Source: Escherichia coli
GTDB taxonomy: Bacteria > Pseudomonadota > Gammaproteobacteria > Enterobacterales > Enterobacteriaceae
Reading direction: 5' to 3' (one strand)
Length of the DNA stretch: 64,000 nt
NCBI RefSeq assembly: GCF_003790525.1
Contig: NZ_CP033635.1
Shown here: positions 1-64,000 of the stretch, one piece after another
How positions within the stretch are numbered: position 1 is the first letter of the stretch
How the letters are laid out: every line of letters starts with the position of its first letter
The notes under the pieces: model-generated
Database searches by the model: none
Seen by the model: the letters and a program-made list of their open reading frames with translations, nothing else
Told to the model about the DNA's origin: nothing
Translations under genes and position numbers: made by a program

Positions 1-46
1 TCATCTCAAGATCGATCCAAATCAGGTTGTTTTCATTGGCACTCAT
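1..46 (-). CDS. orn: oligoribonuclease, first 15 codons only (gene runs off left edge)
   Basis: Reverse complement of 1-46 reads ATG AGT GCC AAT GAA AAC AAC CTG ATT TGG ATC GAT CTT GAG ATG = MSANENNLIWIDLEM, which I recognise as the Orn N-terminus. It is divergent from rsgA as in E. coli. Confidence 0.7.
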   Translation of the reverse strand, partial: MSANENNLIWIDLEM

Positions 47-140
47 GCTATTTTCCACCCATTCACAGTGACTATATTGATCCACAATTGCGTGTATCAT
101 AGATGTTTTGCCCATCAGGGGCGACCAGGAGTCTGTACGA

Positions 141-1193
141 TTGAGTAAAAATAAACTCTCCAAAGGCCAGCAGCGCCGCGTGAACGCCAATCACCAGCGT
201 CGTCTTAAAACGTCTAAGGAGAAGCCCGACTACGACGACAATCTGTTTGGCGAGCCTGATGAAGGTATCGTCATCAGCCGCTTTGGTATGCACGCTGATG
301 TGGAATCCGCAGATGGCGACGTTCACCGCTGCAATATTCGCCGTACCATCCGTTCGCTGGTGACCGGCGACCGCGTAGTCTGGCGTCCGGGTAAACCGGC
401 GGCGGAAGGCGTAAATGTCAAAGGGATCGTGGAAGCGGTGCATGAGCGCACTTCAGTGTTAACGCGCCCGGACTTCTACGATGGCGTGAAACCTATTGCC
501 GCCAACATCGACCAGATTGTCATTGTCTCCGCCATTTTGCCGGAGCTGTCGCTCAATATTATCGACCGTTACCTGGTGGCCTGCGAAACCTTGCAGATTG
601 AGCCGATTATTGTGCTCAACAAAATAGACCTGCTGGACGACGAAGGTATGAAGTTCGTCAACGAGCAGATGGACATCTACCGCAATATCGGTTATCGCGT
701 ATTGATGGTTTCCAGTCATACACAGGATGGGCTGAAACCGCTGGAAGAGGCGTTGACCGGGCGCATCAGCATTTTTGCCGGGCAGTCTGGCGTTGGCAAA
801 TCCAGCCTGCTGAACGCGTTGCTGGGGCTGCAAAAAGAGATCCTGACCAACGATGTCTCTGACAACTCGGGGCTTGGTCAGCACACCACGACCGCCGCTC
901 GGCTGTATCACTTCCCGCACGGCGGTGATGTGATTGACTCCCCAGGAGTGCGTGAGTTCGGCCTCTGGCACCTGGAGCCGGAACAAATCACTCAGGGCTT
1001 TGTCGAATTCCATGACTATTTAGGTCTGTGTAAATATCGCGATTGCAAACACGATACCGATCCGGGCTGCGCTATCCGGGAAGCGGTTGAGGAAGGGAAA
1101 ATCGCGGAAACCCGTTTCGAAAACTATCACCGTATTCTGGAAAGCATGGCGCAGGTAAAAACGCGTAAAAACTTTTCTGATACGGATGACTGA
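141..1193 (+). CDS. rsgA: ribosome small-subunit-dependent GTPase A (YjeQ)
   Basis: ORF 108-1193. The protein matches RsgA from (M)[22 protein letters not shown], giving 350 aa if started at the in-frame TTG at 141. It has a P-loop GQSGVGKSS and a C-terminal Zn cluster [14 protein letters not shown]. Confidence 0.9.
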
Positions 1194-1288
1194 CAATTAA
1201 GCTAACCGTCGTTAGAATCGTCCCCTTTTTTCAGGATCCGGCATGTAGGCCGGATCAGGAACGACAAAACAATGGCCTGGAGGCTACC

Positions 1289-2257
1289 TTGTTAAATTCA
1301 TTTAAACTTTCGCTACAGTACATTCTGCCGAAACTATGGCTTACTCGCCTGGCGGGTTGGGGCGCAAGCAAGCGGGCAGGATGGCTGACAAAACTGGTTA
1401 TCGATCTGTTCGTTAAATACTACAAGGTCGACATGAAAGAGGCGCAAAAGCCGGATACCGCCAGCTACCGCACCTTTAACGAATTCTTTGTCCGTCCGCT
1501 GCGTGACGAAGTACGCCCAATCGATACCGATCCGAATGTACTGGTTATGCCTGCCGATGGCGTTATCAGCCAGTTGGGTAAAATCGAAGAAGATAAAATC
1601 CTGCAAGCCAAAGGCCACAACTACAGCCTCGAAGCCCTGCTGGCAGGCAACTATCTGATGGCGGACCTGTTCCGCAACGGTACGTTTGTGACCACTTACC
1701 TCTCCCCGCGTGACTACCACCGCGTACACATGCCGTGCAACGGTATTCTGCGTGAGATGATCTACGTGCCGGGCGATCTCTTCTCCGTTAACCATCTCAC
1801 CGCTCAGAACGTGCCGAATCTGTTTGCCCGTAACGAACGCGTGATCTGCCTGTTCGATACCGAATTTGGCCCAATGGCGCAGATTCTGGTCGGGGCGACG
1901 ATTGTAGGCAGCATTGAGACGGTCTGGGCGGGCACCATTACGCCGCCGCGCGAAGGTATCATCAAGCGCTGGACCTGGCCTGCCGGGGAAAACGACGGTT
2001 CTGTGGCACTGCTGAAAGGCCAGGAAATGGGTCGCTTTAAACTCGGTTCCACCGTTATCAACCTGTTTGCACCGGGTAAAGTGAATCTGGTTGAGCAACT
2101 GGAAAGCCTGTCTGTCACGAAAATTGGCCAGCCGCTGGCAGTATCTACCGAAACCTTTGTTACGCCAGACGCTGAACCCGCCCCGCTTCCTGCTGAAGAG
2201 ATCGAAGCAGAACACGACGCCAGCCCATTGGTTGACGACAAAAAAGACCAGGTCTAA
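1289..2257 (+). CDS. psd: phosphatidylserine decarboxylase proenzyme
   Basis: 322-aa ORF with a TTG start, recognised as full-length Psd. It contains the LGST self-cleavage/pyruvoyl site ([11 protein letters not shown]). Confidence 0.95.
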
Positions 2258-2278
2258 TCCATCAAAGGAAACGCTGAC

Positions 2279-5200
2279 GTGCGCCTGATTATCACTTTTC
2301 TGATGGCCTGGTGCCTCAGTTGGGGGGCGTACGCCGCGACGGCCCCCGATAGCAAACAAATCTCACAAGAACTGGAGCAGGCAAAAGCGGCGAAACCCGC
2401 GCAACCGGAAGTCGTAGAGGCGCTCCAGTCTGCCTTAAATGCGCTTGAGGAACGGAAAGGTTCCCTTGAGCGCATCAAGCAATATCAAGAAGTCATTGAT
2501 AATTATCCGAAACTCTCCGCTACTCTGCGCGCGCAATTAAACAACATGCGTGACGAGCCGCGCAGCGTGTCACCGGGAATGTCTACCGACGCGCTGAATC
2601 AGGAAATTCTCCAGGTCAGCAGCCAGTTGCTGGATAAAAGCCGTCAGGCCCAGCAAGAGCAGGAACGCGCCCGCGAGATTGCCGATTCGCTGAATCAACT
2701 GCCGCAACAGCAAACCGATGCCCGCCGTCAGTTAAATGAAATCGAGCGCCGCCTGGGGACGCTTACCGGCAATTCCCCGCTCAATCAGGCACAAAATTTC
2801 GCGTTGCAGTCTGACTCCGCACGCCTGAAAGCGCTCGTCGATGAACTGGAACTGGCGCAGCTGTCCGCCAATAACCGCCAGGAATTAGCGCGCTTACGCT
2901 CAGAGCTGGCGGAAAAAGAGAGCCAGCAACTGGATGCATATTTGCAGGCCTTACGTAATCAGTTGAACAGCCAACGTCAGCTTGAGGCGGAGCGGGCGCT
3001 GGAAAGTACCGAATTACTGGCAGAAAACAGTGCCGATTTGCCGAAAGATATCGTCGCGCAATTCAAAATTAACCGCGAACTATCGGCAGCGCTGAATCAA
3101 CAGGCGCAGCGGATGGATCTCGTTGCCTCGCAACAGCGTCAGGCTGCCAGCCAGACGTTACAGGTCCGGCAGGCGTTGAATACGCTGCGTGAACAGTCGC
3201 AATGGCTGGGCTCGTCCAACCTGCTCGGCGAAGCGTTGCGGGCGCAGGTGGCACGGCTGCCGGAAATGCCAAAACCACAACAGCTTGATACCGAAATGGC
3301 GCAGTTGCGTGTGCAACGGTTACGTTATGAGGATCTGCTTAATAAACAGCCGCAGCTAAGGCAAATTCATCAGGCCGACGGTCAGCCGCTGACCGCCGAG
3401 CAAAACCGTATTCTGGAAGCACAGCTACGCACTCAGCGTGAGTTGCTGAACTCATTGTTGCAGGGTGGCGACACGCTACTACTGGAACTGACCAAGCTGA
3501 AAGTCTCCAACGGGCAACTGGAGGATGCGCTGAAAGAGGTGAATGAAGCGACGCACCGCTATCTGTTCTGGACCTCTGACGTGCGCCCGATGACCATCGC
3601 CTGGCCGCTGGAAATCGCCCAGGATCTGCGTCGTCTCATTTCGCTGGACACCTTCAGTCAGTTGGGCAAAGCCAGTGTGATGATGCTGACCAGTAAAGAG
3701 ACAATTTTACCGCTGTTTGGCGCGTTGATTCTGGTCGGTTGCAGTATTTACTCACGCCGCTATTTCACCCGTTTTCTTGAACGTTCGGCGGCGAAAGTCG
3801 GCAAAGTGACTCAGGATCACTTCTGGCTGACGTTACGCACTCTTTTCTGGTCGATTCTCGTCGCGTCACCGCTACCGGTGCTGTGGATGACGCTGGGTTA
3901 CGGCTTGCGCGAGGCGTGGCCTTATCCGCTGGCGGTCGCGATTGGCGATGGTGTAACGGCCACCGTGCCGCTGCTGTGGGTAGTGATGATTTGCGCTACC
4001 TTTGCCCGCCCGAACGGCTTGTTTATCGCTCATTTTGGCTGGCCGCGCGAACGCGTTTCCCGTGGGATGCGCTACTACCTGATGAGCATCGGGCTTATTG
4101 TGCCACTGATTATGGCGCTGATGATGTTCGATAACCTCGACGACCGCGAATTTTCCGGTTCGCTGGGACGGCTTTGCTTTATCCTCATTTGCGGTGCGCT
4201 GGCGGTGGTCACCCTCAGCCTGAAAAAGGCCGGGATCCCGCTGTATCTCAACAAAGAAGGCAGCGGCGACAACATTACCAACCATATGCTGTGGAACATG
4301 ATGATTAGCGCACCGCTGGTCGCTATTCTGGCGTCGGCGGTGGGTTATCTGGCAACGGCGCAGGCACTGTTAGCGAGGCTTGAAACCTCGGTTGCCATCT
4401 GGTTCCTGCTACTGGTGGTTTATCACGTTATCCGCCGCTGGATGCTGATCCAGCGCCGCAGGCTGGCGTTTGACCGGGCGAAGCATCGCCGGGCAGAGAT
4501 GTTAGCGCAACGTGCGCGTGGCGAAGAGGAAGCGCATCATCACAGTAGCCCGGAAGGAGCAATTGAAGTCGATGAAAGCGAAGTCGATCTCGATGCCATC
4601 AGTGCGCAATCCTTGCGGCTGGTGCGCTCAATTTTGATGTTGATCGCCCTGCTTTCGGTCATTGTGCTGTGGTCAGAAATCCATTCCGCTTTCGGCTTCC
4701 TCGAAAATATTTCGCTGTGGGATGTCACTTCCACGGTACAGGGCGTAGAAAGCCTGGAGCCGATTACCCTCGGTGCGGTACTGATTGCCATTCTGGTGTT
4801 TATCATCACCACGCAGCTGGTGCGCAACCTGCCCGCGCTGCTGGAACTGGCGATTCTGCAGCACCTGGATTTAACGCCGGGTACGGGCTACGCCATCACC
4901 ACCATCACCAAATATCTGCTGATGCTGATTGGCGGGCTGGTCGGCTTCTCGATGATTGGTATTGAGTGGTCGAAATTGCAGTGGCTGGTCGCCGCGCTCG
5001 GTGTTGGTCTCGGTTTTGGTTTGCAGGAAATTTTCGCCAACTTTATCTCTGGCCTGATTATCCTGTTCGAAAAACCGATTCGCATTGGCGATACGGTAAC
5101 GATCCGCGATCTTACCGGTAGTGTGACGAAAATTAACACCCGCGCCACCACCATCAGCGACTGGGACCGCAAAGAAATTATCGTGCCGAACAAGGCGTTT

Positions 5201-5602
5201 ATTACCGAGCAGTTTATCAACTGGTCGCTCTCTGACTCGGTCACGCGCGTGGTGTTGACGATTCCGGCCCCTGCCGATGCCAACAGTGAAGAAGTGACGG
5301 AAATCCTGCTCACCGCAGCGCGTCGCTGCTCGCTGGTGATCGACAACCCGGCACCGGAAGTCTTCCTGGTGGATCTGCAACAGGGGATTCAGATTTTCGA
5401 GCTGCGTATTTACGCCGCAGAAATGGGTCACCGCATGCCGCTACGCCATGAGATTCACCAGCTAATTCTGGCAGGCTTCCATGCCCACGGTATCGATATG
5501 CCATTCCCGCCCTTCCAGATGCGTCTGGAAAGCCTGAATGGTAAACAAACGGGGAGAACATTAACTTCTGCGGGCAAAGGTCGTCAGGCGGGAAGTTTGT
5601 AA
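2279..5602 (+). CDS. mscM: miniconductance mechanosensitive channel MscM (YjeP)
   Basis: 1107-aa ORF with a GTG start. It has a signal peptide, a long Q/L-rich coiled-coil periplasmic region, multiple TM helices and a C-terminal MscS-type domain (GLGFGLQEIFANFISGLIILFEKPIRIGD). Confidence 0.9.
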   Translation: MRLIITFLMAWCLSWGAYAATAPDSKQISQELEQAKAAKPAQPEVVEALQSALNALEERKGSLERIKQYQEVIDNYPKLSATLRAQLNNMRDEPRSVSPGMSTDALNQEILQVSSQLLDKSRQAQQEQERAREIADSLNQLPQQQTDARRQLNEIERRLGTLTGNSPLNQAQNFALQSDSARLKALVDELELAQLSANNRQELARLRSELAEKESQQLDAYLQALRNQLNSQRQLEAERALESTELLAENSADLPKDIVAQFKINRELSAALNQQAQRMDLVASQQRQAASQTLQVRQALNTLREQSQWLGSSNLLGEALRAQVARLPEMPKPQQLDTEMAQLRVQRLRYEDLLNKQPQLRQIHQADGQPLTAEQNRILEAQLRTQRELLNSLLQGGDTLLLELTKLKVSNGQLEDALKEVNEATHRYLFWTSDVRPMTIAWPLEIAQDLRRLISLDTFSQLGKASVMMLTSKETILPLFGALILVGCSIYSRRYFTRFLERSAAKVGKVTQDHFWLTLRTLFWSILVASPLPVLWMTLGYGLREAWPYPLAVAIGDGVTATVPLLWVVMICATFARPNGLFIAHFGWPRERVSRGMRYYLMSIGLIVPLIMALMMFDNLDDREFSGSLGRLCFILICGALAVVTLSLKKAGIPLYLNKEGSGDNITNHMLWNMMISAPLVAILASAVGYLATAQALLARLETSVAIWFLLLVVYHVIRRWMLIQRRRLAFDRAKHRRAEMLAQRARGEEEAHHHSSPEGAIEVDESEVDLDAISAQSLRLVRSILMLIALLSVIVLWSEIHSAFGFLENISLWDVTSTVQGVESLEPITLGAVLIAILVFIITTQLVRNLPALLELAILQHLDLTPGTGYAITTITKYLLMLIGGLVGFSMIGIEWSKLQWLVAALGVGLGFGLQEIFANFISGLIILFEKPIRIGDTVTIRDLTGSVTKINTRATTISDWDRKEIIVPNKAFITEQFINWSLSDSVTRVVLTIPAPADANSEEVTEILLTAARRCSLVIDNPAPEVFLVDLQQGIQIFELRIYAAEMGHRMPLRHEIHQLILAGFHAHGIDMPFPPFQMRLESLNGKQTGRTLTSAGKGRQAGSL

Positions 5603-5612
5603 GGTCTTTGTG

Positions 5613-5632
5613 GCCGGATGAACCCATCCGGC
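5613..5632. terminator. shared hairpin between convergent mscM and yjeO
   Basis: gccggatg-aacc-catccggc is a perfect 8-bp stem lying directly between the two convergent stop codons. It is REP-like and has no strong T-run. Confidence 0.45.
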
Positions 5633-5947
5633 TTATAAGCAAAACTGATAGCGCAGAAAAAACTGCCACAGCCAATAGCCGAAAATAGCCAGCGCGGTGG
5701 CGTACATAAACCAGCCGCGTTTTTTTCGCCACAAAGCGAACCAGAGAAAAGGGAAAAAGAGCGGTAACGTCATTATCACACCGACATCACGGGTATCGTC
5801 ATCTTCGAGATACATCAGCACATCGCAGACGTTATTAATCCCGCGTCCATCAATCATCCACTCTTTGTCCAGCGCGGAAGTGATGGTTATCCAGAGGAAC
5901 GCCACAATAAACCAGATGCAGCACAAGATAAACATGCGCGCACTCAT
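5633..5947 (-). CDS. yjeO: small inner-membrane protein YjeO
   Basis: 104-aa hydrophobic ORF, with synteny and size as K-12 yjeO. Confidence 0.8.
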   Translation of the reverse strand: MSARMFILCCIWFIVAFLWITITSALDKEWMIDGRGINNVCDVLMYLEDDDTRDVGVIMTLPLFFPFLWFALWRKKRGWFMYATALAIFGYWLWQFFLRYQFCL

Positions 5948-6258
5948 GAGATAATCGGTCGCTTAATTTCGCTATAGCGCATACGAAACAAATCGCCGTA
6001 TCCCACTAATTCTCCGCGAAAAACCAGACATCTAATAAGATAAGCGCAATAGATATCCGGCAGGTTTCCCCACCGCGGACCATCGCGCTCTTTGAGGGTA
6101 TTAATAGTGTTACCCACCACCATCGCTACTTTGCGGGTGTGGCGGGTATCGACAAAAGAGAGGACCGTTTGCTCTATTTCCGCCACATCCCCGGCAGAAA
6201 AGTGCAGCTCCCTGATTTCATCTTCGGTTATCACTGGATCCCGACTAGCGTCGTCCAT
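5944..6258 (-). CDS. yjeN: uncharacterised protein YjeN
   Basis: ORF 5944-6279. The internal ATG (MDDASRDPV...) gives 104 aa and is preceded by AGGAAG at good spacing. The gene overlaps the yjeO start by 4 nt. Confidence 0.7.
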   Translation of the reverse strand: MDDASRDPVITEDEIRELHFSAGDVAEIEQTVLSFVDTRHTRKVAMVVGNTINTLKERDGPRWGNLPDIYCAYLIRCLVFRGELVGYGDLFRMRYSEIKRPIIS

Positions 6259-6320
6259 AACGTCTTCCTTTCCAGACAACTCATCGCCGGAGAGACGATG
6301 AGTTGCAGGATTTCATATGA

Positions 6321-7823
6321 TCAGTCGAGAGCTAACTCAGGTTTGTTCGCCATGCGACTGCAATAGTTCTGGTAAATCGCCATCGCTAACAGCGAGAAGA
6401 AGACAGGGCCGCCAATCATCCACAATGTGCTGTCCCAGTCTCCAGCTTCAACCACAGGTTGAATGATGGTGAAGACGTTCGCAAATGTCACCACCAGTAC
6501 GACAACCACTGTTGCAATCATTGCCGACATATGCGTTTTGAAAATCACAAACGGTCTGTCGAGATCCTGACGTGCTTTAAAAAATGGGAAAGCCAGCGCG
6601 AGGAACAGGTAAGGAAGCGTCATAGACACGTTCGCCATCAGCGTCAGCTTGTTAAAGAACGCCGATGCGGTACCGCCACCAAACGAAACCAGCAGAATGA
6701 AGATAGTAACCAACCCGCACTGCATCCACATGGCAATAGACGGCATCCCCATCGTATTCAGGCGCGTCATCGGTTCCGGCCACAATGCTTTCGGCGTTCC
6801 CTGGATGATGGCTTTCAGCGGTGAATAGCAAAGCGTAAAGAACGCACCGGTATAAGCGAGGAACATCGACAGTCCGGTAATACGCGCAAACCATACGCCC
6901 AGCGACAATGACGCTTCAGGTGAAAAATGCAGTGCGTTACCCAGCGTCACCCCGAGGCTCTTCATCAGCACATAGGTAATATTGCCGAGGTTAACGGAAC
7001 CATTACTTAATACCTGCTGCCAGTTTGTGCTGACGCCCCATAAAAATATTGCCAGCGAATAACCGATTGAAATAACAATAGCGGCAAAAACAATACCTTT
7101 GGCAAAGTTCTTTTCTGGATTTTCCGTTTTATCGACCAGACCACCCACCGCTTCAATTCCGCCATAGGCAAAAATAGCAAATACCACAAACGATAGCATT
7201 GCCAGACCGGACTGATAACCTGGGTTCGGTGATGCAAGGAAATTAATATCCTGCGCGAAATGCCCACCATTTAATAACAAAATAGTAATGCTTACTAACA
7301 GCAATACTAAATTCAGACACATTACTGCAATACCGCCCACCGCAGTAATGCGGGCAATTTTATTAATCCCCTTTGAAGCAACGACGGTGACCAGAATCAT
7401 CCATGCCACTGCCAGCAGACCAACCACCTGCGTAGGCTCCAGTCCGGCAATACGCCAGTGCTGGGTCATGTCGCTACCATAGAGGAATGTTGAGAACGGT
7501 ACCCAAACTTTCGCTGAGGTACTCACCATCCAGATGATATAAGAGGAAAACCACATAAATGTACCAATGAAGGCAAAACGTGGTCCGACACTATTATTCA
7601 TCCAGGAATAGATACCACCTTCTTCTTTGCGATAAGCCGCTCCCATTTCAGCCATCATTAAGGCGAATGGAATAAAGAATAACAATGCAGAAAATATATA
7701 AAAGGGAATCGCACTATAACCCATTAAGTAATAAGCCGATGGGCTATTGGCAAATCCAAATACGGAAGTAAAGATCATCAATATGAGTCCTATCAGACTC
7801 ATCTTTTTTATCGTGTGAGGCAT
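6321..7823 (-). CDS. yjeM: APC-superfamily amino-acid/polyamine transporter YjeM
   Basis: ORF 6321-7865 (514 aa) with about 12 TM helices. The start at MPHTIKKMSLIG... gives 500 aa and has an AAGGA RBS. Synteny supports the call. Confidence 0.85.
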   Translation of the reverse strand: MPHTIKKMSLIGLILMIFTSVFGFANSPSAYYLMGYSAIPFYIFSALLFFIPFALMMAEMGAAYRKEEGGIYSWMNNSVGPRFAFIGTFMWFSSYIIWMVSTSAKVWVPFSTFLYGSDMTQHWRIAGLEPTQVVGLLAVAWMILVTVVASKGINKIARITAVGGIAVMCLNLVLLLVSITILLLNGGHFAQDINFLASPNPGYQSGLAMLSFVVFAIFAYGGIEAVGGLVDKTENPEKNFAKGIVFAAIVISIGYSLAIFLWGVSTNWQQVLSNGSVNLGNITYVLMKSLGVTLGNALHFSPEASLSLGVWFARITGLSMFLAYTGAFFTLCYSPLKAIIQGTPKALWPEPMTRLNTMGMPSIAMWMQCGLVTIFILLVSFGGGTASAFFNKLTLMANVSMTLPYLFLALAFPFFKARQDLDRPFVIFKTHMSAMIATVVVVLVVTFANVFTIIQPVVEAGDWDSTLWMIGGPVFFSLLAMAIYQNYCSRMANKPELALD

Positions 7824-8041
7824 GAAACCATCCTTCATTTCAGCGCGTGTATAAAACGCGCCCACTGAACTGCACTGCCCAACATTGAGCGGGCAGCGTA
7901 AAAACCAATACAGAATTGATACCTGGATGATATCAAATATCCAGTCTTAAATTGTGGCCTTTAGCGGAAAAATGAAAACATATGCTACAGAATGGCGCTT
8001 ATCACGCCATTCTTCGCGGTTAATTCAGTAATTTTTCAGAA

Positions 8042-9019
8042 TTATGCCCGGTCAACGCTAAAGGCGATGACTTCAGCCAGTGTCTCCGCGCCCAGCGCCA
8101 ACATCACCAGACGATCAACGCCTAATGCCACGCCGGAACAGTCAGGCATACCGACTTTCAAGGCTTCAATCAGATTCTGGTCAATGGGGTGCTGCGGCAA
8201 ACCGCGCGCCGCGCGCTTACGGTTATCTTGTTCAAAGCGTTGTTGCTGCTCACGGGCATCCGTCAATTCATGGAAACCATTCGCCAGCTCAATACCTTTA
8301 TAATAAACCTCAAAGCGTTCAGCGACCCGATGATCTTCGGTACTGATTTGCGCCAGTGATGCCTGGCTGGCTGGAAAGTGGTACACAAAGGTCGGTTTTT
8401 CTTTGCCAATATTTGGCTCTACGCCAAAGGTAAACAGCAATTGTAGCAACGTGTCGCGGTCTTCTTCGGTATCTGCAACGTTGCTCAAATCCAGTTTCGC
8501 TGCCACTTCCCGCAGTTGCGTTTTGTCGGCAGAGAGCGGGTCAATTTCCAGATAACGCAAGAAAGCTTGTTGATAAGAAAGGCTTTCTGCTGCCGGGCAG
8601 TCCAGCACTTGTTGTAAGAGATCGTCCACCTCGTTCATCAACCGGTACATATCATAGTGCGGTCGATACCACTCAAGCATAGTGAACTCAGGGTTGTGAT
8701 AACGCCCCATCTCTTCATTACGGAAGCTGCGGCACAGCTGGAATACCGGCCCACAACCAGCAACCAGCAGGCGTTTCATATGGTATTCAGGGCTGGTCAT
8801 TAACCAGAGATTCATCCCCTGCGAATGCCCGGGGCCAACGAAACGTGTCTCAAACGGGACCAAATGAATATCGGTTACCGTCGCCTGGCTCATACAAGGC
8901 GTCTCCACCTCCAGCACTCCACGATCGGCAAAGAAACGACGGATCTCCGCCATAATCGCCGCGCGTTTTAATAAGTTAGGAATGGATGCGCTCGGCTGCC
9001 AGGATGCCGTTTCGCTCAT
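8042..9019 (-). CDS. epmA: EF-P lysine-34 lysyltransferase (LysRS class II paralogue; PoxA/GenX)
   Basis: ORF 8042-9064. The protein from [23 protein letters not shown]... is 325 aa and has the class II aaRS core ([20 protein letters not shown]). Confidence 0.9.
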
Positions 9020-9196
9020 AGTTAAATCTCCAGTTTTTGACAAGGGCACGAAGTCTACTCGCAACGCGACGGCGAGACAAATTTTACGCAGGAATCAAAC
9101 AACGGTGGGCAGTGACTAAAAAAAGCACGATCTGATGGTTTAGTAATTAAATTAATCATCTTCAGTGATAATTTAGCCCTCTTGCGCACTAAAAAA

Positions 9197-9238
9197 ATCG
9201 ATCTCGTCAAATTTCAGACTTATCCATCAGACTATACT
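9197..9238 (+). promoter_or_regulatory. frd promoter region: FNR-type half-site palindrome plus -10 TATACT
   Basis: aaaaATCGATctcgTCAAAttt resembles the TTGAT-N4-ATCAA FNR box I remember for frdA. TATACT lies about 25 nt downstream. The site is about 105-150 nt upstream of the frdA GTG. Confidence 0.45.
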
Positions 9239-9343
9239 GTTGTACCTATAAAGGAGCAGTGGAATAGCGTTCGCAGACCGTAACTTTCAGGCACTTACCC
9301 TGAAGTACGGGGCTGTGGGATAAAAACAATCTGGAGGAATGTC

Positions 9344-11144
9344 GTGCAAACCTTTCAAGCCGATCTTGCCATTGTAGGCGCCGGTGGCGCGGGATTACGT
9401 GCTGCAATTGCTGCCGCGCAGGCAAATCCAAATGCAAAAATCGCACTAATCTCAAAAGTATACCCGATGCGTAGCCATACCGTTGCTGCAGAAGGGGGCT
9501 CCGCCGCTGTCGCGCAGGATCATGACAGCTTCGAATATCACTTTCACGATACAGTAGCGGGTGGCGACTGGTTGTGTGAGCAGGATGTCGTGGATTATTT
9601 CGTCCACCACTGCCCAACCGAAATGACCCAACTGGAACTGTGGGGATGCCCATGGAGCCGTCGCCCGGATGGTAGCGTCAACGTACGTCGCTTCGGCGGC
9701 ATGAAAATCGAGCGTACCTGGTTCGCCGCCGATAAGACCGGCTTCCATATGCTGCACACGCTGTTCCAGACCTCTCTGCAATTCCCGCAGATCCAGCGTT
9801 TTGACGAACATTTCGTGCTGGATATTCTGGTTGATGATGGTCATGTTCGCGGCCTGGTAGCAATGAACATGATGGAAGGCACGCTGGTGCAGATCCGTGC
9901 TAACGCGGTCGTTATGGCTACCGGCGGTGCGGGTCGCGTTTATCGTTACAACACCAACGGCGGCATCGTTACCGGTGACGGTATGGGTATGGCGCTAAGC
10001 CACGGCGTTCCGCTGCGTGACATGGAATTCGTTCAGTATCACCCAACCGGTCTACCAGGTTCCGGTATCCTGATGACCGAAGGCTGCCGCGGTGAAGGTG
10101 GTATTCTGGTCAACAAAAATGGCTACCGTTATCTGCAAGATTACGGCATGGGCCCGGAAACTCCGCTGGGCGAGCCGAAAAACAAATATATGGAACTGGG
10201 TCCACGCGACAAAGTTTCTCAGGCCTTCTGGCACGAATGGCGTAAAGGCAACACCATCTCCACGCCACGTGGCGATGTGGTTTATCTCGACCTGCGTCAC
10301 CTCGGCGAGAAAAAACTGCATGAACGTCTGCCGTTCATCTGCGAACTGGCGAAAGCGTACGTTGGCGTCGATCCGGTTAAAGAACCGATTCCGGTACGTC
10401 CGACCGCACACTACACCATGGGTGGTATCGAAACCGATCAGAACTGTGAAACCCGCATTAAAGGTCTGTTCGCCGTGGGTGAATGTTCCTCTGTTGGTCT
10501 GCACGGTGCGAACCGTCTGGGCTCCAACTCGCTGGCGGAACTGGTGGTCTTCGGTCGTCTGGCCGGTGAGCAAGCTATGGAACGCGCATCTACTGCCGGT
10601 AATGGCAACGATGCAGCAATCAATGCTCAGGTTGCTGGCGTTGAACAGCGCCTGAAAGATCTGGTTAACCAGGATGGCGGCGAAAACTGGGCTAAGATCC
10701 GCGACGAAATGGGCATGGCCATGGAAGAAGGCTGCGGTATCTACCGTACGCCAGAACTGATGCAGAAAACCATCGACAAGCTGGCAGAATTGCAGGAACG
10801 CTTCAAGCGCGTGCGCATCACCGACACTTCCAGCGTGTTCAACACCGACCTGCTCTACACCATTGAACTGGGTCACGGTCTGAACGTTGCTGAATGTATG
10901 GCGCACTCCGCAATGGCACGTAAAGAGTCTCGCGGCGCGCACCAGCGTCTGGACGAAGGTTGCACCGAGCGTGACGACGTCAACTTCCTCAAACACACCC
11001 TCGCCTTCCGCGATGCTGATGGCACGACTCGCCTGGAGTACAGCGACGTGAAGATTACTACGCTGCCGCCAGCTAAACGCGTTTACGGTGGCGAAGCGGA
11101 TGCAGCCGATAAGGCGGAAGCAGCCAATAAGAAGGAGAAGGCGA

Positions 11145-11152
<8 letters not shown>
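9344..11152 (+). CDS. frdA: fumarate reductase flavoprotein subunit
   Basis: 602 aa with a GTG start. It has the FAD dinucleotide fold [13 protein letters not shown] and the histidyl-FAD region SHTVAAEGG. Confidence 0.97.
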
Positions 11153-12285
<1,133 letters not shown>

Positions 12286-12295
12286 GGAGCCTGAG

Positions 12296-13851
<1,556 letters not shown>

Positions 13852-13860
13852 AATTTCATC

Positions 13861-13886
13861 GGGTCCGAATTTTCGGACCTTTTCTC
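13861..13886 (+). terminator. rho-independent terminator after ampC
   Basis: ggtccgaa-ttt-tcggacc followed by TTTTCT. Confidence 0.65.
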
Positions 13887-13938
13887 CGCTTTTCCTTGCT
13901 GTCATCTACACTTAGAAAAAACCAGTAAGGAAACATTT

Positions 13939-14472
13939 ATGCGCCTGCTCCCTCTCGTTGCCGCAGCGACAGCTGCATTTCTGGTCGTTGCCTGCAGTTC
14001 TCCTACGCCGCCGCGTGGCGTGACCGTAGTGAATAATTTCGACGCTAAACGCTATCTCGGCACCTGGTATGAGATTGCCCGTTTTGATCACCGCTTTGAA
14101 CGTGGACTGGAAAAAGTCACCGCAACATACAGCCTGCGGGATGACGGCGGCCTGAATGTCATTAATAAAGGCTATAACCCTGACAGAGGAATGTGGCAGC
14201 AGAGTGAAGGGAAAGCGTACTTTACCGGCGCACCAACTCGCGCTGCGCTGAAAGTGTCATTCTTTGGTCCTTTCTATGGCGGTTATAACGTTATTGCACT
14301 CGATCGGGAATACCGCCATGCGCTGGTTTGCGGCCCGGACCGCGACTACCTGTGGATACTCTCTCGCACGCCAACCATTTCTGACGAAGTGAAACAGGAG
14401 ATGCTGGCAGTCGCGACCCGGGAAGGGTTTGATGTCAGTAAGTTTATTTGGGTACAGCAGCCCGGTAGTTAG
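13939..14472 (+). CDS. blc: outer-membrane lipoprotein Blc (bacterial lipocalin)
   Basis: 177 aa with lipobox LVVAC, and the lipocalin motif GTWYEIAR. Confidence 0.93.
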
Positions 14473-14786
14473 TGAGTGCTGAGTTTCAGACCAATAATCC
14501 CCAATACGATTAACGCCAGACTCGCCAGGCGCATCGGGTTAGCGGACTCACCGAGCAGCACAATGCCGGTGATGGCCGCGCCGACTGCGCCAATACCCGT
14601 CCACACGGCATAAGCCGTCCCTACTGGTAACGATTTCATCGCCCAGGCAAGTAGCGCCATACTGACAATCATCGCCATCACGGTAATAACACTTGGCGTC
14701 AAACGACTAAAGCCGTGGGTATATTTCAGGCCAACGGCCCATACCACTTCCAGCAGACCAGCAATAACTAAGATAATCCAGGACAT
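14469..14786 (-). CDS. gdx: SMR-family guanidinium exporter Gdx (SugE)
   Basis: ORF 14469-14849. The start at [23 protein letters not shown] gives 105 aa with 4 TM helices. The upstream part of the ORF is the riboswitch leader, not coding sequence. Confidence 0.9.
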
Positions 14787-14802
14787 ATCAGGCTCCGGAG
14801 AA

Positions 14803-14851
14803 TTGGGGCCGTCCCCGGTGAAAAGAGGCGTTTGCAGGTCGTCCTGCAAAG
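14803..14851 (-). promoter_or_regulatory. guanidine-II (mini-ykkC) riboswitch in the gdx leader
   Basis: On the minus strand there are two small hairpins, each with an ACGR tetraloop: uugcagg-ACGA-ccugcaa and gggg-ACGG-cccc. They are about 16 nt apart and the second lies just upstream of the SD/ATG. Confidence 0.8.
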
Positions 14852-14960
14852 CTGATGGTTGAACGGATATTTTGCCAGGTGGCAGGGGAATTTCAACTAT
14901 TACCTTTGTGACTATTGCAAAAAAACAAACGGCACGACATAACTGTCGTACCGTTATTGC

Positions 14961-15107
14961 TTACTGCTGCGCTTTCGTTGCTGCGCCAGAAATCGCGTTA
15001 CCGCCATCAGAAATGTCTTCACCAACGCCACGCGTGGTGTTGCAGGCAGTTAATACTGTTGAAAGCACCAGAACAGAAAAGATCGCTGCAATTGTCTTCT
15101 TCACCAT
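14961..15107 (-). CDS. ecnB: entericidin B lipoprotein (48 aa; below ORF-track size cut-off)
   Basis: Manual translation of the minus strand gives [48 protein letters not shown], with lipobox LTAC. Confidence 0.85.
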
Positions 15108-15217
15108 AACGTCTTCCTTTTAGGTAATGTTATTTATGTTTGCCTATAGCAAATTAATAATAGACAACATCACCAAAAATGATGGAAATCTGATGATTTT
15201 TCGGAAGAGAAGAAAAA

Positions 15218-15343
15218 TTAGCTGGCAGCGCGGGAGATGGAATTACCGAGATGTTTAATGTCTTCACCAAAACCGCGAGCGGTGTTACAGCCCGTGAGCA
15301 GCGCACTGGCAAGCAAAACAAGAACGATAAGGCGTTTCATCAT
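15218..15343 (-). CDS. ecnA: entericidin A lipoprotein (41 aa; below ORF-track size cut-off)
   Basis: Manual translation gives MMKRLIVLVLLASALLTGCNTARGFGEDIKHLGNSISRAAS*, with lipobox LTGC. Confidence 0.85.
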   Translation of the reverse strand: MMKRLIVLVLLASALLTGCNTARGFGEDIKHLGNSISRAAS

Positions 15344-15394
15344 CTCTGACCTGAATAAGTGATGGTGCAGCCTGCAGGCCGCACCACAACCGCA

Positions 15395-15961
15395 TTACTT
15401 CACGCGAGAGACGTATTCACCAGAGCGGGTATCCACTTTGATGACTTCGCCGATCTGCACGAACAGCGGAACTTTAACCACAGCGCCAGTAGACAGGGTA
15501 GCTGGTTTGCCGCCAGTACCTGCGGTATCACCTTTCAGGCCCGGATCGGTATCAACGATTTCCAGTTCAACGAAGTTCGGCGGAGTAACGGAGATCGGCT
15601 GACCATTCCACAGAGTTACGATACACTCTGCCTGATCAAGCAGCCATTTCGCGTTGTCGCCAATTGCTTTTGCGTCAGCAGACAGCTGCTCGAAAGTTTC
15701 GTTGTTCATGAAGTGCCAGAACTCACCGTCGTTGTACAGGTAAGTCAGGTTCATATCGACAACATCAGCGCCTTCAGCGGAATCAGTAGATTTGAAGGTT
15801 TTTTCTACGCGAGTACCGGTCAGCAGACGACGCAGTTTAACGCGAGCAAATGCCTGGCCTTTACCCGGTTTTACGAATTCACTCGCTTCAACCGCGTAAG
15901 GTTCGCCGTCTAACATGATTTTAAGACCAGCACGAAAATCGTTGCTATAGTACGTTGCCAT
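15395..15961 (-). CDS. efp: translation elongation factor P
   Basis: 188 aa beginning [22 protein letters not shown], with the modified-lysine loop KPGKGQAF. Confidence 0.97.
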
Positions 15962-16002
15962 AAGGCCCTCTGAAATTTGTTAATTGGTAGCTAAGCCACA
16001 AA

Positions 16003-17031
16003 ATGGCGCATATTGTAACCCTAAATACCCCATCCAGAGAAGATTGGTTAACGCAACTTGCCGATGTTGTGACCGATCCTGATGAACTTCTGCGTCTTTT
16101 GAATATAGACGCGGACGAAAAACTGTTGGCCGGACGCAGCGCCAAAAAGCTGTTTGCCCTGCGTGTGCCCCGCTCATTTATCGATCGCATGGAGAAAGGC
16201 AATCCGAACGATCCGCTTTTGCGTCAGGTAATTACCTCGCAAGATGAGTTTGTCGTCGCGCCCGGATTCTCCACCGACCCGCTGGAAGAACAGCACAGCG
16301 TAGTGCCAGGTTTGTTGCATAAATACCACAACCGGGCGCTTTTGCTGGTCAAAGGCGGCTGCGCGGTAAATTGCCGCTATTGCTTCCGTCGCCACTTCCC
16401 CTATGCCGAAAATCAGGGCAACAAGCGTAACTGGCAGATTGCACTTGAGTATGTTGCTGCGCATCCGGAACTGGACGAGATGATTTTCTCCGGCGGCGAT
16501 CCGCTGATGGCGAAAGATCACGAGCTGGACTGGTTGCTCACACAACTGGAAGCCATCCCGCATATCAAACGTCTGCGGATTCACAGCCGTCTGCCGATTG
16601 TGATCCCGGCACGCATCACAGATGCGCTGGTTGAACGCTTTTCACATTCTACGCTGCAAATCTTGCTGGTGAATCACATCAACCATGCCAATGAGATAGA
16701 TGAAACATTCCGTCAGGCGATGGCTAAGTTGCGCCGGGTAGGCGTTACTTTGCTCAACCAGAGCGTTCTGTTACGTGATGTGAACGATAACGCACAAACG
16801 CTGGCAAACCTGAGTAATGCGTTGTTCGATGCCGGCGTGATGCCGTATTACCTGCATGTGCTCGATAAAGTACAGGGCGCGGCGCATTTTATGGTGAGTG
16901 ATGACGAAGCACGGCAGATTATGCGTGAGTTGCTGACACTGGTGTCGGGATATCTGGTGCCTAAACTGGCGCGAGAAATTGGCGGCGAACCCAGCAAAAC
17001 GCCGCTGGATCTCCAGCTACGCCAGCAGTAA
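16003..17031 (+). CDS. epmB: EF-P beta-lysylation lysine 2,3-aminomutase (YjeK)
   Basis: 342 aa with the radical-SAM motif CAVNCRYCFRR. It is divergent from efp. Confidence 0.93.
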   Translation: MAHIVTLNTPSREDWLTQLADVVTDPDELLRLLNIDADEKLLAGRSAKKLFALRVPRSFIDRMEKGNPNDPLLRQVITSQDEFVVAPGFSTDPLEEQHSVVPGLLHKYHNRALLLVKGGCAVNCRYCFRRHFPYAENQGNKRNWQIALEYVAAHPELDEMIFSGGDPLMAKDHELDWLLTQLEAIPHIKRLRIHSRLPIVIPARITDALVERFSHSTLQILLVNHINHANEIDETFRQAMAKLRRVGVTLLNQSVLLRDVNDNAQTLANLSNALFDAGVMPYYLHVLDKVQGAAHFMVSDDEARQIMRELLTLVSGYLVPKLAREIGGEPSKTPLDLQLRQQ

Positions 17032-17265
17032 CTGATTAAACAGGGAAGTTTAATCTTTGCCCGTTGCATAACCTTTAATTATTCATATACATTGCTGTTG
17101 TTACTCTTTATATAACCAACACCAATAATTAACCTTTCTTTTCTGTTTATATAGAGTGAGCACGGCTATTTATGTTATTTTAACAACTATTACTACCAAG
17201 CCCATTTATCTGGCTTATAAACTAAAATTAATTATTTAATTGAGAAATGGTTAGGGAGAACCTAC

Positions 17266-18135
17266 ATGGCCATAAGCATCAAGGGTGTTAATACCGGTGT
17301 TATTCGCAAGAGTAATAATTTCATTGCACTGGCGCTGAAAATTAAAGAGCCTCGCAATAAAGAATCGTTGTTCTTTCTGTCTGTCATGGAACTGCGCGAC
17401 CTTCTGATTGCGCTGGAAAGCCGTTTGCATCAAAAGCATAAACTGGATGCTGCTGCACGCCTTCAGTATGAGCAAGCTCGCGATAAAGTCATTAAGAAAA
17501 TGGCAGAAAATATCCCAGAAATTCTGGTTGATGAGCTTAAAAATGCCGATATTAATCGTCGGGTTAACACGCTGGAACTTACCGATAATCAGGGTGAAAA
17601 TCTTACCTTCGTATTAACGCTACATGACGGTAGCACATGTGAGTTAGTCATCAATGAATTGCAGATTGAAATGCTGGCGCGAGCAATCATTCATGCAATT
17701 AATAATGCGGAAATGCGTGAACTGGCATTACGTATTACCTCACTGTTAGATTTCCTGCCGTTATACGACGTTGACTGCCAGGACAATGGCAATCTGGAAT
17801 ATGACACCTATTCCCAACCGGAATGGAAACATAACTTGTTCAACCATTATCTGGCGGTGCTTTACCGCTTTAAAGATAAAAGTGGCAAAGAACAATTTAG
17901 CGGCGCAGTGGTGAAAACGCGTGAAGCAACGCCGGGTAAAGAAGTGGAGGCGATCACTCGCCGAATGCTTGATTTCAGCCCCCGACTGAAAAAACTCGCG
18001 GGTGTGCCATGTCAGGTCTATGTTCGCACCGTAGCGGCAAATAATGCCCAACCGCTAACCCAGGATCAATGCTTACGCGCGCTGCATCACTTACGTGTTC
18101 AATCCACCAGCAAAACTGCACCGCAGGCGAAATAA
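17266..18135 (+). CDS. yjeJ: uncharacterised protein YjeJ
   Basis: 289-aa ORF in an AT-rich region. Size and synteny match K-12 yjeJ. I recognise no motif. Confidence 0.7.
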   Translation: MAISIKGVNTGVIRKSNNFIALALKIKEPRNKESLFFLSVMELRDLLIALESRLHQKHKLDAAARLQYEQARDKVIKKMAENIPEILVDELKNADINRRVNTLELTDNQGENLTFVLTLHDGSTCELVINELQIEMLARAIIHAINNAEMRELALRITSLLDFLPLYDVDCQDNGNLEYDTYSQPEWKHNLFNHYLAVLYRFKDKSGKEQFSGAVVKTREATPGKEVEAITRRMLDFSPRLKKLAGVPCQVYVRTVAANNAQPLTQDQCLRALHHLRVQSTSKTAPQAK

Positions 18136-18184
18136 TCCCATCTGTTTTACTACGAGGCTGGAAGTATCCAGCCTCTGGATCCCA

Positions 18185-18538
18185 TCAGTTCGGGCACTTA
18201 TATACCTGGCCGATAATCTGGCTATCCGTCGGGACAAAACTGGACAACATTCCCTGCGACGGGCTGCTGATGCCATAAATCACGTTACCGCCCATTGCAG
18301 CCGCCTGGTTGCGCAGATCGTTTGCTGCGCCGCGCATAGAACCGCCTTCTTCACCGTGTTGCCCGGAAAGCCAGTTGCTTTGCTTACCTGTCGCAGTACC
18401 AATCAGCTGGCACTCTGCGCCTGGCTGCTCGTCCACAATGCGTACACTCTGACCGGCAGCACTCAATTCGTTGCTGGAGCCACAACCCGCCATCAGTAGC
18501 GCGGCACCGACAATCCCTGCTAAGTATTTTACGTGCAT
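18185..18538 (-). CDS. yjeI: DUF4156-type lipoprotein YjeI
   Basis: ORF 18185-18571. The start at MHVKYLAGIVGAALLMAGC gives 117 aa with lipobox LMAGC. Confidence 0.75.
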   Translation of the reverse strand: MHVKYLAGIVGAALLMAGCGSSNELSAAGQSVRIVDEQPGAECQLIGTATGKQSNWLSGQHGEEGGSMRGAANDLRNQAAAMGGNVIYGISSPSQGMLSSFVPTDSQIIGQVYKCPN

Positions 18539-18610
18539 GTTATTCCCCATAATCAATGAGCTGGACGCCACTCGCGTCTGTGTGTGAATCTTATACTAAA
18601 AAGATGACTA

Positions 18611-18643
18611 AAAGAAAAACCCCCAGACATTTCTGCCCGGGGG
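18611..18643 (-). terminator. groESL rho-independent terminator
   Basis: The minus strand reads cccccgggcagaaatgtctggggg followed by TTTTTCTTTT, about 30 nt after the groL stop. Confidence 0.7.
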
Positions 18644-18672
18644 TTTGTTTATTTCTGCGAGGTGCAGGGCAA

Positions 18673-20331
<1,659 letters not shown>

Positions 20332-20362
20332 TTAAATTCGTATGTTCAGTGTCGTGCGCGGA

Positions 20363-20707
<345 letters not shown>

Positions 20708-20735
20708 TTACGTGGTTTCCCGGCTGGTGACCAGA

Positions 20736-20765
20736 GAAATGGGGATGAGGCTTCGCCCCTTCAAG
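20736..20765 (-). promoter_or_regulatory. sigma-32 heat-shock promoter of groESL
   Basis: The minus strand reads CCCCCTTGAA-ggggcgaagcctcat-CCCCATTTC, matching the sigma-32 consensus CTTGAA / CCCCATnT. Confidence 0.8.
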
Positions 20766-20931
20766 GGGGAAAAAGAAAAAAAATTCTGATCAGCACAAAA
20801 TCGGGTGAAAACCCTGATTCACCTCACATTTCATCGCAATTTCTTCATCACCGTCATAAGCGAATCTGATTGTGCTACCATCGAAAATCTACGCAGTTGC
20901 CCATAATTTGGGCGCAATCGGACATCAACCC

Positions 20932-22188
20932 ATGAGTGGACTCAAACAAGAACTGGGGCTGGCCCAGGGCATTGGCCTGCTATCGACGTCATTATTAGGC
21001 ACTGGCGTGTTTGCCGTTCCTGCGTTAGCTGCGCTGGTAGCGGGCAATAACAGCCTGTGGGCGTGGCCCGTTTTGATTATCTTAGTGTTCCCGATTGCGA
21101 TTGTGTTTGCGATTCTGGGTCGCCACTATCCCAGCGCAGGCGGTGTCGCGCACTTCGTCGGTATGGCGTTTGGTTCGCGGCTTGAGCGAGTCACCGGCTG
21201 GTTGTTTTTATCGGTCATTCCCGTGGGTTTGCCTGCCGCGCTACAAATTGCCGCCGGGTTCGGCCAGGCAATGTTTGGCTGGCATAGCTGGCAACTGTTG
21301 TTGGCAGAACTCGGTACGCTGGCGCTGGTGTGGTATATCGGTACTCGCGGTGCCAGTTCCAGTGCTAATCTACAAACAGTTATTGCCGGACTTATCGTCG
21401 CGCTGATTGTCGCTATCTGGTGGGCGGGCGATATCAAACCTGCGAATATCCCCTTCCCTGCACCTGGTAATATCGAACTTACCGGGTTATTTGCTGCGTT
21501 ATCAGTGATGTTCTGGTGCTTTGTCGGTCTGGAGGCATTTGCCCATCTTGCCTCGGAATTTAAAAATCCAGAGCGTGATTTTCCTCGTGCTTTGATGATT
21601 GGTCTGCTGCTGGCAGGATTAGTCTACTGGGGCTGTACGGTAGTCGTCTTACACTTCGACGCCTATGGTGAACAAATGGCCGCGGCAGCATCGCTTCCAA
21701 AAATTGTAGTGCAACTGTTCGGTGTAGGAGCGTTATGGATTGCCTGCGTGATTGGCTATCTGGCCTGCTTTGCCAGTCTCAACATTTATATACAGAGCTT
21801 CGCCCGCCTGGTCTGGTCGCAGGCGCAACATAATCCTGACCACTACCTGGCACGCCTCTCTTCTCGTCATATCCCGAATAATGCCCTCAATGCGGTGCTC
21901 GGCTGCTGCGTGGTGAGCACGTTGGTGATTCATGCTTTAGAGATCAATCTGGACGCTCTTATTATTTATGCCAATGGCATCTTTATTATGATTTATCTGT
22001 TATGCATGCTGGCAGGTTGTAAATTATTGCAAGGACGTTATCGACTACTGGCGGTGGTTGGCGGGCTGTTATGCGTTCTGTTACTGGCAATGGTCGGCTG
22101 GAAAAGTCTCTATGCGCTGATCATGCTGGCGGGGTTATGGCTGTTTCTGCCAAAACGAAAAACGCCGGAAAATGGCATAACCACATAA
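20932..22188 (+). CDS. yjeH: APC-family L-methionine/branched-chain amino acid exporter YjeH
   Basis: ORF 20872-22188. The start at MSGLKQELGLAQGIGLL gives 418 aa with about 11-12 TM helices. Confidence 0.88.
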   Translation: MSGLKQELGLAQGIGLLSTSLLGTGVFAVPALAALVAGNNSLWAWPVLIILVFPIAIVFAILGRHYPSAGGVAHFVGMAFGSRLERVTGWLFLSVIPVGLPAALQIAAGFGQAMFGWHSWQLLLAELGTLALVWYIGTRGASSSANLQTVIAGLIVALIVAIWWAGDIKPANIPFPAPGNIELTGLFAALSVMFWCFVGLEAFAHLASEFKNPERDFPRALMIGLLLAGLVYWGCTVVVLHFDAYGEQMAAAASLPKIVVQLFGVGALWIACVIGYLACFASLNIYIQSFARLVWSQAQHNPDHYLARLSSRHIPNNALNAVLGCCVVSTLVIHALEINLDALIIYANGIFIMIYLLCMLAGCKLLQGRYRLLAVVGGLLCVLLLAMVGWKSLYALIMLAGLWLFLPKRKTPENGITT

Positions 22189-22203
22189 TCCGGCGTTTCG
22201 ACA

Positions 22204-22680
22204 TTAATCCTGGCGATCGTCTTTATGATCAAGGCGGTCGCGGTCATCATCCTTTCTCTGGTACTCACCATCAAAAGTATTACCGCCACCGGTCCCGGCG
22301 CTAAAACCGCCGCCTGGCATGCGAGAAAAGCGCAAATGTGGCATCAACTTCACTGTCAGATGCTTTTGCACCGGCGGCAATAAAAGTAGAAGACCGAGGA
22401 AGTCGGTAAAAAAGCCCGGTAATAAAAGCAGCAAACCGGCAATGATCAGCGAAACACTTTTAATCATCTCCGCCGCTGGGTTTTCACCCGCCGCCATTTT
22501 TTGCTGCATCAGCACGAAATTCTTAAAGCCCTGGTTGCGTACCAGTGACATACCGATAACTGACGTGAATATAACCAGCACGAGGGTCAGCAATACCCCC
22601 AATACATGGGCAACCTGAATAAAGATTGAAATCTCAATATAGACATAAAGGAAAATGGCAATAAAAGGTAACCAGCGCAA
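22204..22680 (-). CDS. fxsA: inner-membrane protein FxsA (F-exclusion suppressor)
   Basis: 158 aa beginning MRWLPFIAIFLYVYIEISIFIQVAHVLG, with synteny next to aspA. Confidence 0.9.
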   Translation of the reverse strand: MRWLPFIAIFLYVYIEISIFIQVAHVLGVLLTLVLVIFTSVIGMSLVRNQGFKNFVLMQQKMAAGENPAAEMIKSVSLIIAGLLLLLPGFFTDFLGLLLLLPPVQKHLTVKLMPHLRFSRMPGGGFSAGTGGGNTFDGEYQRKDDDRDRLDHKDDRQD

Positions 22681-23016
22681 AGGTTTCTCCTGTAATAGCA
22701 GCCGGTTAACCCCGGCTACCTGAATGGGTTGCGAATCGCGTTTAGCTTATATTGTGGTCATTAGCAAAATTTCAAGATGTTTGCGCAACTATTTTTGGTA
22801 GTAATCCCAAAGCGGTGATCTATTTCACAAATTAATAATTAAGGGGTAAAAACCGACACTTAAAGTGATCCAGATTACGGTAGAAATCCTCAAGCAGCAT
22901 ATGATCTCGGGTATTCGGTCGATGCAGGGGATAATCGTCGGTCGAAAAACATTCGAAACCACATATATTCTGTGTGTTTAAAGCAAATCATTGGCAGCTT
23001 GAAAAAGAAGGTTCAC

Positions 23017-24453
23017 ATGTCAAACAACATTCGTATCGAAGAAGATCTGTTGGGTACCAGGGAAGTTCCAGCTGATGCCTACTATGGTGTTCACACTCTG
23101 AGAGCGATTGAAAACTTCTATATCAGCAACAACAAAATCAGTGATATTCCTGAATTTGTTCGCGGTATGGTAATGGTTAAAAAAGCCGCAGCTATGGCAA
23201 ACAAAGAGCTGCAAACCATTCCTAAAAGTGTAGCGAATGCCATCATTGCCGCATGTGATGAAGTCCTGAACAACGGAAAATGCATGGATCAGTTCCCGGT
23301 AGACGTCTACCAGGGCGGCGCAGGTACTTCCGTAAACATGAACACCAACGAAGTGCTGGCCAATATCGGTCTGGAACTGATGGGTCACCAGAAAGGTGAA
23401 TATCAGTACCTGAACCCGAACGACCATGTTAACAAATGTCAGTCCACTAACGACGCCTACCCGACCGGTTTCCGTATCGCAGTTTACTCTTCCCTGATTA
23501 AGCTGGTAGATGCGATTAACCAACTGCGTGAAGGCTTTGAACGTAAAGCTGTCGAATTCCAGGACATCCTGAAAATGGGTCGTACACAGCTGCAGGACGC
23601 AGTACCGATGACCCTCGGCCAGGAATTCCGCGCTTTCAGCATCCTGCTGAAAGAAGAAGTTAAAAACATCCAACGTACCGCTGAACTGCTGCTGGAAGTT
23701 AACCTTGGCGCAACAGCAATCGGTACTGGTCTGAACACGCCGAAAGAGTACTCTCCGCTGGCAGTGAAAAAACTGGCTGAAGTCACTGGCTTCCCATGCG
23801 TACCGGCTGAAGACCTGATCGAAGCGACCTCTGACTGCGGCGCTTATGTTATGGTTCACGGCGCGCTGAAACGCCTGGCTGTGAAGATGTCCAAAATCTG
23901 TAACGACCTGCGCTTGCTCTCTTCTGGCCCACGTGCCGGCCTGAACGAGATCAACCTGCCGGAACTGCAGGCGGGCTCTTCCATCATGCCAGCTAAAGTA
24001 AACCCGGTTGTTCCGGAAGTGGTTAACCAGGTATGCTTCAAAGTCATCGGTAACGACACCACTGTTACCATGGCAGCAGAAGCAGGTCAGCTGCAGTTGA
24101 ACGTTATGGAGCCGGTCATTGGCCAGGCCATGTTTGAATCCGTTCACATTCTGACCAACGCTTGCTACAACCTGCTGGAAAAATGCATTAACGGCATCAC
24201 TGCTAACAAAGAAGTGTGCGAAGGTTACGTTTACAACTCTATCGGTATCGTTACTTACCTGAACCCGTTCATCGGTCACCACAACGGTGACATCGTGGGT
24301 AAAATCTGTGCCGAAACCGGTAAGAGTGTACGTGAAGTCGTTCTGGAACGCGGTCTGTTGACTGAAGCGGAACTTGACGATATTTTCTCCGTACAGAATC
24401 TGATGCACCCGGCTTACAAAGCAAAACGCTATACTGATGAAAGCGAACAGTAA
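23017..24453 (+). CDS. aspA: aspartate ammonia-lyase
   Basis: ORF 22972-24453. The start at [18 protein letters not shown] gives 478 aa. The fumarate-lyase signature [11 protein letters not shown] is present. Confidence 0.97.
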
Positions 24454-24476
24454 TCGTACAGGGTAGTACAAATAAA

Positions 24477-24507
24477 GAAGGCACGTCAGATGACGTGCCT
24501 TTTTTCT
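24477..24507 (+). terminator. aspA rho-independent terminator
   Basis: aaggcacgtca-ga-tgacgtgcctt followed by TTTTTCTT. Confidence 0.85.
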
Positions 24508-24570
24508 TGTGAGCAGTAACTTAAAAATAACAATCTAATATCAACTTGTTAAAAAACAAGGAAGGCTAAT

Positions 24571-25872
24571 ATGCTAGTTGTAGAACTCATCATAGTTTTG
24601 CTGGCGATCTTCTTGGGCGCCAGATTGGGGGGAATAGGTATTGGTTTTGCAGGCGGATTGGGGGTGCTGGTTCTTGCCGCTATTGGCGTTAAACCCGGTA
24701 ACATCCCGTTCGATGTCATTTCCATTATCATGGCGGTTATCGCCGCTATTTCTGCCATGCAGGTTGCTGGCGGTCTGGACTATCTGGTTCATCAGACAGA
24801 AAAGCTGCTGCGCCGTAACCCGAAATACATCACGATCCTCGCACCGATCGTGACCTATTTCCTGACTATCTTTGCTGGTACTGGCAACATCTCTCTGGCG
24901 ACACTGCCAGTTATCGCTGAAGTTGCGAAGGAACAAGGCGTTAAACCTTGCCGTCCGCTGTCTACTGCAGTGGTATCCGCGCAGATTGCGATCACCGCAT
25001 CGCCAATCTCAGCAGCAGTGGTTTACATGTCTTCCGTGATGGAAGGTCATGGCATCAGCTACCTCCATCTGCTCTCCGTGGTCATCCCGTCCACCCTGCT
25101 GGCGGTTCTGGTGATGTCCTTCCTGGTCACTATGCTGTTCAACTCCAAACTCTCTGACGATCCGATTTATCGCAAGCGTCTGGAAGAGGGCCTGGTTGAA
25201 CTGCGCGGTGAAAAGCAGATTGAAATCAAATCCGGTGCAAAAACGTCCGTCTGGCTGTTCCTGCTGGGCGTAGTTGGCGTGGTTATCTATGCAATCATCA
25301 ACAGCCCAAGCATGGGTCTGGTTGAAAAACCGCTGATGAACACCACCAACGCAATCCTGATCATCATGCTCAGCGTTGCAACTCTGACCACCGTTATCTG
25401 TAAAGTCGATACCGACAACATCCTCAACTCCAGCACCTTCAAAGCAGGTATGAGCGCCTGTATTTGTATCCTGGGTGTTGCGTGGCTGGGCGATACTTTC
25501 GTTTCCAACAACATCGACTGGATCAAAGATACCGCTGGTGAAGTGATTCAGGGTCATCCGTGGCTGCTGGCCGTCATCTTCTTCTTTGCTTCTGCTCTGC
25601 TGTACTCTCAGGCTGCAACCGCAAAAGCACTGATGCCGATGGCTCTGGCACTGAACGTTTCTCCGCTGACCGCTGTTGCTTCTTTCGCTGCGGTGTCTGG
25701 TCTGTTCATTCTGCCGACCTACCCGACGCTGGTTGCTGCGGTACAGATGGATGACACGGGTACTACCCGTATCGGTAAATTCGTCTTCAACCATCCGTTC
25801 TTCATCCCGGGTACTCTGGGTGTTGCCCTGGCCGTTTGCTTCGGCTTCGTGCTGGGTAGCTTCATGCTGTAA
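24571..25872 (+). CDS. dcuA: anaerobic C4-dicarboxylate transporter DcuA
   Basis: 433-aa polytopic membrane protein beginning MLVVELIIVLLAIFLGARLGGIGIGFAGG. Confidence 0.95.
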   Translation: MLVVELIIVLLAIFLGARLGGIGIGFAGGLGVLVLAAIGVKPGNIPFDVISIIMAVIAAISAMQVAGGLDYLVHQTEKLLRRNPKYITILAPIVTYFLTIFAGTGNISLATLPVIAEVAKEQGVKPCRPLSTAVVSAQIAITASPISAAVVYMSSVMEGHGISYLHLLSVVIPSTLLAVLVMSFLVTMLFNSKLSDDPIYRKRLEEGLVELRGEKQIEIKSGAKTSVWLFLLGVVGVVIYAIINSPSMGLVEKPLMNTTNAILIIMLSVATLTTVICKVDTDNILNSSTFKAGMSACICILGVAWLGDTFVSNNIDWIKDTAGEVIQGHPWLLAVIFFFASALLYSQAATAKALMPMALALNVSPLTAVASFAAVSGLFILPTYPTLVAAVQMDDTGTTRIGKFVFNHPFFIPGTLGVALAVCFGFVLGSFML

Positions 25873-25987
25873 TGATCAATCGCGGGGCGTTCACGCCCCG
25901 CTTTCTTTCCCGCCGACTAACATCCTTCCCCCGTCCGTTGTATAGTGACCTCTCTCTTGCGGTTCCATCTGTTCTTGCGAGGTGTTT

Positions 25988-26326
25988 ATGCTTGATGAAA
26001 AAAGTTCGAATACCGCGTCTGTCGTGGTGCTATGTACCGCACCGGATGAAGCGACAGCCCAGGATTTAGCCGCCAAAGTGCTGGCGGAAAAACTGGCGGC
26101 CTGCGCGACCTTGATCCCCGGCGCTACCTCTCTCTATTACTGGGAAGGTAAGCTGGAGCAAGAATACGAAGTGCAGATGATTTTAAAAACTACCGTATCT
26201 CACCAGCAGGCACTGCTGGAATGCCTGAAGTCTCATCATCCATATCAAACCCCGGAACTTCTGGTTTTACCTGTTACACACGGAGACACAGATTACCTCT
26301 CATGGCTCAACGCATCTTTACGCTGA
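25988..26326 (+). CDS. cutA: divalent-cation tolerance protein CutA
   Basis: ORF 25982-26326. The start at [21 protein letters not shown] gives 112 aa. Confidence 0.9.
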
Positions 26327-27999
26327 TCCTGCTACTTTGCAGCACTTCCGTTTTTGCCGGATTATTCGACGCGCCGGGACGTTCACAATTTGTCCCCGCG
26401 GATCAAGCCTTTGCTTTTGATTTTCAGCAAAAGCAACATGACCTTAATCTGACCTGGCAGATCAAAGACGGTTACTACCTCTACCGTAAACAGATCCGCA
26501 TTACGCCGGAACACGCGAAAATTGCCGACGTGCAGCTGCCACAAGGCGTCTGGCATGAAGATGAGTTTTACGGCAAAAGCGAGATTTACCGCGATCGGCT
26601 GACGCTTCCCGTAACCATCAACCAGGCGAGTGCGGGAGCGACGTTAACTGTCACCTACCAGGGCTGTGCTGATGCCGGTTTCTGTTATCCGCCAGAAACC
26701 AAAACCGTTCCGTTAAGCGAAGTGGTCGCCAACAACGCAGCGTCACAGCCTGTGTCTGTTCCGCAGCAAGAGCAGCACACCGCGCAATTGCCCTTTTCCG
26801 CGCTCTGGGCGTTGTTGATCGGTATTGGTATCGCCTTTACGCCATGCGTGCTGCCAATGTACCCTCTGATTTCTGGTATCGTGCTGGGCGGTAAACAGCG
26901 GCTCTCCACTGCCAGAGCATTGTTGCTGACCTTTATTTATGTGCAGGGGATGGCACTGACTTACACGGCGCTGGGTCTGGTAGTTGCCGCCGCAGGGTTA
27001 CAGTTCCAGGCGGCGCTACAGCACCCATACGTGCTCATTGGCCTCGCTATCGTCTTTACCTTGCTGGCGATGTCAATGTTTGGCTTGTTTACCCTGCAAC
27101 TCCCCTCTTCGCTGCAAACGCGCCTCACGCTGATGAGCAATCGCCAACAGGGCGGCTCACCTGGCGGTGTGTTTGTTATGGGAGCGATTGCCGGACTGAT
27201 CTGTTCACCATGCACCACCGCACCGCTTAGCGCGATTCTGTTGTATATCGCCCAAAGCGGGAACATGTGGCTGGGGGGCGGCACGCTTTATCTCTATGCG
27301 TTGGGCATGGGCCTGCCGCTGATGCTAATAACCGTCTTTGGTAACCGCCTGCTGCCGAAAAGCGGCCCGTGGATGGAACAAGTCAAAACCGCGTTTGGTT
27401 TTGTGATCCTCGCACTGCCGGTCTTCCTGCTGGAGCGAGTGATTGGTGATATATGGGGATTACGCTTGTGGTCGGCGCTTGGTGTCGCATTCTTTGGCTG
27501 GGCCTTTATCACCAGCCTACAGGCCAAACGCGGCTGGATGCGCGTGGTGCAAATAATCCTGCTGGCAGCGGCATTGGTTAGCGTGCGCCCACTTCAGGAT
27601 TGGGCATTTGGTGCGACGCATACCGTGCAAACTCAGACGCATCTCAACTTTACACAAATCAAAACGGTAGATGAGTTAAATCAGGCGCTCGTTGAAGCCA
27701 AAGGCAAACCAGTGATGTTAGATCTCTATGCCGACTGGTGCGTCGCCTGTAAAGAGTTTGAGAAATACACCTTCAGCGACCCGCAGGTGCAAAAAGCGTT
27801 AGCAGACACGGTCTTACTTCAGGCTAACGTCACTGCCAACGACGCCCAAGATGTGGCGCTGTTAAAGCATCTTAATGTCCTTGGCCTACCGACAATTCTC
27901 TTTTTTGACGGACAAGGCCAGGAGCATCCACAAGAACGCGTCACGGGCTTTATGGATGCTGAAACCTTCAGCGCACATTTGCGCGATCGCCAACCGTGA
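26302..27999 (+). CDS. dsbD: thiol:disulfide interchange protein DsbD (DipZ)
   Basis: ORF 26221-27999. The start at [19 protein letters not shown] gives 565 aa. It has a signal peptide, a central TM domain and a C-terminal thioredoxin fold with WCVACK. The gene overlaps the cutA end. Confidence 0.93.
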
Positions 28000-28035
28000 A
28001 CGACACTTGCAGTGGGAAAGACGGAGGAAAATAGC

Positions 28036-28611
28036 GTGCAACGTGAAGATGTACTGGGAGAAGCCCTGAAATTATTAGAATTACAAGGGATTGCCAACAC
28101 CACGCTGGAGATGGTTGCTGAACGTGTGGATTATCCACTGGACGAGCTGCGCCGCTTCTGGCCAGACAAAGAGGCAATCCTCTACGATGCGCTGCGTTAT
28201 CTTAGCCAACAGATAGATGCCTGGCGTCGTCAGCTGATGCTGGACGAAACGCAAACCGCCGAACAAAAGTTGCTGGCACGTTATCAGGCGTTATCGGAGT
28301 GCGTTAAAAACAACCGCTATCCGGGCTGTCTGTTTATCGCTGCCTGTACGTTTTATCCCGATCCTGGCCACCCTATTCATCAACTAGCCGATCAGCAAAA
28401 AAGCGCGGCCTACGATTTCACCCACGAACTGTTAACCACGCTGGAAGTTGACGATCCGGCGATGGTAGCAAAGCAGATGGAACTGGTGCTGGAAGGCTGT
28501 TTAAGCCGAATGCTGGTGAATCGTAGCCAGGCGGATGTCGACACCGCACATCGGCTGGCGGAAGATATCCTGCGCTTCGCCCGCTGCCGCCAGGGTGGCG
28601 CACTGACCTGA
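28036..28611 (+). CDS. yjdC: TetR-family transcriptional regulator YjdC
   Basis: ORF 28012-28611. The GTG start at (M)[30 protein letters not shown] gives 191 aa with an N-terminal TetR HTH. Confidence 0.85.
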
Positions 28612-28678
28612 CAGAAACACAGAAAAGAAGCGATTTGCCGCAATCTTAAGCAGTTGAATCGCTTTTACTGAAATTAGG

Positions 28679-28707
28679 TTGACGAGATGTGCAGATTACG
28701 GTTTAAT
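28679..28707 (+). promoter_or_regulatory. pheU stable-RNA promoter
   Basis: TTGACG, a 17-nt spacer, then TTTAAT, followed by the GC-rich discriminator GCGCCCC immediately before the tRNA. Confidence 0.75.
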
Positions 28708-28717
28708 GCGCCCCGTT

Positions 28718-28793
28718 GCCCGGATAGCTCAGTCGGTAGAGCAGGGGATTGAAAATCCCCGTGTCCTTGGTTCGATTCCGAGTCCGGGCACCA
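28718..28793 (+). tRNA. pheU: tRNA-Phe (anticodon GAA)
   Basis: gcccggatagctcagtcggtagagcaggggattGAAaatccccgtgtccttggttcgattccgagtccgggcacca is a 76-nt cloverleaf with encoded CCA. Its position next to yjdC identifies pheU. Confidence 0.97.
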
Positions 28794-28969
28794 CTTTCAC
28801 TTCCAGATTCATCTCCCGAACTCCACGAAACTCAAGTATAATCACATCGTTACAAGCAATCTGAACATCCTGAACTCCACCGAACTCTACTGAACTCTCT
28901 CTCAATCAAGCGTTCATTGGGGGCACCGGTGGGGGCTCATTGTGTTCAGTCAGTTTCAGGAGCCCCCAT

Positions 28970-30154
28970 ATGGCACTTACAGCCAGACAGGTCGAAACAG
29001 CCAGACCTAAAGAAAAAGACTATAAACTCTCTGACGAACGTGGTTTATATCTGCTGGTAAAAACCACGGGTGCCCGCTACTGGCGGCTTAAATACCGGAT
29101 AGCAGGAAAAGAGAAAAAACTGGCCCTCGGCGTCTATCCCGACGTCTCCCTTGCTGAAGCCAGAATCAAACGCGACGATGCCCGAAAAATTATCTCCGAA
29201 GGTGGCGACCCGGGCGAAAAGAAGCGAAAGGAAAAACTCACTCAGAAAATCTCTGCCACCAATACGTTCCATGCCCTTGCTACGGAATGGCATCAGCATA
29301 AATCTTTGTCATGGTCTGAAAGTTACGCCAGAAGCGTACTGGAGGCTCTGGATAAAGATATTTTCCCGTATCTGGGCAAACGAAGCGTTACTGATATCCT
29401 CCCGCTGGAAATGCTGGAAATTCTGCGCCGCATAGAAAAACGTGGCTCGCTGGAAAAACTTCGTAAGGTGCGTCAATACTGTAATCAGATTTTTCGTTAT
29501 GCCATCGCCACCGGACGAGCCACTGTCAATCCGGCATCTGAACTGACCAGTACGCTGGCGGCGCCAAAAGCTGCACATTTCCCCCACCTGAGAGCAGATG
29601 AGCTCCCTGTTTTTCTCCGGAAGCTCGCTGAATATCATGGCAGTCCTGTTACCCGCATGGCGACAAATCTGCTGCTTCTGACAGGCCTCAGAACGATTGA
29701 ACTACGGTCCGCTGAATGGTCAGAAATTGATTTTGATAATGCCCTGTGGACAATCCCTGAAAGCCGCATGAAAATGCGACGTAAACATGTCGTACCACTG
29801 TCACGACAGGCCACTGACATTCTGCTGCAGCTCAAAACTTTCTCCGGACAATACCGGCTGGTTTTCCCGGGACGTTGTGATATCAACAAGCCAATGAGCG
29901 AAGCCAGCATCAATATGGTGCTCAAACGTATCGGTTACGATGGCAGGGCAACCGGTCATGGTTTTCGTCACACCATGAGTACCATTCTGCACGAACAGGG
30001 CTTTAATTCTGCCTGGATTGAAATGCAGTTAGCTCATGTGGATAAAAATTCCATCAGGGGTACCTATAATCATGCCCTGTATCTCGATGGTCGCCGTGAA
30101 ATGATGCAATGGTACGCTGACTACATTGATTCACTTTCCATCCAGGAGAGTTAA
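28970..30154 (+). CDS. P4-type tyrosine integrase (DUF4102 N-terminal arm-binding domain)
   Basis: ORF 28940-30154. The ATG at MALTARQVETARPKEKDYKLSDERGLYLLV is preceded by AGGAG. The catalytic region contains HGFRHT and LAHVDKNSIRGTYNH. The gene lies 175 nt downstream of tRNA-Phe in the same orientation, the classical island arrangement. Confidence 0.9.
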   Translation: MALTARQVETARPKEKDYKLSDERGLYLLVKTTGARYWRLKYRIAGKEKKLALGVYPDVSLAEARIKRDDARKIISEGGDPGEKKRKEKLTQKISATNTFHALATEWHQHKSLSWSESYARSVLEALDKDIFPYLGKRSVTDILPLEMLEILRRIEKRGSLEKLRKVRQYCNQIFRYAIATGRATVNPASELTSTLAAPKAAHFPHLRADELPVFLRKLAEYHGSPVTRMATNLLLLTGLRTIELRSAEWSEIDFDNALWTIPESRMKMRRKHVVPLSRQATDILLQLKTFSGQYRLVFPGRCDINKPMSEASINMVLKRIGYDGRATGHGFRHTMSTILHEQGFNSAWIEMQLAHVDKNSIRGTYNHALYLDGRREMMQWYADYIDSLSIQES

Positions 30155-30303
30155 TTACACTTTGTCCTGAAATTATTCTCACAATCAATAACCTTTCCCT
30201 CTGATCTGTAAGATCAGAGGGATTCCGTTAACTTACAATAAGTGATATTGGTTGTCTGGAGATTTAGGGGGACGGTCTACTATAATAATTAGCAGGAGAT
30301 AAT

Positions 30304-31314
30304 ATGTCACTTAAGGCGATTGCCACTGCACTCGGAGTTTCTGTCACCACTGTCAGTCGGGCTCTTGGAGGCTATGCAGATGTGTCAGCTTCCACCCGTG
30401 CACGGGTGGAAGCTGAAGCTCGTCGACGCGGTTACCGTCCTAATACTCAGGCAAGAAGACTCAAAACCGGTAAAACCGATGCTGTCGGTCTGGTTTATCC
30501 TGGACGTGATGTGCCATTTAACAGTGGTGTTTTTATGGATATGGTCAGTTGCATCAGCCGGGAACTTGCTCACCATGATATTGACTTACTACTGATAGCT
30601 GATGATGAGCATGCCGATTGCCACAGCTATATGCGGCTTGTTGAAAGTCGCAGGGTTGATGCTCTCATCATTGCACACACTCTGGATGACGATCCCCGTA
30701 TCACACACCTTCATAAAGCAGGTATTCCATTTCTGGCTCTTGGTCGGGTACCATCTGGTCTGCCCTGTGCGTGGTTTGACTTTGATAATCATGCCGGGAC
30801 TGGACAGGCAACCCAGAAACTGATTGCTTTGGGACATAAACGTATTGCATTGTTGAGTGAAGACACTTCACATAGCTATGTTGTTGCAAGACGTCAGGGA
30901 TGGCTTGATGCACTGAATGAGCATGAACTGGAAGATACATGGCTGCGGCTGGTTTCTCCCACACGGCGAGCAGGATATCAGGCCGTGATGGAGTTAATGT
31001 CACTACCGATACCACCAACAGCTATTATTACTGACAATGACCTGAGTGGAGATGGTGCTGCCATGGCACTGCAGTTGAGCGGTCGTCTTTCAGGAAAAGA
31101 TGCGGTATCTCTGGTTGTATATGATGGTTTGCCACAGGACAGTATTATTGAGCTGGATGTGGCTGCAGTTATTCAGTCAACACGAAGCCTCGTTGGTCGC
31201 CAGATTTCCGAGATGATATATCAGATAATTACTGATTCATCATCAAAACCACTACAGGTTGTCTGGAACCCGGTATTTTATCCGGGAAAGACGATTCATC
31301 CTCCTTGCTCCTGA
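30304..31314 (+). CDS. rafR: LacI-family raffinose operon repressor
   Basis: 336 aa with the N-terminal HTH MSLKAIATALGVSVTTVSRALGG. It precedes rafA, and two LacI-type palindromes lie between the two genes. Confidence 0.8.
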   Translation: MSLKAIATALGVSVTTVSRALGGYADVSASTRARVEAEARRRGYRPNTQARRLKTGKTDAVGLVYPGRDVPFNSGVFMDMVSCISRELAHHDIDLLLIADDEHADCHSYMRLVESRRVDALIIAHTLDDDPRITHLHKAGIPFLALGRVPSGLPCAWFDFDNHAGTGQATQKLIALGHKRIALLSEDTSHSYVVARRQGWLDALNEHELEDTWLRLVSPTRRAGYQAVMELMSLPIPPTAIITDNDLSGDGAAMALQLSGRLSGKDAVSLVVYDGLPQDSIIELDVAAVIQSTRSLVGRQISEMIYQIITDSSSKPLQVVWNPVFYPGKTIHPPCS

Positions 31315-31335
31315 TTTTTTTATCCAGCTCACATA

Positions 31336-31372
31336 TCCGAAACGTTTTGGTTGATACCCGAAACGTTTCGGA
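31336..31372 (+). promoter_or_regulatory. twin raf operators flanking a -35-like TTGATA
   Basis: tCCGAAACGTTTTGG - TTGATA - CCCGAAACGTTTCGG. These are two near-identical LacI-type palindromes (CGAAACGTTTCG core) on either side of a -35 hexamer. This matches the published O1/O2 arrangement of the raf promoter as I recall it. Confidence 0.7.
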
Positions 31373-31409
31373 TCAACAGTAAGGCATCCCTGAGAAAGGA
31401 GAATGTCTT

Positions 31410-33536
31410 ATGGTTTCAAAGTACTGCAGACTGAGCAGTCCTCGCTCTGATTTAATTATTAAAACCCGTCCACATGCAGAAATTATCTGGTGGGGCTCTG
31501 CACTGAAACATTTCTCACCGGATGACTGTGCCAGCCTGGAAAGACCGGTTGCGAATGGTCGTCTGGATATTGATACGCCACTAACACTGATGGCTGAAAA
31601 TGCCCTGGGACTTTTTAGCTCTCCGGGACTGGAAGGACACAGGAATGGGCTGGATGCATCTCCTGTTTTTTATACAGTTGACGTGGAACATACCGAAAAC
31701 ACTCTGAGACTTACCAGTGAAGATTCGGTAGCCGGCCTGCGTCTGGTCAGCGAGCTGGTGATGACGCCATCAGGAATTCTGAAAGTTCGTCATGCACTGA
31801 CCAACCTCAGAGAGGGGGACTGGCAGATAAATCGTTTCGCCATCACTTTACCTTTAGCGGAACGTGCGGAAGAAGTCATGGCTTTTCACGGACGCTGGAC
31901 TCGTGAATTTCAGCCGCACAGGGTACGTCTCACTCATGATGCTTTTGTTCTGGAAAATCGCAGAGGGCGGACATCTCATGAGCATTTTCCGGCGCTGATT
32001 GTCGGCACGCCAGGCTTCTCGGAACAACAGGGAGAGGTGTGGGCTGTGCATCTGGGGTGGAGTGGAAATCACCGCATGAGATGTGAGGCAAAAACTGACG
32101 GCAGGCGTTACGTTCAGGCTGAGGCTCTGTGGATGCCGGGTGAGAAGGCTCTCAGGAAGAATGAAACCCTGTACACCCCGTGGCTATATGCCTGCCACTC
32201 TGCGGATGGCCTGAATGGAATGAGTCAGCAATACCATCGTTTTTTGCGTGATGAAATTATCCGTTTCCCTGAGCAAAAACCCCGCCCTGTACATCTCAAT
32301 ACCTGGGAAGGTATTTATTTCAATCACAATCCTGATTACATCATGCAGATGGCTGAGCGTGCAGCAGCACTGGGCGTTGAACGTTTCATTATTGATGATG
32401 GCTGGTTTAAAGGACGTAACGATGACCGCGCGGCTCTGGGCGACTGGTATACCGATGAACAGAAATACCCGAACGGGCTGATGCCGGTTATTAAACATGT
32501 GAAATCTCTCGGTATGGAATTTGGCATATGGGTTGAGCCGGAAATGATTAACCCGGATTCTGACCTGTTTCGTCTTCATCCTGACTGGGTATTGTCAATG
32601 CCTGGATATTCCCAGCCAACCGGAAGATATCAGTATGTTCTTAACCTGAATATTCCAGAGGCCTTTGCTTACATTTATGAACGTTTCTTATGGTTACTGG
32701 GAGAACATCCGGTTGATTATGTGAAATGGGACATGAATCGTGAGCTTGTACAGGCAGGGCATGAAGGCCGTGCGGCAGCAGATGCACAGACCCGTCAGTT
32801 CTATCGATTGCTTGATCTCCTCCGTGAACGTTTTCCACATGTTGAGTTTGAGTCCTGTGCTTCCGGTGGGGGGCGTATTGACTTCGAAGTCCTGAAACGC
32901 ACACACCGGTTCTGGGCATCTGACAATAATGATGCCCTGGAGCGCTGCACCATACAACGTGGCATGAGTTACTTTTTCCCTCCTGAGGTGATGGGGGCGC
33001 ATATTGGCCATCGCCGCTGCCATGCAACTTTCCGGCAGCACAGCATCGCTTTTCGTGGGCTGACGGCATTGTTCGGCCATATGGGGCTGGAGCTGGATCC
33101 GGTGGCCGCAGATGCGAAGGAATCTGACGGTTATCGCCGGTATGCCTTGCTCTATAAAGAATGGCGACAACTGATTCATACAGGAGTTCTCTGGCGTGTG
33201 GATATGCCAGATCCTTCGATACAGGTTCAGGGAGTCGTCAGCCCTGATCAGTCTCAGGCACTTTTTATGATCAGCCAGCTTGCAATGCCGGATTACACCT
33301 TACCAGGCATACTTCGTTTTCCCGGTCTGGCGGCGGAAGTGCGTTACCGGCTTCGGGTTATTGATCACCCGGACCTCCAGGTGGTTGGTGAAGGCGGTCA
33401 TACCATGCGCAAATTACCTGTCTGGATGAATCAGAGCCTTGAGGCCAGTGGTGAATGGCTGGCACAGGGAGGGATTCAGCTCCCCGTACTGGATCCGGAG
33501 AGTGCGATTTTGATAGCACTTGAAAGAGCTGTGTGA
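31410..33536 (+). CDS. rafA: alpha-galactosidase (GH36)
   Basis: 708 aa, the same length as plasmid RafA. It has the GH36 core (KWDMNR, CASGGGR). Confidence 0.88.
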   Translation: MVSKYCRLSSPRSDLIIKTRPHAEIIWWGSALKHFSPDDCASLERPVANGRLDIDTPLTLMAENALGLFSSPGLEGHRNGLDASPVFYTVDVEHTENTLRLTSEDSVAGLRLVSELVMTPSGILKVRHALTNLREGDWQINRFAITLPLAERAEEVMAFHGRWTREFQPHRVRLTHDAFVLENRRGRTSHEHFPALIVGTPGFSEQQGEVWAVHLGWSGNHRMRCEAKTDGRRYVQAEALWMPGEKALRKNETLYTPWLYACHSADGLNGMSQQYHRFLRDEIIRFPEQKPRPVHLNTWEGIYFNHNPDYIMQMAERAAALGVERFIIDDGWFKGRNDDRAALGDWYTDEQKYPNGLMPVIKHVKSLGMEFGIWVEPEMINPDSDLFRLHPDWVLSMPGYSQPTGRYQYVLNLNIPEAFAYIYERFLWLLGEHPVDYVKWDMNRELVQAGHEGRAAADAQTRQFYRLLDLLRERFPHVEFESCASGGGRIDFEVLKRTHRFWASDNNDALERCTIQRGMSYFFPPEVMGAHIGHRRCHATFRQHSIAFRGLTALFGHMGLELDPVAADAKESDGYRRYALLYKEWRQLIHTGVLWRVDMPDPSIQVQGVVSPDQSQALFMISQLAMPDYTLPGILRFPGLAAEVRYRLRVIDHPDLQVVGEGGHTMRKLPVWMNQSLEASGEWLAQGGIQLPVLDPESAILIALERAV

Positions 33537-33598
33537 AGAGAGGTACGGAGCCTCAGCTCCGTCCTGTTTCTCAATATTATCCCGTGAGGGTAAGAATA

Positions 33599-34876
33599 AT
33601 GAATTCTGCAAGTACGCATAAAAATCCCGATTTCTGGATTTTCGGTCTGTTCTTCTTTCTCTACTTTTTCATCATGGCAACCTGTTTTCCGTTTTTGCCT
33701 GTATGGCTGTCCGATGTGGTCGGACTGAGTAAAACGGATACAGGTATAGTCTTTTCATGTCTTTCTCTGTTTGCCATCAGTTTCCAGCCATTGCTTGGGG
33801 TCATATCAGATCGCCTGGGACTGAAAAAAAACCTGATCTGGAGTATCAGCCTGTTACTTGTATTTTTCGCCCCCTTTTTTTTATATGAATTTGCGCCCCT
33901 GCTGCGCTTCAATATCTGGGCAGGCGCACTGACTGGCGGTGTCTTTATTGGTTTTGTGTTTTCTGCAGGTGCCGGAGCTATTGAAGCTTATATAGAGCGG
34001 GTCAGTCGCAGTCGTGGATTTGAATACGGTAAAGCGAGGATGTTCGGGTGTCTGGGCTGGGCGTTATGTGCGGCTATGGCTGGAATGCTTTTTAATGTCG
34101 ATCCTTCTCTGGTTTTCTGGATGGGGTCAGGAAGCGCATTATTGTTGCTTCTTCTGTTGTTTCTGGCGCGCCCCAGTACCAGCCAGACGGCAATGGTTAT
34201 GAATACACTGGGTGCCAATTCTTCCCTGATTTCGACCAGAATGGTCTTCAGCCTGTTTCGCATGCGTCAGATGTGGATGTTTGTTCTCTACACGATTGGT
34301 GTGGCCTGTGTCTATGATGTATTTGATCAGCAGTTTGCCACATTTTTTCGTTCATTCTTTGACACTCCTCAGGCAGGAATAAAAGCATTCGGATTTGCTA
34401 CCACTGCGGGGGAGATTTGTAATGCCATTATCATGTTCTGTACACCATGGATAATTCATCGCATTGGTGCCAAAAATACCCTGCTTGTTGCGGGGGGAAT
34501 TATGACCATCCGCATTACCGGTTCTGCTTTTGCCACCACCGCGACAGAAGTGGTGATTCTGAAAATGCTTCACGCTCTTGAAGTTCCATTTTTGCTGGTT
34601 GGGGCGTTCAAATATATTACGGCAGTGTTTGACACCCGACTGTCAGCGACCGTTTATTTAATAGGTTTTCAGTTTTCCAAACAACTTGCTGCAATACTTC
34701 TCTCTACCTTTGCCGGCCACCTGTATGATCGTATGGGATTCCAGAATACGTATTTTGTGCTCGGGATGATTGCTCTGACTGTTACCGTGATATCAGTTTT
34801 CACGCTGAGTTCTTCCCGCGGGAGCGTACACCCTTCTGTAGAAAAAGCCCCTGCAGCGCATTCGGAGATTAACTGA
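33599..34876 (+). CDS. rafB: raffinose permease (LacY-type oligosaccharide:H+ symporter)
   Basis: ORF 33533-34876. The start at MNSASTHKNPDFWIFGLFFFLYFFIMA gives 425 aa with 12 TM helices and is LacY-like. Confidence 0.85.
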   Translation: MNSASTHKNPDFWIFGLFFFLYFFIMATCFPFLPVWLSDVVGLSKTDTGIVFSCLSLFAISFQPLLGVISDRLGLKKNLIWSISLLLVFFAPFFLYEFAPLLRFNIWAGALTGGVFIGFVFSAGAGAIEAYIERVSRSRGFEYGKARMFGCLGWALCAAMAGMLFNVDPSLVFWMGSGSALLLLLLLFLARPSTSQTAMVMNTLGANSSLISTRMVFSLFRMRQMWMFVLYTIGVACVYDVFDQQFATFFRSFFDTPQAGIKAFGFATTAGEICNAIIMFCTPWIIHRIGAKNTLLVAGGIMTIRITGSAFATTATEVVILKMLHALEVPFLLVGAFKYITAVFDTRLSATVYLIGFQFSKQLAAILLSTFAGHLYDRMGFQNTYFVLGMIALTVTVISVFTLSSSRGSVHPSVEKAPAAHSEIN

Positions 34877-36306
34877 TGAAACAGCGTCTTGCTTTGGCAC
34901 AGTCTGCCCTTGAAAAACTTTGCGCACGTCGTGGTAATGCCTGGTACCCGATTTTTCATCTGGCTCCACCTGCCGGCTGGATGAATGATCCAAATGGCCT
35001 TATTTACTTCAATGGGCGTTACCATGCGTTCTTCCAGCATCATCCTGCAAGCGCATATCAGGGGCCAATGCACTGGGGGCATGCCACCAGTACCGACATG
35101 TTGCACTGGCAACACGAACCTATCGCGCTGGCACCCGGAGATAAATATGATCGTGATGGCTGTTTTTCAGGGAGTGCCGTGGATGATGATGGCGTGCTAT
35201 CACTTATTTATACTGGTCATATTTGTCTCGATGATCGTGGTAATGACAGCATTATCCGTGAAGTACAGTGTCTGGCTACAAGTCATGATGGTATTCACTT
35301 TGAGAAGCAGGGCTGTGTGCTGACACCTCCGGAAGGTATAATGCATTTCCGTGATCCCAAAGTCTGGCACGAAGACGGCTCCTGGTGGATGGTCATTGGT
35401 GCCCGGGACGCTTCTGACAATGGGCAAGTTCTGTTGTATCGCGGGACATCTTTGCGGGACTGGCATCTGGAGCATGTTCTTGCTCATTCCGCAGCCGGAA
35501 AAAGTTATATGTGGGAATGCCCCGATTTCTTCAGGTGTGGTAATTTTCACTGGCTGATGTTCTCACCACAGGGGATGCCCCCTTCCGGTTATCGGTTCCG
35601 TAACCTTTTTCAGAGCGGTGTGTTGGCAGGGAGCTGGAAGCCTGGTTCTGTCTTTGCGCTGAAAGGGGGATTTGAAGAGCTGGATTATGGTCATGACTTT
35701 TATGCTCCACAGTCCATGCTGGCTGAGGACGGCAGGCGTATCATTATGGCATGGATGAATATGTGGGATTCACCCGTGCCCACCCGCAGTGAAGCCTGGG
35801 CAGGATGTCTGACGCTGCCCAGAGAGGTTTTTGAGCGCGATGGCCGGCTGTGCCAGCGACCTGTGCGTGAAGTCGAATCTCTGCGCAAAAAATGCCAGCC
35901 ATTATCCCCTGTAAGGTTACAGGGTTTGCAATTACTGACCGAAAATGTACAGGCCGCAGAATTATTGGTGACGTGGCATACGGTTGACAGTCATGCGGAG
36001 CACTATGGCGTCCGCCTTGGAGACGGTCTGCGACTTTATGTGGATAATCAGGCCGGGCGACTGGTACTGTGGCGCTATTACCCTGAGGAAGGGTTGGATG
36101 GTTACCGCAGTGTTGAACTTCCTGATACAGAATATCTGACTCTTCGTATTTTCTTGGATCGTTCATCTGTTGAAGTGTTTGTTAACGATGGTGAGGCAAC
36201 CTTATCAAGTCGTATTTATCCGCAAGCGGACTCGAGACAATTATCGTTATATGCCGCTCATGGCGATGCGATATTAACTGATGGCACTTTATGGATGCTG
36301 ACCTGA
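34876..36306 (+). CDS. rafD: raffinose invertase / sucrose hydrolase (GH32)
   Basis: 476 aa with GH32 motifs WMNDPNG, FRDPKV and MWECPDF. Its start overlaps the rafB stop. Confidence 0.88.
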   Translation: MKQRLALAQSALEKLCARRGNAWYPIFHLAPPAGWMNDPNGLIYFNGRYHAFFQHHPASAYQGPMHWGHATSTDMLHWQHEPIALAPGDKYDRDGCFSGSAVDDDGVLSLIYTGHICLDDRGNDSIIREVQCLATSHDGIHFEKQGCVLTPPEGIMHFRDPKVWHEDGSWWMVIGARDASDNGQVLLYRGTSLRDWHLEHVLAHSAAGKSYMWECPDFFRCGNFHWLMFSPQGMPPSGYRFRNLFQSGVLAGSWKPGSVFALKGGFEELDYGHDFYAPQSMLAEDGRRIIMAWMNMWDSPVPTRSEAWAGCLTLPREVFERDGRLCQRPVREVESLRKKCQPLSPVRLQGLQLLTENVQAAELLVTWHTVDSHAEHYGVRLGDGLRLYVDNQAGRLVLWRYYPEEGLDGYRSVELPDTEYLTLRIFLDRSSVEVFVNDGEATLSSRIYPQADSRQLSLYAAHGDAILTDGTLWMLT

Positions 36307-36500
36307 GACATATCGATATCAGTATTTTTTCTGACATTATCTGTCATTACTTTGCCAGTACACATTAATTATCTTTGCTGTGTGCTTTTGGTAATGTGTT
36401 GCGATTATATATACCAGTCTGGTGAAGAATATGAATGGTATTTTGTGTTGATACAGAGAATATAAGAGTACCCACATTTGTTTTTATTTAAGGGGGTAAA

Positions 36501-37895
36501 ATGAATAAGTTACTTTTGGGTTTATCTCTTTTTTTATTACTGGAATACAATGCGTGTGCAGCAAAAACAGGGGGGCTAACGCTTGAACAAAGAATGGCAT
36601 TGCTGGAAGAACGCCTGGAAGCTGCAGAAAAAAGGGCGGAAAAAGCAGAAAGAATGTTAAAGAGTTTTGATATAGAACAACATTCTGAAATACGTCAAAT
36701 TAGTTCAGAGCAGAATAAAAAAGATGCTAACAGCTATGCAGTAGTTGAGTCAACAAAAGAAAAAACATCTTCTCCAGGTTTTCTGCTCTCTGGTTACAAT
36801 GATTTGAAGTTTTATGGTGATGTGGAGTTTAATATAGATGCTGCCAGTAAACCCGGTCAGTTAGTAATGATAAGTTCCGGGGCGAACAGTGAGTCAGTGA
36901 ATGAACGGTGGGACCTTAATGGCCGTATTCTATTAGGTTTTGACGGTACCCGTAAGCTTGATAATGGTTATTTCGCTGGATTTTCAGCACAACCACTGGC
37001 GGATATGCACGGTTCAGTGAATATTGATGATGCATTATTCTTTTTTGGAAAAGATGACGAGTGGAAAGTGAAAGTCGGTCGTTTTGAAGCTTACGATATG
37101 TTCCCTCTAAATCAGGATACTTTCATTGAGTATTCCGGTAATACAGCTAATGATATTTATGCTGATGGCCGTGGTTATATCTATATGATGAAAGAGGGAC
37201 GCGGTCGTTCTGACGCTGGTGGTAATTTCCTCATCAGTAAACAACTCGATAACTGGTATTTTGAGTTAAACACGTTACTTGAAGACGGAACATCTTTATA
37301 TAATAACGGTAATTATCATGGACGATATATGGAGCAGCAGAAAAATGTCGCTTATCTGCGCCCGGTAATTGCCTGGTCGCCAACGGAAGAATTCACAGTC
37401 TCCGCAGCGATGGAAGCGAACGTGGTAAAAAATGCTTATGGCTATACCGATAATAAGGGGAATTTTGTCGATCAGTCCAATCGTTCCGGTTATGGTATTA
37501 GCATGACATGGAACGGTCTGAAAACAGATCCGGAAAATGGCATCGTGGTTACTCTTAATACCGCCTATTTGGATGCCAGTAATGAGAAAGATTTCACTGC
37601 CAGTATTAATGCTCTGTGGAAACGTTTCGAACTGGGTTATATCTACGCACATAATAAGATTGATGAATTTAGTGGTGTCGTGTGTAATAATGGTTGCTGG
37701 ATTGATGGTGAAGGAATATACAACATTCACACCATTCATGCATCTTATCAGTTTGCTAATGTGATGGATATGGAGAACTTTAATATTTACCTCGGGGCTT
37801 ATTACTCAATTCTGGATAGTAACTGTAGATATAGTAATTGTGACATTACCGATGATCGTTACGGTGCCCGATTACGTTTCAAATACTTTTTTTGA
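36501..37895 (+). CDS. rafY: raffinose glycoporin (ScrY/LamB-like outer-membrane channel)
   Basis: 464 aa with a signal peptide, an N-terminal coiled coil (LEERLEAAEKRAEKAE), aromatic-rich beta strands and a C-terminal ...RFKYFF. Confidence 0.8.
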   Translation: MNKLLLGLSLFLLLEYNACAAKTGGLTLEQRMALLEERLEAAEKRAEKAERMLKSFDIEQHSEIRQISSEQNKKDANSYAVVESTKEKTSSPGFLLSGYNDLKFYGDVEFNIDAASKPGQLVMISSGANSESVNERWDLNGRILLGFDGTRKLDNGYFAGFSAQPLADMHGSVNIDDALFFFGKDDEWKVKVGRFEAYDMFPLNQDTFIEYSGNTANDIYADGRGYIYMMKEGRGRSDAGGNFLISKQLDNWYFELNTLLEDGTSLYNNGNYHGRYMEQQKNVAYLRPVIAWSPTEEFTVSAAMEANVVKNAYGYTDNKGNFVDQSNRSGYGISMTWNGLKTDPENGIVVTLNTAYLDASNEKDFTASINALWKRFELGYIYAHNKIDEFSGVVCNNGCWIDGEGIYNIHTIHASYQFANVMDMENFNIYLGAYYSILDSNCRYSNCDITDDRYGARLRFKYFF

Positions 37896-38472
37896 TGCAT
37901 AGTAACAAAGTATTGTTCCACACTTACATTAACGCGTTTTTCGGGCGCGTCATCAGCGATGCATACGAATGATCGCAGTCTGCCAATGGTCGATTTATCT
38001 TGGTTGCGCAGGGGCGAGCACCGGGCAGGTACCGGCGGCTGACTCTGAAGCTCTGAGTCGGGTAATTGCGTCAGGTCACGAAGGACTGACACGGGTATTG
38101 GTGGCAGGTGATGAAGTACTGAGTGTGGTAATTTCGGGGATGCAATGCAGGAGCTGAGTCAGGTTTGCACTGAGCTGAGGACCCGTAGCGAGCGGGTTCC
38201 TGCTATTTTTCGGTGTCAGGGGCGCAAGTCCCGACGTCGGGACTTGCCGGGAGATTGTCAGGTCATTGACCGGGTGTGAGCGGCTCGACGTAAGCGGTAG
38301 ATATGCCCAATTCCCCCCGATAAATTCATTACCAAACACATTATTCAATTTGTTTTTATTTTTCCGCTTTCAGTCATTATCGCTATCGCTTCGTCGGTAA
38401 TGACTCCAACTTATTGATAGTGTTTTATGTTCAGATAATGCCCGATGACTTTGTCATGCAGTGGATTTGCCC

Positions 38473-38916
38473 CTATATTTCCAGACACCTGTTATCACTT
38501 AACCCATTACTGGCCCGCTGCCGTAGATATTCCCGTGGCGAGCGATAACCCAGTGCACTATGCGGATGCCATTCGTTATAATGCTCGAACGCCTCTGCAA
38601 GGTTCTTTGCTGCCGTTAACCCGTCTGGTTTGGGCATGATACTGATGTAATCACGCTTTATCGTTTTCACGAAGCTCTCTGCTATGCCGTTACTCTCCGG
38701 ACTCCGCACCGCCGTGTTCTTCGGTTCAAGTCCCAACATCCGGGCGAACTGGCGCGATTTAGCCCCGACATAGCCCCACTGTTCGTCCATTTCCGCGCAG
38801 ACGATGACGTCACTGCCCGGCTGTATGCGCGAGGTTACCGACTGCGGCCTGAGTTTTTTAAGTGACGTAAAATCGTGTTGAGGCCAACGCCCATAATGCG
38901 GGCTGTTGCCCGGCAT
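38473..38916 (-). pseudogene. chimeric ORF: IS1 InsB N-terminus fused to IS2 OrfB (InsD) C-terminus
   Basis: The translation begins as IS1 InsB ([38 protein letters not shown]). It then switches to the rve-integrase tail of IS2 ([34 protein letters not shown]...[19 protein letters not shown]). Confidence 0.8.
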
Positions 38917-39110
38917 CCAACGCCATTCATGGCCATATCAATGATTTTCTGGTGCGTACCGAGTTGAGAAGCGGTGTAAGTGAACTGCAGTTGCCATGTT
39001 TTACGGCAGTGAGAGCAGAGATAGCGCTGATGTCCGGCGGTGCTTTTGCCGTTACGCACCACCCCGTCAGTAGCTGAACAGGAGGGACAGCTGATAGAAA
39101 CAGAAGCCAC
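38835..39110 (-). CDS. insA: IS1 InsA
   Basis: 91 aa beginning [43 protein letters not shown]. The start lies 55 nt from the IS1 end, as in IS1. Confidence 0.9.
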
Positions 39111-39174
39111 TGGAGCACCTCAAAAACACCATCATACACTAAATCAGTAAGTTGGCAGCATCACCCGCTTTGAA

Positions 39175-40194
39175 GTGAACAATAACCAGGGTCGTTTCGT
39201 ATTTCCGGATACCTGGTTTGGCCCATTACTGGGGGAGTTTGAAGAAGTGCTTGATGCATACGACACTGATGAAATCAGTGAGACGGGTTATATCAACAAA
39301 CTCAGACGCCTTGCTCAACAGGAGCCTGACTTTATTGATATACACGCTCATCTGGCATATGCATTTCTGGAGCAGAATGCCCCGCGTAAGGCACTGAACG
39401 CCGCTCTTAAAGGACTGGCGGCAGGTAATCGTCTCATCCCGGAAAGTTTCAGTGGTGAAATCATCTGGATGCATCCCGAAAACCGCCCTTATCTGCGCGC
39501 GCTTTATGCAACAATTCTCGCAAATGTGCACTTACAGCGTCATCAGGATGCGGTTATGCTCACTGATAAAATACTGGCATACAATCCTGAAGATAATCAG
39601 GGTGCCCGCTGGTTGTTGGGCTCAGAACTGTTACGAACAGGCGATCATAAGCAAGCCTTCAGTGTACTGAAAGAGCATGCTGATGAATTTTCACCTTACT
39701 GGTATGAACTTGGTCTTCTGCATTTTCTGAATGGGGAACATGTTAAGGCTGCCACAGCTTTTCGTCATGGCTTTGCTACAAACACTTACATCGCGGAAAT
39801 GCTGTGCGGAAATTTGCATCCATTTCCACTTGCTGTGCGGCATAACTTCTCCGGCTCTCTGGATACGGCAGAAGATTACTATGCAACATACTCACCATTA
39901 TGGGGACAATATCCGGAAGCATTGCTGTTTGTAAACTGGCTCTATAACCATTCCTCTGTGCTGCATGAACGAGCAGAAATCATTAAATGCGCCGAAATGC
40001 TGATGCAGGAAGATGATTTCGAAATATGCGAAAGCATTTTAAGACAGCAGAAGCTGTTGCGGGAAAGAATTGATGAGACACTTTCTGAGGAAATTGTACA
40101 GAAATGCAGAAATATTAACGGTGAATATGTCTGGCCCTGGATATTGCCGTTTTCAGCAGCAGGAATGAAACACTCAAGCATCCAGCATCAGTAG
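39175..40194 (+). CDS. hypothetical helical-repeat (TPR-like) protein
   Basis: 339-aa ORF with a GTG start 10 nt from the IS1 end. Repeated amphipathic helix pairs such as AHLAYAFLEQNAPRKALNAALKGL and WYELGLLHFLNGEHVKAATAFRHG suggest TPR-like repeats. I recognise no catalytic motif. Confidence 0.45.
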   Translation: MNNNQGRFVFPDTWFGPLLGEFEEVLDAYDTDEISETGYINKLRRLAQQEPDFIDIHAHLAYAFLEQNAPRKALNAALKGLAAGNRLIPESFSGEIIWMHPENRPYLRALYATILANVHLQRHQDAVMLTDKILAYNPEDNQGARWLLGSELLRTGDHKQAFSVLKEHADEFSPYWYELGLLHFLNGEHVKAATAFRHGFATNTYIAEMLCGNLHPFPLAVRHNFSGSLDTAEDYYATYSPLWGQYPEALLFVNWLYNHSSVLHERAEIIKCAEMLMQEDDFEICESILRQQKLLRERIDETLSEEIVQKCRNINGEYVWPWILPFSAAGMKHSSIQHQ

Positions 40195-40337
40195 ATATTG
40201 CATTAGTGTATCTTTCAAACAAGTAATAATTTATCCACCAGTAATAACACAGTCCCCCTTCCCCAGGTTATCGCCCTGGGGGCATTTTCTGAAAGTTTCC
40301 TTTAAAAAAGAATAGAGTCGTAAATTACTTTAACGAA

Positions 40338-41942
40338 TTATTCCTGGAGTTCATTAAAGTTCTTTCGTAATACTTTGTAATCAAACACGTTATGACTGGC
40401 ATCAAAAACCACGGATTTCCCCTGCCAGCGGGTAATCACCTCCTCCGGCGTTTTCGGTTGAGCCGGTCTGGTTACGCCCATCCATGCATTAATCAGATAA
40501 TCATTATACGCAGTGGAAAAAACGCTGTTCACCGTCTGGCGATCGACATGCTCTCCCAGTGCCGGGCTGTACCAGATAAACATCGGAACATGATAAGCCT
40601 GCTGACTGGGTTTTATTCCACCATGAAAATAGGCATGTTCTTTTGTCGGGTCATACTCCAGACCGTGATCTGAAAAATACATGACGGATGCCTGACGCGT
40701 TTCCAGCATGGTGAAAACCTGTCCCAACAAACTGTCGGTATAATGAATGGAATTATCGTAACAGACTTCTTCTGTATCCAGCGGTTTAAACACGGCTTTA
40801 TCTCTGGGCCAGTTACTGCAAACCGGTTCATGGCTGCCCGTCAGATGCAGAACAATCAGTTTCCTGCTCCCCGGATTACTGTTCAGTGCTTCAGCCAGGT
40901 GTGGGAGCAGTAACTCATCATAGCCTCTGACATAAATTCTGTTTCTGGCCCGCATGGCGATACTGGCCACAGCCGTTCCGTTCTGTCGGAAAGCGGACTG
41001 CGCACTGAGCCACCAGGTATCGAACCCCGCCTGATTCGCCATGTTGATAATGTTATCAGGGTAATTACGGATATCATGATGCAGTACACTATCGGCAGAT
41101 AACGCCAGTGGAACAGCCAGCGCGGTGTAAGGTGCGCCACTGATTGCCTGAGTGAACAGTTTCAGTCGTGATTTCTGTTTCTGAAGCTCTGGTGTGGTAG
41201 GGCGCGAATACCCGTAAATGGACATGTTATCAGTCCTTGCAGATTCACCAATCACCAGAACAAATACGTCAGTGTTGTTATCCGTAATCACCAGATCGTA
41301 GTGAGGTATGGTATCAGCAATCGTCATTAATCTCTGATGCTCCTTTGCGGCCAGTGCAAAATAGTTCAGATTAAAGAAAGGGGTATATGTGGCAAACCGG
41401 GAAGCGACTATGTAAGGATCAACTTCATTTATTTGATACTGTTTCTTCAACGCAAACTGGAAGGAAGAATATAACGTTACTGTAATTAACAATAAAAATG
41501 TAATTACCGTGACCTTTTCCGATGGCAATGAGGACGTTTTATTTATTGCTGAACAGAAGAACAATAAAAAGAGGATAATAAATGCGATAACATAAACAAC
41601 ATACATCCTGAACATTCTTATTACTTCATCAGGATCTGTCTGAAGGATACTGATTGCAAAACCATCATTAAATGTTGTGCCAAATGTACACCATGAATAC
41701 AGGCTGATACTGATATCTGCAGCAGTCAGTAATGTGAACGGGAAGGCAAGAATCAAACGCAACGTAATCGATTTCATTGCCTTAATAATAAGAAGTGCCA
41801 GGATAAAGAATAATATCCGGTAAATCAGATGCGCTCCTGAGGATACAAGGAGATTAGAAAGGGTAAAGACAACCACTGATAACACGAGGCGCTTATCATT
41901 GCTAATCCGTGACCAGTGTATGAACGGAAGATTAATTTTCAT
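40338..41942 (-). CDS. phosphoethanolamine transferase (EptA/YhbX-type: N-terminal 5-TM domain plus sulfatase-fold domain)
   Basis: ORF 40338-42011. The likely start is MKINLPFIHWSR. It has an N-terminal polytopic region, then sulfatase-type motifs VLVIGESARTDNMSIYGYSRPTTP, HLTGSHEP and SDHG. Confidence 0.75.
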   Translation of the reverse strand: MKINLPFIHWSRISNDKRLVLSVVVFTLSNLLVSSGAHLIYRILFFILALLIIKAMKSITLRLILAFPFTLLTAADISISLYSWCTFGTTFNDGFAISILQTDPDEVIRMFRMYVVYVIAFIILFLLFFCSAINKTSSLPSEKVTVITFLLLITVTLYSSFQFALKKQYQINEVDPYIVASRFATYTPFFNLNYFALAAKEHQRLMTIADTIPHYDLVITDNNTDVFVLVIGESARTDNMSIYGYSRPTTPELQKQKSRLKLFTQAISGAPYTALAVPLALSADSVLHHDIRNYPDNIINMANQAGFDTWWLSAQSAFRQNGTAVASIAMRARNRIYVRGYDELLLPHLAEALNSNPGSRKLIVLHLTGSHEPVCSNWPRDKAVFKPLDTEEVCYDNSIHYTDSLLGQVFTMLETRQASVMYFSDHGLEYDPTKEHAYFHGGIKPSQQAYHVPMFIWYSPALGEHVDRQTVNSVFSTAYNDYLINAWMGVTRPAQPKTPEEVITRWQGKSVVFDASHNVFDYKVLRKNFNELQE

Positions 41943-42063
41943 AATAATTGAGAAAAAGCGATATTTCTGTCCGGCGCTGGTCGCTGAACATGCCGCGACA
42001 GGTGAATTCATTATTCTGAATAATCATAAAGCCACCACAAATGTAGCGGCGTAAACAGGAACG

Positions 42064-42348
42064 TCATGATGTTTTCTTTCGTGACAGAAGAGAACCGCAC
42101 ATACCACCCGCAATCATTATCATCAGGAATAACATCCCCAGGCCAACGATTACTCTTAATGCCGGATGAACCCGATCGGCGAGAAAAAATAACTCCATCC
42201 CGAAACCAATAACAAGCCAGGCCAGCGCCATTCCGACGAGCCCTTTTAACAGCAATCTCACGCTCCTCTCCTTCTGCATTCTTAACGAAAATGCCTTACA
42301 ATAACAGCAGCCGGGGAAGGCAACGCTGGCTGCTGAACGGTATGACAT
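42064..42348 (-). CDS. small hypothetical 2-TM membrane protein
   Basis: 94-aa ORF, possibly starting at the internal MQKERSV. It has two hydrophobic helices (LVGMALAWLVIGFGMELFFL and VIVGLGMLFLMIMIAGGMCGSLL) and lies immediately upstream of the transferase gene, in the same orientation. Confidence 0.45.
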   Translation of the reverse strand: MSYRSAASVAFPGCCYCKAFSLRMQKERSVRLLLKGLVGMALAWLVIGFGMELFFLADRVHPALRVIVGLGMLFLMIMIAGGMCGSLLSRKKTS

Positions 42349-42400
42349 TTTACTGCTTTATGTTCTCTCAGTTTCTGTACTGACGCCGCCATTAATGGTA

Positions 42401-42667
42401 TTACAGTTTATTCAGAATAAGGCATGCGGCCTGGTTTAATGCAATAAACTCCTGCCAGCTGTACTGAGACTGATAATTCAGTAAATACTGGTCTTCAACC
42501 CGGCAAATCTGTGGGCGTTTATCATAAATTGCACACAAATGAGAATCAGTCTGATAGTAACGGCAAATACCGTCACCACGATCCAGACATTGCGTTTCAC
42601 CCGCCCTGTTGACATGACGACAACAGGCCCCACACTGGTTACAGGGAAATGGAGGGTGTAATTTCAT
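42401..42667 (-). CDS. YkgJ-family cysteine-cluster (Zn/Fe-chelating, CxxCxxCC) protein
   Basis: 88 aa with the motif PCNQCGACC plus further Cys residues (CLDRGDGIC, CAIYDKRPQIC). Its ATG overlaps the stop of the upstream 523-aa gene by 4 nt. Confidence 0.65.
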   Translation of the reverse strand: MKLHPPFPCNQCGACCRHVNRAGETQCLDRGDGICRYYQTDSHLCAIYDKRPQICRVEDQYLLNYQSQYSWQEFIALNQAACLILNKL

Positions 42668-44235
42668 CGCTTATTTAACCAGTCACGAACAGAAGCCACA
42701 TTTCCTGACTCAAACGGCAACGCAATCCCTCGTCGGCGGACTTCTTCTCTCAGCAGAAGTCCGCGCTCTATCTCACTGTTTACGCTATCCAGATGAAGTG
42801 AAAAATGATTTAACTCGGCAGCATCAACAGAAAATTCCAGTGCAGTAAGTTCCACAAGATAGCGATCAAGTTCAGCATTGACTGCCTGAAAGTATTCCAG
42901 TGACCGCTGGAATTTGTCCTTAAATTTGTCCAGAAATGCCCATACCCGCTGCATAACCTCGCTATATTCGAGATAATAATTCATCACCAGCCCGAGAATA
43001 CCTGTCGTCAGCGCACCACAAAAGGCAGCAAGCTCTGAACCAAATGGGAAAATAAGGATCTGCGCCATCGCCTCATTTATCATCACCCCTCCGGCAACAG
43101 CCACACCTGCTGCTATCAGTTTAGTGACCGCTTTGGCTAACTGCCCCGGCGATAATCCCTCCGGATTAAATACCAGGACTTTAAAGGCCTGAACGAGATT
43201 GTTCCACATTTCCCTGATAAGCCGGACAATCATTCTTTCCGTTGTCAGGAATATATTTAACAGCGTTGTGGTAATACCTGACAGTATCCCTCCGATGACA
43301 CCATCTTTAAAGGCAATTAAAAAAGAACTGAATTTTTCCTGTACTCGTTCCTGGCAGGCACGTAATGCTGACGTTATTTCGGACAGGCATTTGCCGGCGC
43401 TGAATGAGTTCCGTTGCTGCCTGATAATATGCGGGATTCGTTCCCTCAGTTCGAACCAGATCTCGGCAAGAATAAGCCCCAACATCTGTCGCGTCCCCAT
43501 ACGAAAACCGGAATTAAGCGAAGCACTGGCGACAGCAGTAGCAAACTTACTACTCAGGTAATAGCTCTGATTAATCGTGGCCTCATATTTTTCCCGGGCA
43601 TATTTATCAGCCCTTTCCATACGCTCAGTATCTGCATCAGCTTTTTTTCTCAGACTTATCAGACGTTTCTTTTCCTTTTCTGTCAGCGTTGCCTGAGATT
43701 CAAGCTCTGCTATCTGCCTTAACGTATCTTCTCTGTTTTTCTGCAGCGTGCAAATAAACGCATCCATTGAGTCTGCTTTCTTTGATTTATTGAGCGACTC
43801 ATGAGTGAATGCCAGATTTGAAGCGTCATTTGCCAGTTCTGCACCATCCCGTTCAGCAAGAATTCTCCCCGGATCATCATGAATTTCTTTAGCGGAAATA
43901 ATATGATCCAGATTTTTTTTGTCGTCAGAAGCAAACACCTCGCCTGTATATGCATCAGTAAGAGTCCCTGCCTGATGCGCACGCTTTCCTTCCCGGTTCG
44001 TCGCGATATAGTTCTCATGGCTGTGGTAATGATGAGAATCATATTCGCCACGACCTTCATACCGCTGTCGCTCAGCCTCCGTGGCATAAATGCCATTACG
44101 CACATTATGGATAGTGTCAACATCACCACCCTTACGATCATTTAGCAACAGAAAATCCAGCCCGAATGATGTAACCAGGCTCTTCACCATGGTCTGATGT
44201 AACTCTTCTGTCCAGTCAAATTTTTCCACATTCAT
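42664..44235 (-). CDS. HNH-like nuclease domain fused to a coiled coil and a Gly/Ala-rich hydrophobic C-terminal region
   Basis: 523 aa. The N-terminal region contains GGDVDTIHNVR ... NLDHIISAKEIHDD ... ASNLAFTHESLNKSKK, which fits the D-H...N...N-K pattern of HNH nucleases (compare the Cas9 HNH DVDHIVPQSF...NKVLTRSDKNRGK). A coiled coil follows (aa about 160-230). Hydrophobic segments are GVIGGILSGITTTLLNIFL, LIAAGVAVAGGVMINEAMAQILIF and AAFCGALTTGILGLVMNYYL. Confidence 0.6.
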   Translation of the reverse strand: MNVEKFDWTEELHQTMVKSLVTSFGLDFLLLNDRKGGDVDTIHNVRNGIYATEAERQRYEGRGEYDSHHYHSHENYIATNREGKRAHQAGTLTDAYTGEVFASDDKKNLDHIISAKEIHDDPGRILAERDGAELANDASNLAFTHESLNKSKKADSMDAFICTLQKNREDTLRQIAELESQATLTEKEKKRLISLRKKADADTERMERADKYAREKYEATINQSYYLSSKFATAVASASLNSGFRMGTRQMLGLILAEIWFELRERIPHIIRQQRNSFSAGKCLSEITSALRACQERVQEKFSSFLIAFKDGVIGGILSGITTTLLNIFLTTERMIVRLIREMWNNLVQAFKVLVFNPEGLSPGQLAKAVTKLIAAGVAVAGGVMINEAMAQILIFPFGSELAAFCGALTTGILGLVMNYYLEYSEVMQRVWAFLDKFKDKFQRSLEYFQAVNAELDRYLVELTALEFSVDAAELNHFSLHLDSVNSEIERGLLLREEVRRRGIALPFESGNVASVRDWLNKR

Positions 44236-44281
44236 GTTATTTCACTTCTTGTAAAGCCGGGCTTTAACGCCCGGTAAATCA

Positions 44282-45361
44282 TTAACTCTGGGATGAAAAA
44301 TCATCAAATTTCACAACCGAACTGGCCAGTACATCATCCAGCTCATCCTTATTAATAACGTTCATTCCATTATCATCCGTTTCCATTTCAATAACGTTAT
44401 CTTTTATCACTGCCTCACCATTTTCCTGTTTCCGCGGTTTAAACAGTGGCGTTGTAATAATATCCGTCATAATAGCGGCCAGTGAATATCCATGGTCAAT
44501 AAGCACAATGACTTCATCTGATACACTGATATCCTGTTGTTCTGTAATAACAGAATGCATGGATTTAAGCGGCTCAAAATAGTGTTTAATAAATACAGCA
44601 TGCATTCTGTTCAGTGCAGCGAGAATTTCATCAACGTATTGATTAACTTTTGCAAAATGCTCCCGGGCCAGATTCATTTTCTTAACTGCCCGTGCAACAT
44701 CGCAGGCACACTGATGGGCATTTTCAAGAGCTTTCGTCGCATGTCTGTCGTAAGCCCAGCCCGCAATGGCAATCAACGGTGCAGCCACTGCGGTGCCTAA
44801 TACCATTGCGCCGCCGGCCATTCCCATGCCCCCTGCAGCCAGTGAGCCCCCACCAATTGCCGCCATCGTCGCGTTATAAGCCGCGGCACCAGAAAGCGCT
44901 GCAATGGGTGTACCTGTAGAAGCCGCAGCAAATGCCATCACTCCGCTATACACAGCAAAACCCGCAGCAGCCCCGGAAACTCCGGCAGCAACGACCGTAC
45001 TGAGATATTCTGTCGCTGAAATGGCCAGGTTCTGAATCTTATTGATGTTATGTTGCGGGACACTCAGTTTCAGGTCTTTATTGCCCTCTTTTTCCAGACG
45101 CGCCAGGAGCTCAGCAGCAATCCTGTCGAACTCACTGAAATCTTTACCAATCTCAAGCTCTTTATTTCCGAGCGTTGTTAATTTTGATGATGTCTGAGCT
45201 TCAGCCTGCTCAAATTTTTCTTTATGCTCCTCGTAACGCTCTTTTGCTTTTTCGAGGATATCCTCTGCTTCTGACTTTTTTTGATATCCATCGTAAGCTT
45301 TTTTTCCGCCGAATGCCGCAGCGCCGGCAGCCACACCCAAAATAATAAAAGGTAACGCCAT
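44282..45361 (-). CDS. glycine-zipper membrane protein, function unknown
   Basis: 359 aa. It has an N-terminal TM helix (MALPFIILGVAAGAAAFGG), a charged coiled coil, and then a roughly 95-aa Ala/Gly-rich hydrophobic block (VVAAGVSGAAAGFAVYSGVMAFAAASTG...GGGSLAAGGMGMAGGAMVLGTAVAAPLIAIAGWAY). The C-terminal part is a soluble acidic domain. Confidence 0.55.
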   Translation of the reverse strand: MALPFIILGVAAGAAAFGGKKAYDGYQKKSEAEDILEKAKERYEEHKEKFEQAEAQTSSKLTTLGNKELEIGKDFSEFDRIAAELLARLEKEGNKDLKLSVPQHNINKIQNLAISATEYLSTVVAAGVSGAAAGFAVYSGVMAFAAASTGTPIAALSGAAAYNATMAAIGGGSLAAGGMGMAGGAMVLGTAVAAPLIAIAGWAYDRHATKALENAHQCACDVARAVKKMNLAREHFAKVNQYVDEILAALNRMHAVFIKHYFEPLKSMHSVITEQQDISVSDEVIVLIDHGYSLAAIMTDIITTPLFKPRKQENGEAVIKDNVIEMETDDNGMNVINKDELDDVLASSVVKFDDFSSQS

Positions 45362-45409
45362 TCTTTTCCTCCTGTACAGATTGCTTTATCATCAGTCAAC
45401 TGAAATATT

Positions 45410-53457: not shown

Positions 53458-56400
53458 TTATACCGTTGCTGCGTCGGTCACAACACCCAGCTCTTCGACT
53501 ATCTTTTGTAGGCGGGCGATCTGCTCTATATCAGGGAACACACCGGTAACGCCTTCGTTGTGGATATGCGTAAAAGGCTGTTCAAAGAGCTGCCGCATTT
53601 CAATGGTGCCGTAATCGCGAATGTGGTTTTTCAGCAATGACAGGAAGCGCAATTGCTGGCTGGTCAGGCTGTTATCAGCGGCGAACTGAGCAAAGCGCAC
53701 TTCCACCGCGTCGCTGTCCATCCCGATGATGGTACGCAATAGTTTATCCAGGCTGGCGGTCGCCTGCGGGTAGAACTCTTTCAGTGCCCGGATATCAACG
53801 TTAGGGTTCTGGATCAGCACCAGTTTAGCCAGTTCATCCAGCTCGCTTTGCGTCACAGGCTCGCCGTTGCGGATTTTCTTCAGCACCGGATTTTGCTGGA
53901 ACAGCGGCTCCAGCGCTCCCTGCACCTGCTGGCGATAGAGTTTGAAGTCAATCGAGCGGATGTTGGTTTTGCGGTTTTCCGTCTGAATCAGGTTCGCATC
54001 TTCGGTAATATCCACCTGTATCGAACCAAATTTCGGCGTCGCGTCTTTTTCCATCAGGTGCATGATGCCGCGCAGATGAATGCGGATATCTTCCAGCTCT
54101 TCCAGGCTGGCCTGCTTCCACCAGCCTAAATCACGAAGCTGATTGATCCGCGGTCCTTGCTGTTGGACCTGCGCCAAATGCGGCGGCAGGCGCTCCACTT
54201 TTTCGACGATGACCGGCCAGAGCACATCCAGCTCTTCCGGGTTGGTATAACGGGCAGTTTGCGCCGCCAGAATATCCATATCAAAGCGCATAGCGTCGCT
54301 TTGCCCGCGCACGTCCAGCCACTGCATCAGCGGGGCCAGGACAGATAGCAAATCCTGCTGTGTTTTCGGGGAAAGCTGGCGCAGCACTTTTTCATCGCTG
54401 TACTGCGCTTTTTGATGCCACTTTTCCTGGACGGCAATCGACTTTTCATCCAGTGCATTGATTTGCTCGCGTAGCTGGTGAGCAACTAAATCCACCGCCT
54501 GTTTGTCGAATTTACGTTGCGCAGCGGCCCCCAGCATAACCCACGCTTCGAAGCGTTTTTGTGCAAGCGATTTTGTCGCTGTGACTTCGGCCTCTTCGGT
54601 ATGCAGTTCGTGATACTCAAAATTGCCCCAGTGATCGAAAATGCGGAATTTCTGTTTATCCAGAGGTTTGCCGTTATCGTCGTAACCGTACAACCCCGGA
54701 CAGAGGCGCGTACCACGGCCAATCATCTGCCAGAACTTCACTTTTGATTTGACCGGTTTGGCAAAGACCAGATTCACAATTTCCGGGACATCAATACCGG
54801 TATCGAGCATGTCAACGGAGATAGCGATGGTCAGCTCTTTGTTGGTGCTTTCATCCAGCCCTTTAAAATCATCAATCAGTTGCTCGGCGCGGGGATCGTA
54901 ATTGTCGATGACCTGGCAGAAGCGCCCGGCAAACTGCGGGTACATATCGTCGAATAATTCATTCAACAGCAGCGCGTGTTTGTGGTTACGGGCGAAAATG
55001 ATGGTTTTACCTGGCAACTGGCCGTCCCGATCTTTCAGGCCATTTTCCATCAGGTTACGCAGGATATAGCGGTTGGTGTCTTTGTTGTAGATCGCCTCAT
55101 CCAGCGCCTTGCCATCAAACTCCAGCGTATTGGGATCTATGCCTTGTTCTTCCAGCTCGCGGATTTGTGCGTCGCTTAATTTCTCCCGTTTGATGCCTTC
55201 GCGCAGGAATTCTGTGGTGTGCGTGACAACCTCATAGGGAACCAGATTGTTATCGGCGATGGCATCTTCCAGGCTGTAGTTGGCGGTAGGAATACGTCCT
55301 TCACAACCAAACAGGCCGAAAGTGGTTTTACTCACCATGTCAATCGGCGTGGCCGTCAGGCCAATCTGGAGGGCATCAAAATACTTAAACAGATCGCCGT
55401 AAACGTTGTAGATAGAGCGATGGGATTCATCGGCGATGATCAAATCGAAATAACCAACATCGAAATGGTCCATGATTTTCATCATACCAGGATAGGTGGC
55501 GATGTAGATCCTAGCATTCTGCCTGTCTGCTTTTTTCGATTTCCCGACCACATACAGCGGCTCATTGGTGAATTGATTAAAGGCATTCGCCGCCTGTTTA
55601 CGTAGTTCCTTGCGGTCGCAAAGAAACAGGACGCGTTTTACCCAGCGGGCATCAATCATTAGTTTGCTTAGCGCTATTGCCACGCGGGTTTTGCCTGTAC
55701 CCGTAGCCTGAACAATTAGCGATTGCCGGTATTTGTTGGTAAACCGCTCGCTGACACGGGCAATGGTTTCAAGCTGGTACAAACGTCCGGCAACGGCCTT
55801 ACCTTCGTTATCTTTTACGTGCGGCACACTGTTCAGCGGAAGACGGGTTTCACGCTGTTGAATAAGATATTGCAGGCTTTCCTTGCTGTAGAAGCCAAAC
55901 ACCCGACGCGGGGGATAACCATGAGTTTTATGGTCATCCCACAGCCAGATATCATAGCCGTTGGTGTAGAAGATGATCGGACGCTGGTCGTATTCTTTTT
56001 CCAGCCAGTCTGCATACAGCCGGGCCTGAATTCGTCCTTGCTCGGCATTGACGCTGGTTTTTTTTGCTTCCACCACCGCCAGCGGTTTGTGTGCCTCATC
56101 CCACAAGACATAGTCCGCATAACCGTCTCCGGTCGCGGTAGGTTGTTCTTTAACGGGATGTTCCTGCGTAACCTGATCGGTATTTTTAAGGCCTTCGCCT
56201 ACATTCCAGTCAGCAGCAAGCAGGCGAGAGTCAATCAGGCGACGGCGGGTTTCCGCTTCATCAATAGAGAGAATATCGGCAACATGCTGGTTACGCGCTC
56301 TGGCTTCATTCAGGCGTTGAGTGAGGTGTTCGGCCTTTTCCTGTTCTTGCTGTAGTGCGCGTTGCAGCGCCAGTTCGCGCTCACGGCTTTCATCCTGAGC

Positions 56401-56874
56401 CCTGATTGCATCTTCCAGACGTTTTTCATCTGCACGACCTGAAGATTGTGTTAATGGAGGGAGTGTAAATTTGGGGCAGTCATCAACATTACCGTGGGCG
56501 TAGCGAACATACAGCCAAATTCCCAACAAATACGCTTCTTTGAGCAGCCAGTAAGTATCTTTAGCTTTGATACGTCCGCCGTGCGCGGCACGGTTGCCAT
56601 GGATACGCAGCGCATCCATTTTCATGATGATGGCTTCCGGCATCATGCTGGTAAAGACATCAGCATTCATTAAATCGTAAAGATTAGCCTTAATACCTTC
56701 CGGCAACCGCTCCTGACGATACAACCAGCGCACCATCAATTCGGTGTAGTTGCGCAGCTTGACCAGACAACTTTCCGGATCGGAGTGAACATAGCGTTCC
56801 GCCATACACGCGAGTTCAGCCAGTTCCGGCCACTGGCTGCGCAACATTTCAAAATTGAGAGACTGCTCCATCAA
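53458..56874 (-). CDS. hsdR: type I restriction endonuclease/translocase subunit, long form
   Basis: 1138 aa. It has a PD-(D/E)xK-like nuclease core (GYADYVLWDEAHKPLAVVEAKK), SF2 helicase motif I VQATGTGKT and motif II IIADESHRS. An additional roughly 150-aa N-terminal helical domain and a long C-terminal extension are also present. Confidence 0.9.
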   Translation of the reverse strand: MMEQSLNFEMLRSQWPELAELACMAERYVHSDPESCLVKLRNYTELMVRWLYRQERLPEGIKANLYDLMNADVFTSMMPEAIIMKMDALRIHGNRAAHGGRIKAKDTYWLLKEAYLLGIWLYVRYAHGNVDDCPKFTLPPLTQSSGRADEKRLEDAIRAQDESRERELALQRALQQEQEKAEHLTQRLNEARARNQHVADILSIDEAETRRRLIDSRLLAADWNVGEGLKNTDQVTQEHPVKEQPTATGDGYADYVLWDEAHKPLAVVEAKKTSVNAEQGRIQARLYADWLEKEYDQRPIIFYTNGYDIWLWDDHKTHGYPPRRVFGFYSKESLQYLIQQRETRLPLNSVPHVKDNEGKAVAGRLYQLETIARVSERFTNKYRQSLIVQATGTGKTRVAIALSKLMIDARWVKRVLFLCDRKELRKQAANAFNQFTNEPLYVVGKSKKADRQNARIYIATYPGMMKIMDHFDVGYFDLIIADESHRSIYNVYGDLFKYFDALQIGLTATPIDMVSKTTFGLFGCEGRIPTANYSLEDAIADNNLVPYEVVTHTTEFLREGIKREKLSDAQIRELEEQGIDPNTLEFDGKALDEAIYNKDTNRYILRNLMENGLKDRDGQLPGKTIIFARNHKHALLLNELFDDMYPQFAGRFCQVIDNYDPRAEQLIDDFKGLDESTNKELTIAISVDMLDTGIDVPEIVNLVFAKPVKSKVKFWQMIGRGTRLCPGLYGYDDNGKPLDKQKFRIFDHWGNFEYHELHTEEAEVTATKSLAQKRFEAWVMLGAAAQRKFDKQAVDLVAHQLREQINALDEKSIAVQEKWHQKAQYSDEKVLRQLSPKTQQDLLSVLAPLMQWLDVRGQSDAMRFDMDILAAQTARYTNPEELDVLWPVIVEKVERLPPHLAQVQQQGPRINQLRDLGWWKQASLEELEDIRIHLRGIMHLMEKDATPKFGSIQVDITEDANLIQTENRKTNIRSIDFKLYRQQVQGALEPLFQQNPVLKKIRNGEPVTQSELDELAKLVLIQNPNVDIRALKEFYPQATASLDKLLRTIIGMDSDAVEVRFAQFAADNSLTSQQLRFLSLLKNHIRDYGTIEMRQLFEQPFTHIHNEGVTGVFPDIEQIARLQKIVEELGVVTDAATV

Positions 56875-57450
56875 TCATCGCCTTATGTCGTGGATACAAC
56901 AGCATTTCTGGAAAGAATATCACACTAATTTGGCCGACGAAGTGAGCCGGATGGCATATGGTGGTGATGTGTTTAACGACATAACTGCTCTAACGGTCAG
57001 ATCCTTGGTTTTCGCCCATCAATGGGCATCTTCAGCCATGGCTACTCACAGGATACCTTGCTAACCAATGAAGGTATGGCTGATCATCTATGGGATATGT
57101 TTTTTGAGCCAATAAAACGATGGAGCTTTTCTCCAAGTTCATCATTAATGAATTTTGTTTCAATGCATTAATCAACTCTTCGCATTTTCGCTATCTTTTA
57201 TCCACTTCCCTTTTGAAAAGGTGGGTATCTACGTTACCAATACTGGTTTAATGGCTACATACGGCGGTCCGTTTACGCTTACGGTAAAGATAAGCGATAA
57301 GCTCCCAGCGCTAGGACCGGGAGCTCTGCATAGCTACCACCATTTAGGATAGTCGTTAAAAGCACGTAATATTGATTGCCTGGCAGCAGGCATCAAGCTT
57401 TTCACTTCCTTTTGAAAGGGAGATACCACCATTGATATCTTCCTTCATAC

Positions 57451-58025
57451 ATGACCAATTCAGCACACCAGCGACTGGATATGGCGGGAAATGGTGGCCC
57501 GGGGGTTACAGGCAGTGAAACCATCGTCAGGGATGCTGTTGCCAAATGGCGTAAAGGCTGGAACCCACCAGTTACTACTGCCGCCAGACTTCCTTCAGTG
57601 TCCCGGGTAAGCCGCTGGTTGATGCCCTGGATAATAATCAGGGGTGAAGAAAATTATGCTTCCCGATTTATTAGTCTGATGTGTGAAAAAGAACCGGCGC
57701 TGAAAATAGCGCAGCAACTAGTACTTGAGTTCTACCGTATTCTGAAAACCCCAAATAAATCAAATCTAAGCAGTTGGTTCACTCGAGTCCACGAAAACGG
57801 TTCAGCAGAACTTCGGCGCGTGGCTGCGGGGATGGAAGCTGATGCTGCGGCTATATGTGAGGCAACCAGCAGCCGCTGGAGTAACGGTGTTGTCGAAGGT
57901 CATGTAAATCGCCTGAAGATGCTGAAACATCTGATGTATGGTCGAGCCGGATTTGAACTACTTAGGCAGAGGGTAATGAGTCCACTGGCATGAAAATCTC
58001 CACCTAGGTTGCGGAAGAGCCACTT
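57451..58025 (+). pseudogene. ISL3-family transposase C-terminal fragment plus terminal inverted repeat
   Basis: The 180-aa ORF ends ...RWSNGVVEGHVNRLKMLKHLMYGRAGFELLRQRVM, the conserved ISL3 transposase tail. ggttgcggaagagcc (reverse complement GGCTCTTCCGCAACC) follows at about 58007-58021 and looks like an ISL3-type terminal repeat. The N-terminal two-thirds of the transposase are absent. Confidence 0.6.
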
Positions 58026-58292
58026 TTGCACCGTTCGTGATAATACCGTAAATAAGCCTCTGAAAGTTATAGGATATGACACAACTAAAGAAGTCTGTGT
58101 GAACCGCGTAATACCAAGTGAATTGCTTGTTATATCTGTTTAATTAAACCTAATCGACCAGCCTTACTGGAGAGGCTGGTTAGTGATTAACTGGGAGTAT
58201 TGCAATTAGATGTGTTCTACAGGCCCACGAAGGTAGATGGCTGCCAGAGTTCATCTTCGCGTGTAAAAGACTCTTAGTTGATTAATTCTAAT

Positions 58293-58601
58293 TTATCGAT
58301 CTATTACGCGATCATAATATTCGATGATTTGCAGTGCAACAGCAGCAATTTGTACTGCTTCCTCCCTACTGGTACCGGCTGCTTTACCACCAAAACGATC
58401 ATGGAGGACAGCCTGATGAAATTCTCCCACCTCTTCTCCGAGAATCGCTCCCCAGATAAAAGGATCTTGATTACGGTCTGCCCCCCATTTGGCATCCTGC
58501 CGTTGCATTTCCGCTAGCACGTCAGACAGGGCTTTAGTGTCTTGATGTTTACCTTTCATGTTTCCCTTACGAATCCGTGATTTTAAGTCCATCATTAACA
58601 T
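58293..58601 (-). CDS. small MazG-like (all-alpha NTP pyrophosphohydrolase) protein
   Basis: 102-aa ORF, or 88 aa from the internal MKGKHQD. It has the EExxE-type metal site in WGAILGEEVGEFHQAV and a second acidic helix REEAVQIAAVALQIIEYYD, typical of MazG/dimeric-dUTPase-like folds. Confidence 0.6.
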   Translation of the reverse strand: MLMMDLKSRIRKGNMKGKHQDTKALSDVLAEMQRQDAKWGADRNQDPFIWGAILGEEVGEFHQAVLHDRFGGKAAGTSREEAVQIAAVALQIIEYYDRVIDR

Positions 58602-58702
58602 TTAATATGTGCAGAGTCCATTAATTCGCTACATCTCATTTTGTGAATGAGCGTTGAGTTTGCTATAAACGTAGCAACCAAGAAAAATAAAAGTGGATAA
58701 TT

Positions 58703-59029
58703 TTGTTCATTACCTTTCAAAGCAAGAAGTTAAGGACTATTTGCGAGAGTATGCATGAGGCAAATGAGATCTTTGGTGACAAAGTGGCATCAAGACTACG
58801 CTCGCGACTTTCCGATCTTTCCGTGACAGACAACATATTACTGTTGCCCGTAGGTTCGCCGGAGGTCTGCTTTGAGGATGGGGAAGAGTGTATTACAATT
58901 ACCATTCTCGGTGATGTAAAAATGGGATTTGTCTGTGGGAATACAGTTCAGCCCAAAAATCAAGATAATACAATTAACTGGTCCCGAGTTAGCCGGATAC
59001 GGTTAGTGTTCATAGGTGACGTGAAATGA
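58703..59029 (+). CDS. HigB-like / plasmid-maintenance killer-type toxin (RelE superfamily)
   Basis: 108 aa with a TTG start. The N-terminus (M)FITFQSKKLRTICE resembles the F-x-x-KKL-x-x-C opening of HigB-type killer proteins. The stop overlaps the downstream gene by 4 nt. Confidence 0.5.
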   Translation: MFITFQSKKLRTICESMHEANEIFGDKVASRLRSRLSDLSVTDNILLLPVGSPEVCFEDGEECITITILGDVKMGFVCGNTVQPKNQDNTINWSRVSRIRLVFIGDVK

Positions 59030-60108
59030 TAGTTACGCAGGACTTCCAGCCTGACTGGGTATCTCCACCCGGTGATACAATTATAGATCTAATGGATGAA
59101 CATGGGCTTTCTGGTGAAGAACTGAGTAAGAGGATTGGATTGTCTCTTATCCGGGGTCAGCAACTTCTTGAAGGAAAAATCCGACTCAATGAGTCTCTGG
59201 CTTGTAAGCTTGAGGAGTTATTCAACGTATCGACAGACTTCTGGATCAAGCGCGAAGTCGCTTATCGCCAGCAAATTGGATACCTCGAGAAAGTGAATAA
59301 TGATTGGCTCGAATCATTGCCTGTACGTGATATGATGGAGTTTGGTTGGATCCCCAAAACTACAACTCGGGAAAGTAAATTCCAGCACTGCCTATCGTTT
59401 TTCGGAATAAATTCCGTCAATGATTTTTTTTATAAAATTCAGTCAGATGCTCCTTTGGTCGCTTTTCGTAAATCTCTTAATCTGGCAACCGAGCCTATGG
59501 CCGATTTGGTGTGGCTGACTAGGGCTGCACAACTTACCTCAAACCAAAACTGTGCTGTATGGGATAAAGAGGGGCTGATAGCATTGTTGCCAGAACTGCG
59601 CAAAGCTACAAATGAACCCGACATGAGGATTTTTATCCCTTACATTCGCGACCTTCTCGCCACTGCTGGAGTTTCTCTCGTTGTGTTGCCAACGCCAAAG
59701 GGATGTCGGGCAAGTGGTGCTACCTGCTTTTTTACACCAGATCGCGCAACCCTAGTCATGAGTTTCCGTTATCTGACCGATGACCATTTTTGGTTTACGC
59801 TGTTTCATGAGATTGGGCATCTCATCTTGCATGAAGCTGTCCGAGTTCGCGTAGAAGGTAAAGATAGTCTTTCGTCGGAAGAGGAAAAGGAAGCAGATAA
59901 ATTTGCCGTTGATGTTCTTATCCCAGAAGAATACCGGCAGCAACTTAGTCGCTATGGTGTCCGGCATTGGAAAGAGATCATCCGGTTAGCTAGGAAAATG
60001 GGGGTATCCAAAGGGATCGTACTGGGATATTTGCAGCATGAAGGTAATATACCTTTTTCTCACCTTAATCGGTTTAAAGTGAGATTCCGTAAAGAAGATA
60101 TCGTCTGA
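59026..60108 (+). CDS. XRE-type HTH fused to an ImmA/IrrE (M78, COG2856) zinc metallopeptidase
   Basis: 360 aa with an N-terminal HTH region (GDTIIDLMDEHGLSGEELSKRIGLSLIRGQQLLEGK). The C-terminal part has the HEXXH motif in WFTLFHEIGHLILHE. Confidence 0.7.
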   Translation: MIVTQDFQPDWVSPPGDTIIDLMDEHGLSGEELSKRIGLSLIRGQQLLEGKIRLNESLACKLEELFNVSTDFWIKREVAYRQQIGYLEKVNNDWLESLPVRDMMEFGWIPKTTTRESKFQHCLSFFGINSVNDFFYKIQSDAPLVAFRKSLNLATEPMADLVWLTRAAQLTSNQNCAVWDKEGLIALLPELRKATNEPDMRIFIPYIRDLLATAGVSLVVLPTPKGCRASGATCFFTPDRATLVMSFRYLTDDHFWFTLFHEIGHLILHEAVRVRVEGKDSLSSEEEKEADKFAVDVLIPEEYRQQLSRYGVRHWKEIIRLARKMGVSKGIVLGYLQHEGNIPFSHLNRFKVRFRKEDIV

Positions 60109-60110
60109 TA

Positions 60111-61055
60111 TCAGCCGCCGAAATAGACATAACGGTCAGGTGATTTCTGCCAGTTGCACAACGCATCTTCAATAACCTGCATTCTCAAGTAGGGTGCAGG
60201 AATAATTGCCGCAAGGTCAGCTAGTTTTTCATTCAATACGTCTATTGTGTCACCAGCAGTCCGGCTATTGCTGAAAAGTAGCCGGCTTCCTTGAAGGGGC
60301 CCGGTTGCTCCATTCAGAAAAGCATGACCCGGCTCTACATCCAGAAGTCCCGTTTTCTTGAGCATAGTTAGGTAATCAAATTTTGCGGTTCGTCCAAATG
60401 AGATCACGGCATTTAGCCCTGAATACAATAGTTCGAATAAAGATTCTGGTGAAGATGAAAAGCTCTTGGCCTCTGCAAACCTAGCCTCATGACTGTGTGT
60501 AGCACCAATGAATCCGATGTAAGAGCGAAAAACCGCAGGTATTGAACGACGAGAGTGATATTTCTTCGTTTCATATTTCCGATGGTTACCATATTGTCTT
60601 AGGCTACTGTTAGCTGTCAACTCATCAGAGACGCTGGCGAACCATTGTTCAAAAGCAGCAAAGTCATCAGTTATCGTATCCCATGTCCACGTTTGTGTAC
60701 CGAGTCCACTGTATATATCTCGACACAAAATCCAGCCGGTTTTGTTACTCTTGCCGAAATGTGTGGCAAGGAAAACCAGCCAGCAGGCTTCATCGTAATT
60801 GTTGTCACGAAGATAAAGGCAGGCAGCGCGGAGAGGATCAAAAACATCAGAATTCGGCTCTTTTCGTAACGGAGTCATATAATCGGTCCGTAATGCAAGA
60901 GTTTCCACATAGCGTATACGACGTATACTGTCGATAATCTGACAGGCTAAAACATCAAAGCAGGCAGGAGAACTTAGGCCATTTAGGTTGTGTTCATTGC
61001 GGCTAAAATTTTGCAAATTACTAACCAGCTGACTGATTTGATTATGTCTTTTCAT
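60111..61055 (-). CDS. hypothetical 314-aa protein translationally coupled to the TS-like gene (possible aGPT-pyrophosphorylase-like / HhH-glycosylase-fold protein; unverified)
   Basis: The ATG overlaps the TS-like stop (ATGA). No classical motif is certain. The segments GNHRKYETKKYHSRR, FGRTAKFDYLTMLKKTGLL and NGATGPLQG remind me of the family annotated as alpha-glutamyl/putrescinyl thymine pyrophosphorylase clade 3. This rests on memory only. Confidence 0.35.
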   Translation of the reverse strand: MKRHNQISQLVSNLQNFSRNEHNLNGLSSPACFDVLACQIIDSIRRIRYVETLALRTDYMTPLRKEPNSDVFDPLRAACLYLRDNNYDEACWLVFLATHFGKSNKTGWILCRDIYSGLGTQTWTWDTITDDFAAFEQWFASVSDELTANSSLRQYGNHRKYETKKYHSRRSIPAVFRSYIGFIGATHSHEARFAEAKSFSSSPESLFELLYSGLNAVISFGRTAKFDYLTMLKKTGLLDVEPGHAFLNGATGPLQGSRLLFSNSRTAGDTIDVLNEKLADLAAIIPAPYLRMQVIEDALCNWQKSPDRYVYFGG

Positions 61056-62032
61056 TGTAGTCTTCCTTCAAAAATAAACCGATATTCCTGATTTTTCATT
61101 GCAGCCAACTCTTGGAAGGCTAGTCCTTTGTGGTTGGGTGTATGTGAACGTAACAAAAAGTGGATTTTTAATATACGCAATAAATCCTTCCAGTAGTCAT
61201 TCAAGGAAGTAGTGTCAATATCAAATTCCTTATTCTCTCGAAGAGCTTTTTCTGCCTCAAGCAGGGGTAAGATATCATCTAAGGAATGCATTTCAGGCAT
61301 CGATCCCATGACTGGTAGGGTGCTCATGAACCCCTCTTTCTGAAGAGCCTTCACTTTTTCTAAATCATTTTTATAGAGATGTAGGCTGGATACAAAGTGA
61401 TGATAGTGACCCAATTCGCATCCTATCAAGCGGGCAACTAATTCCTGTAGCATCGTGAACGCAAATACATCATGAGGCAGCCCCATAAAGGCATCGTTAG
61501 AACGCATACAAACAAATAGATGCAGCTCTTCACATCTGACAATAAACTGCATAGATATTGTACAAGGAATATCTACGTATTCTCGCTGTTCAGTTTTTGA
61601 GGGCACCAAGTCTGAGGCATCGAAAAGCTGTATTACTGCACGTCTGGTAGGTTTTTTCTCCTGCAAAAGGTTGATAACATTTTTTAGCTGATTATATAAA
61701 CCACGCATATTAAACAACCGTGGCCCGTAACCACCATGTATTTTCCCATCTGACTCAGCGGATTCAGCGTAACGTGGTATGAAGTGTTTTATAAACTCAA
61801 GATCGTTCTGAGCTGAGAGATACCACAGAAATTCACCTAAGCAACTAATTAGTTTTCCTCGGGATTCTGTTCTACTTATTCTTCGGCGGGGGTCGGTAAG
61901 GACAAGATAGGCACCAAGAATCTCTAGAGTTGATCCTTTTGTAGGATCGTTACTGAGTCCATCCGCTAGGATAGCTTGATGAACATCGTTTATCAGATCG
62001 TCAACACACTCAGCCGTTACCAAAAGAGTCAT
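61052..62032 (-). CDS. thymidylate synthase superfamily protein (ThyA / dNMP hydroxymethylase-like)
   Basis: 326 aa. It aligns by eye to the E. coli ThyA core. [14 protein letters not shown] matches [26 protein letters not shown] matches LAPCHAFFQFYV, retaining the catalytic Cys. [27 protein letters not shown] matches [35 protein letters not shown] matches GDTHLYSN. The N- and C-termini are divergent. Confidence 0.75.
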   Translation of the reverse strand: [326 protein letters not shown]

Positions 62033-62199
62033 TTTCTACCTTTTCCTGTATGGTAGTAACTAATCATTACCACCTGTATGGCATATAGTCAATATAGTAT
62101 CAATATCAACATGGTTCACAGGGTAAGTAAGACTTGATCTTACCCAGCAATAGTGGACACGCGGCTAAGTGAGTAAACTCTCAGTCAGAGGTGACTCAC

Positions 62200-62498
62200 A
62201 TGACAAAAACAGTATCAACCAGTAAAAACCCCGTAAACAGCATTCGCCTGAATTTCTCAGTGAAGCCCTGAAACTTGCTGAACGCATCGGTGTTGCTGCC
62301 GCAGCCCGTGAACTCAGCCTGTATGAATCACAGCTCTATGCGTGGCGCAGCAAACTGCAGCAACAAATGAGTTCGTCAGAGCGTGAAAGTGAACTGGCCG
62401 CTGAAAATGCCTGCCTGAAGCGGCAACTGGCGGAGCAGGCAGAGGAACTGGCTATCCTCCAAAAGGCCGCGACATACTTTGCGAATCGTCTGAAATGA
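62200..62498 (+). pseudogene. insE: IS3 orfA (insE) inactivated by a 1-nt deletion in an A-run
   Basis: It reads ATG ACA AAA ACA GTA TCA ACC AGT AAA AAC CCC GTA AAC ... TGA, with a stop after 23 codons. K-12 IS3 has AGT AAA AAA CCC CGT AAA CAG (one more A). The ORF track lists no orfA-sized ORF of 60 aa or more here, and the element is 1 nt shorter than 1258 bp. Confidence 0.75.
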
Positions 62499-63361
62499 AG
62501 TATGTCTTTATTGAAAAACATCAGGCTGAGTTCAGCATCAAAGCAATGTGCCGCGTGCTCCGGGTGGCCCGCAGCGGCTGGTATACGTGGTGTCAGCGGC
62601 GGACAAGGATAAGCACGCGTCAGCAGTTCCGCCAACACTGCGACAGCGTTGTCCTCGCGGCTTTTACCCGGTCAAAACAGCGTTACGGTGCCCCACGCCT
62701 GACGGATGAACTGCGTGCTCAGGGTTACCCCTTTAACGTAAAAACCGTGGCGGCAAGCCTGCGCCGTCAGGGACTGAGGGCAAAGGCCTCCCGGAAGTTC
62801 AGCCCGGTCAGCTACCGCGCACACGGCCTGCCTGTGTCAGAAAATCTGTTGGAGCAGGATTTTTACGCCAGTGGCCCGAACCAGAAGTGGGCAGGAGACA
62901 TCACGTACTTACGTACAGATGAAGGCTGGCTGTATCTGGCAGTGGTCATTGACCTGTGGTCACGTGCCGTTATTGGCTGGTCAATGTCGCCACGCATGAC
63001 GGCGCAACTGGCCTGCGATGCCCTGCAGATGGCGCTGTGGCGGCGTAAGAGGCCCCGGAACGTTATCGTTCACACGGACCGTGGAGGCCAGTACTGTTCA
63101 GCAGATTATCAGGCGCAACTGAAGCGGCATAATCTGCGTGGAAGTATGAGCGCAAAAGGTTGCTGCTACGATAATGCCTGCGTGGAAAGCTTCTTTCATT
63201 CGCTGAAAGTGGAATGTATCCATGGAGAACACTTTATCAGCCGGGAAATAATGCGGGCAACGGTGTTTAATTATATCGAATGTGATTACAATCGGTGGCG
63301 GCGGCACAGTTGGTGTGGCGGCCTCAGTCCGGAACAATTTGAAAACAAGAACCTCGCTTAG
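62495..63361 (+). CDS. insF: IS3 transposase orfB (DDE/rve domain)
   Basis: 288 aa beginning [32 protein letters not shown]. It contains the motifs [16 protein letters not shown] and [11 protein letters not shown]. Confidence 0.93.
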
Positions 63362-63511
63362 GCCTGTGTCCATATTACGTGGGTAGGATCACATAACCTG
63401 AAATGGCACTAATGGCCAGAGCTTACTAATACATAATCCCTACAGGATGTAGCCACCAGTTTTGTTCATCCGGTATTCTGATTTGGTAACATGCTCCAGA
63501 AAGGAAGAAAT

Positions 63512-64000
63512 ATGTACTGCAATGAATTAAAAGAATTTGCGCAAGAGCAGGAACAAAAACTTATCAGTGCGCTTGCTGATACCAGAGAGCACCCGTCCCC
63601 CGATGGTGAAACAAGAAGCCGGGATAATTATCAACGGGATTACGCGCGTATTCTGTATTCATCATCATTTCGCAGGCTGCAGGGAAAGATGCAACTTTTT
63701 GAAATTGATCCTGAAAAATTCAACAGAAACAGATTAACGCACAGTCTTGAGGTTGCTCAGATCGCCCGAAGTATCGCGTCAGACCTCAAACTGATTAACC
63801 CGGTGGTGGTTGAACTGGCAGCGCTGGCGCATGACATCGGAAATCCTCCTTTCGGTCATTCCGGTGAAAAACTGCTTAATGAACTGTCTGAAGAAATCGG
63901 CGGCTATGAAGGTAATGCACAGGCGCTACGTATCCTGAGAAAACTGGAGAAGAAATTTTCATACTGCAACGGATTAAATCTGACTCACCGTAGTTTACTT
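63512..64000 (+). CDS. Dgt-family dGTP/dNTP triphosphohydrolase (HD domain), 5' 163 codons; continues past the right edge
   Basis: This gene is not in the ORF track because it has no stop in the window. Manual translation from the ATG at 63512 (RBS AGGAAG) gives MYCNELKEFAQEQEQKLISALADTREHPSPDGETRSRDNYQRDYARILYSSSFRRLQGKMQLF...NRLTHSLEVAQIARSIA...AALAHDIGNPPFGHSGE...YEGNAQALRIL. These are the canonical dGTPase motifs (RD-x-RI-x-S-x-FRRL, RLTHSLEV, HD-GNPPFGH, EGNAQ). Confidence 0.85.
   Translation, partial: MYCNELKEFAQEQEQKLISALADTREHPSPDGETRSRDNYQRDYARILYSSSFRRLQGKMQLFEIDPEKFNRNRLTHSLEVAQIARSIASDLKLINPVVVELAALAHDIGNPPFGHSGEKLLNELSEEIGGYEGNAQALRILRKLEKKFSYCNGLNLTHRSLL

What the first reader, a model, noticed from the sequence alone, without database searches (positions are those of the whole stretch)
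63512..64000. Dgt-type dGTPase gene missed by the ORF track (open at the window edge)
A 163-codon open frame runs to the last base and carries all the N-terminal hallmark motifs of dGTP triphosphohydrolases, including the HD metal site (AHDIGNPPFGH). The track shows only a 66-aa out-of-frame ORF here. E. coli has a housekeeping dgt elsewhere, so this is an island-borne paralogue. It is consistent with the dNTP-depleting anti-phage dGTPases described in the literature.
Basis: partly seen in the sequence, partly recalled or inferred. Interest (0 to 1): 0.5.

Follow-up and report, generated by a model that had tools for sequence, protein, structure and literature searches.

The report
Island-borne Vdg-like anti-phage dGTPase gene
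The last 489 bases of the window are the start of an intact, already-annotated accessory dGTP-degrading enzyme gene on a tRNA-Phe genomic island; it belongs to a family whose Vibrio member starves phages of dGTP, so it is real but ordinary.

Summary
Window 63512-64000 (+) holds the first 163 codons of a 410-aa HD-domain dGTP triphosphohydrolase, and the AHDIGNPPFGH motif lies at 63827-63859. The ORF tool does not list it only because it omits ORFs that run off the window end. In a genome collinear with the window (MRY15-117), and in others identical over this stretch, the gene is complete (1233 nt, WP_000271619.1, named a dGTPase family protein in RefSeq).

It is an accessory paralogue. It occurs in 325 of 5426 complete E. 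coli genomes, while housekeeping dgt occurs in 5424. The two proteins are 24% identical. Its G+C is 42.9% against 51.4% for the core part of the window. It sits about 35 kb into a tRNA-Phe island, 6.6 kb from a type I restriction-modification operon.

It is neither Dgt-type in the strict sense nor in the Sp-dGTPase clade of Tal et al. (29% identity; NCBIfam anti-phage models score below cut-off). Its clade is that of Vdg, the octameric anti-phage dGTPase of Vibrio cholerae (PDB 9VWA), at 56% identity. All dGTP-pocket residues are conserved.

Homologues sit in prophages, integrase-flanked islands and Klebsiella plasmids, with no conserved partner gene.

This is a new member of a known kind, of low interest. 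Activity and defence have not been tested for this protein.

The parts
63512..64000 (+). First 163 of 410 codons of an accessory HD-domain dGTP triphosphohydrolase (WP_000271619.1 in identical genomes). This part holds allosteric-site residues R37, R42, R46, Y49, Q83 and K148. It also holds substrate residues Q61, L62 and N135, metal ligands H77, H107 and D108, and the catalytic dyad H116/E119.
   Evidence: translation and family scores. (complete gene in identical or collinear genomes). (residue mapping onto Vdg, PDB 9VWA).
63392..63511 (+). Native 5' region of the gene (120 nt), with an AGGA ribosome-binding site at 63502-63505. It lies between the IS3 end and the ATG.
   Evidence: It is identical to the upstream region of the IS3-free strain MY732. 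It is conserved upstream of the Proteus and Edwardsiella homologues. The strict sigma-70 scan found no promoter here, there is no Rfam match, and there is no unusual fold (z = 0.53).
62135..63391 (+). IS3 copy inserted 120 nt upstream of the dGTPase start. A 1-nt deletion in an A run of orfA frameshifts the transposase. It separates the dGTPase from the ThyA-like/aGPT-Pplase module.
   Evidence: alignment with an intact IS3 in strain 97-3250. (annotated 'IS3 family transposase, frameshifted'). (no IS3 at this place in MY732).
28718..28793 (+). tRNA-Phe gene (the pheU side, next to dsbD/aspA/dcuA). It is the integration site of the island that carries the dGTPase.
   Evidence: ARAGORN; flank present in 5425 of 5426 genomes. 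In strain W2-5 the same island sits at the other tRNA-Phe locus, next to yqgA/speC.
28940..30154 (+). Tyrosine recombinase (island integrase) next to tRNA-Phe.
   Evidence: ORF; annotated 'tyrosine-type recombinase/integrase' in the 99.9%-identical W2-5 island.

Best explanation
The window ends inside a single-gene, horizontally mobile anti-phage system: a Vdg-like HD-domain dGTP triphosphohydrolase.

Inferred mechanism, by homology to Vdg, Sp-dGTPase and Dgt. The homo-oligomeric enzyme binds dGTP in a pocket made of Q61, L62, D224, E341 and Y220 (base and sugar) and N135, K167, Y168 and K179 (triphosphate). It cleaves dGTP to deoxyguanosine plus tripolyphosphate at a metal held by H77, H107, D108 and D216, using the H116/E119 dyad. 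A nucleotide site at the dimer interface (R37, R42, R46, Y49, Q83, K148, V292) binds dAMP in Vdg and raises activity there. During infection, dGTP is drained and phage DNA replication stalls.

Shown here: the gene, its completeness in identical genomes, its clade, conservation of these residues, purifying selection, and its accessory, mobile, defence-island setting.

Inferred, not shown: enzymatic activity, oligomeric state, the allosteric ligand, expression downstream of IS3, and phage protection by this particular protein.
For: - **Family membership.** The full protein passes TIGR01353 (316.5 bits against a 152.35 cut-off). It scores 364.6 bits on PADLOC dGTPase. It has Pfam HD and HD_assoc domains.
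- **Closest solved structure.** The best PDB sequence match is Vdg (9VWA/9VWC/9VWG) at E 1e-114, with 56% identity over 387 columns. PMC13519002 shows that Vdg hydrolyses dGTP and protects E. coli against phiX174, T2, T4, T5, T6 and T7, and that H114A abolishes this.
- **Residue conservation.** Nine of nine dGTP-pocket residues, the HD/HE residues and seven of eight dAMP-site residues are conserved. They are invariant in 40 close and 73 more distant homologues.
- **Phylogeny.** An NJ tree of the N-terminal core groups the window gene with Vdg (98 of 100 bootstraps), apart from the Sp-dGTPase group and Dgt.
- **Model.** The AF2 model is confident (pLDDT 89.4), and its best folds are anti-phage dGTPases and dNTPases.
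- **Selection.** dN/dS is 0.07-0.09 against the Proteus and Edwardsiella genes.
- **Accessory and mobile.** It occurs in 325 of 5426 E. coli genomes and has 42.9% G+C against 51.4% for the core. Homologues lie at a Proteus prophage end, in a Klebsiella island beside a 2092-aa NACHT protein, in an Edwardsiella lambdoid prophage, next to a Dickeya P4-type integrase, in Stx2c phages and on 77 Klebsiella plasmids.
- **Defence neighbourhood in the window.** Nearby are a type I R-M operon with an embedded AAA ATPase, a PD-Lambda-2_B-like gene, and PDC-M09A and PDC-M40B-like genes.
Against: - No experiment exists for this protein, and its accession appears in no searched paper.
- It fails the two NCBIfam 'anti-phage dGTPase' models: 284 bits against a 400 cut-off, and 252 against 383.
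- It is only 29% identical to Sp-dGTPase. Tal et al. found that homologues below 45% identity were next to defence genes in only 10% of cases.
- Its subclade lacks Vdg's C-terminal tail (Y400/K402), and the tail's docking residues (E342, D346) are not conserved. Vdg R31 is replaced by Glu, with an invariant Arg two residues later. Oligomer and regulator may therefore differ.
- An IS3 lies 120 nt upstream, and the simple scan found no consensus promoter in the remaining leader. Expression is unproven.
- How such an enzyme is kept harmless before infection is not known, even for Vdg.
Confidence: 0.7

Rival explanations
1. It is an active dNTPase, but its role is not phage defence. It might trim the nucleotide pool or control mutation rate for the host or the island, as proposed for housekeeping Dgt.
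For: The enzyme family includes housekeeping members. Tal et al. note that homologues below 45% identity to Sp-dGTPase are rarely next to defence genes and may be housekeeping. This protein is 29% identical to Sp-dGTPase and fails the NCBIfam anti-phage models.
Against: The host already has dgt (5424 of 5426 genomes). This gene is patchy (6% of genomes). In every context sampled it rides on prophages, islands or plasmids, often beside NACHT or restriction genes. Its closest characterised relative, Vdg, is anti-phage.
Confidence: 0.12
2. It is an intact-looking but silent passenger. The IS3 insertion 120 nt upstream, and rearrangements downstream, have cut it off from its promoter or context, so it does nothing in this strain.
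For: IS3 ends at 63391. The strict sigma-70 scan finds no promoter between IS3 and the ATG. In window-type genomes the downstream 189-aa ORF is truncated and replaced by a papA fragment and an ISCR2 resistance module. A few genomes carry 5'-truncated copies (14EC020 and CT282).
Against: The reading frame is intact and at least 99% identical in 319 genomes. Within E. coli, differences are mostly synonymous against UPEC_U013 (3 synonymous, 1 non-synonymous) and give dN/dS 0.34 against MY732. The 120-nt leader is unchanged relative to the IS3-free strain and is conserved in other genera, so the proximal promoter may well lie within it. The ribosome-binding site is intact.
Confidence: 0.1
3. It is one component of a multi-gene system. 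Candidate partners are the adjacent nucleotide-modification module (ThyA-like, aGPT-Pplase3, MazG-like), the downstream 189-aa ORF, or a Clover-like regulator.
For: Three nucleotide-metabolism genes lie within 5 kb upstream. In many E. coli genomes a 189-aa ORF follows the gene by 100 nt on the same strand. Clover shows that dNTPases can have a regulatory partner.
Against: Strains 97-3250 and MY732 keep the dGTPase without the ThyA-like module. The 189-aa ORF is truncated in window-type genomes. That ORF has no PADLOC hit and only a sub-threshold Pfam hit. It is not annotated next to the homologue in any of the seven contexts examined outside E. coli. No nucleotidyltransferase gene is adjacent, and similarity to CloA is weak (E 4e-25, 23% identity).
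Confidence: 0.05

Closest known systems
Vdg, the octameric anti-phage dGTPase of Vibrio cholerae O1 (DGT1B_VIBCH; PDB 9VWA, 9VWC, 9VWG; Shi et al., Nat Commun 2026, PMC13519002)
   Same: It falls in the same clade (56% identity, E 1e-114; NJ bootstrap 98 of 100). It is a stand-alone protein of about 400 aa with HD and HD_assoc domains. The catalytic dyad and all nine dGTP-pocket residues are identical, and seven of eight dAMP-site residues are conserved. Most dimer-to-octamer contacts are conserved (E236, A264, S270, E271, R322, K323, Y344, Y374 and E386, with K324 replaced by R). The NCBIfam profile is the same: only TIGR01353 passes.
   Different: The window gene's enterobacterial subclade (40 sequences at 60% identity or more) lacks the C-terminal tail of about 10 residues that carries Y400/K402. 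The tail's docking residues E342 and D346 are not conserved in this subclade. Vdg R31, which contacts the dAMP phosphate and excludes dADP/dATP, is E/D/N here, with an invariant Arg two positions later (R35). There are insertions of 9 and 5 residues. Octamer formation, dAMP activation and phage protection are untested for this protein.
Sp-dGTPase / Ec-dGTPase (E. coli G177) clade of defensive dGTPases (Tal et al. 2021/2022; NCBIfam NF041026 and NF003701; PDB 9P8W)
   Same: It shows the same chemistry and fold, acts as a single-gene system, lies near restriction-modification genes, and is hit by the PADLOC dGTPase model.
   Different: It is a different clade. It is 410 aa against 455-463 aa and 29% identical to Sp-dGTPase. 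It scores below both curated cut-offs (284 against 400; 252 against 383). It falls under the 45% identity line that Tal et al. used for the defence-enriched group.
Housekeeping E. coli Dgt (b0160; PDB 4X9E; NCBIfam NF003429)
   Same: It belongs to the same HD-domain dNTP triphosphohydrolase superfamily. The metal ligands, the His/Glu dyad and the conserved Tyr align.
   Different: It is 24% identical and is 410 aa against 505 aa. It lacks Dgt's large insertions. It scores 156 bits against a 405 cut-off. Dgt is present in 5424 of 5426 genomes at mtn-dgt-degP, whereas this gene is in 325 genomes on a tRNA-Phe island.
Clover CloA/CloB (Yamaguchi et al. 2025, PMC12265719; PDB 9P8S-9P8V), and Ogmios, the V. 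cholerae integron dGTPase (bioRxiv 10.1101/2024.07.02.601686)
   Same: These are anti-phage dNTPase effectors of the same superfamily. Ogmios is also a single-gene cassette.
   Different: There is no CloB-type nucleotidyltransferase next to the gene, and identity to CloA is only 23%.

Membership tests
HD-domain dGTP/dNTP triphosphohydrolases (NCBIfam TIGR01353; Pfam HD + HD_assoc) | Score above the curated family cut-off | tested here: met
   TIGR01353 scores 316.5 bits for the full protein and 187.4 bits for the 163-aa window fragment, against a cut-off of 152.35. Pfam HD scores 54.5 bits and HD_assoc 55.6 bits.
HD-domain dGTP/dNTP triphosphohydrolases (NCBIfam TIGR01353; Pfam HD + HD_assoc) | H...HD...D metal ligands and the His/Glu catalytic dyad | tested here: met
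   H77, H107, D108, H116 and E119 lie in the window. D216 and Y220 lie in the part beyond the edge, seen in identical genomes. All are invariant in 113 homologues and align with Dgt H69, H117, D118, H126, E129, D268 and Y272. The Dgt numbering is from my own knowledge of the published Dgt structures.
HD-domain dGTP/dNTP triphosphohydrolases (NCBIfam TIGR01353; Pfam HD + HD_assoc) | Hydrolysis of dGTP to deoxyguanosine and tripolyphosphate | not testable with these tools
   This needs purified protein and HPLC or LC-MS.
Vdg-type octameric anti-phage dGTPases (PDB 9VWA) | Close sequence relationship and a shared clade | tested here: met
   E 1e-114 with 56% identity over 387 columns. The clade has 98 of 100 bootstrap support in an NJ tree of the N-terminal core.
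Vdg-type octameric anti-phage dGTPases (PDB 9VWA) | dGTP pocket residues (Q59, L60, N133, K165, Y166, K176, Y214, D218, E330) | tested here: met
   All nine are identical: Q61, L62, N135, K167, Y168, K179, Y220, D224 and E341.
Vdg-type octameric anti-phage dGTPases (PDB 9VWA) | dAMP allosteric site (R31, R35, R40, R44, Y47, Q81, K146, V286) | tested here: inconclusive
   Seven of eight residues are conserved. R31 is E33 here and E/D/N throughout the close subclade, with an invariant Arg at position 35 instead. Ligand identity cannot be read from sequence.
Vdg-type octameric anti-phage dGTPases (PDB 9VWA) | Dimer-to-octamer interface, including the C-terminal tail Y400/K402 docking on E342/D346 | tested here: inconclusive
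   The core contacts are conserved (E242, A270, S276, E277, R333, K334, R335, Y355, Y391, E403). The tail is absent: the protein ends 17 residues after the GMMD motif, against 24-48 in Vdg-like sequences. The docking residues are not conserved in the subclade. The actual oligomeric state cannot be tested here, because only a monomer model could be made.
Vdg-type octameric anti-phage dGTPases (PDB 9VWA) | Catalysis-dependent protection against phages | not testable with these tools
   Only context evidence is available: a defence island and mobile elements.
Sp-dGTPase-type anti-phage dGTPases (Tal et al.; NCBIfam NF041026 / NF003701) | Score above the curated cut-offs, or at least 45% identity to Sp-dGTPase | tested here: not met
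   NF041026 scores 284.1 bits against 400, and NF003701 scores 252.3 against 383. Identity to Sp-dGTPase (9P8W) in the structural alignment is 29%. The gene sits in a separate branch of the tree.
Housekeeping Dgt (NCBIfam NF003429, E. coli dgt) | Equivalog score, length of about 505 aa, and conserved mtn-dgt-degP position | tested here: not met
   It scores 156.1 bits against a 405 cut-off. It is 24% identical, with gaps in 27% of the alignment. It lies on a tRNA-Phe island, while dgt itself is present in 5424 of 5426 genomes.
Clover (CloA dNTPase + CloB nucleotidyltransferase) | Adjacent CloB-type nucleotidyltransferase partner and CloA-like sequence | tested here: not met
   The upstream neighbour is IS3. 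In relatives, the downstream neighbour is a papA fragment or a 189-aa ORF with no above-threshold Pfam hit and no PADLOC hit. CloA matches at E 4e-25 and 23% identity.

The most novel reading that the evidence does not exclude
The enterobacterial subclade to which this gene belongs may be a functional variant of Vdg. It has no C-terminal tail, its tail-docking residues are relaxed, and the Arg/acidic pair in the allosteric-site loop is swapped. It could therefore assemble into a different oligomer and/or respond to a different nucleotide signal than dAMP, for example one with more phosphates, because the Arg that excludes dADP/dATP in Vdg is missing. That would be a different way of sensing infection.
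Probability: 0.25. Interest if true: 0.35.

Novelty: new member of a known kind. Interest (0 to 1): 0.15.

Why it matters
It adds one more nucleotide-depletion gene to the defence repertoire of a tRNA-Phe island that also carries restriction-modification genes and, in relatives, multidrug-resistance genes. It also shows that about 6% of complete E. coli genomes carry a Vdg-clade dGTPase that the curated 'anti-phage dGTPase' models do not name. For phage-therapy or host-range prediction such genes matter in practice. Conceptually nothing here is new. The only open point is the subclade-specific change in the allosteric loop and the C-terminus.

Tried and rejected
- **Literature search for the accession.** A search for WP_000271619 found nothing.
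- **Tal et al. supplementary tables.** I searched them for six carrier strains and found nothing. The stored table is cut, and their filter was length over 400 aa, at least 25% identity and at least 90% overlap. Their synthesised sequences are stored only to 400 nt, so the tree could use only the N-terminal core of 97 columns.
- **Promoter and RNA.** The strict sigma-70/terminator scan found no promoter in the 120-nt leader. There was no Rfam match and no unusual fold. The promoter remains unidentified.
- **Strain CM2.** It matched the tRNA-Phe flank at 100%, but it is not collinear at the far end: its IS3 is truncated and the layout differs. I used MRY15-117 as the collinear reference instead.
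- **Foldseek PDB library.** It ends in April 2026 and lacks 9VWA. The fold search therefore confirmed the superfamily but could not rank Vdg.
- **Downstream 189-aa ORF as a partner.** I rejected it.
- **Coupling to the ThyA-like/aGPT-Pplase module.** I rejected it.
- **First bootstrap script.** It timed out, and I re-ran it with a faster distance measure.

Full report
**1. Observation**

Window 63512-64000 (+) translates into 163 codons without a stop, starting at an ATG preceded by AGGA at 63502-63505. The motif AHDIGNPPFGH is at residues 106-116 (63827-63859).

The ORF tool lists only an out-of-frame 66-aa ORF (63537-63737) in this stretch. Its description says ORFs that run off an end are not listed. 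The 'missed gene' is therefore an edge effect.

The fragment alone is far beyond chance:
- PADLOC dGTPase: E 1.4e-63.
- NCBIfam TIGR01353: 187.4 bits against a cut-off of 152.35.
- Pfam HD: E 2.5e-13.

**2. The whole gene**

A megablast of 63385-64000 finds 325 of 5426 complete E. coli genomes, all chromosomal. In 319 of them identity is at least 99%. In every listed row the stretch is annotated 'deoxyguanosinetriphosphate triphosphohydrolase family protein'.

Window 51385-64000 is 100% identical to strain W2-5. Strain MRY15-117 is collinear with the window from the tRNA-Phe flank to the end, with distances that match exactly. In both strains the frame continues to 410 codons (1233 nt, WP_000271619.1).

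The source genome itself cannot be read past base 64000.

**3. Not the housekeeping gene**

- K-12 dgt occurs in 5424 of 5426 genomes.
- The two proteins share 24% identity, with gaps in 27% of the alignment.
- The Dgt equivalog model NF003429 scores 156 bits against a cut-off of 405.
- G+C is 42.9% against 51.4% for the core part of the window.

**4. The island**

- The gene lies about 35 kb into an island that starts at tRNA-Phe (28718-28793).
- An integrase lies at 28940-30154.
- The left flank (dsbD/aspA/dcuA) is core genome.
- W2-5 carries the same island at the other tRNA-Phe locus.

**5. Which dGTPase**

The full protein passes only the general TIGR01353 model (316.5 bits). It fails both 'anti-phage dGTPase' models: NF041026 scores 284 against 400, and NF003701 scores 252 against 383. 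PADLOC's dGTPase model scores 364.6 bits.

The E. coli G177 enzyme tested by Tal et al. is a different protein of 455 aa with a different N-terminus.

The best match among solved structures, by sequence, is Vdg of V. cholerae O1 (9VWA/9VWC/9VWG). It matches at E 1e-114 with 56% identity over 387 columns. The next is the Shewanella enzyme 9P8W at E 5e-48, and Dgt follows at 9e-22.

Vdg gives the same NCBIfam pattern as the window gene.

An NJ tree of the 97-column N-terminal core places the window gene with Vdg and 18 database homologues at 98 of 100 bootstraps. The five Tal enzymes form a separate group (71 of 100), and Dgt is the outgroup. This is a short alignment and a distance method, so it is indicative rather than definitive.

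An AF2 model of the 98%-identical cluster representative is confident (pLDDT 89.4, pTM 0.89). Its best structural matches in a PDB copy that predates 9VWA are:

| Structure | Identity |
|---|---|
| Sp-dGTPase (9P8W) | 29% |
| V. cholerae VC1979 (7LWZ) | about 30% |
| CloA (9P8S-9P8V) | 23% |
| T. thermophilus dNTPase (2DQB) | about 30% |
| E. coli Dgt (4X9E and others) | 22% |

**6. Residue-level comparison with Vdg (PMC13519002)**

Conserved features:
- The catalytic dyad H114/E117 corresponds to H116/E119.
- All nine dGTP contacts are identical.
- Seven of eight dAMP-site residues are identical.
- Most dimer-to-octamer contacts are conserved.
- Across 113 full-length homologues the catalytic and dGTP-pocket residues are invariant, and the dAMP-site residues other than R31 are invariant or nearly so.

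Systematic differences in the 40 sequences at 60% identity or more to the window gene:
- Vdg R31 is R in 68 of 73 Vdg-like sequences but E/D/N in this subclade. An Arg two positions later is invariant here (R35), where Vdg-like proteins are mostly acidic or Gln (E, D or Q in 47 of 73).
- The C-terminal tail carrying Y400/K402 is absent, and its docking residues E342 and D346 are not conserved.
- There is a 9-residue insertion at about residues 370-378.

The fold and chemistry are therefore secure. The oligomeric state and the allosteric ligand are open.

**7. Selection and mobility**

dN/dS is 0.09 against the Proteus gene and 0.07 against the Edwardsiella gene (dS is high, so these are rough values).

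Homologues were found in these settings:

| Host | Setting |
|---|---|
| Proteus | End of a prophage, next to the integrase |
| Klebsiella variicola | CP4-like island beside a 2092-aa NACHT protein |
| Edwardsiella | Inside a lambdoid prophage, between recET and the repressor |
| Cronobacter | Small islet next to amn |
| Dickeya | First gene after a P4-type integrase |
| Stx2c-converting phages | 64% identity, about 2 kb from the att duplication |
| Klebsiella plasmids (77) | 60-80% identity (63.6% in the listed rows); the one plasmid examined carries a NACHT gene about 3.7 kb away |

No neighbouring gene recurs across these contexts, so this is a single-gene system.

**8. Setting in the window**

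- **IS3.** An IS3 copy (62135-63391, frameshifted orfA) sits 120 nt upstream. The 120 nt are identical to the IS3-free strain MY732. They are conserved upstream of the Proteus and Edwardsiella genes. No consensus promoter, Rfam family or notable structure was found there.
- **Further upstream.** There is a ThyA-like gene plus an aGPT-Pplase3 gene, an XRE/ImmA gene, a MazG-like gene, a type I R-M operon with an embedded AAA ATPase, and WYL, PDC-M09A and PDC-M40B-like genes.
- **Independence from the ThyA-like module.** Strains 97-3250 and MY732 keep the dGTPase without that module.
- **Downstream.** Many E. coli genomes have a 189-aa ORF there with no recognisable family. It is truncated in window-type genomes, where a papA fragment and an ISCR2 floR-tet(A)-aph-sul2 module follow.

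**9. Mechanism**

By homology, the product hydrolyses dGTP to deoxyguanosine and tripolyphosphate at an HD metal centre. It is probably enhanced by a nucleotide bound at the dimer interface. It limits phage DNA synthesis by draining dGTP.

This is shown for Vdg and Sp-dGTPase. It is inferred here.

Rival readings are a non-defence pool enzyme, a silent passenger behind IS3, or part of a larger system. Each has some support but is less likely, for the reasons given in the rival explanations.

**10. Verdict**

- The gene is not 'Dgt-type' in the strict sense.
- It belongs to the Vdg clade, not the Sp-dGTPase clade.
- It is already annotated in RefSeq and would be called 'dGTPase' by PADLOC.

It is a new, untested member of a known kind of single-gene defence system, and its interest is low. 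The most novel reading still open is a subclade-specific change of oligomer or allosteric signal.

Noticed in passing
window 60111-62032 (-), with 58293-58601 (-): A thymidylate-synthase-like gene (61052-62032, Pfam PF00303 E 5e-25) overlaps by 4 nt a gene for an alpha-glutamyl/putrescinyl-thymine pyrophosphorylase clade 3 / amino-acid:DNA transferase (60111-61055, PF18746 E 4.7e-90, PF18724 E 9e-59). To my knowledge this pairing is typical of phage thymidine-hypermodification pathways, yet here it sits on an E. coli chromosomal island. It has no PADLOC hit, and a MazG-like gene is nearby. The whole module (58490-62134) is absent from strain 97-3250. It may deserve a finding of its own.
   Followed up: partly
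window 58703-60108 (+): A 360-aa XRE helix-turn-helix plus ImmA/IrrE metallopeptidase protein (59026-60108) matches PADLOC PD-Lambda-2_B at E 9e-30. It is preceded by an overlapping 108-aa ORF (58703-59029) with no family hit. This may be a toxin-antitoxin-like or partial PD-Lambda-2-like unit.
   Followed up: partly
window 48094-56874 (-): A type I restriction-modification operon comprises hsdR (53458-56874), hsdM (51760-53394) and hsdS (50621-51763). It continues into an AAA ATPase (48990-50612; PADLOC PDC-M55A, NsnB and AriA-like) and a 313-aa ORF (48094-49035) with no hit. This looks like an abortive-infection-type pair embedded in the R-M operon.
   Followed up: partly
window 42664-46306 (-): A WYL-domain regulator (45410-46306) is followed by genes matching the PADLOC candidate systems PDC-M09A (44282-45361, E 3.5e-22) and PDC-M40B (42664-44235, E 1.3e-42). 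RefSeq names the last one 'ATP--cob(I)alamin adenosyltransferase', which looks like a misnomer.
   Followed up: no
window 28718-37895: The same island is found at either of the two tRNA-Phe loci in different strains: the pheU side here and in MRY15-117, and next to yqgA/speC in W2-5. Its first cargo is a raffinose/sucrose-type sugar utilisation cluster (alpha-galactosidase, MFS transporter, GH32, porin).
   Followed up: partly
window 62135-63391; L002:10749-12000: The IS3 copy has a 1-nt deletion in an A run of orfA. It also has a stretch of about 100 nt in orfA that differs strongly from the intact IS3 of strain 97-3250, so it is mosaic. In 97-3250 the sequence left of IS3 joins directly to window position 58490, which suggests an IS3-associated deletion or rearrangement.
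   Followed up: partly
L001:13361-24616 and L004:10361-18616 (beyond the window end in identical or collinear genomes): Directly downstream of the dGTPase, window-type genomes carry a papA fragment with papB/papI-like regulators, then an ISCR2 module with floR, tet(A)/tetR, aph(6)-Id, aph(3'')-Ib and sul2. Defence genes and multidrug-resistance genes therefore share one chromosomal island.
   Followed up: no
L002:13460-14029; L014:8452-9021: A 189-aa ORF of unknown family follows the dGTPase by 100 nt in many E. coli genomes. Its only hit is a sub-threshold Pfam match to Sulf_transp. An H-NS paralogue and a ProQ/FinO-like gene come after it. The ORF is truncated in window-type genomes.
   Followed up: partly
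L012:6718-8540: In Cronobacter the dGTPase homologue is preceded by a PfkB-kinase/nucleoside 2-deoxyribosyltransferase fusion and a QueC-like gene. This is another nucleotide-related pair of unknown role.
   Followed up: no
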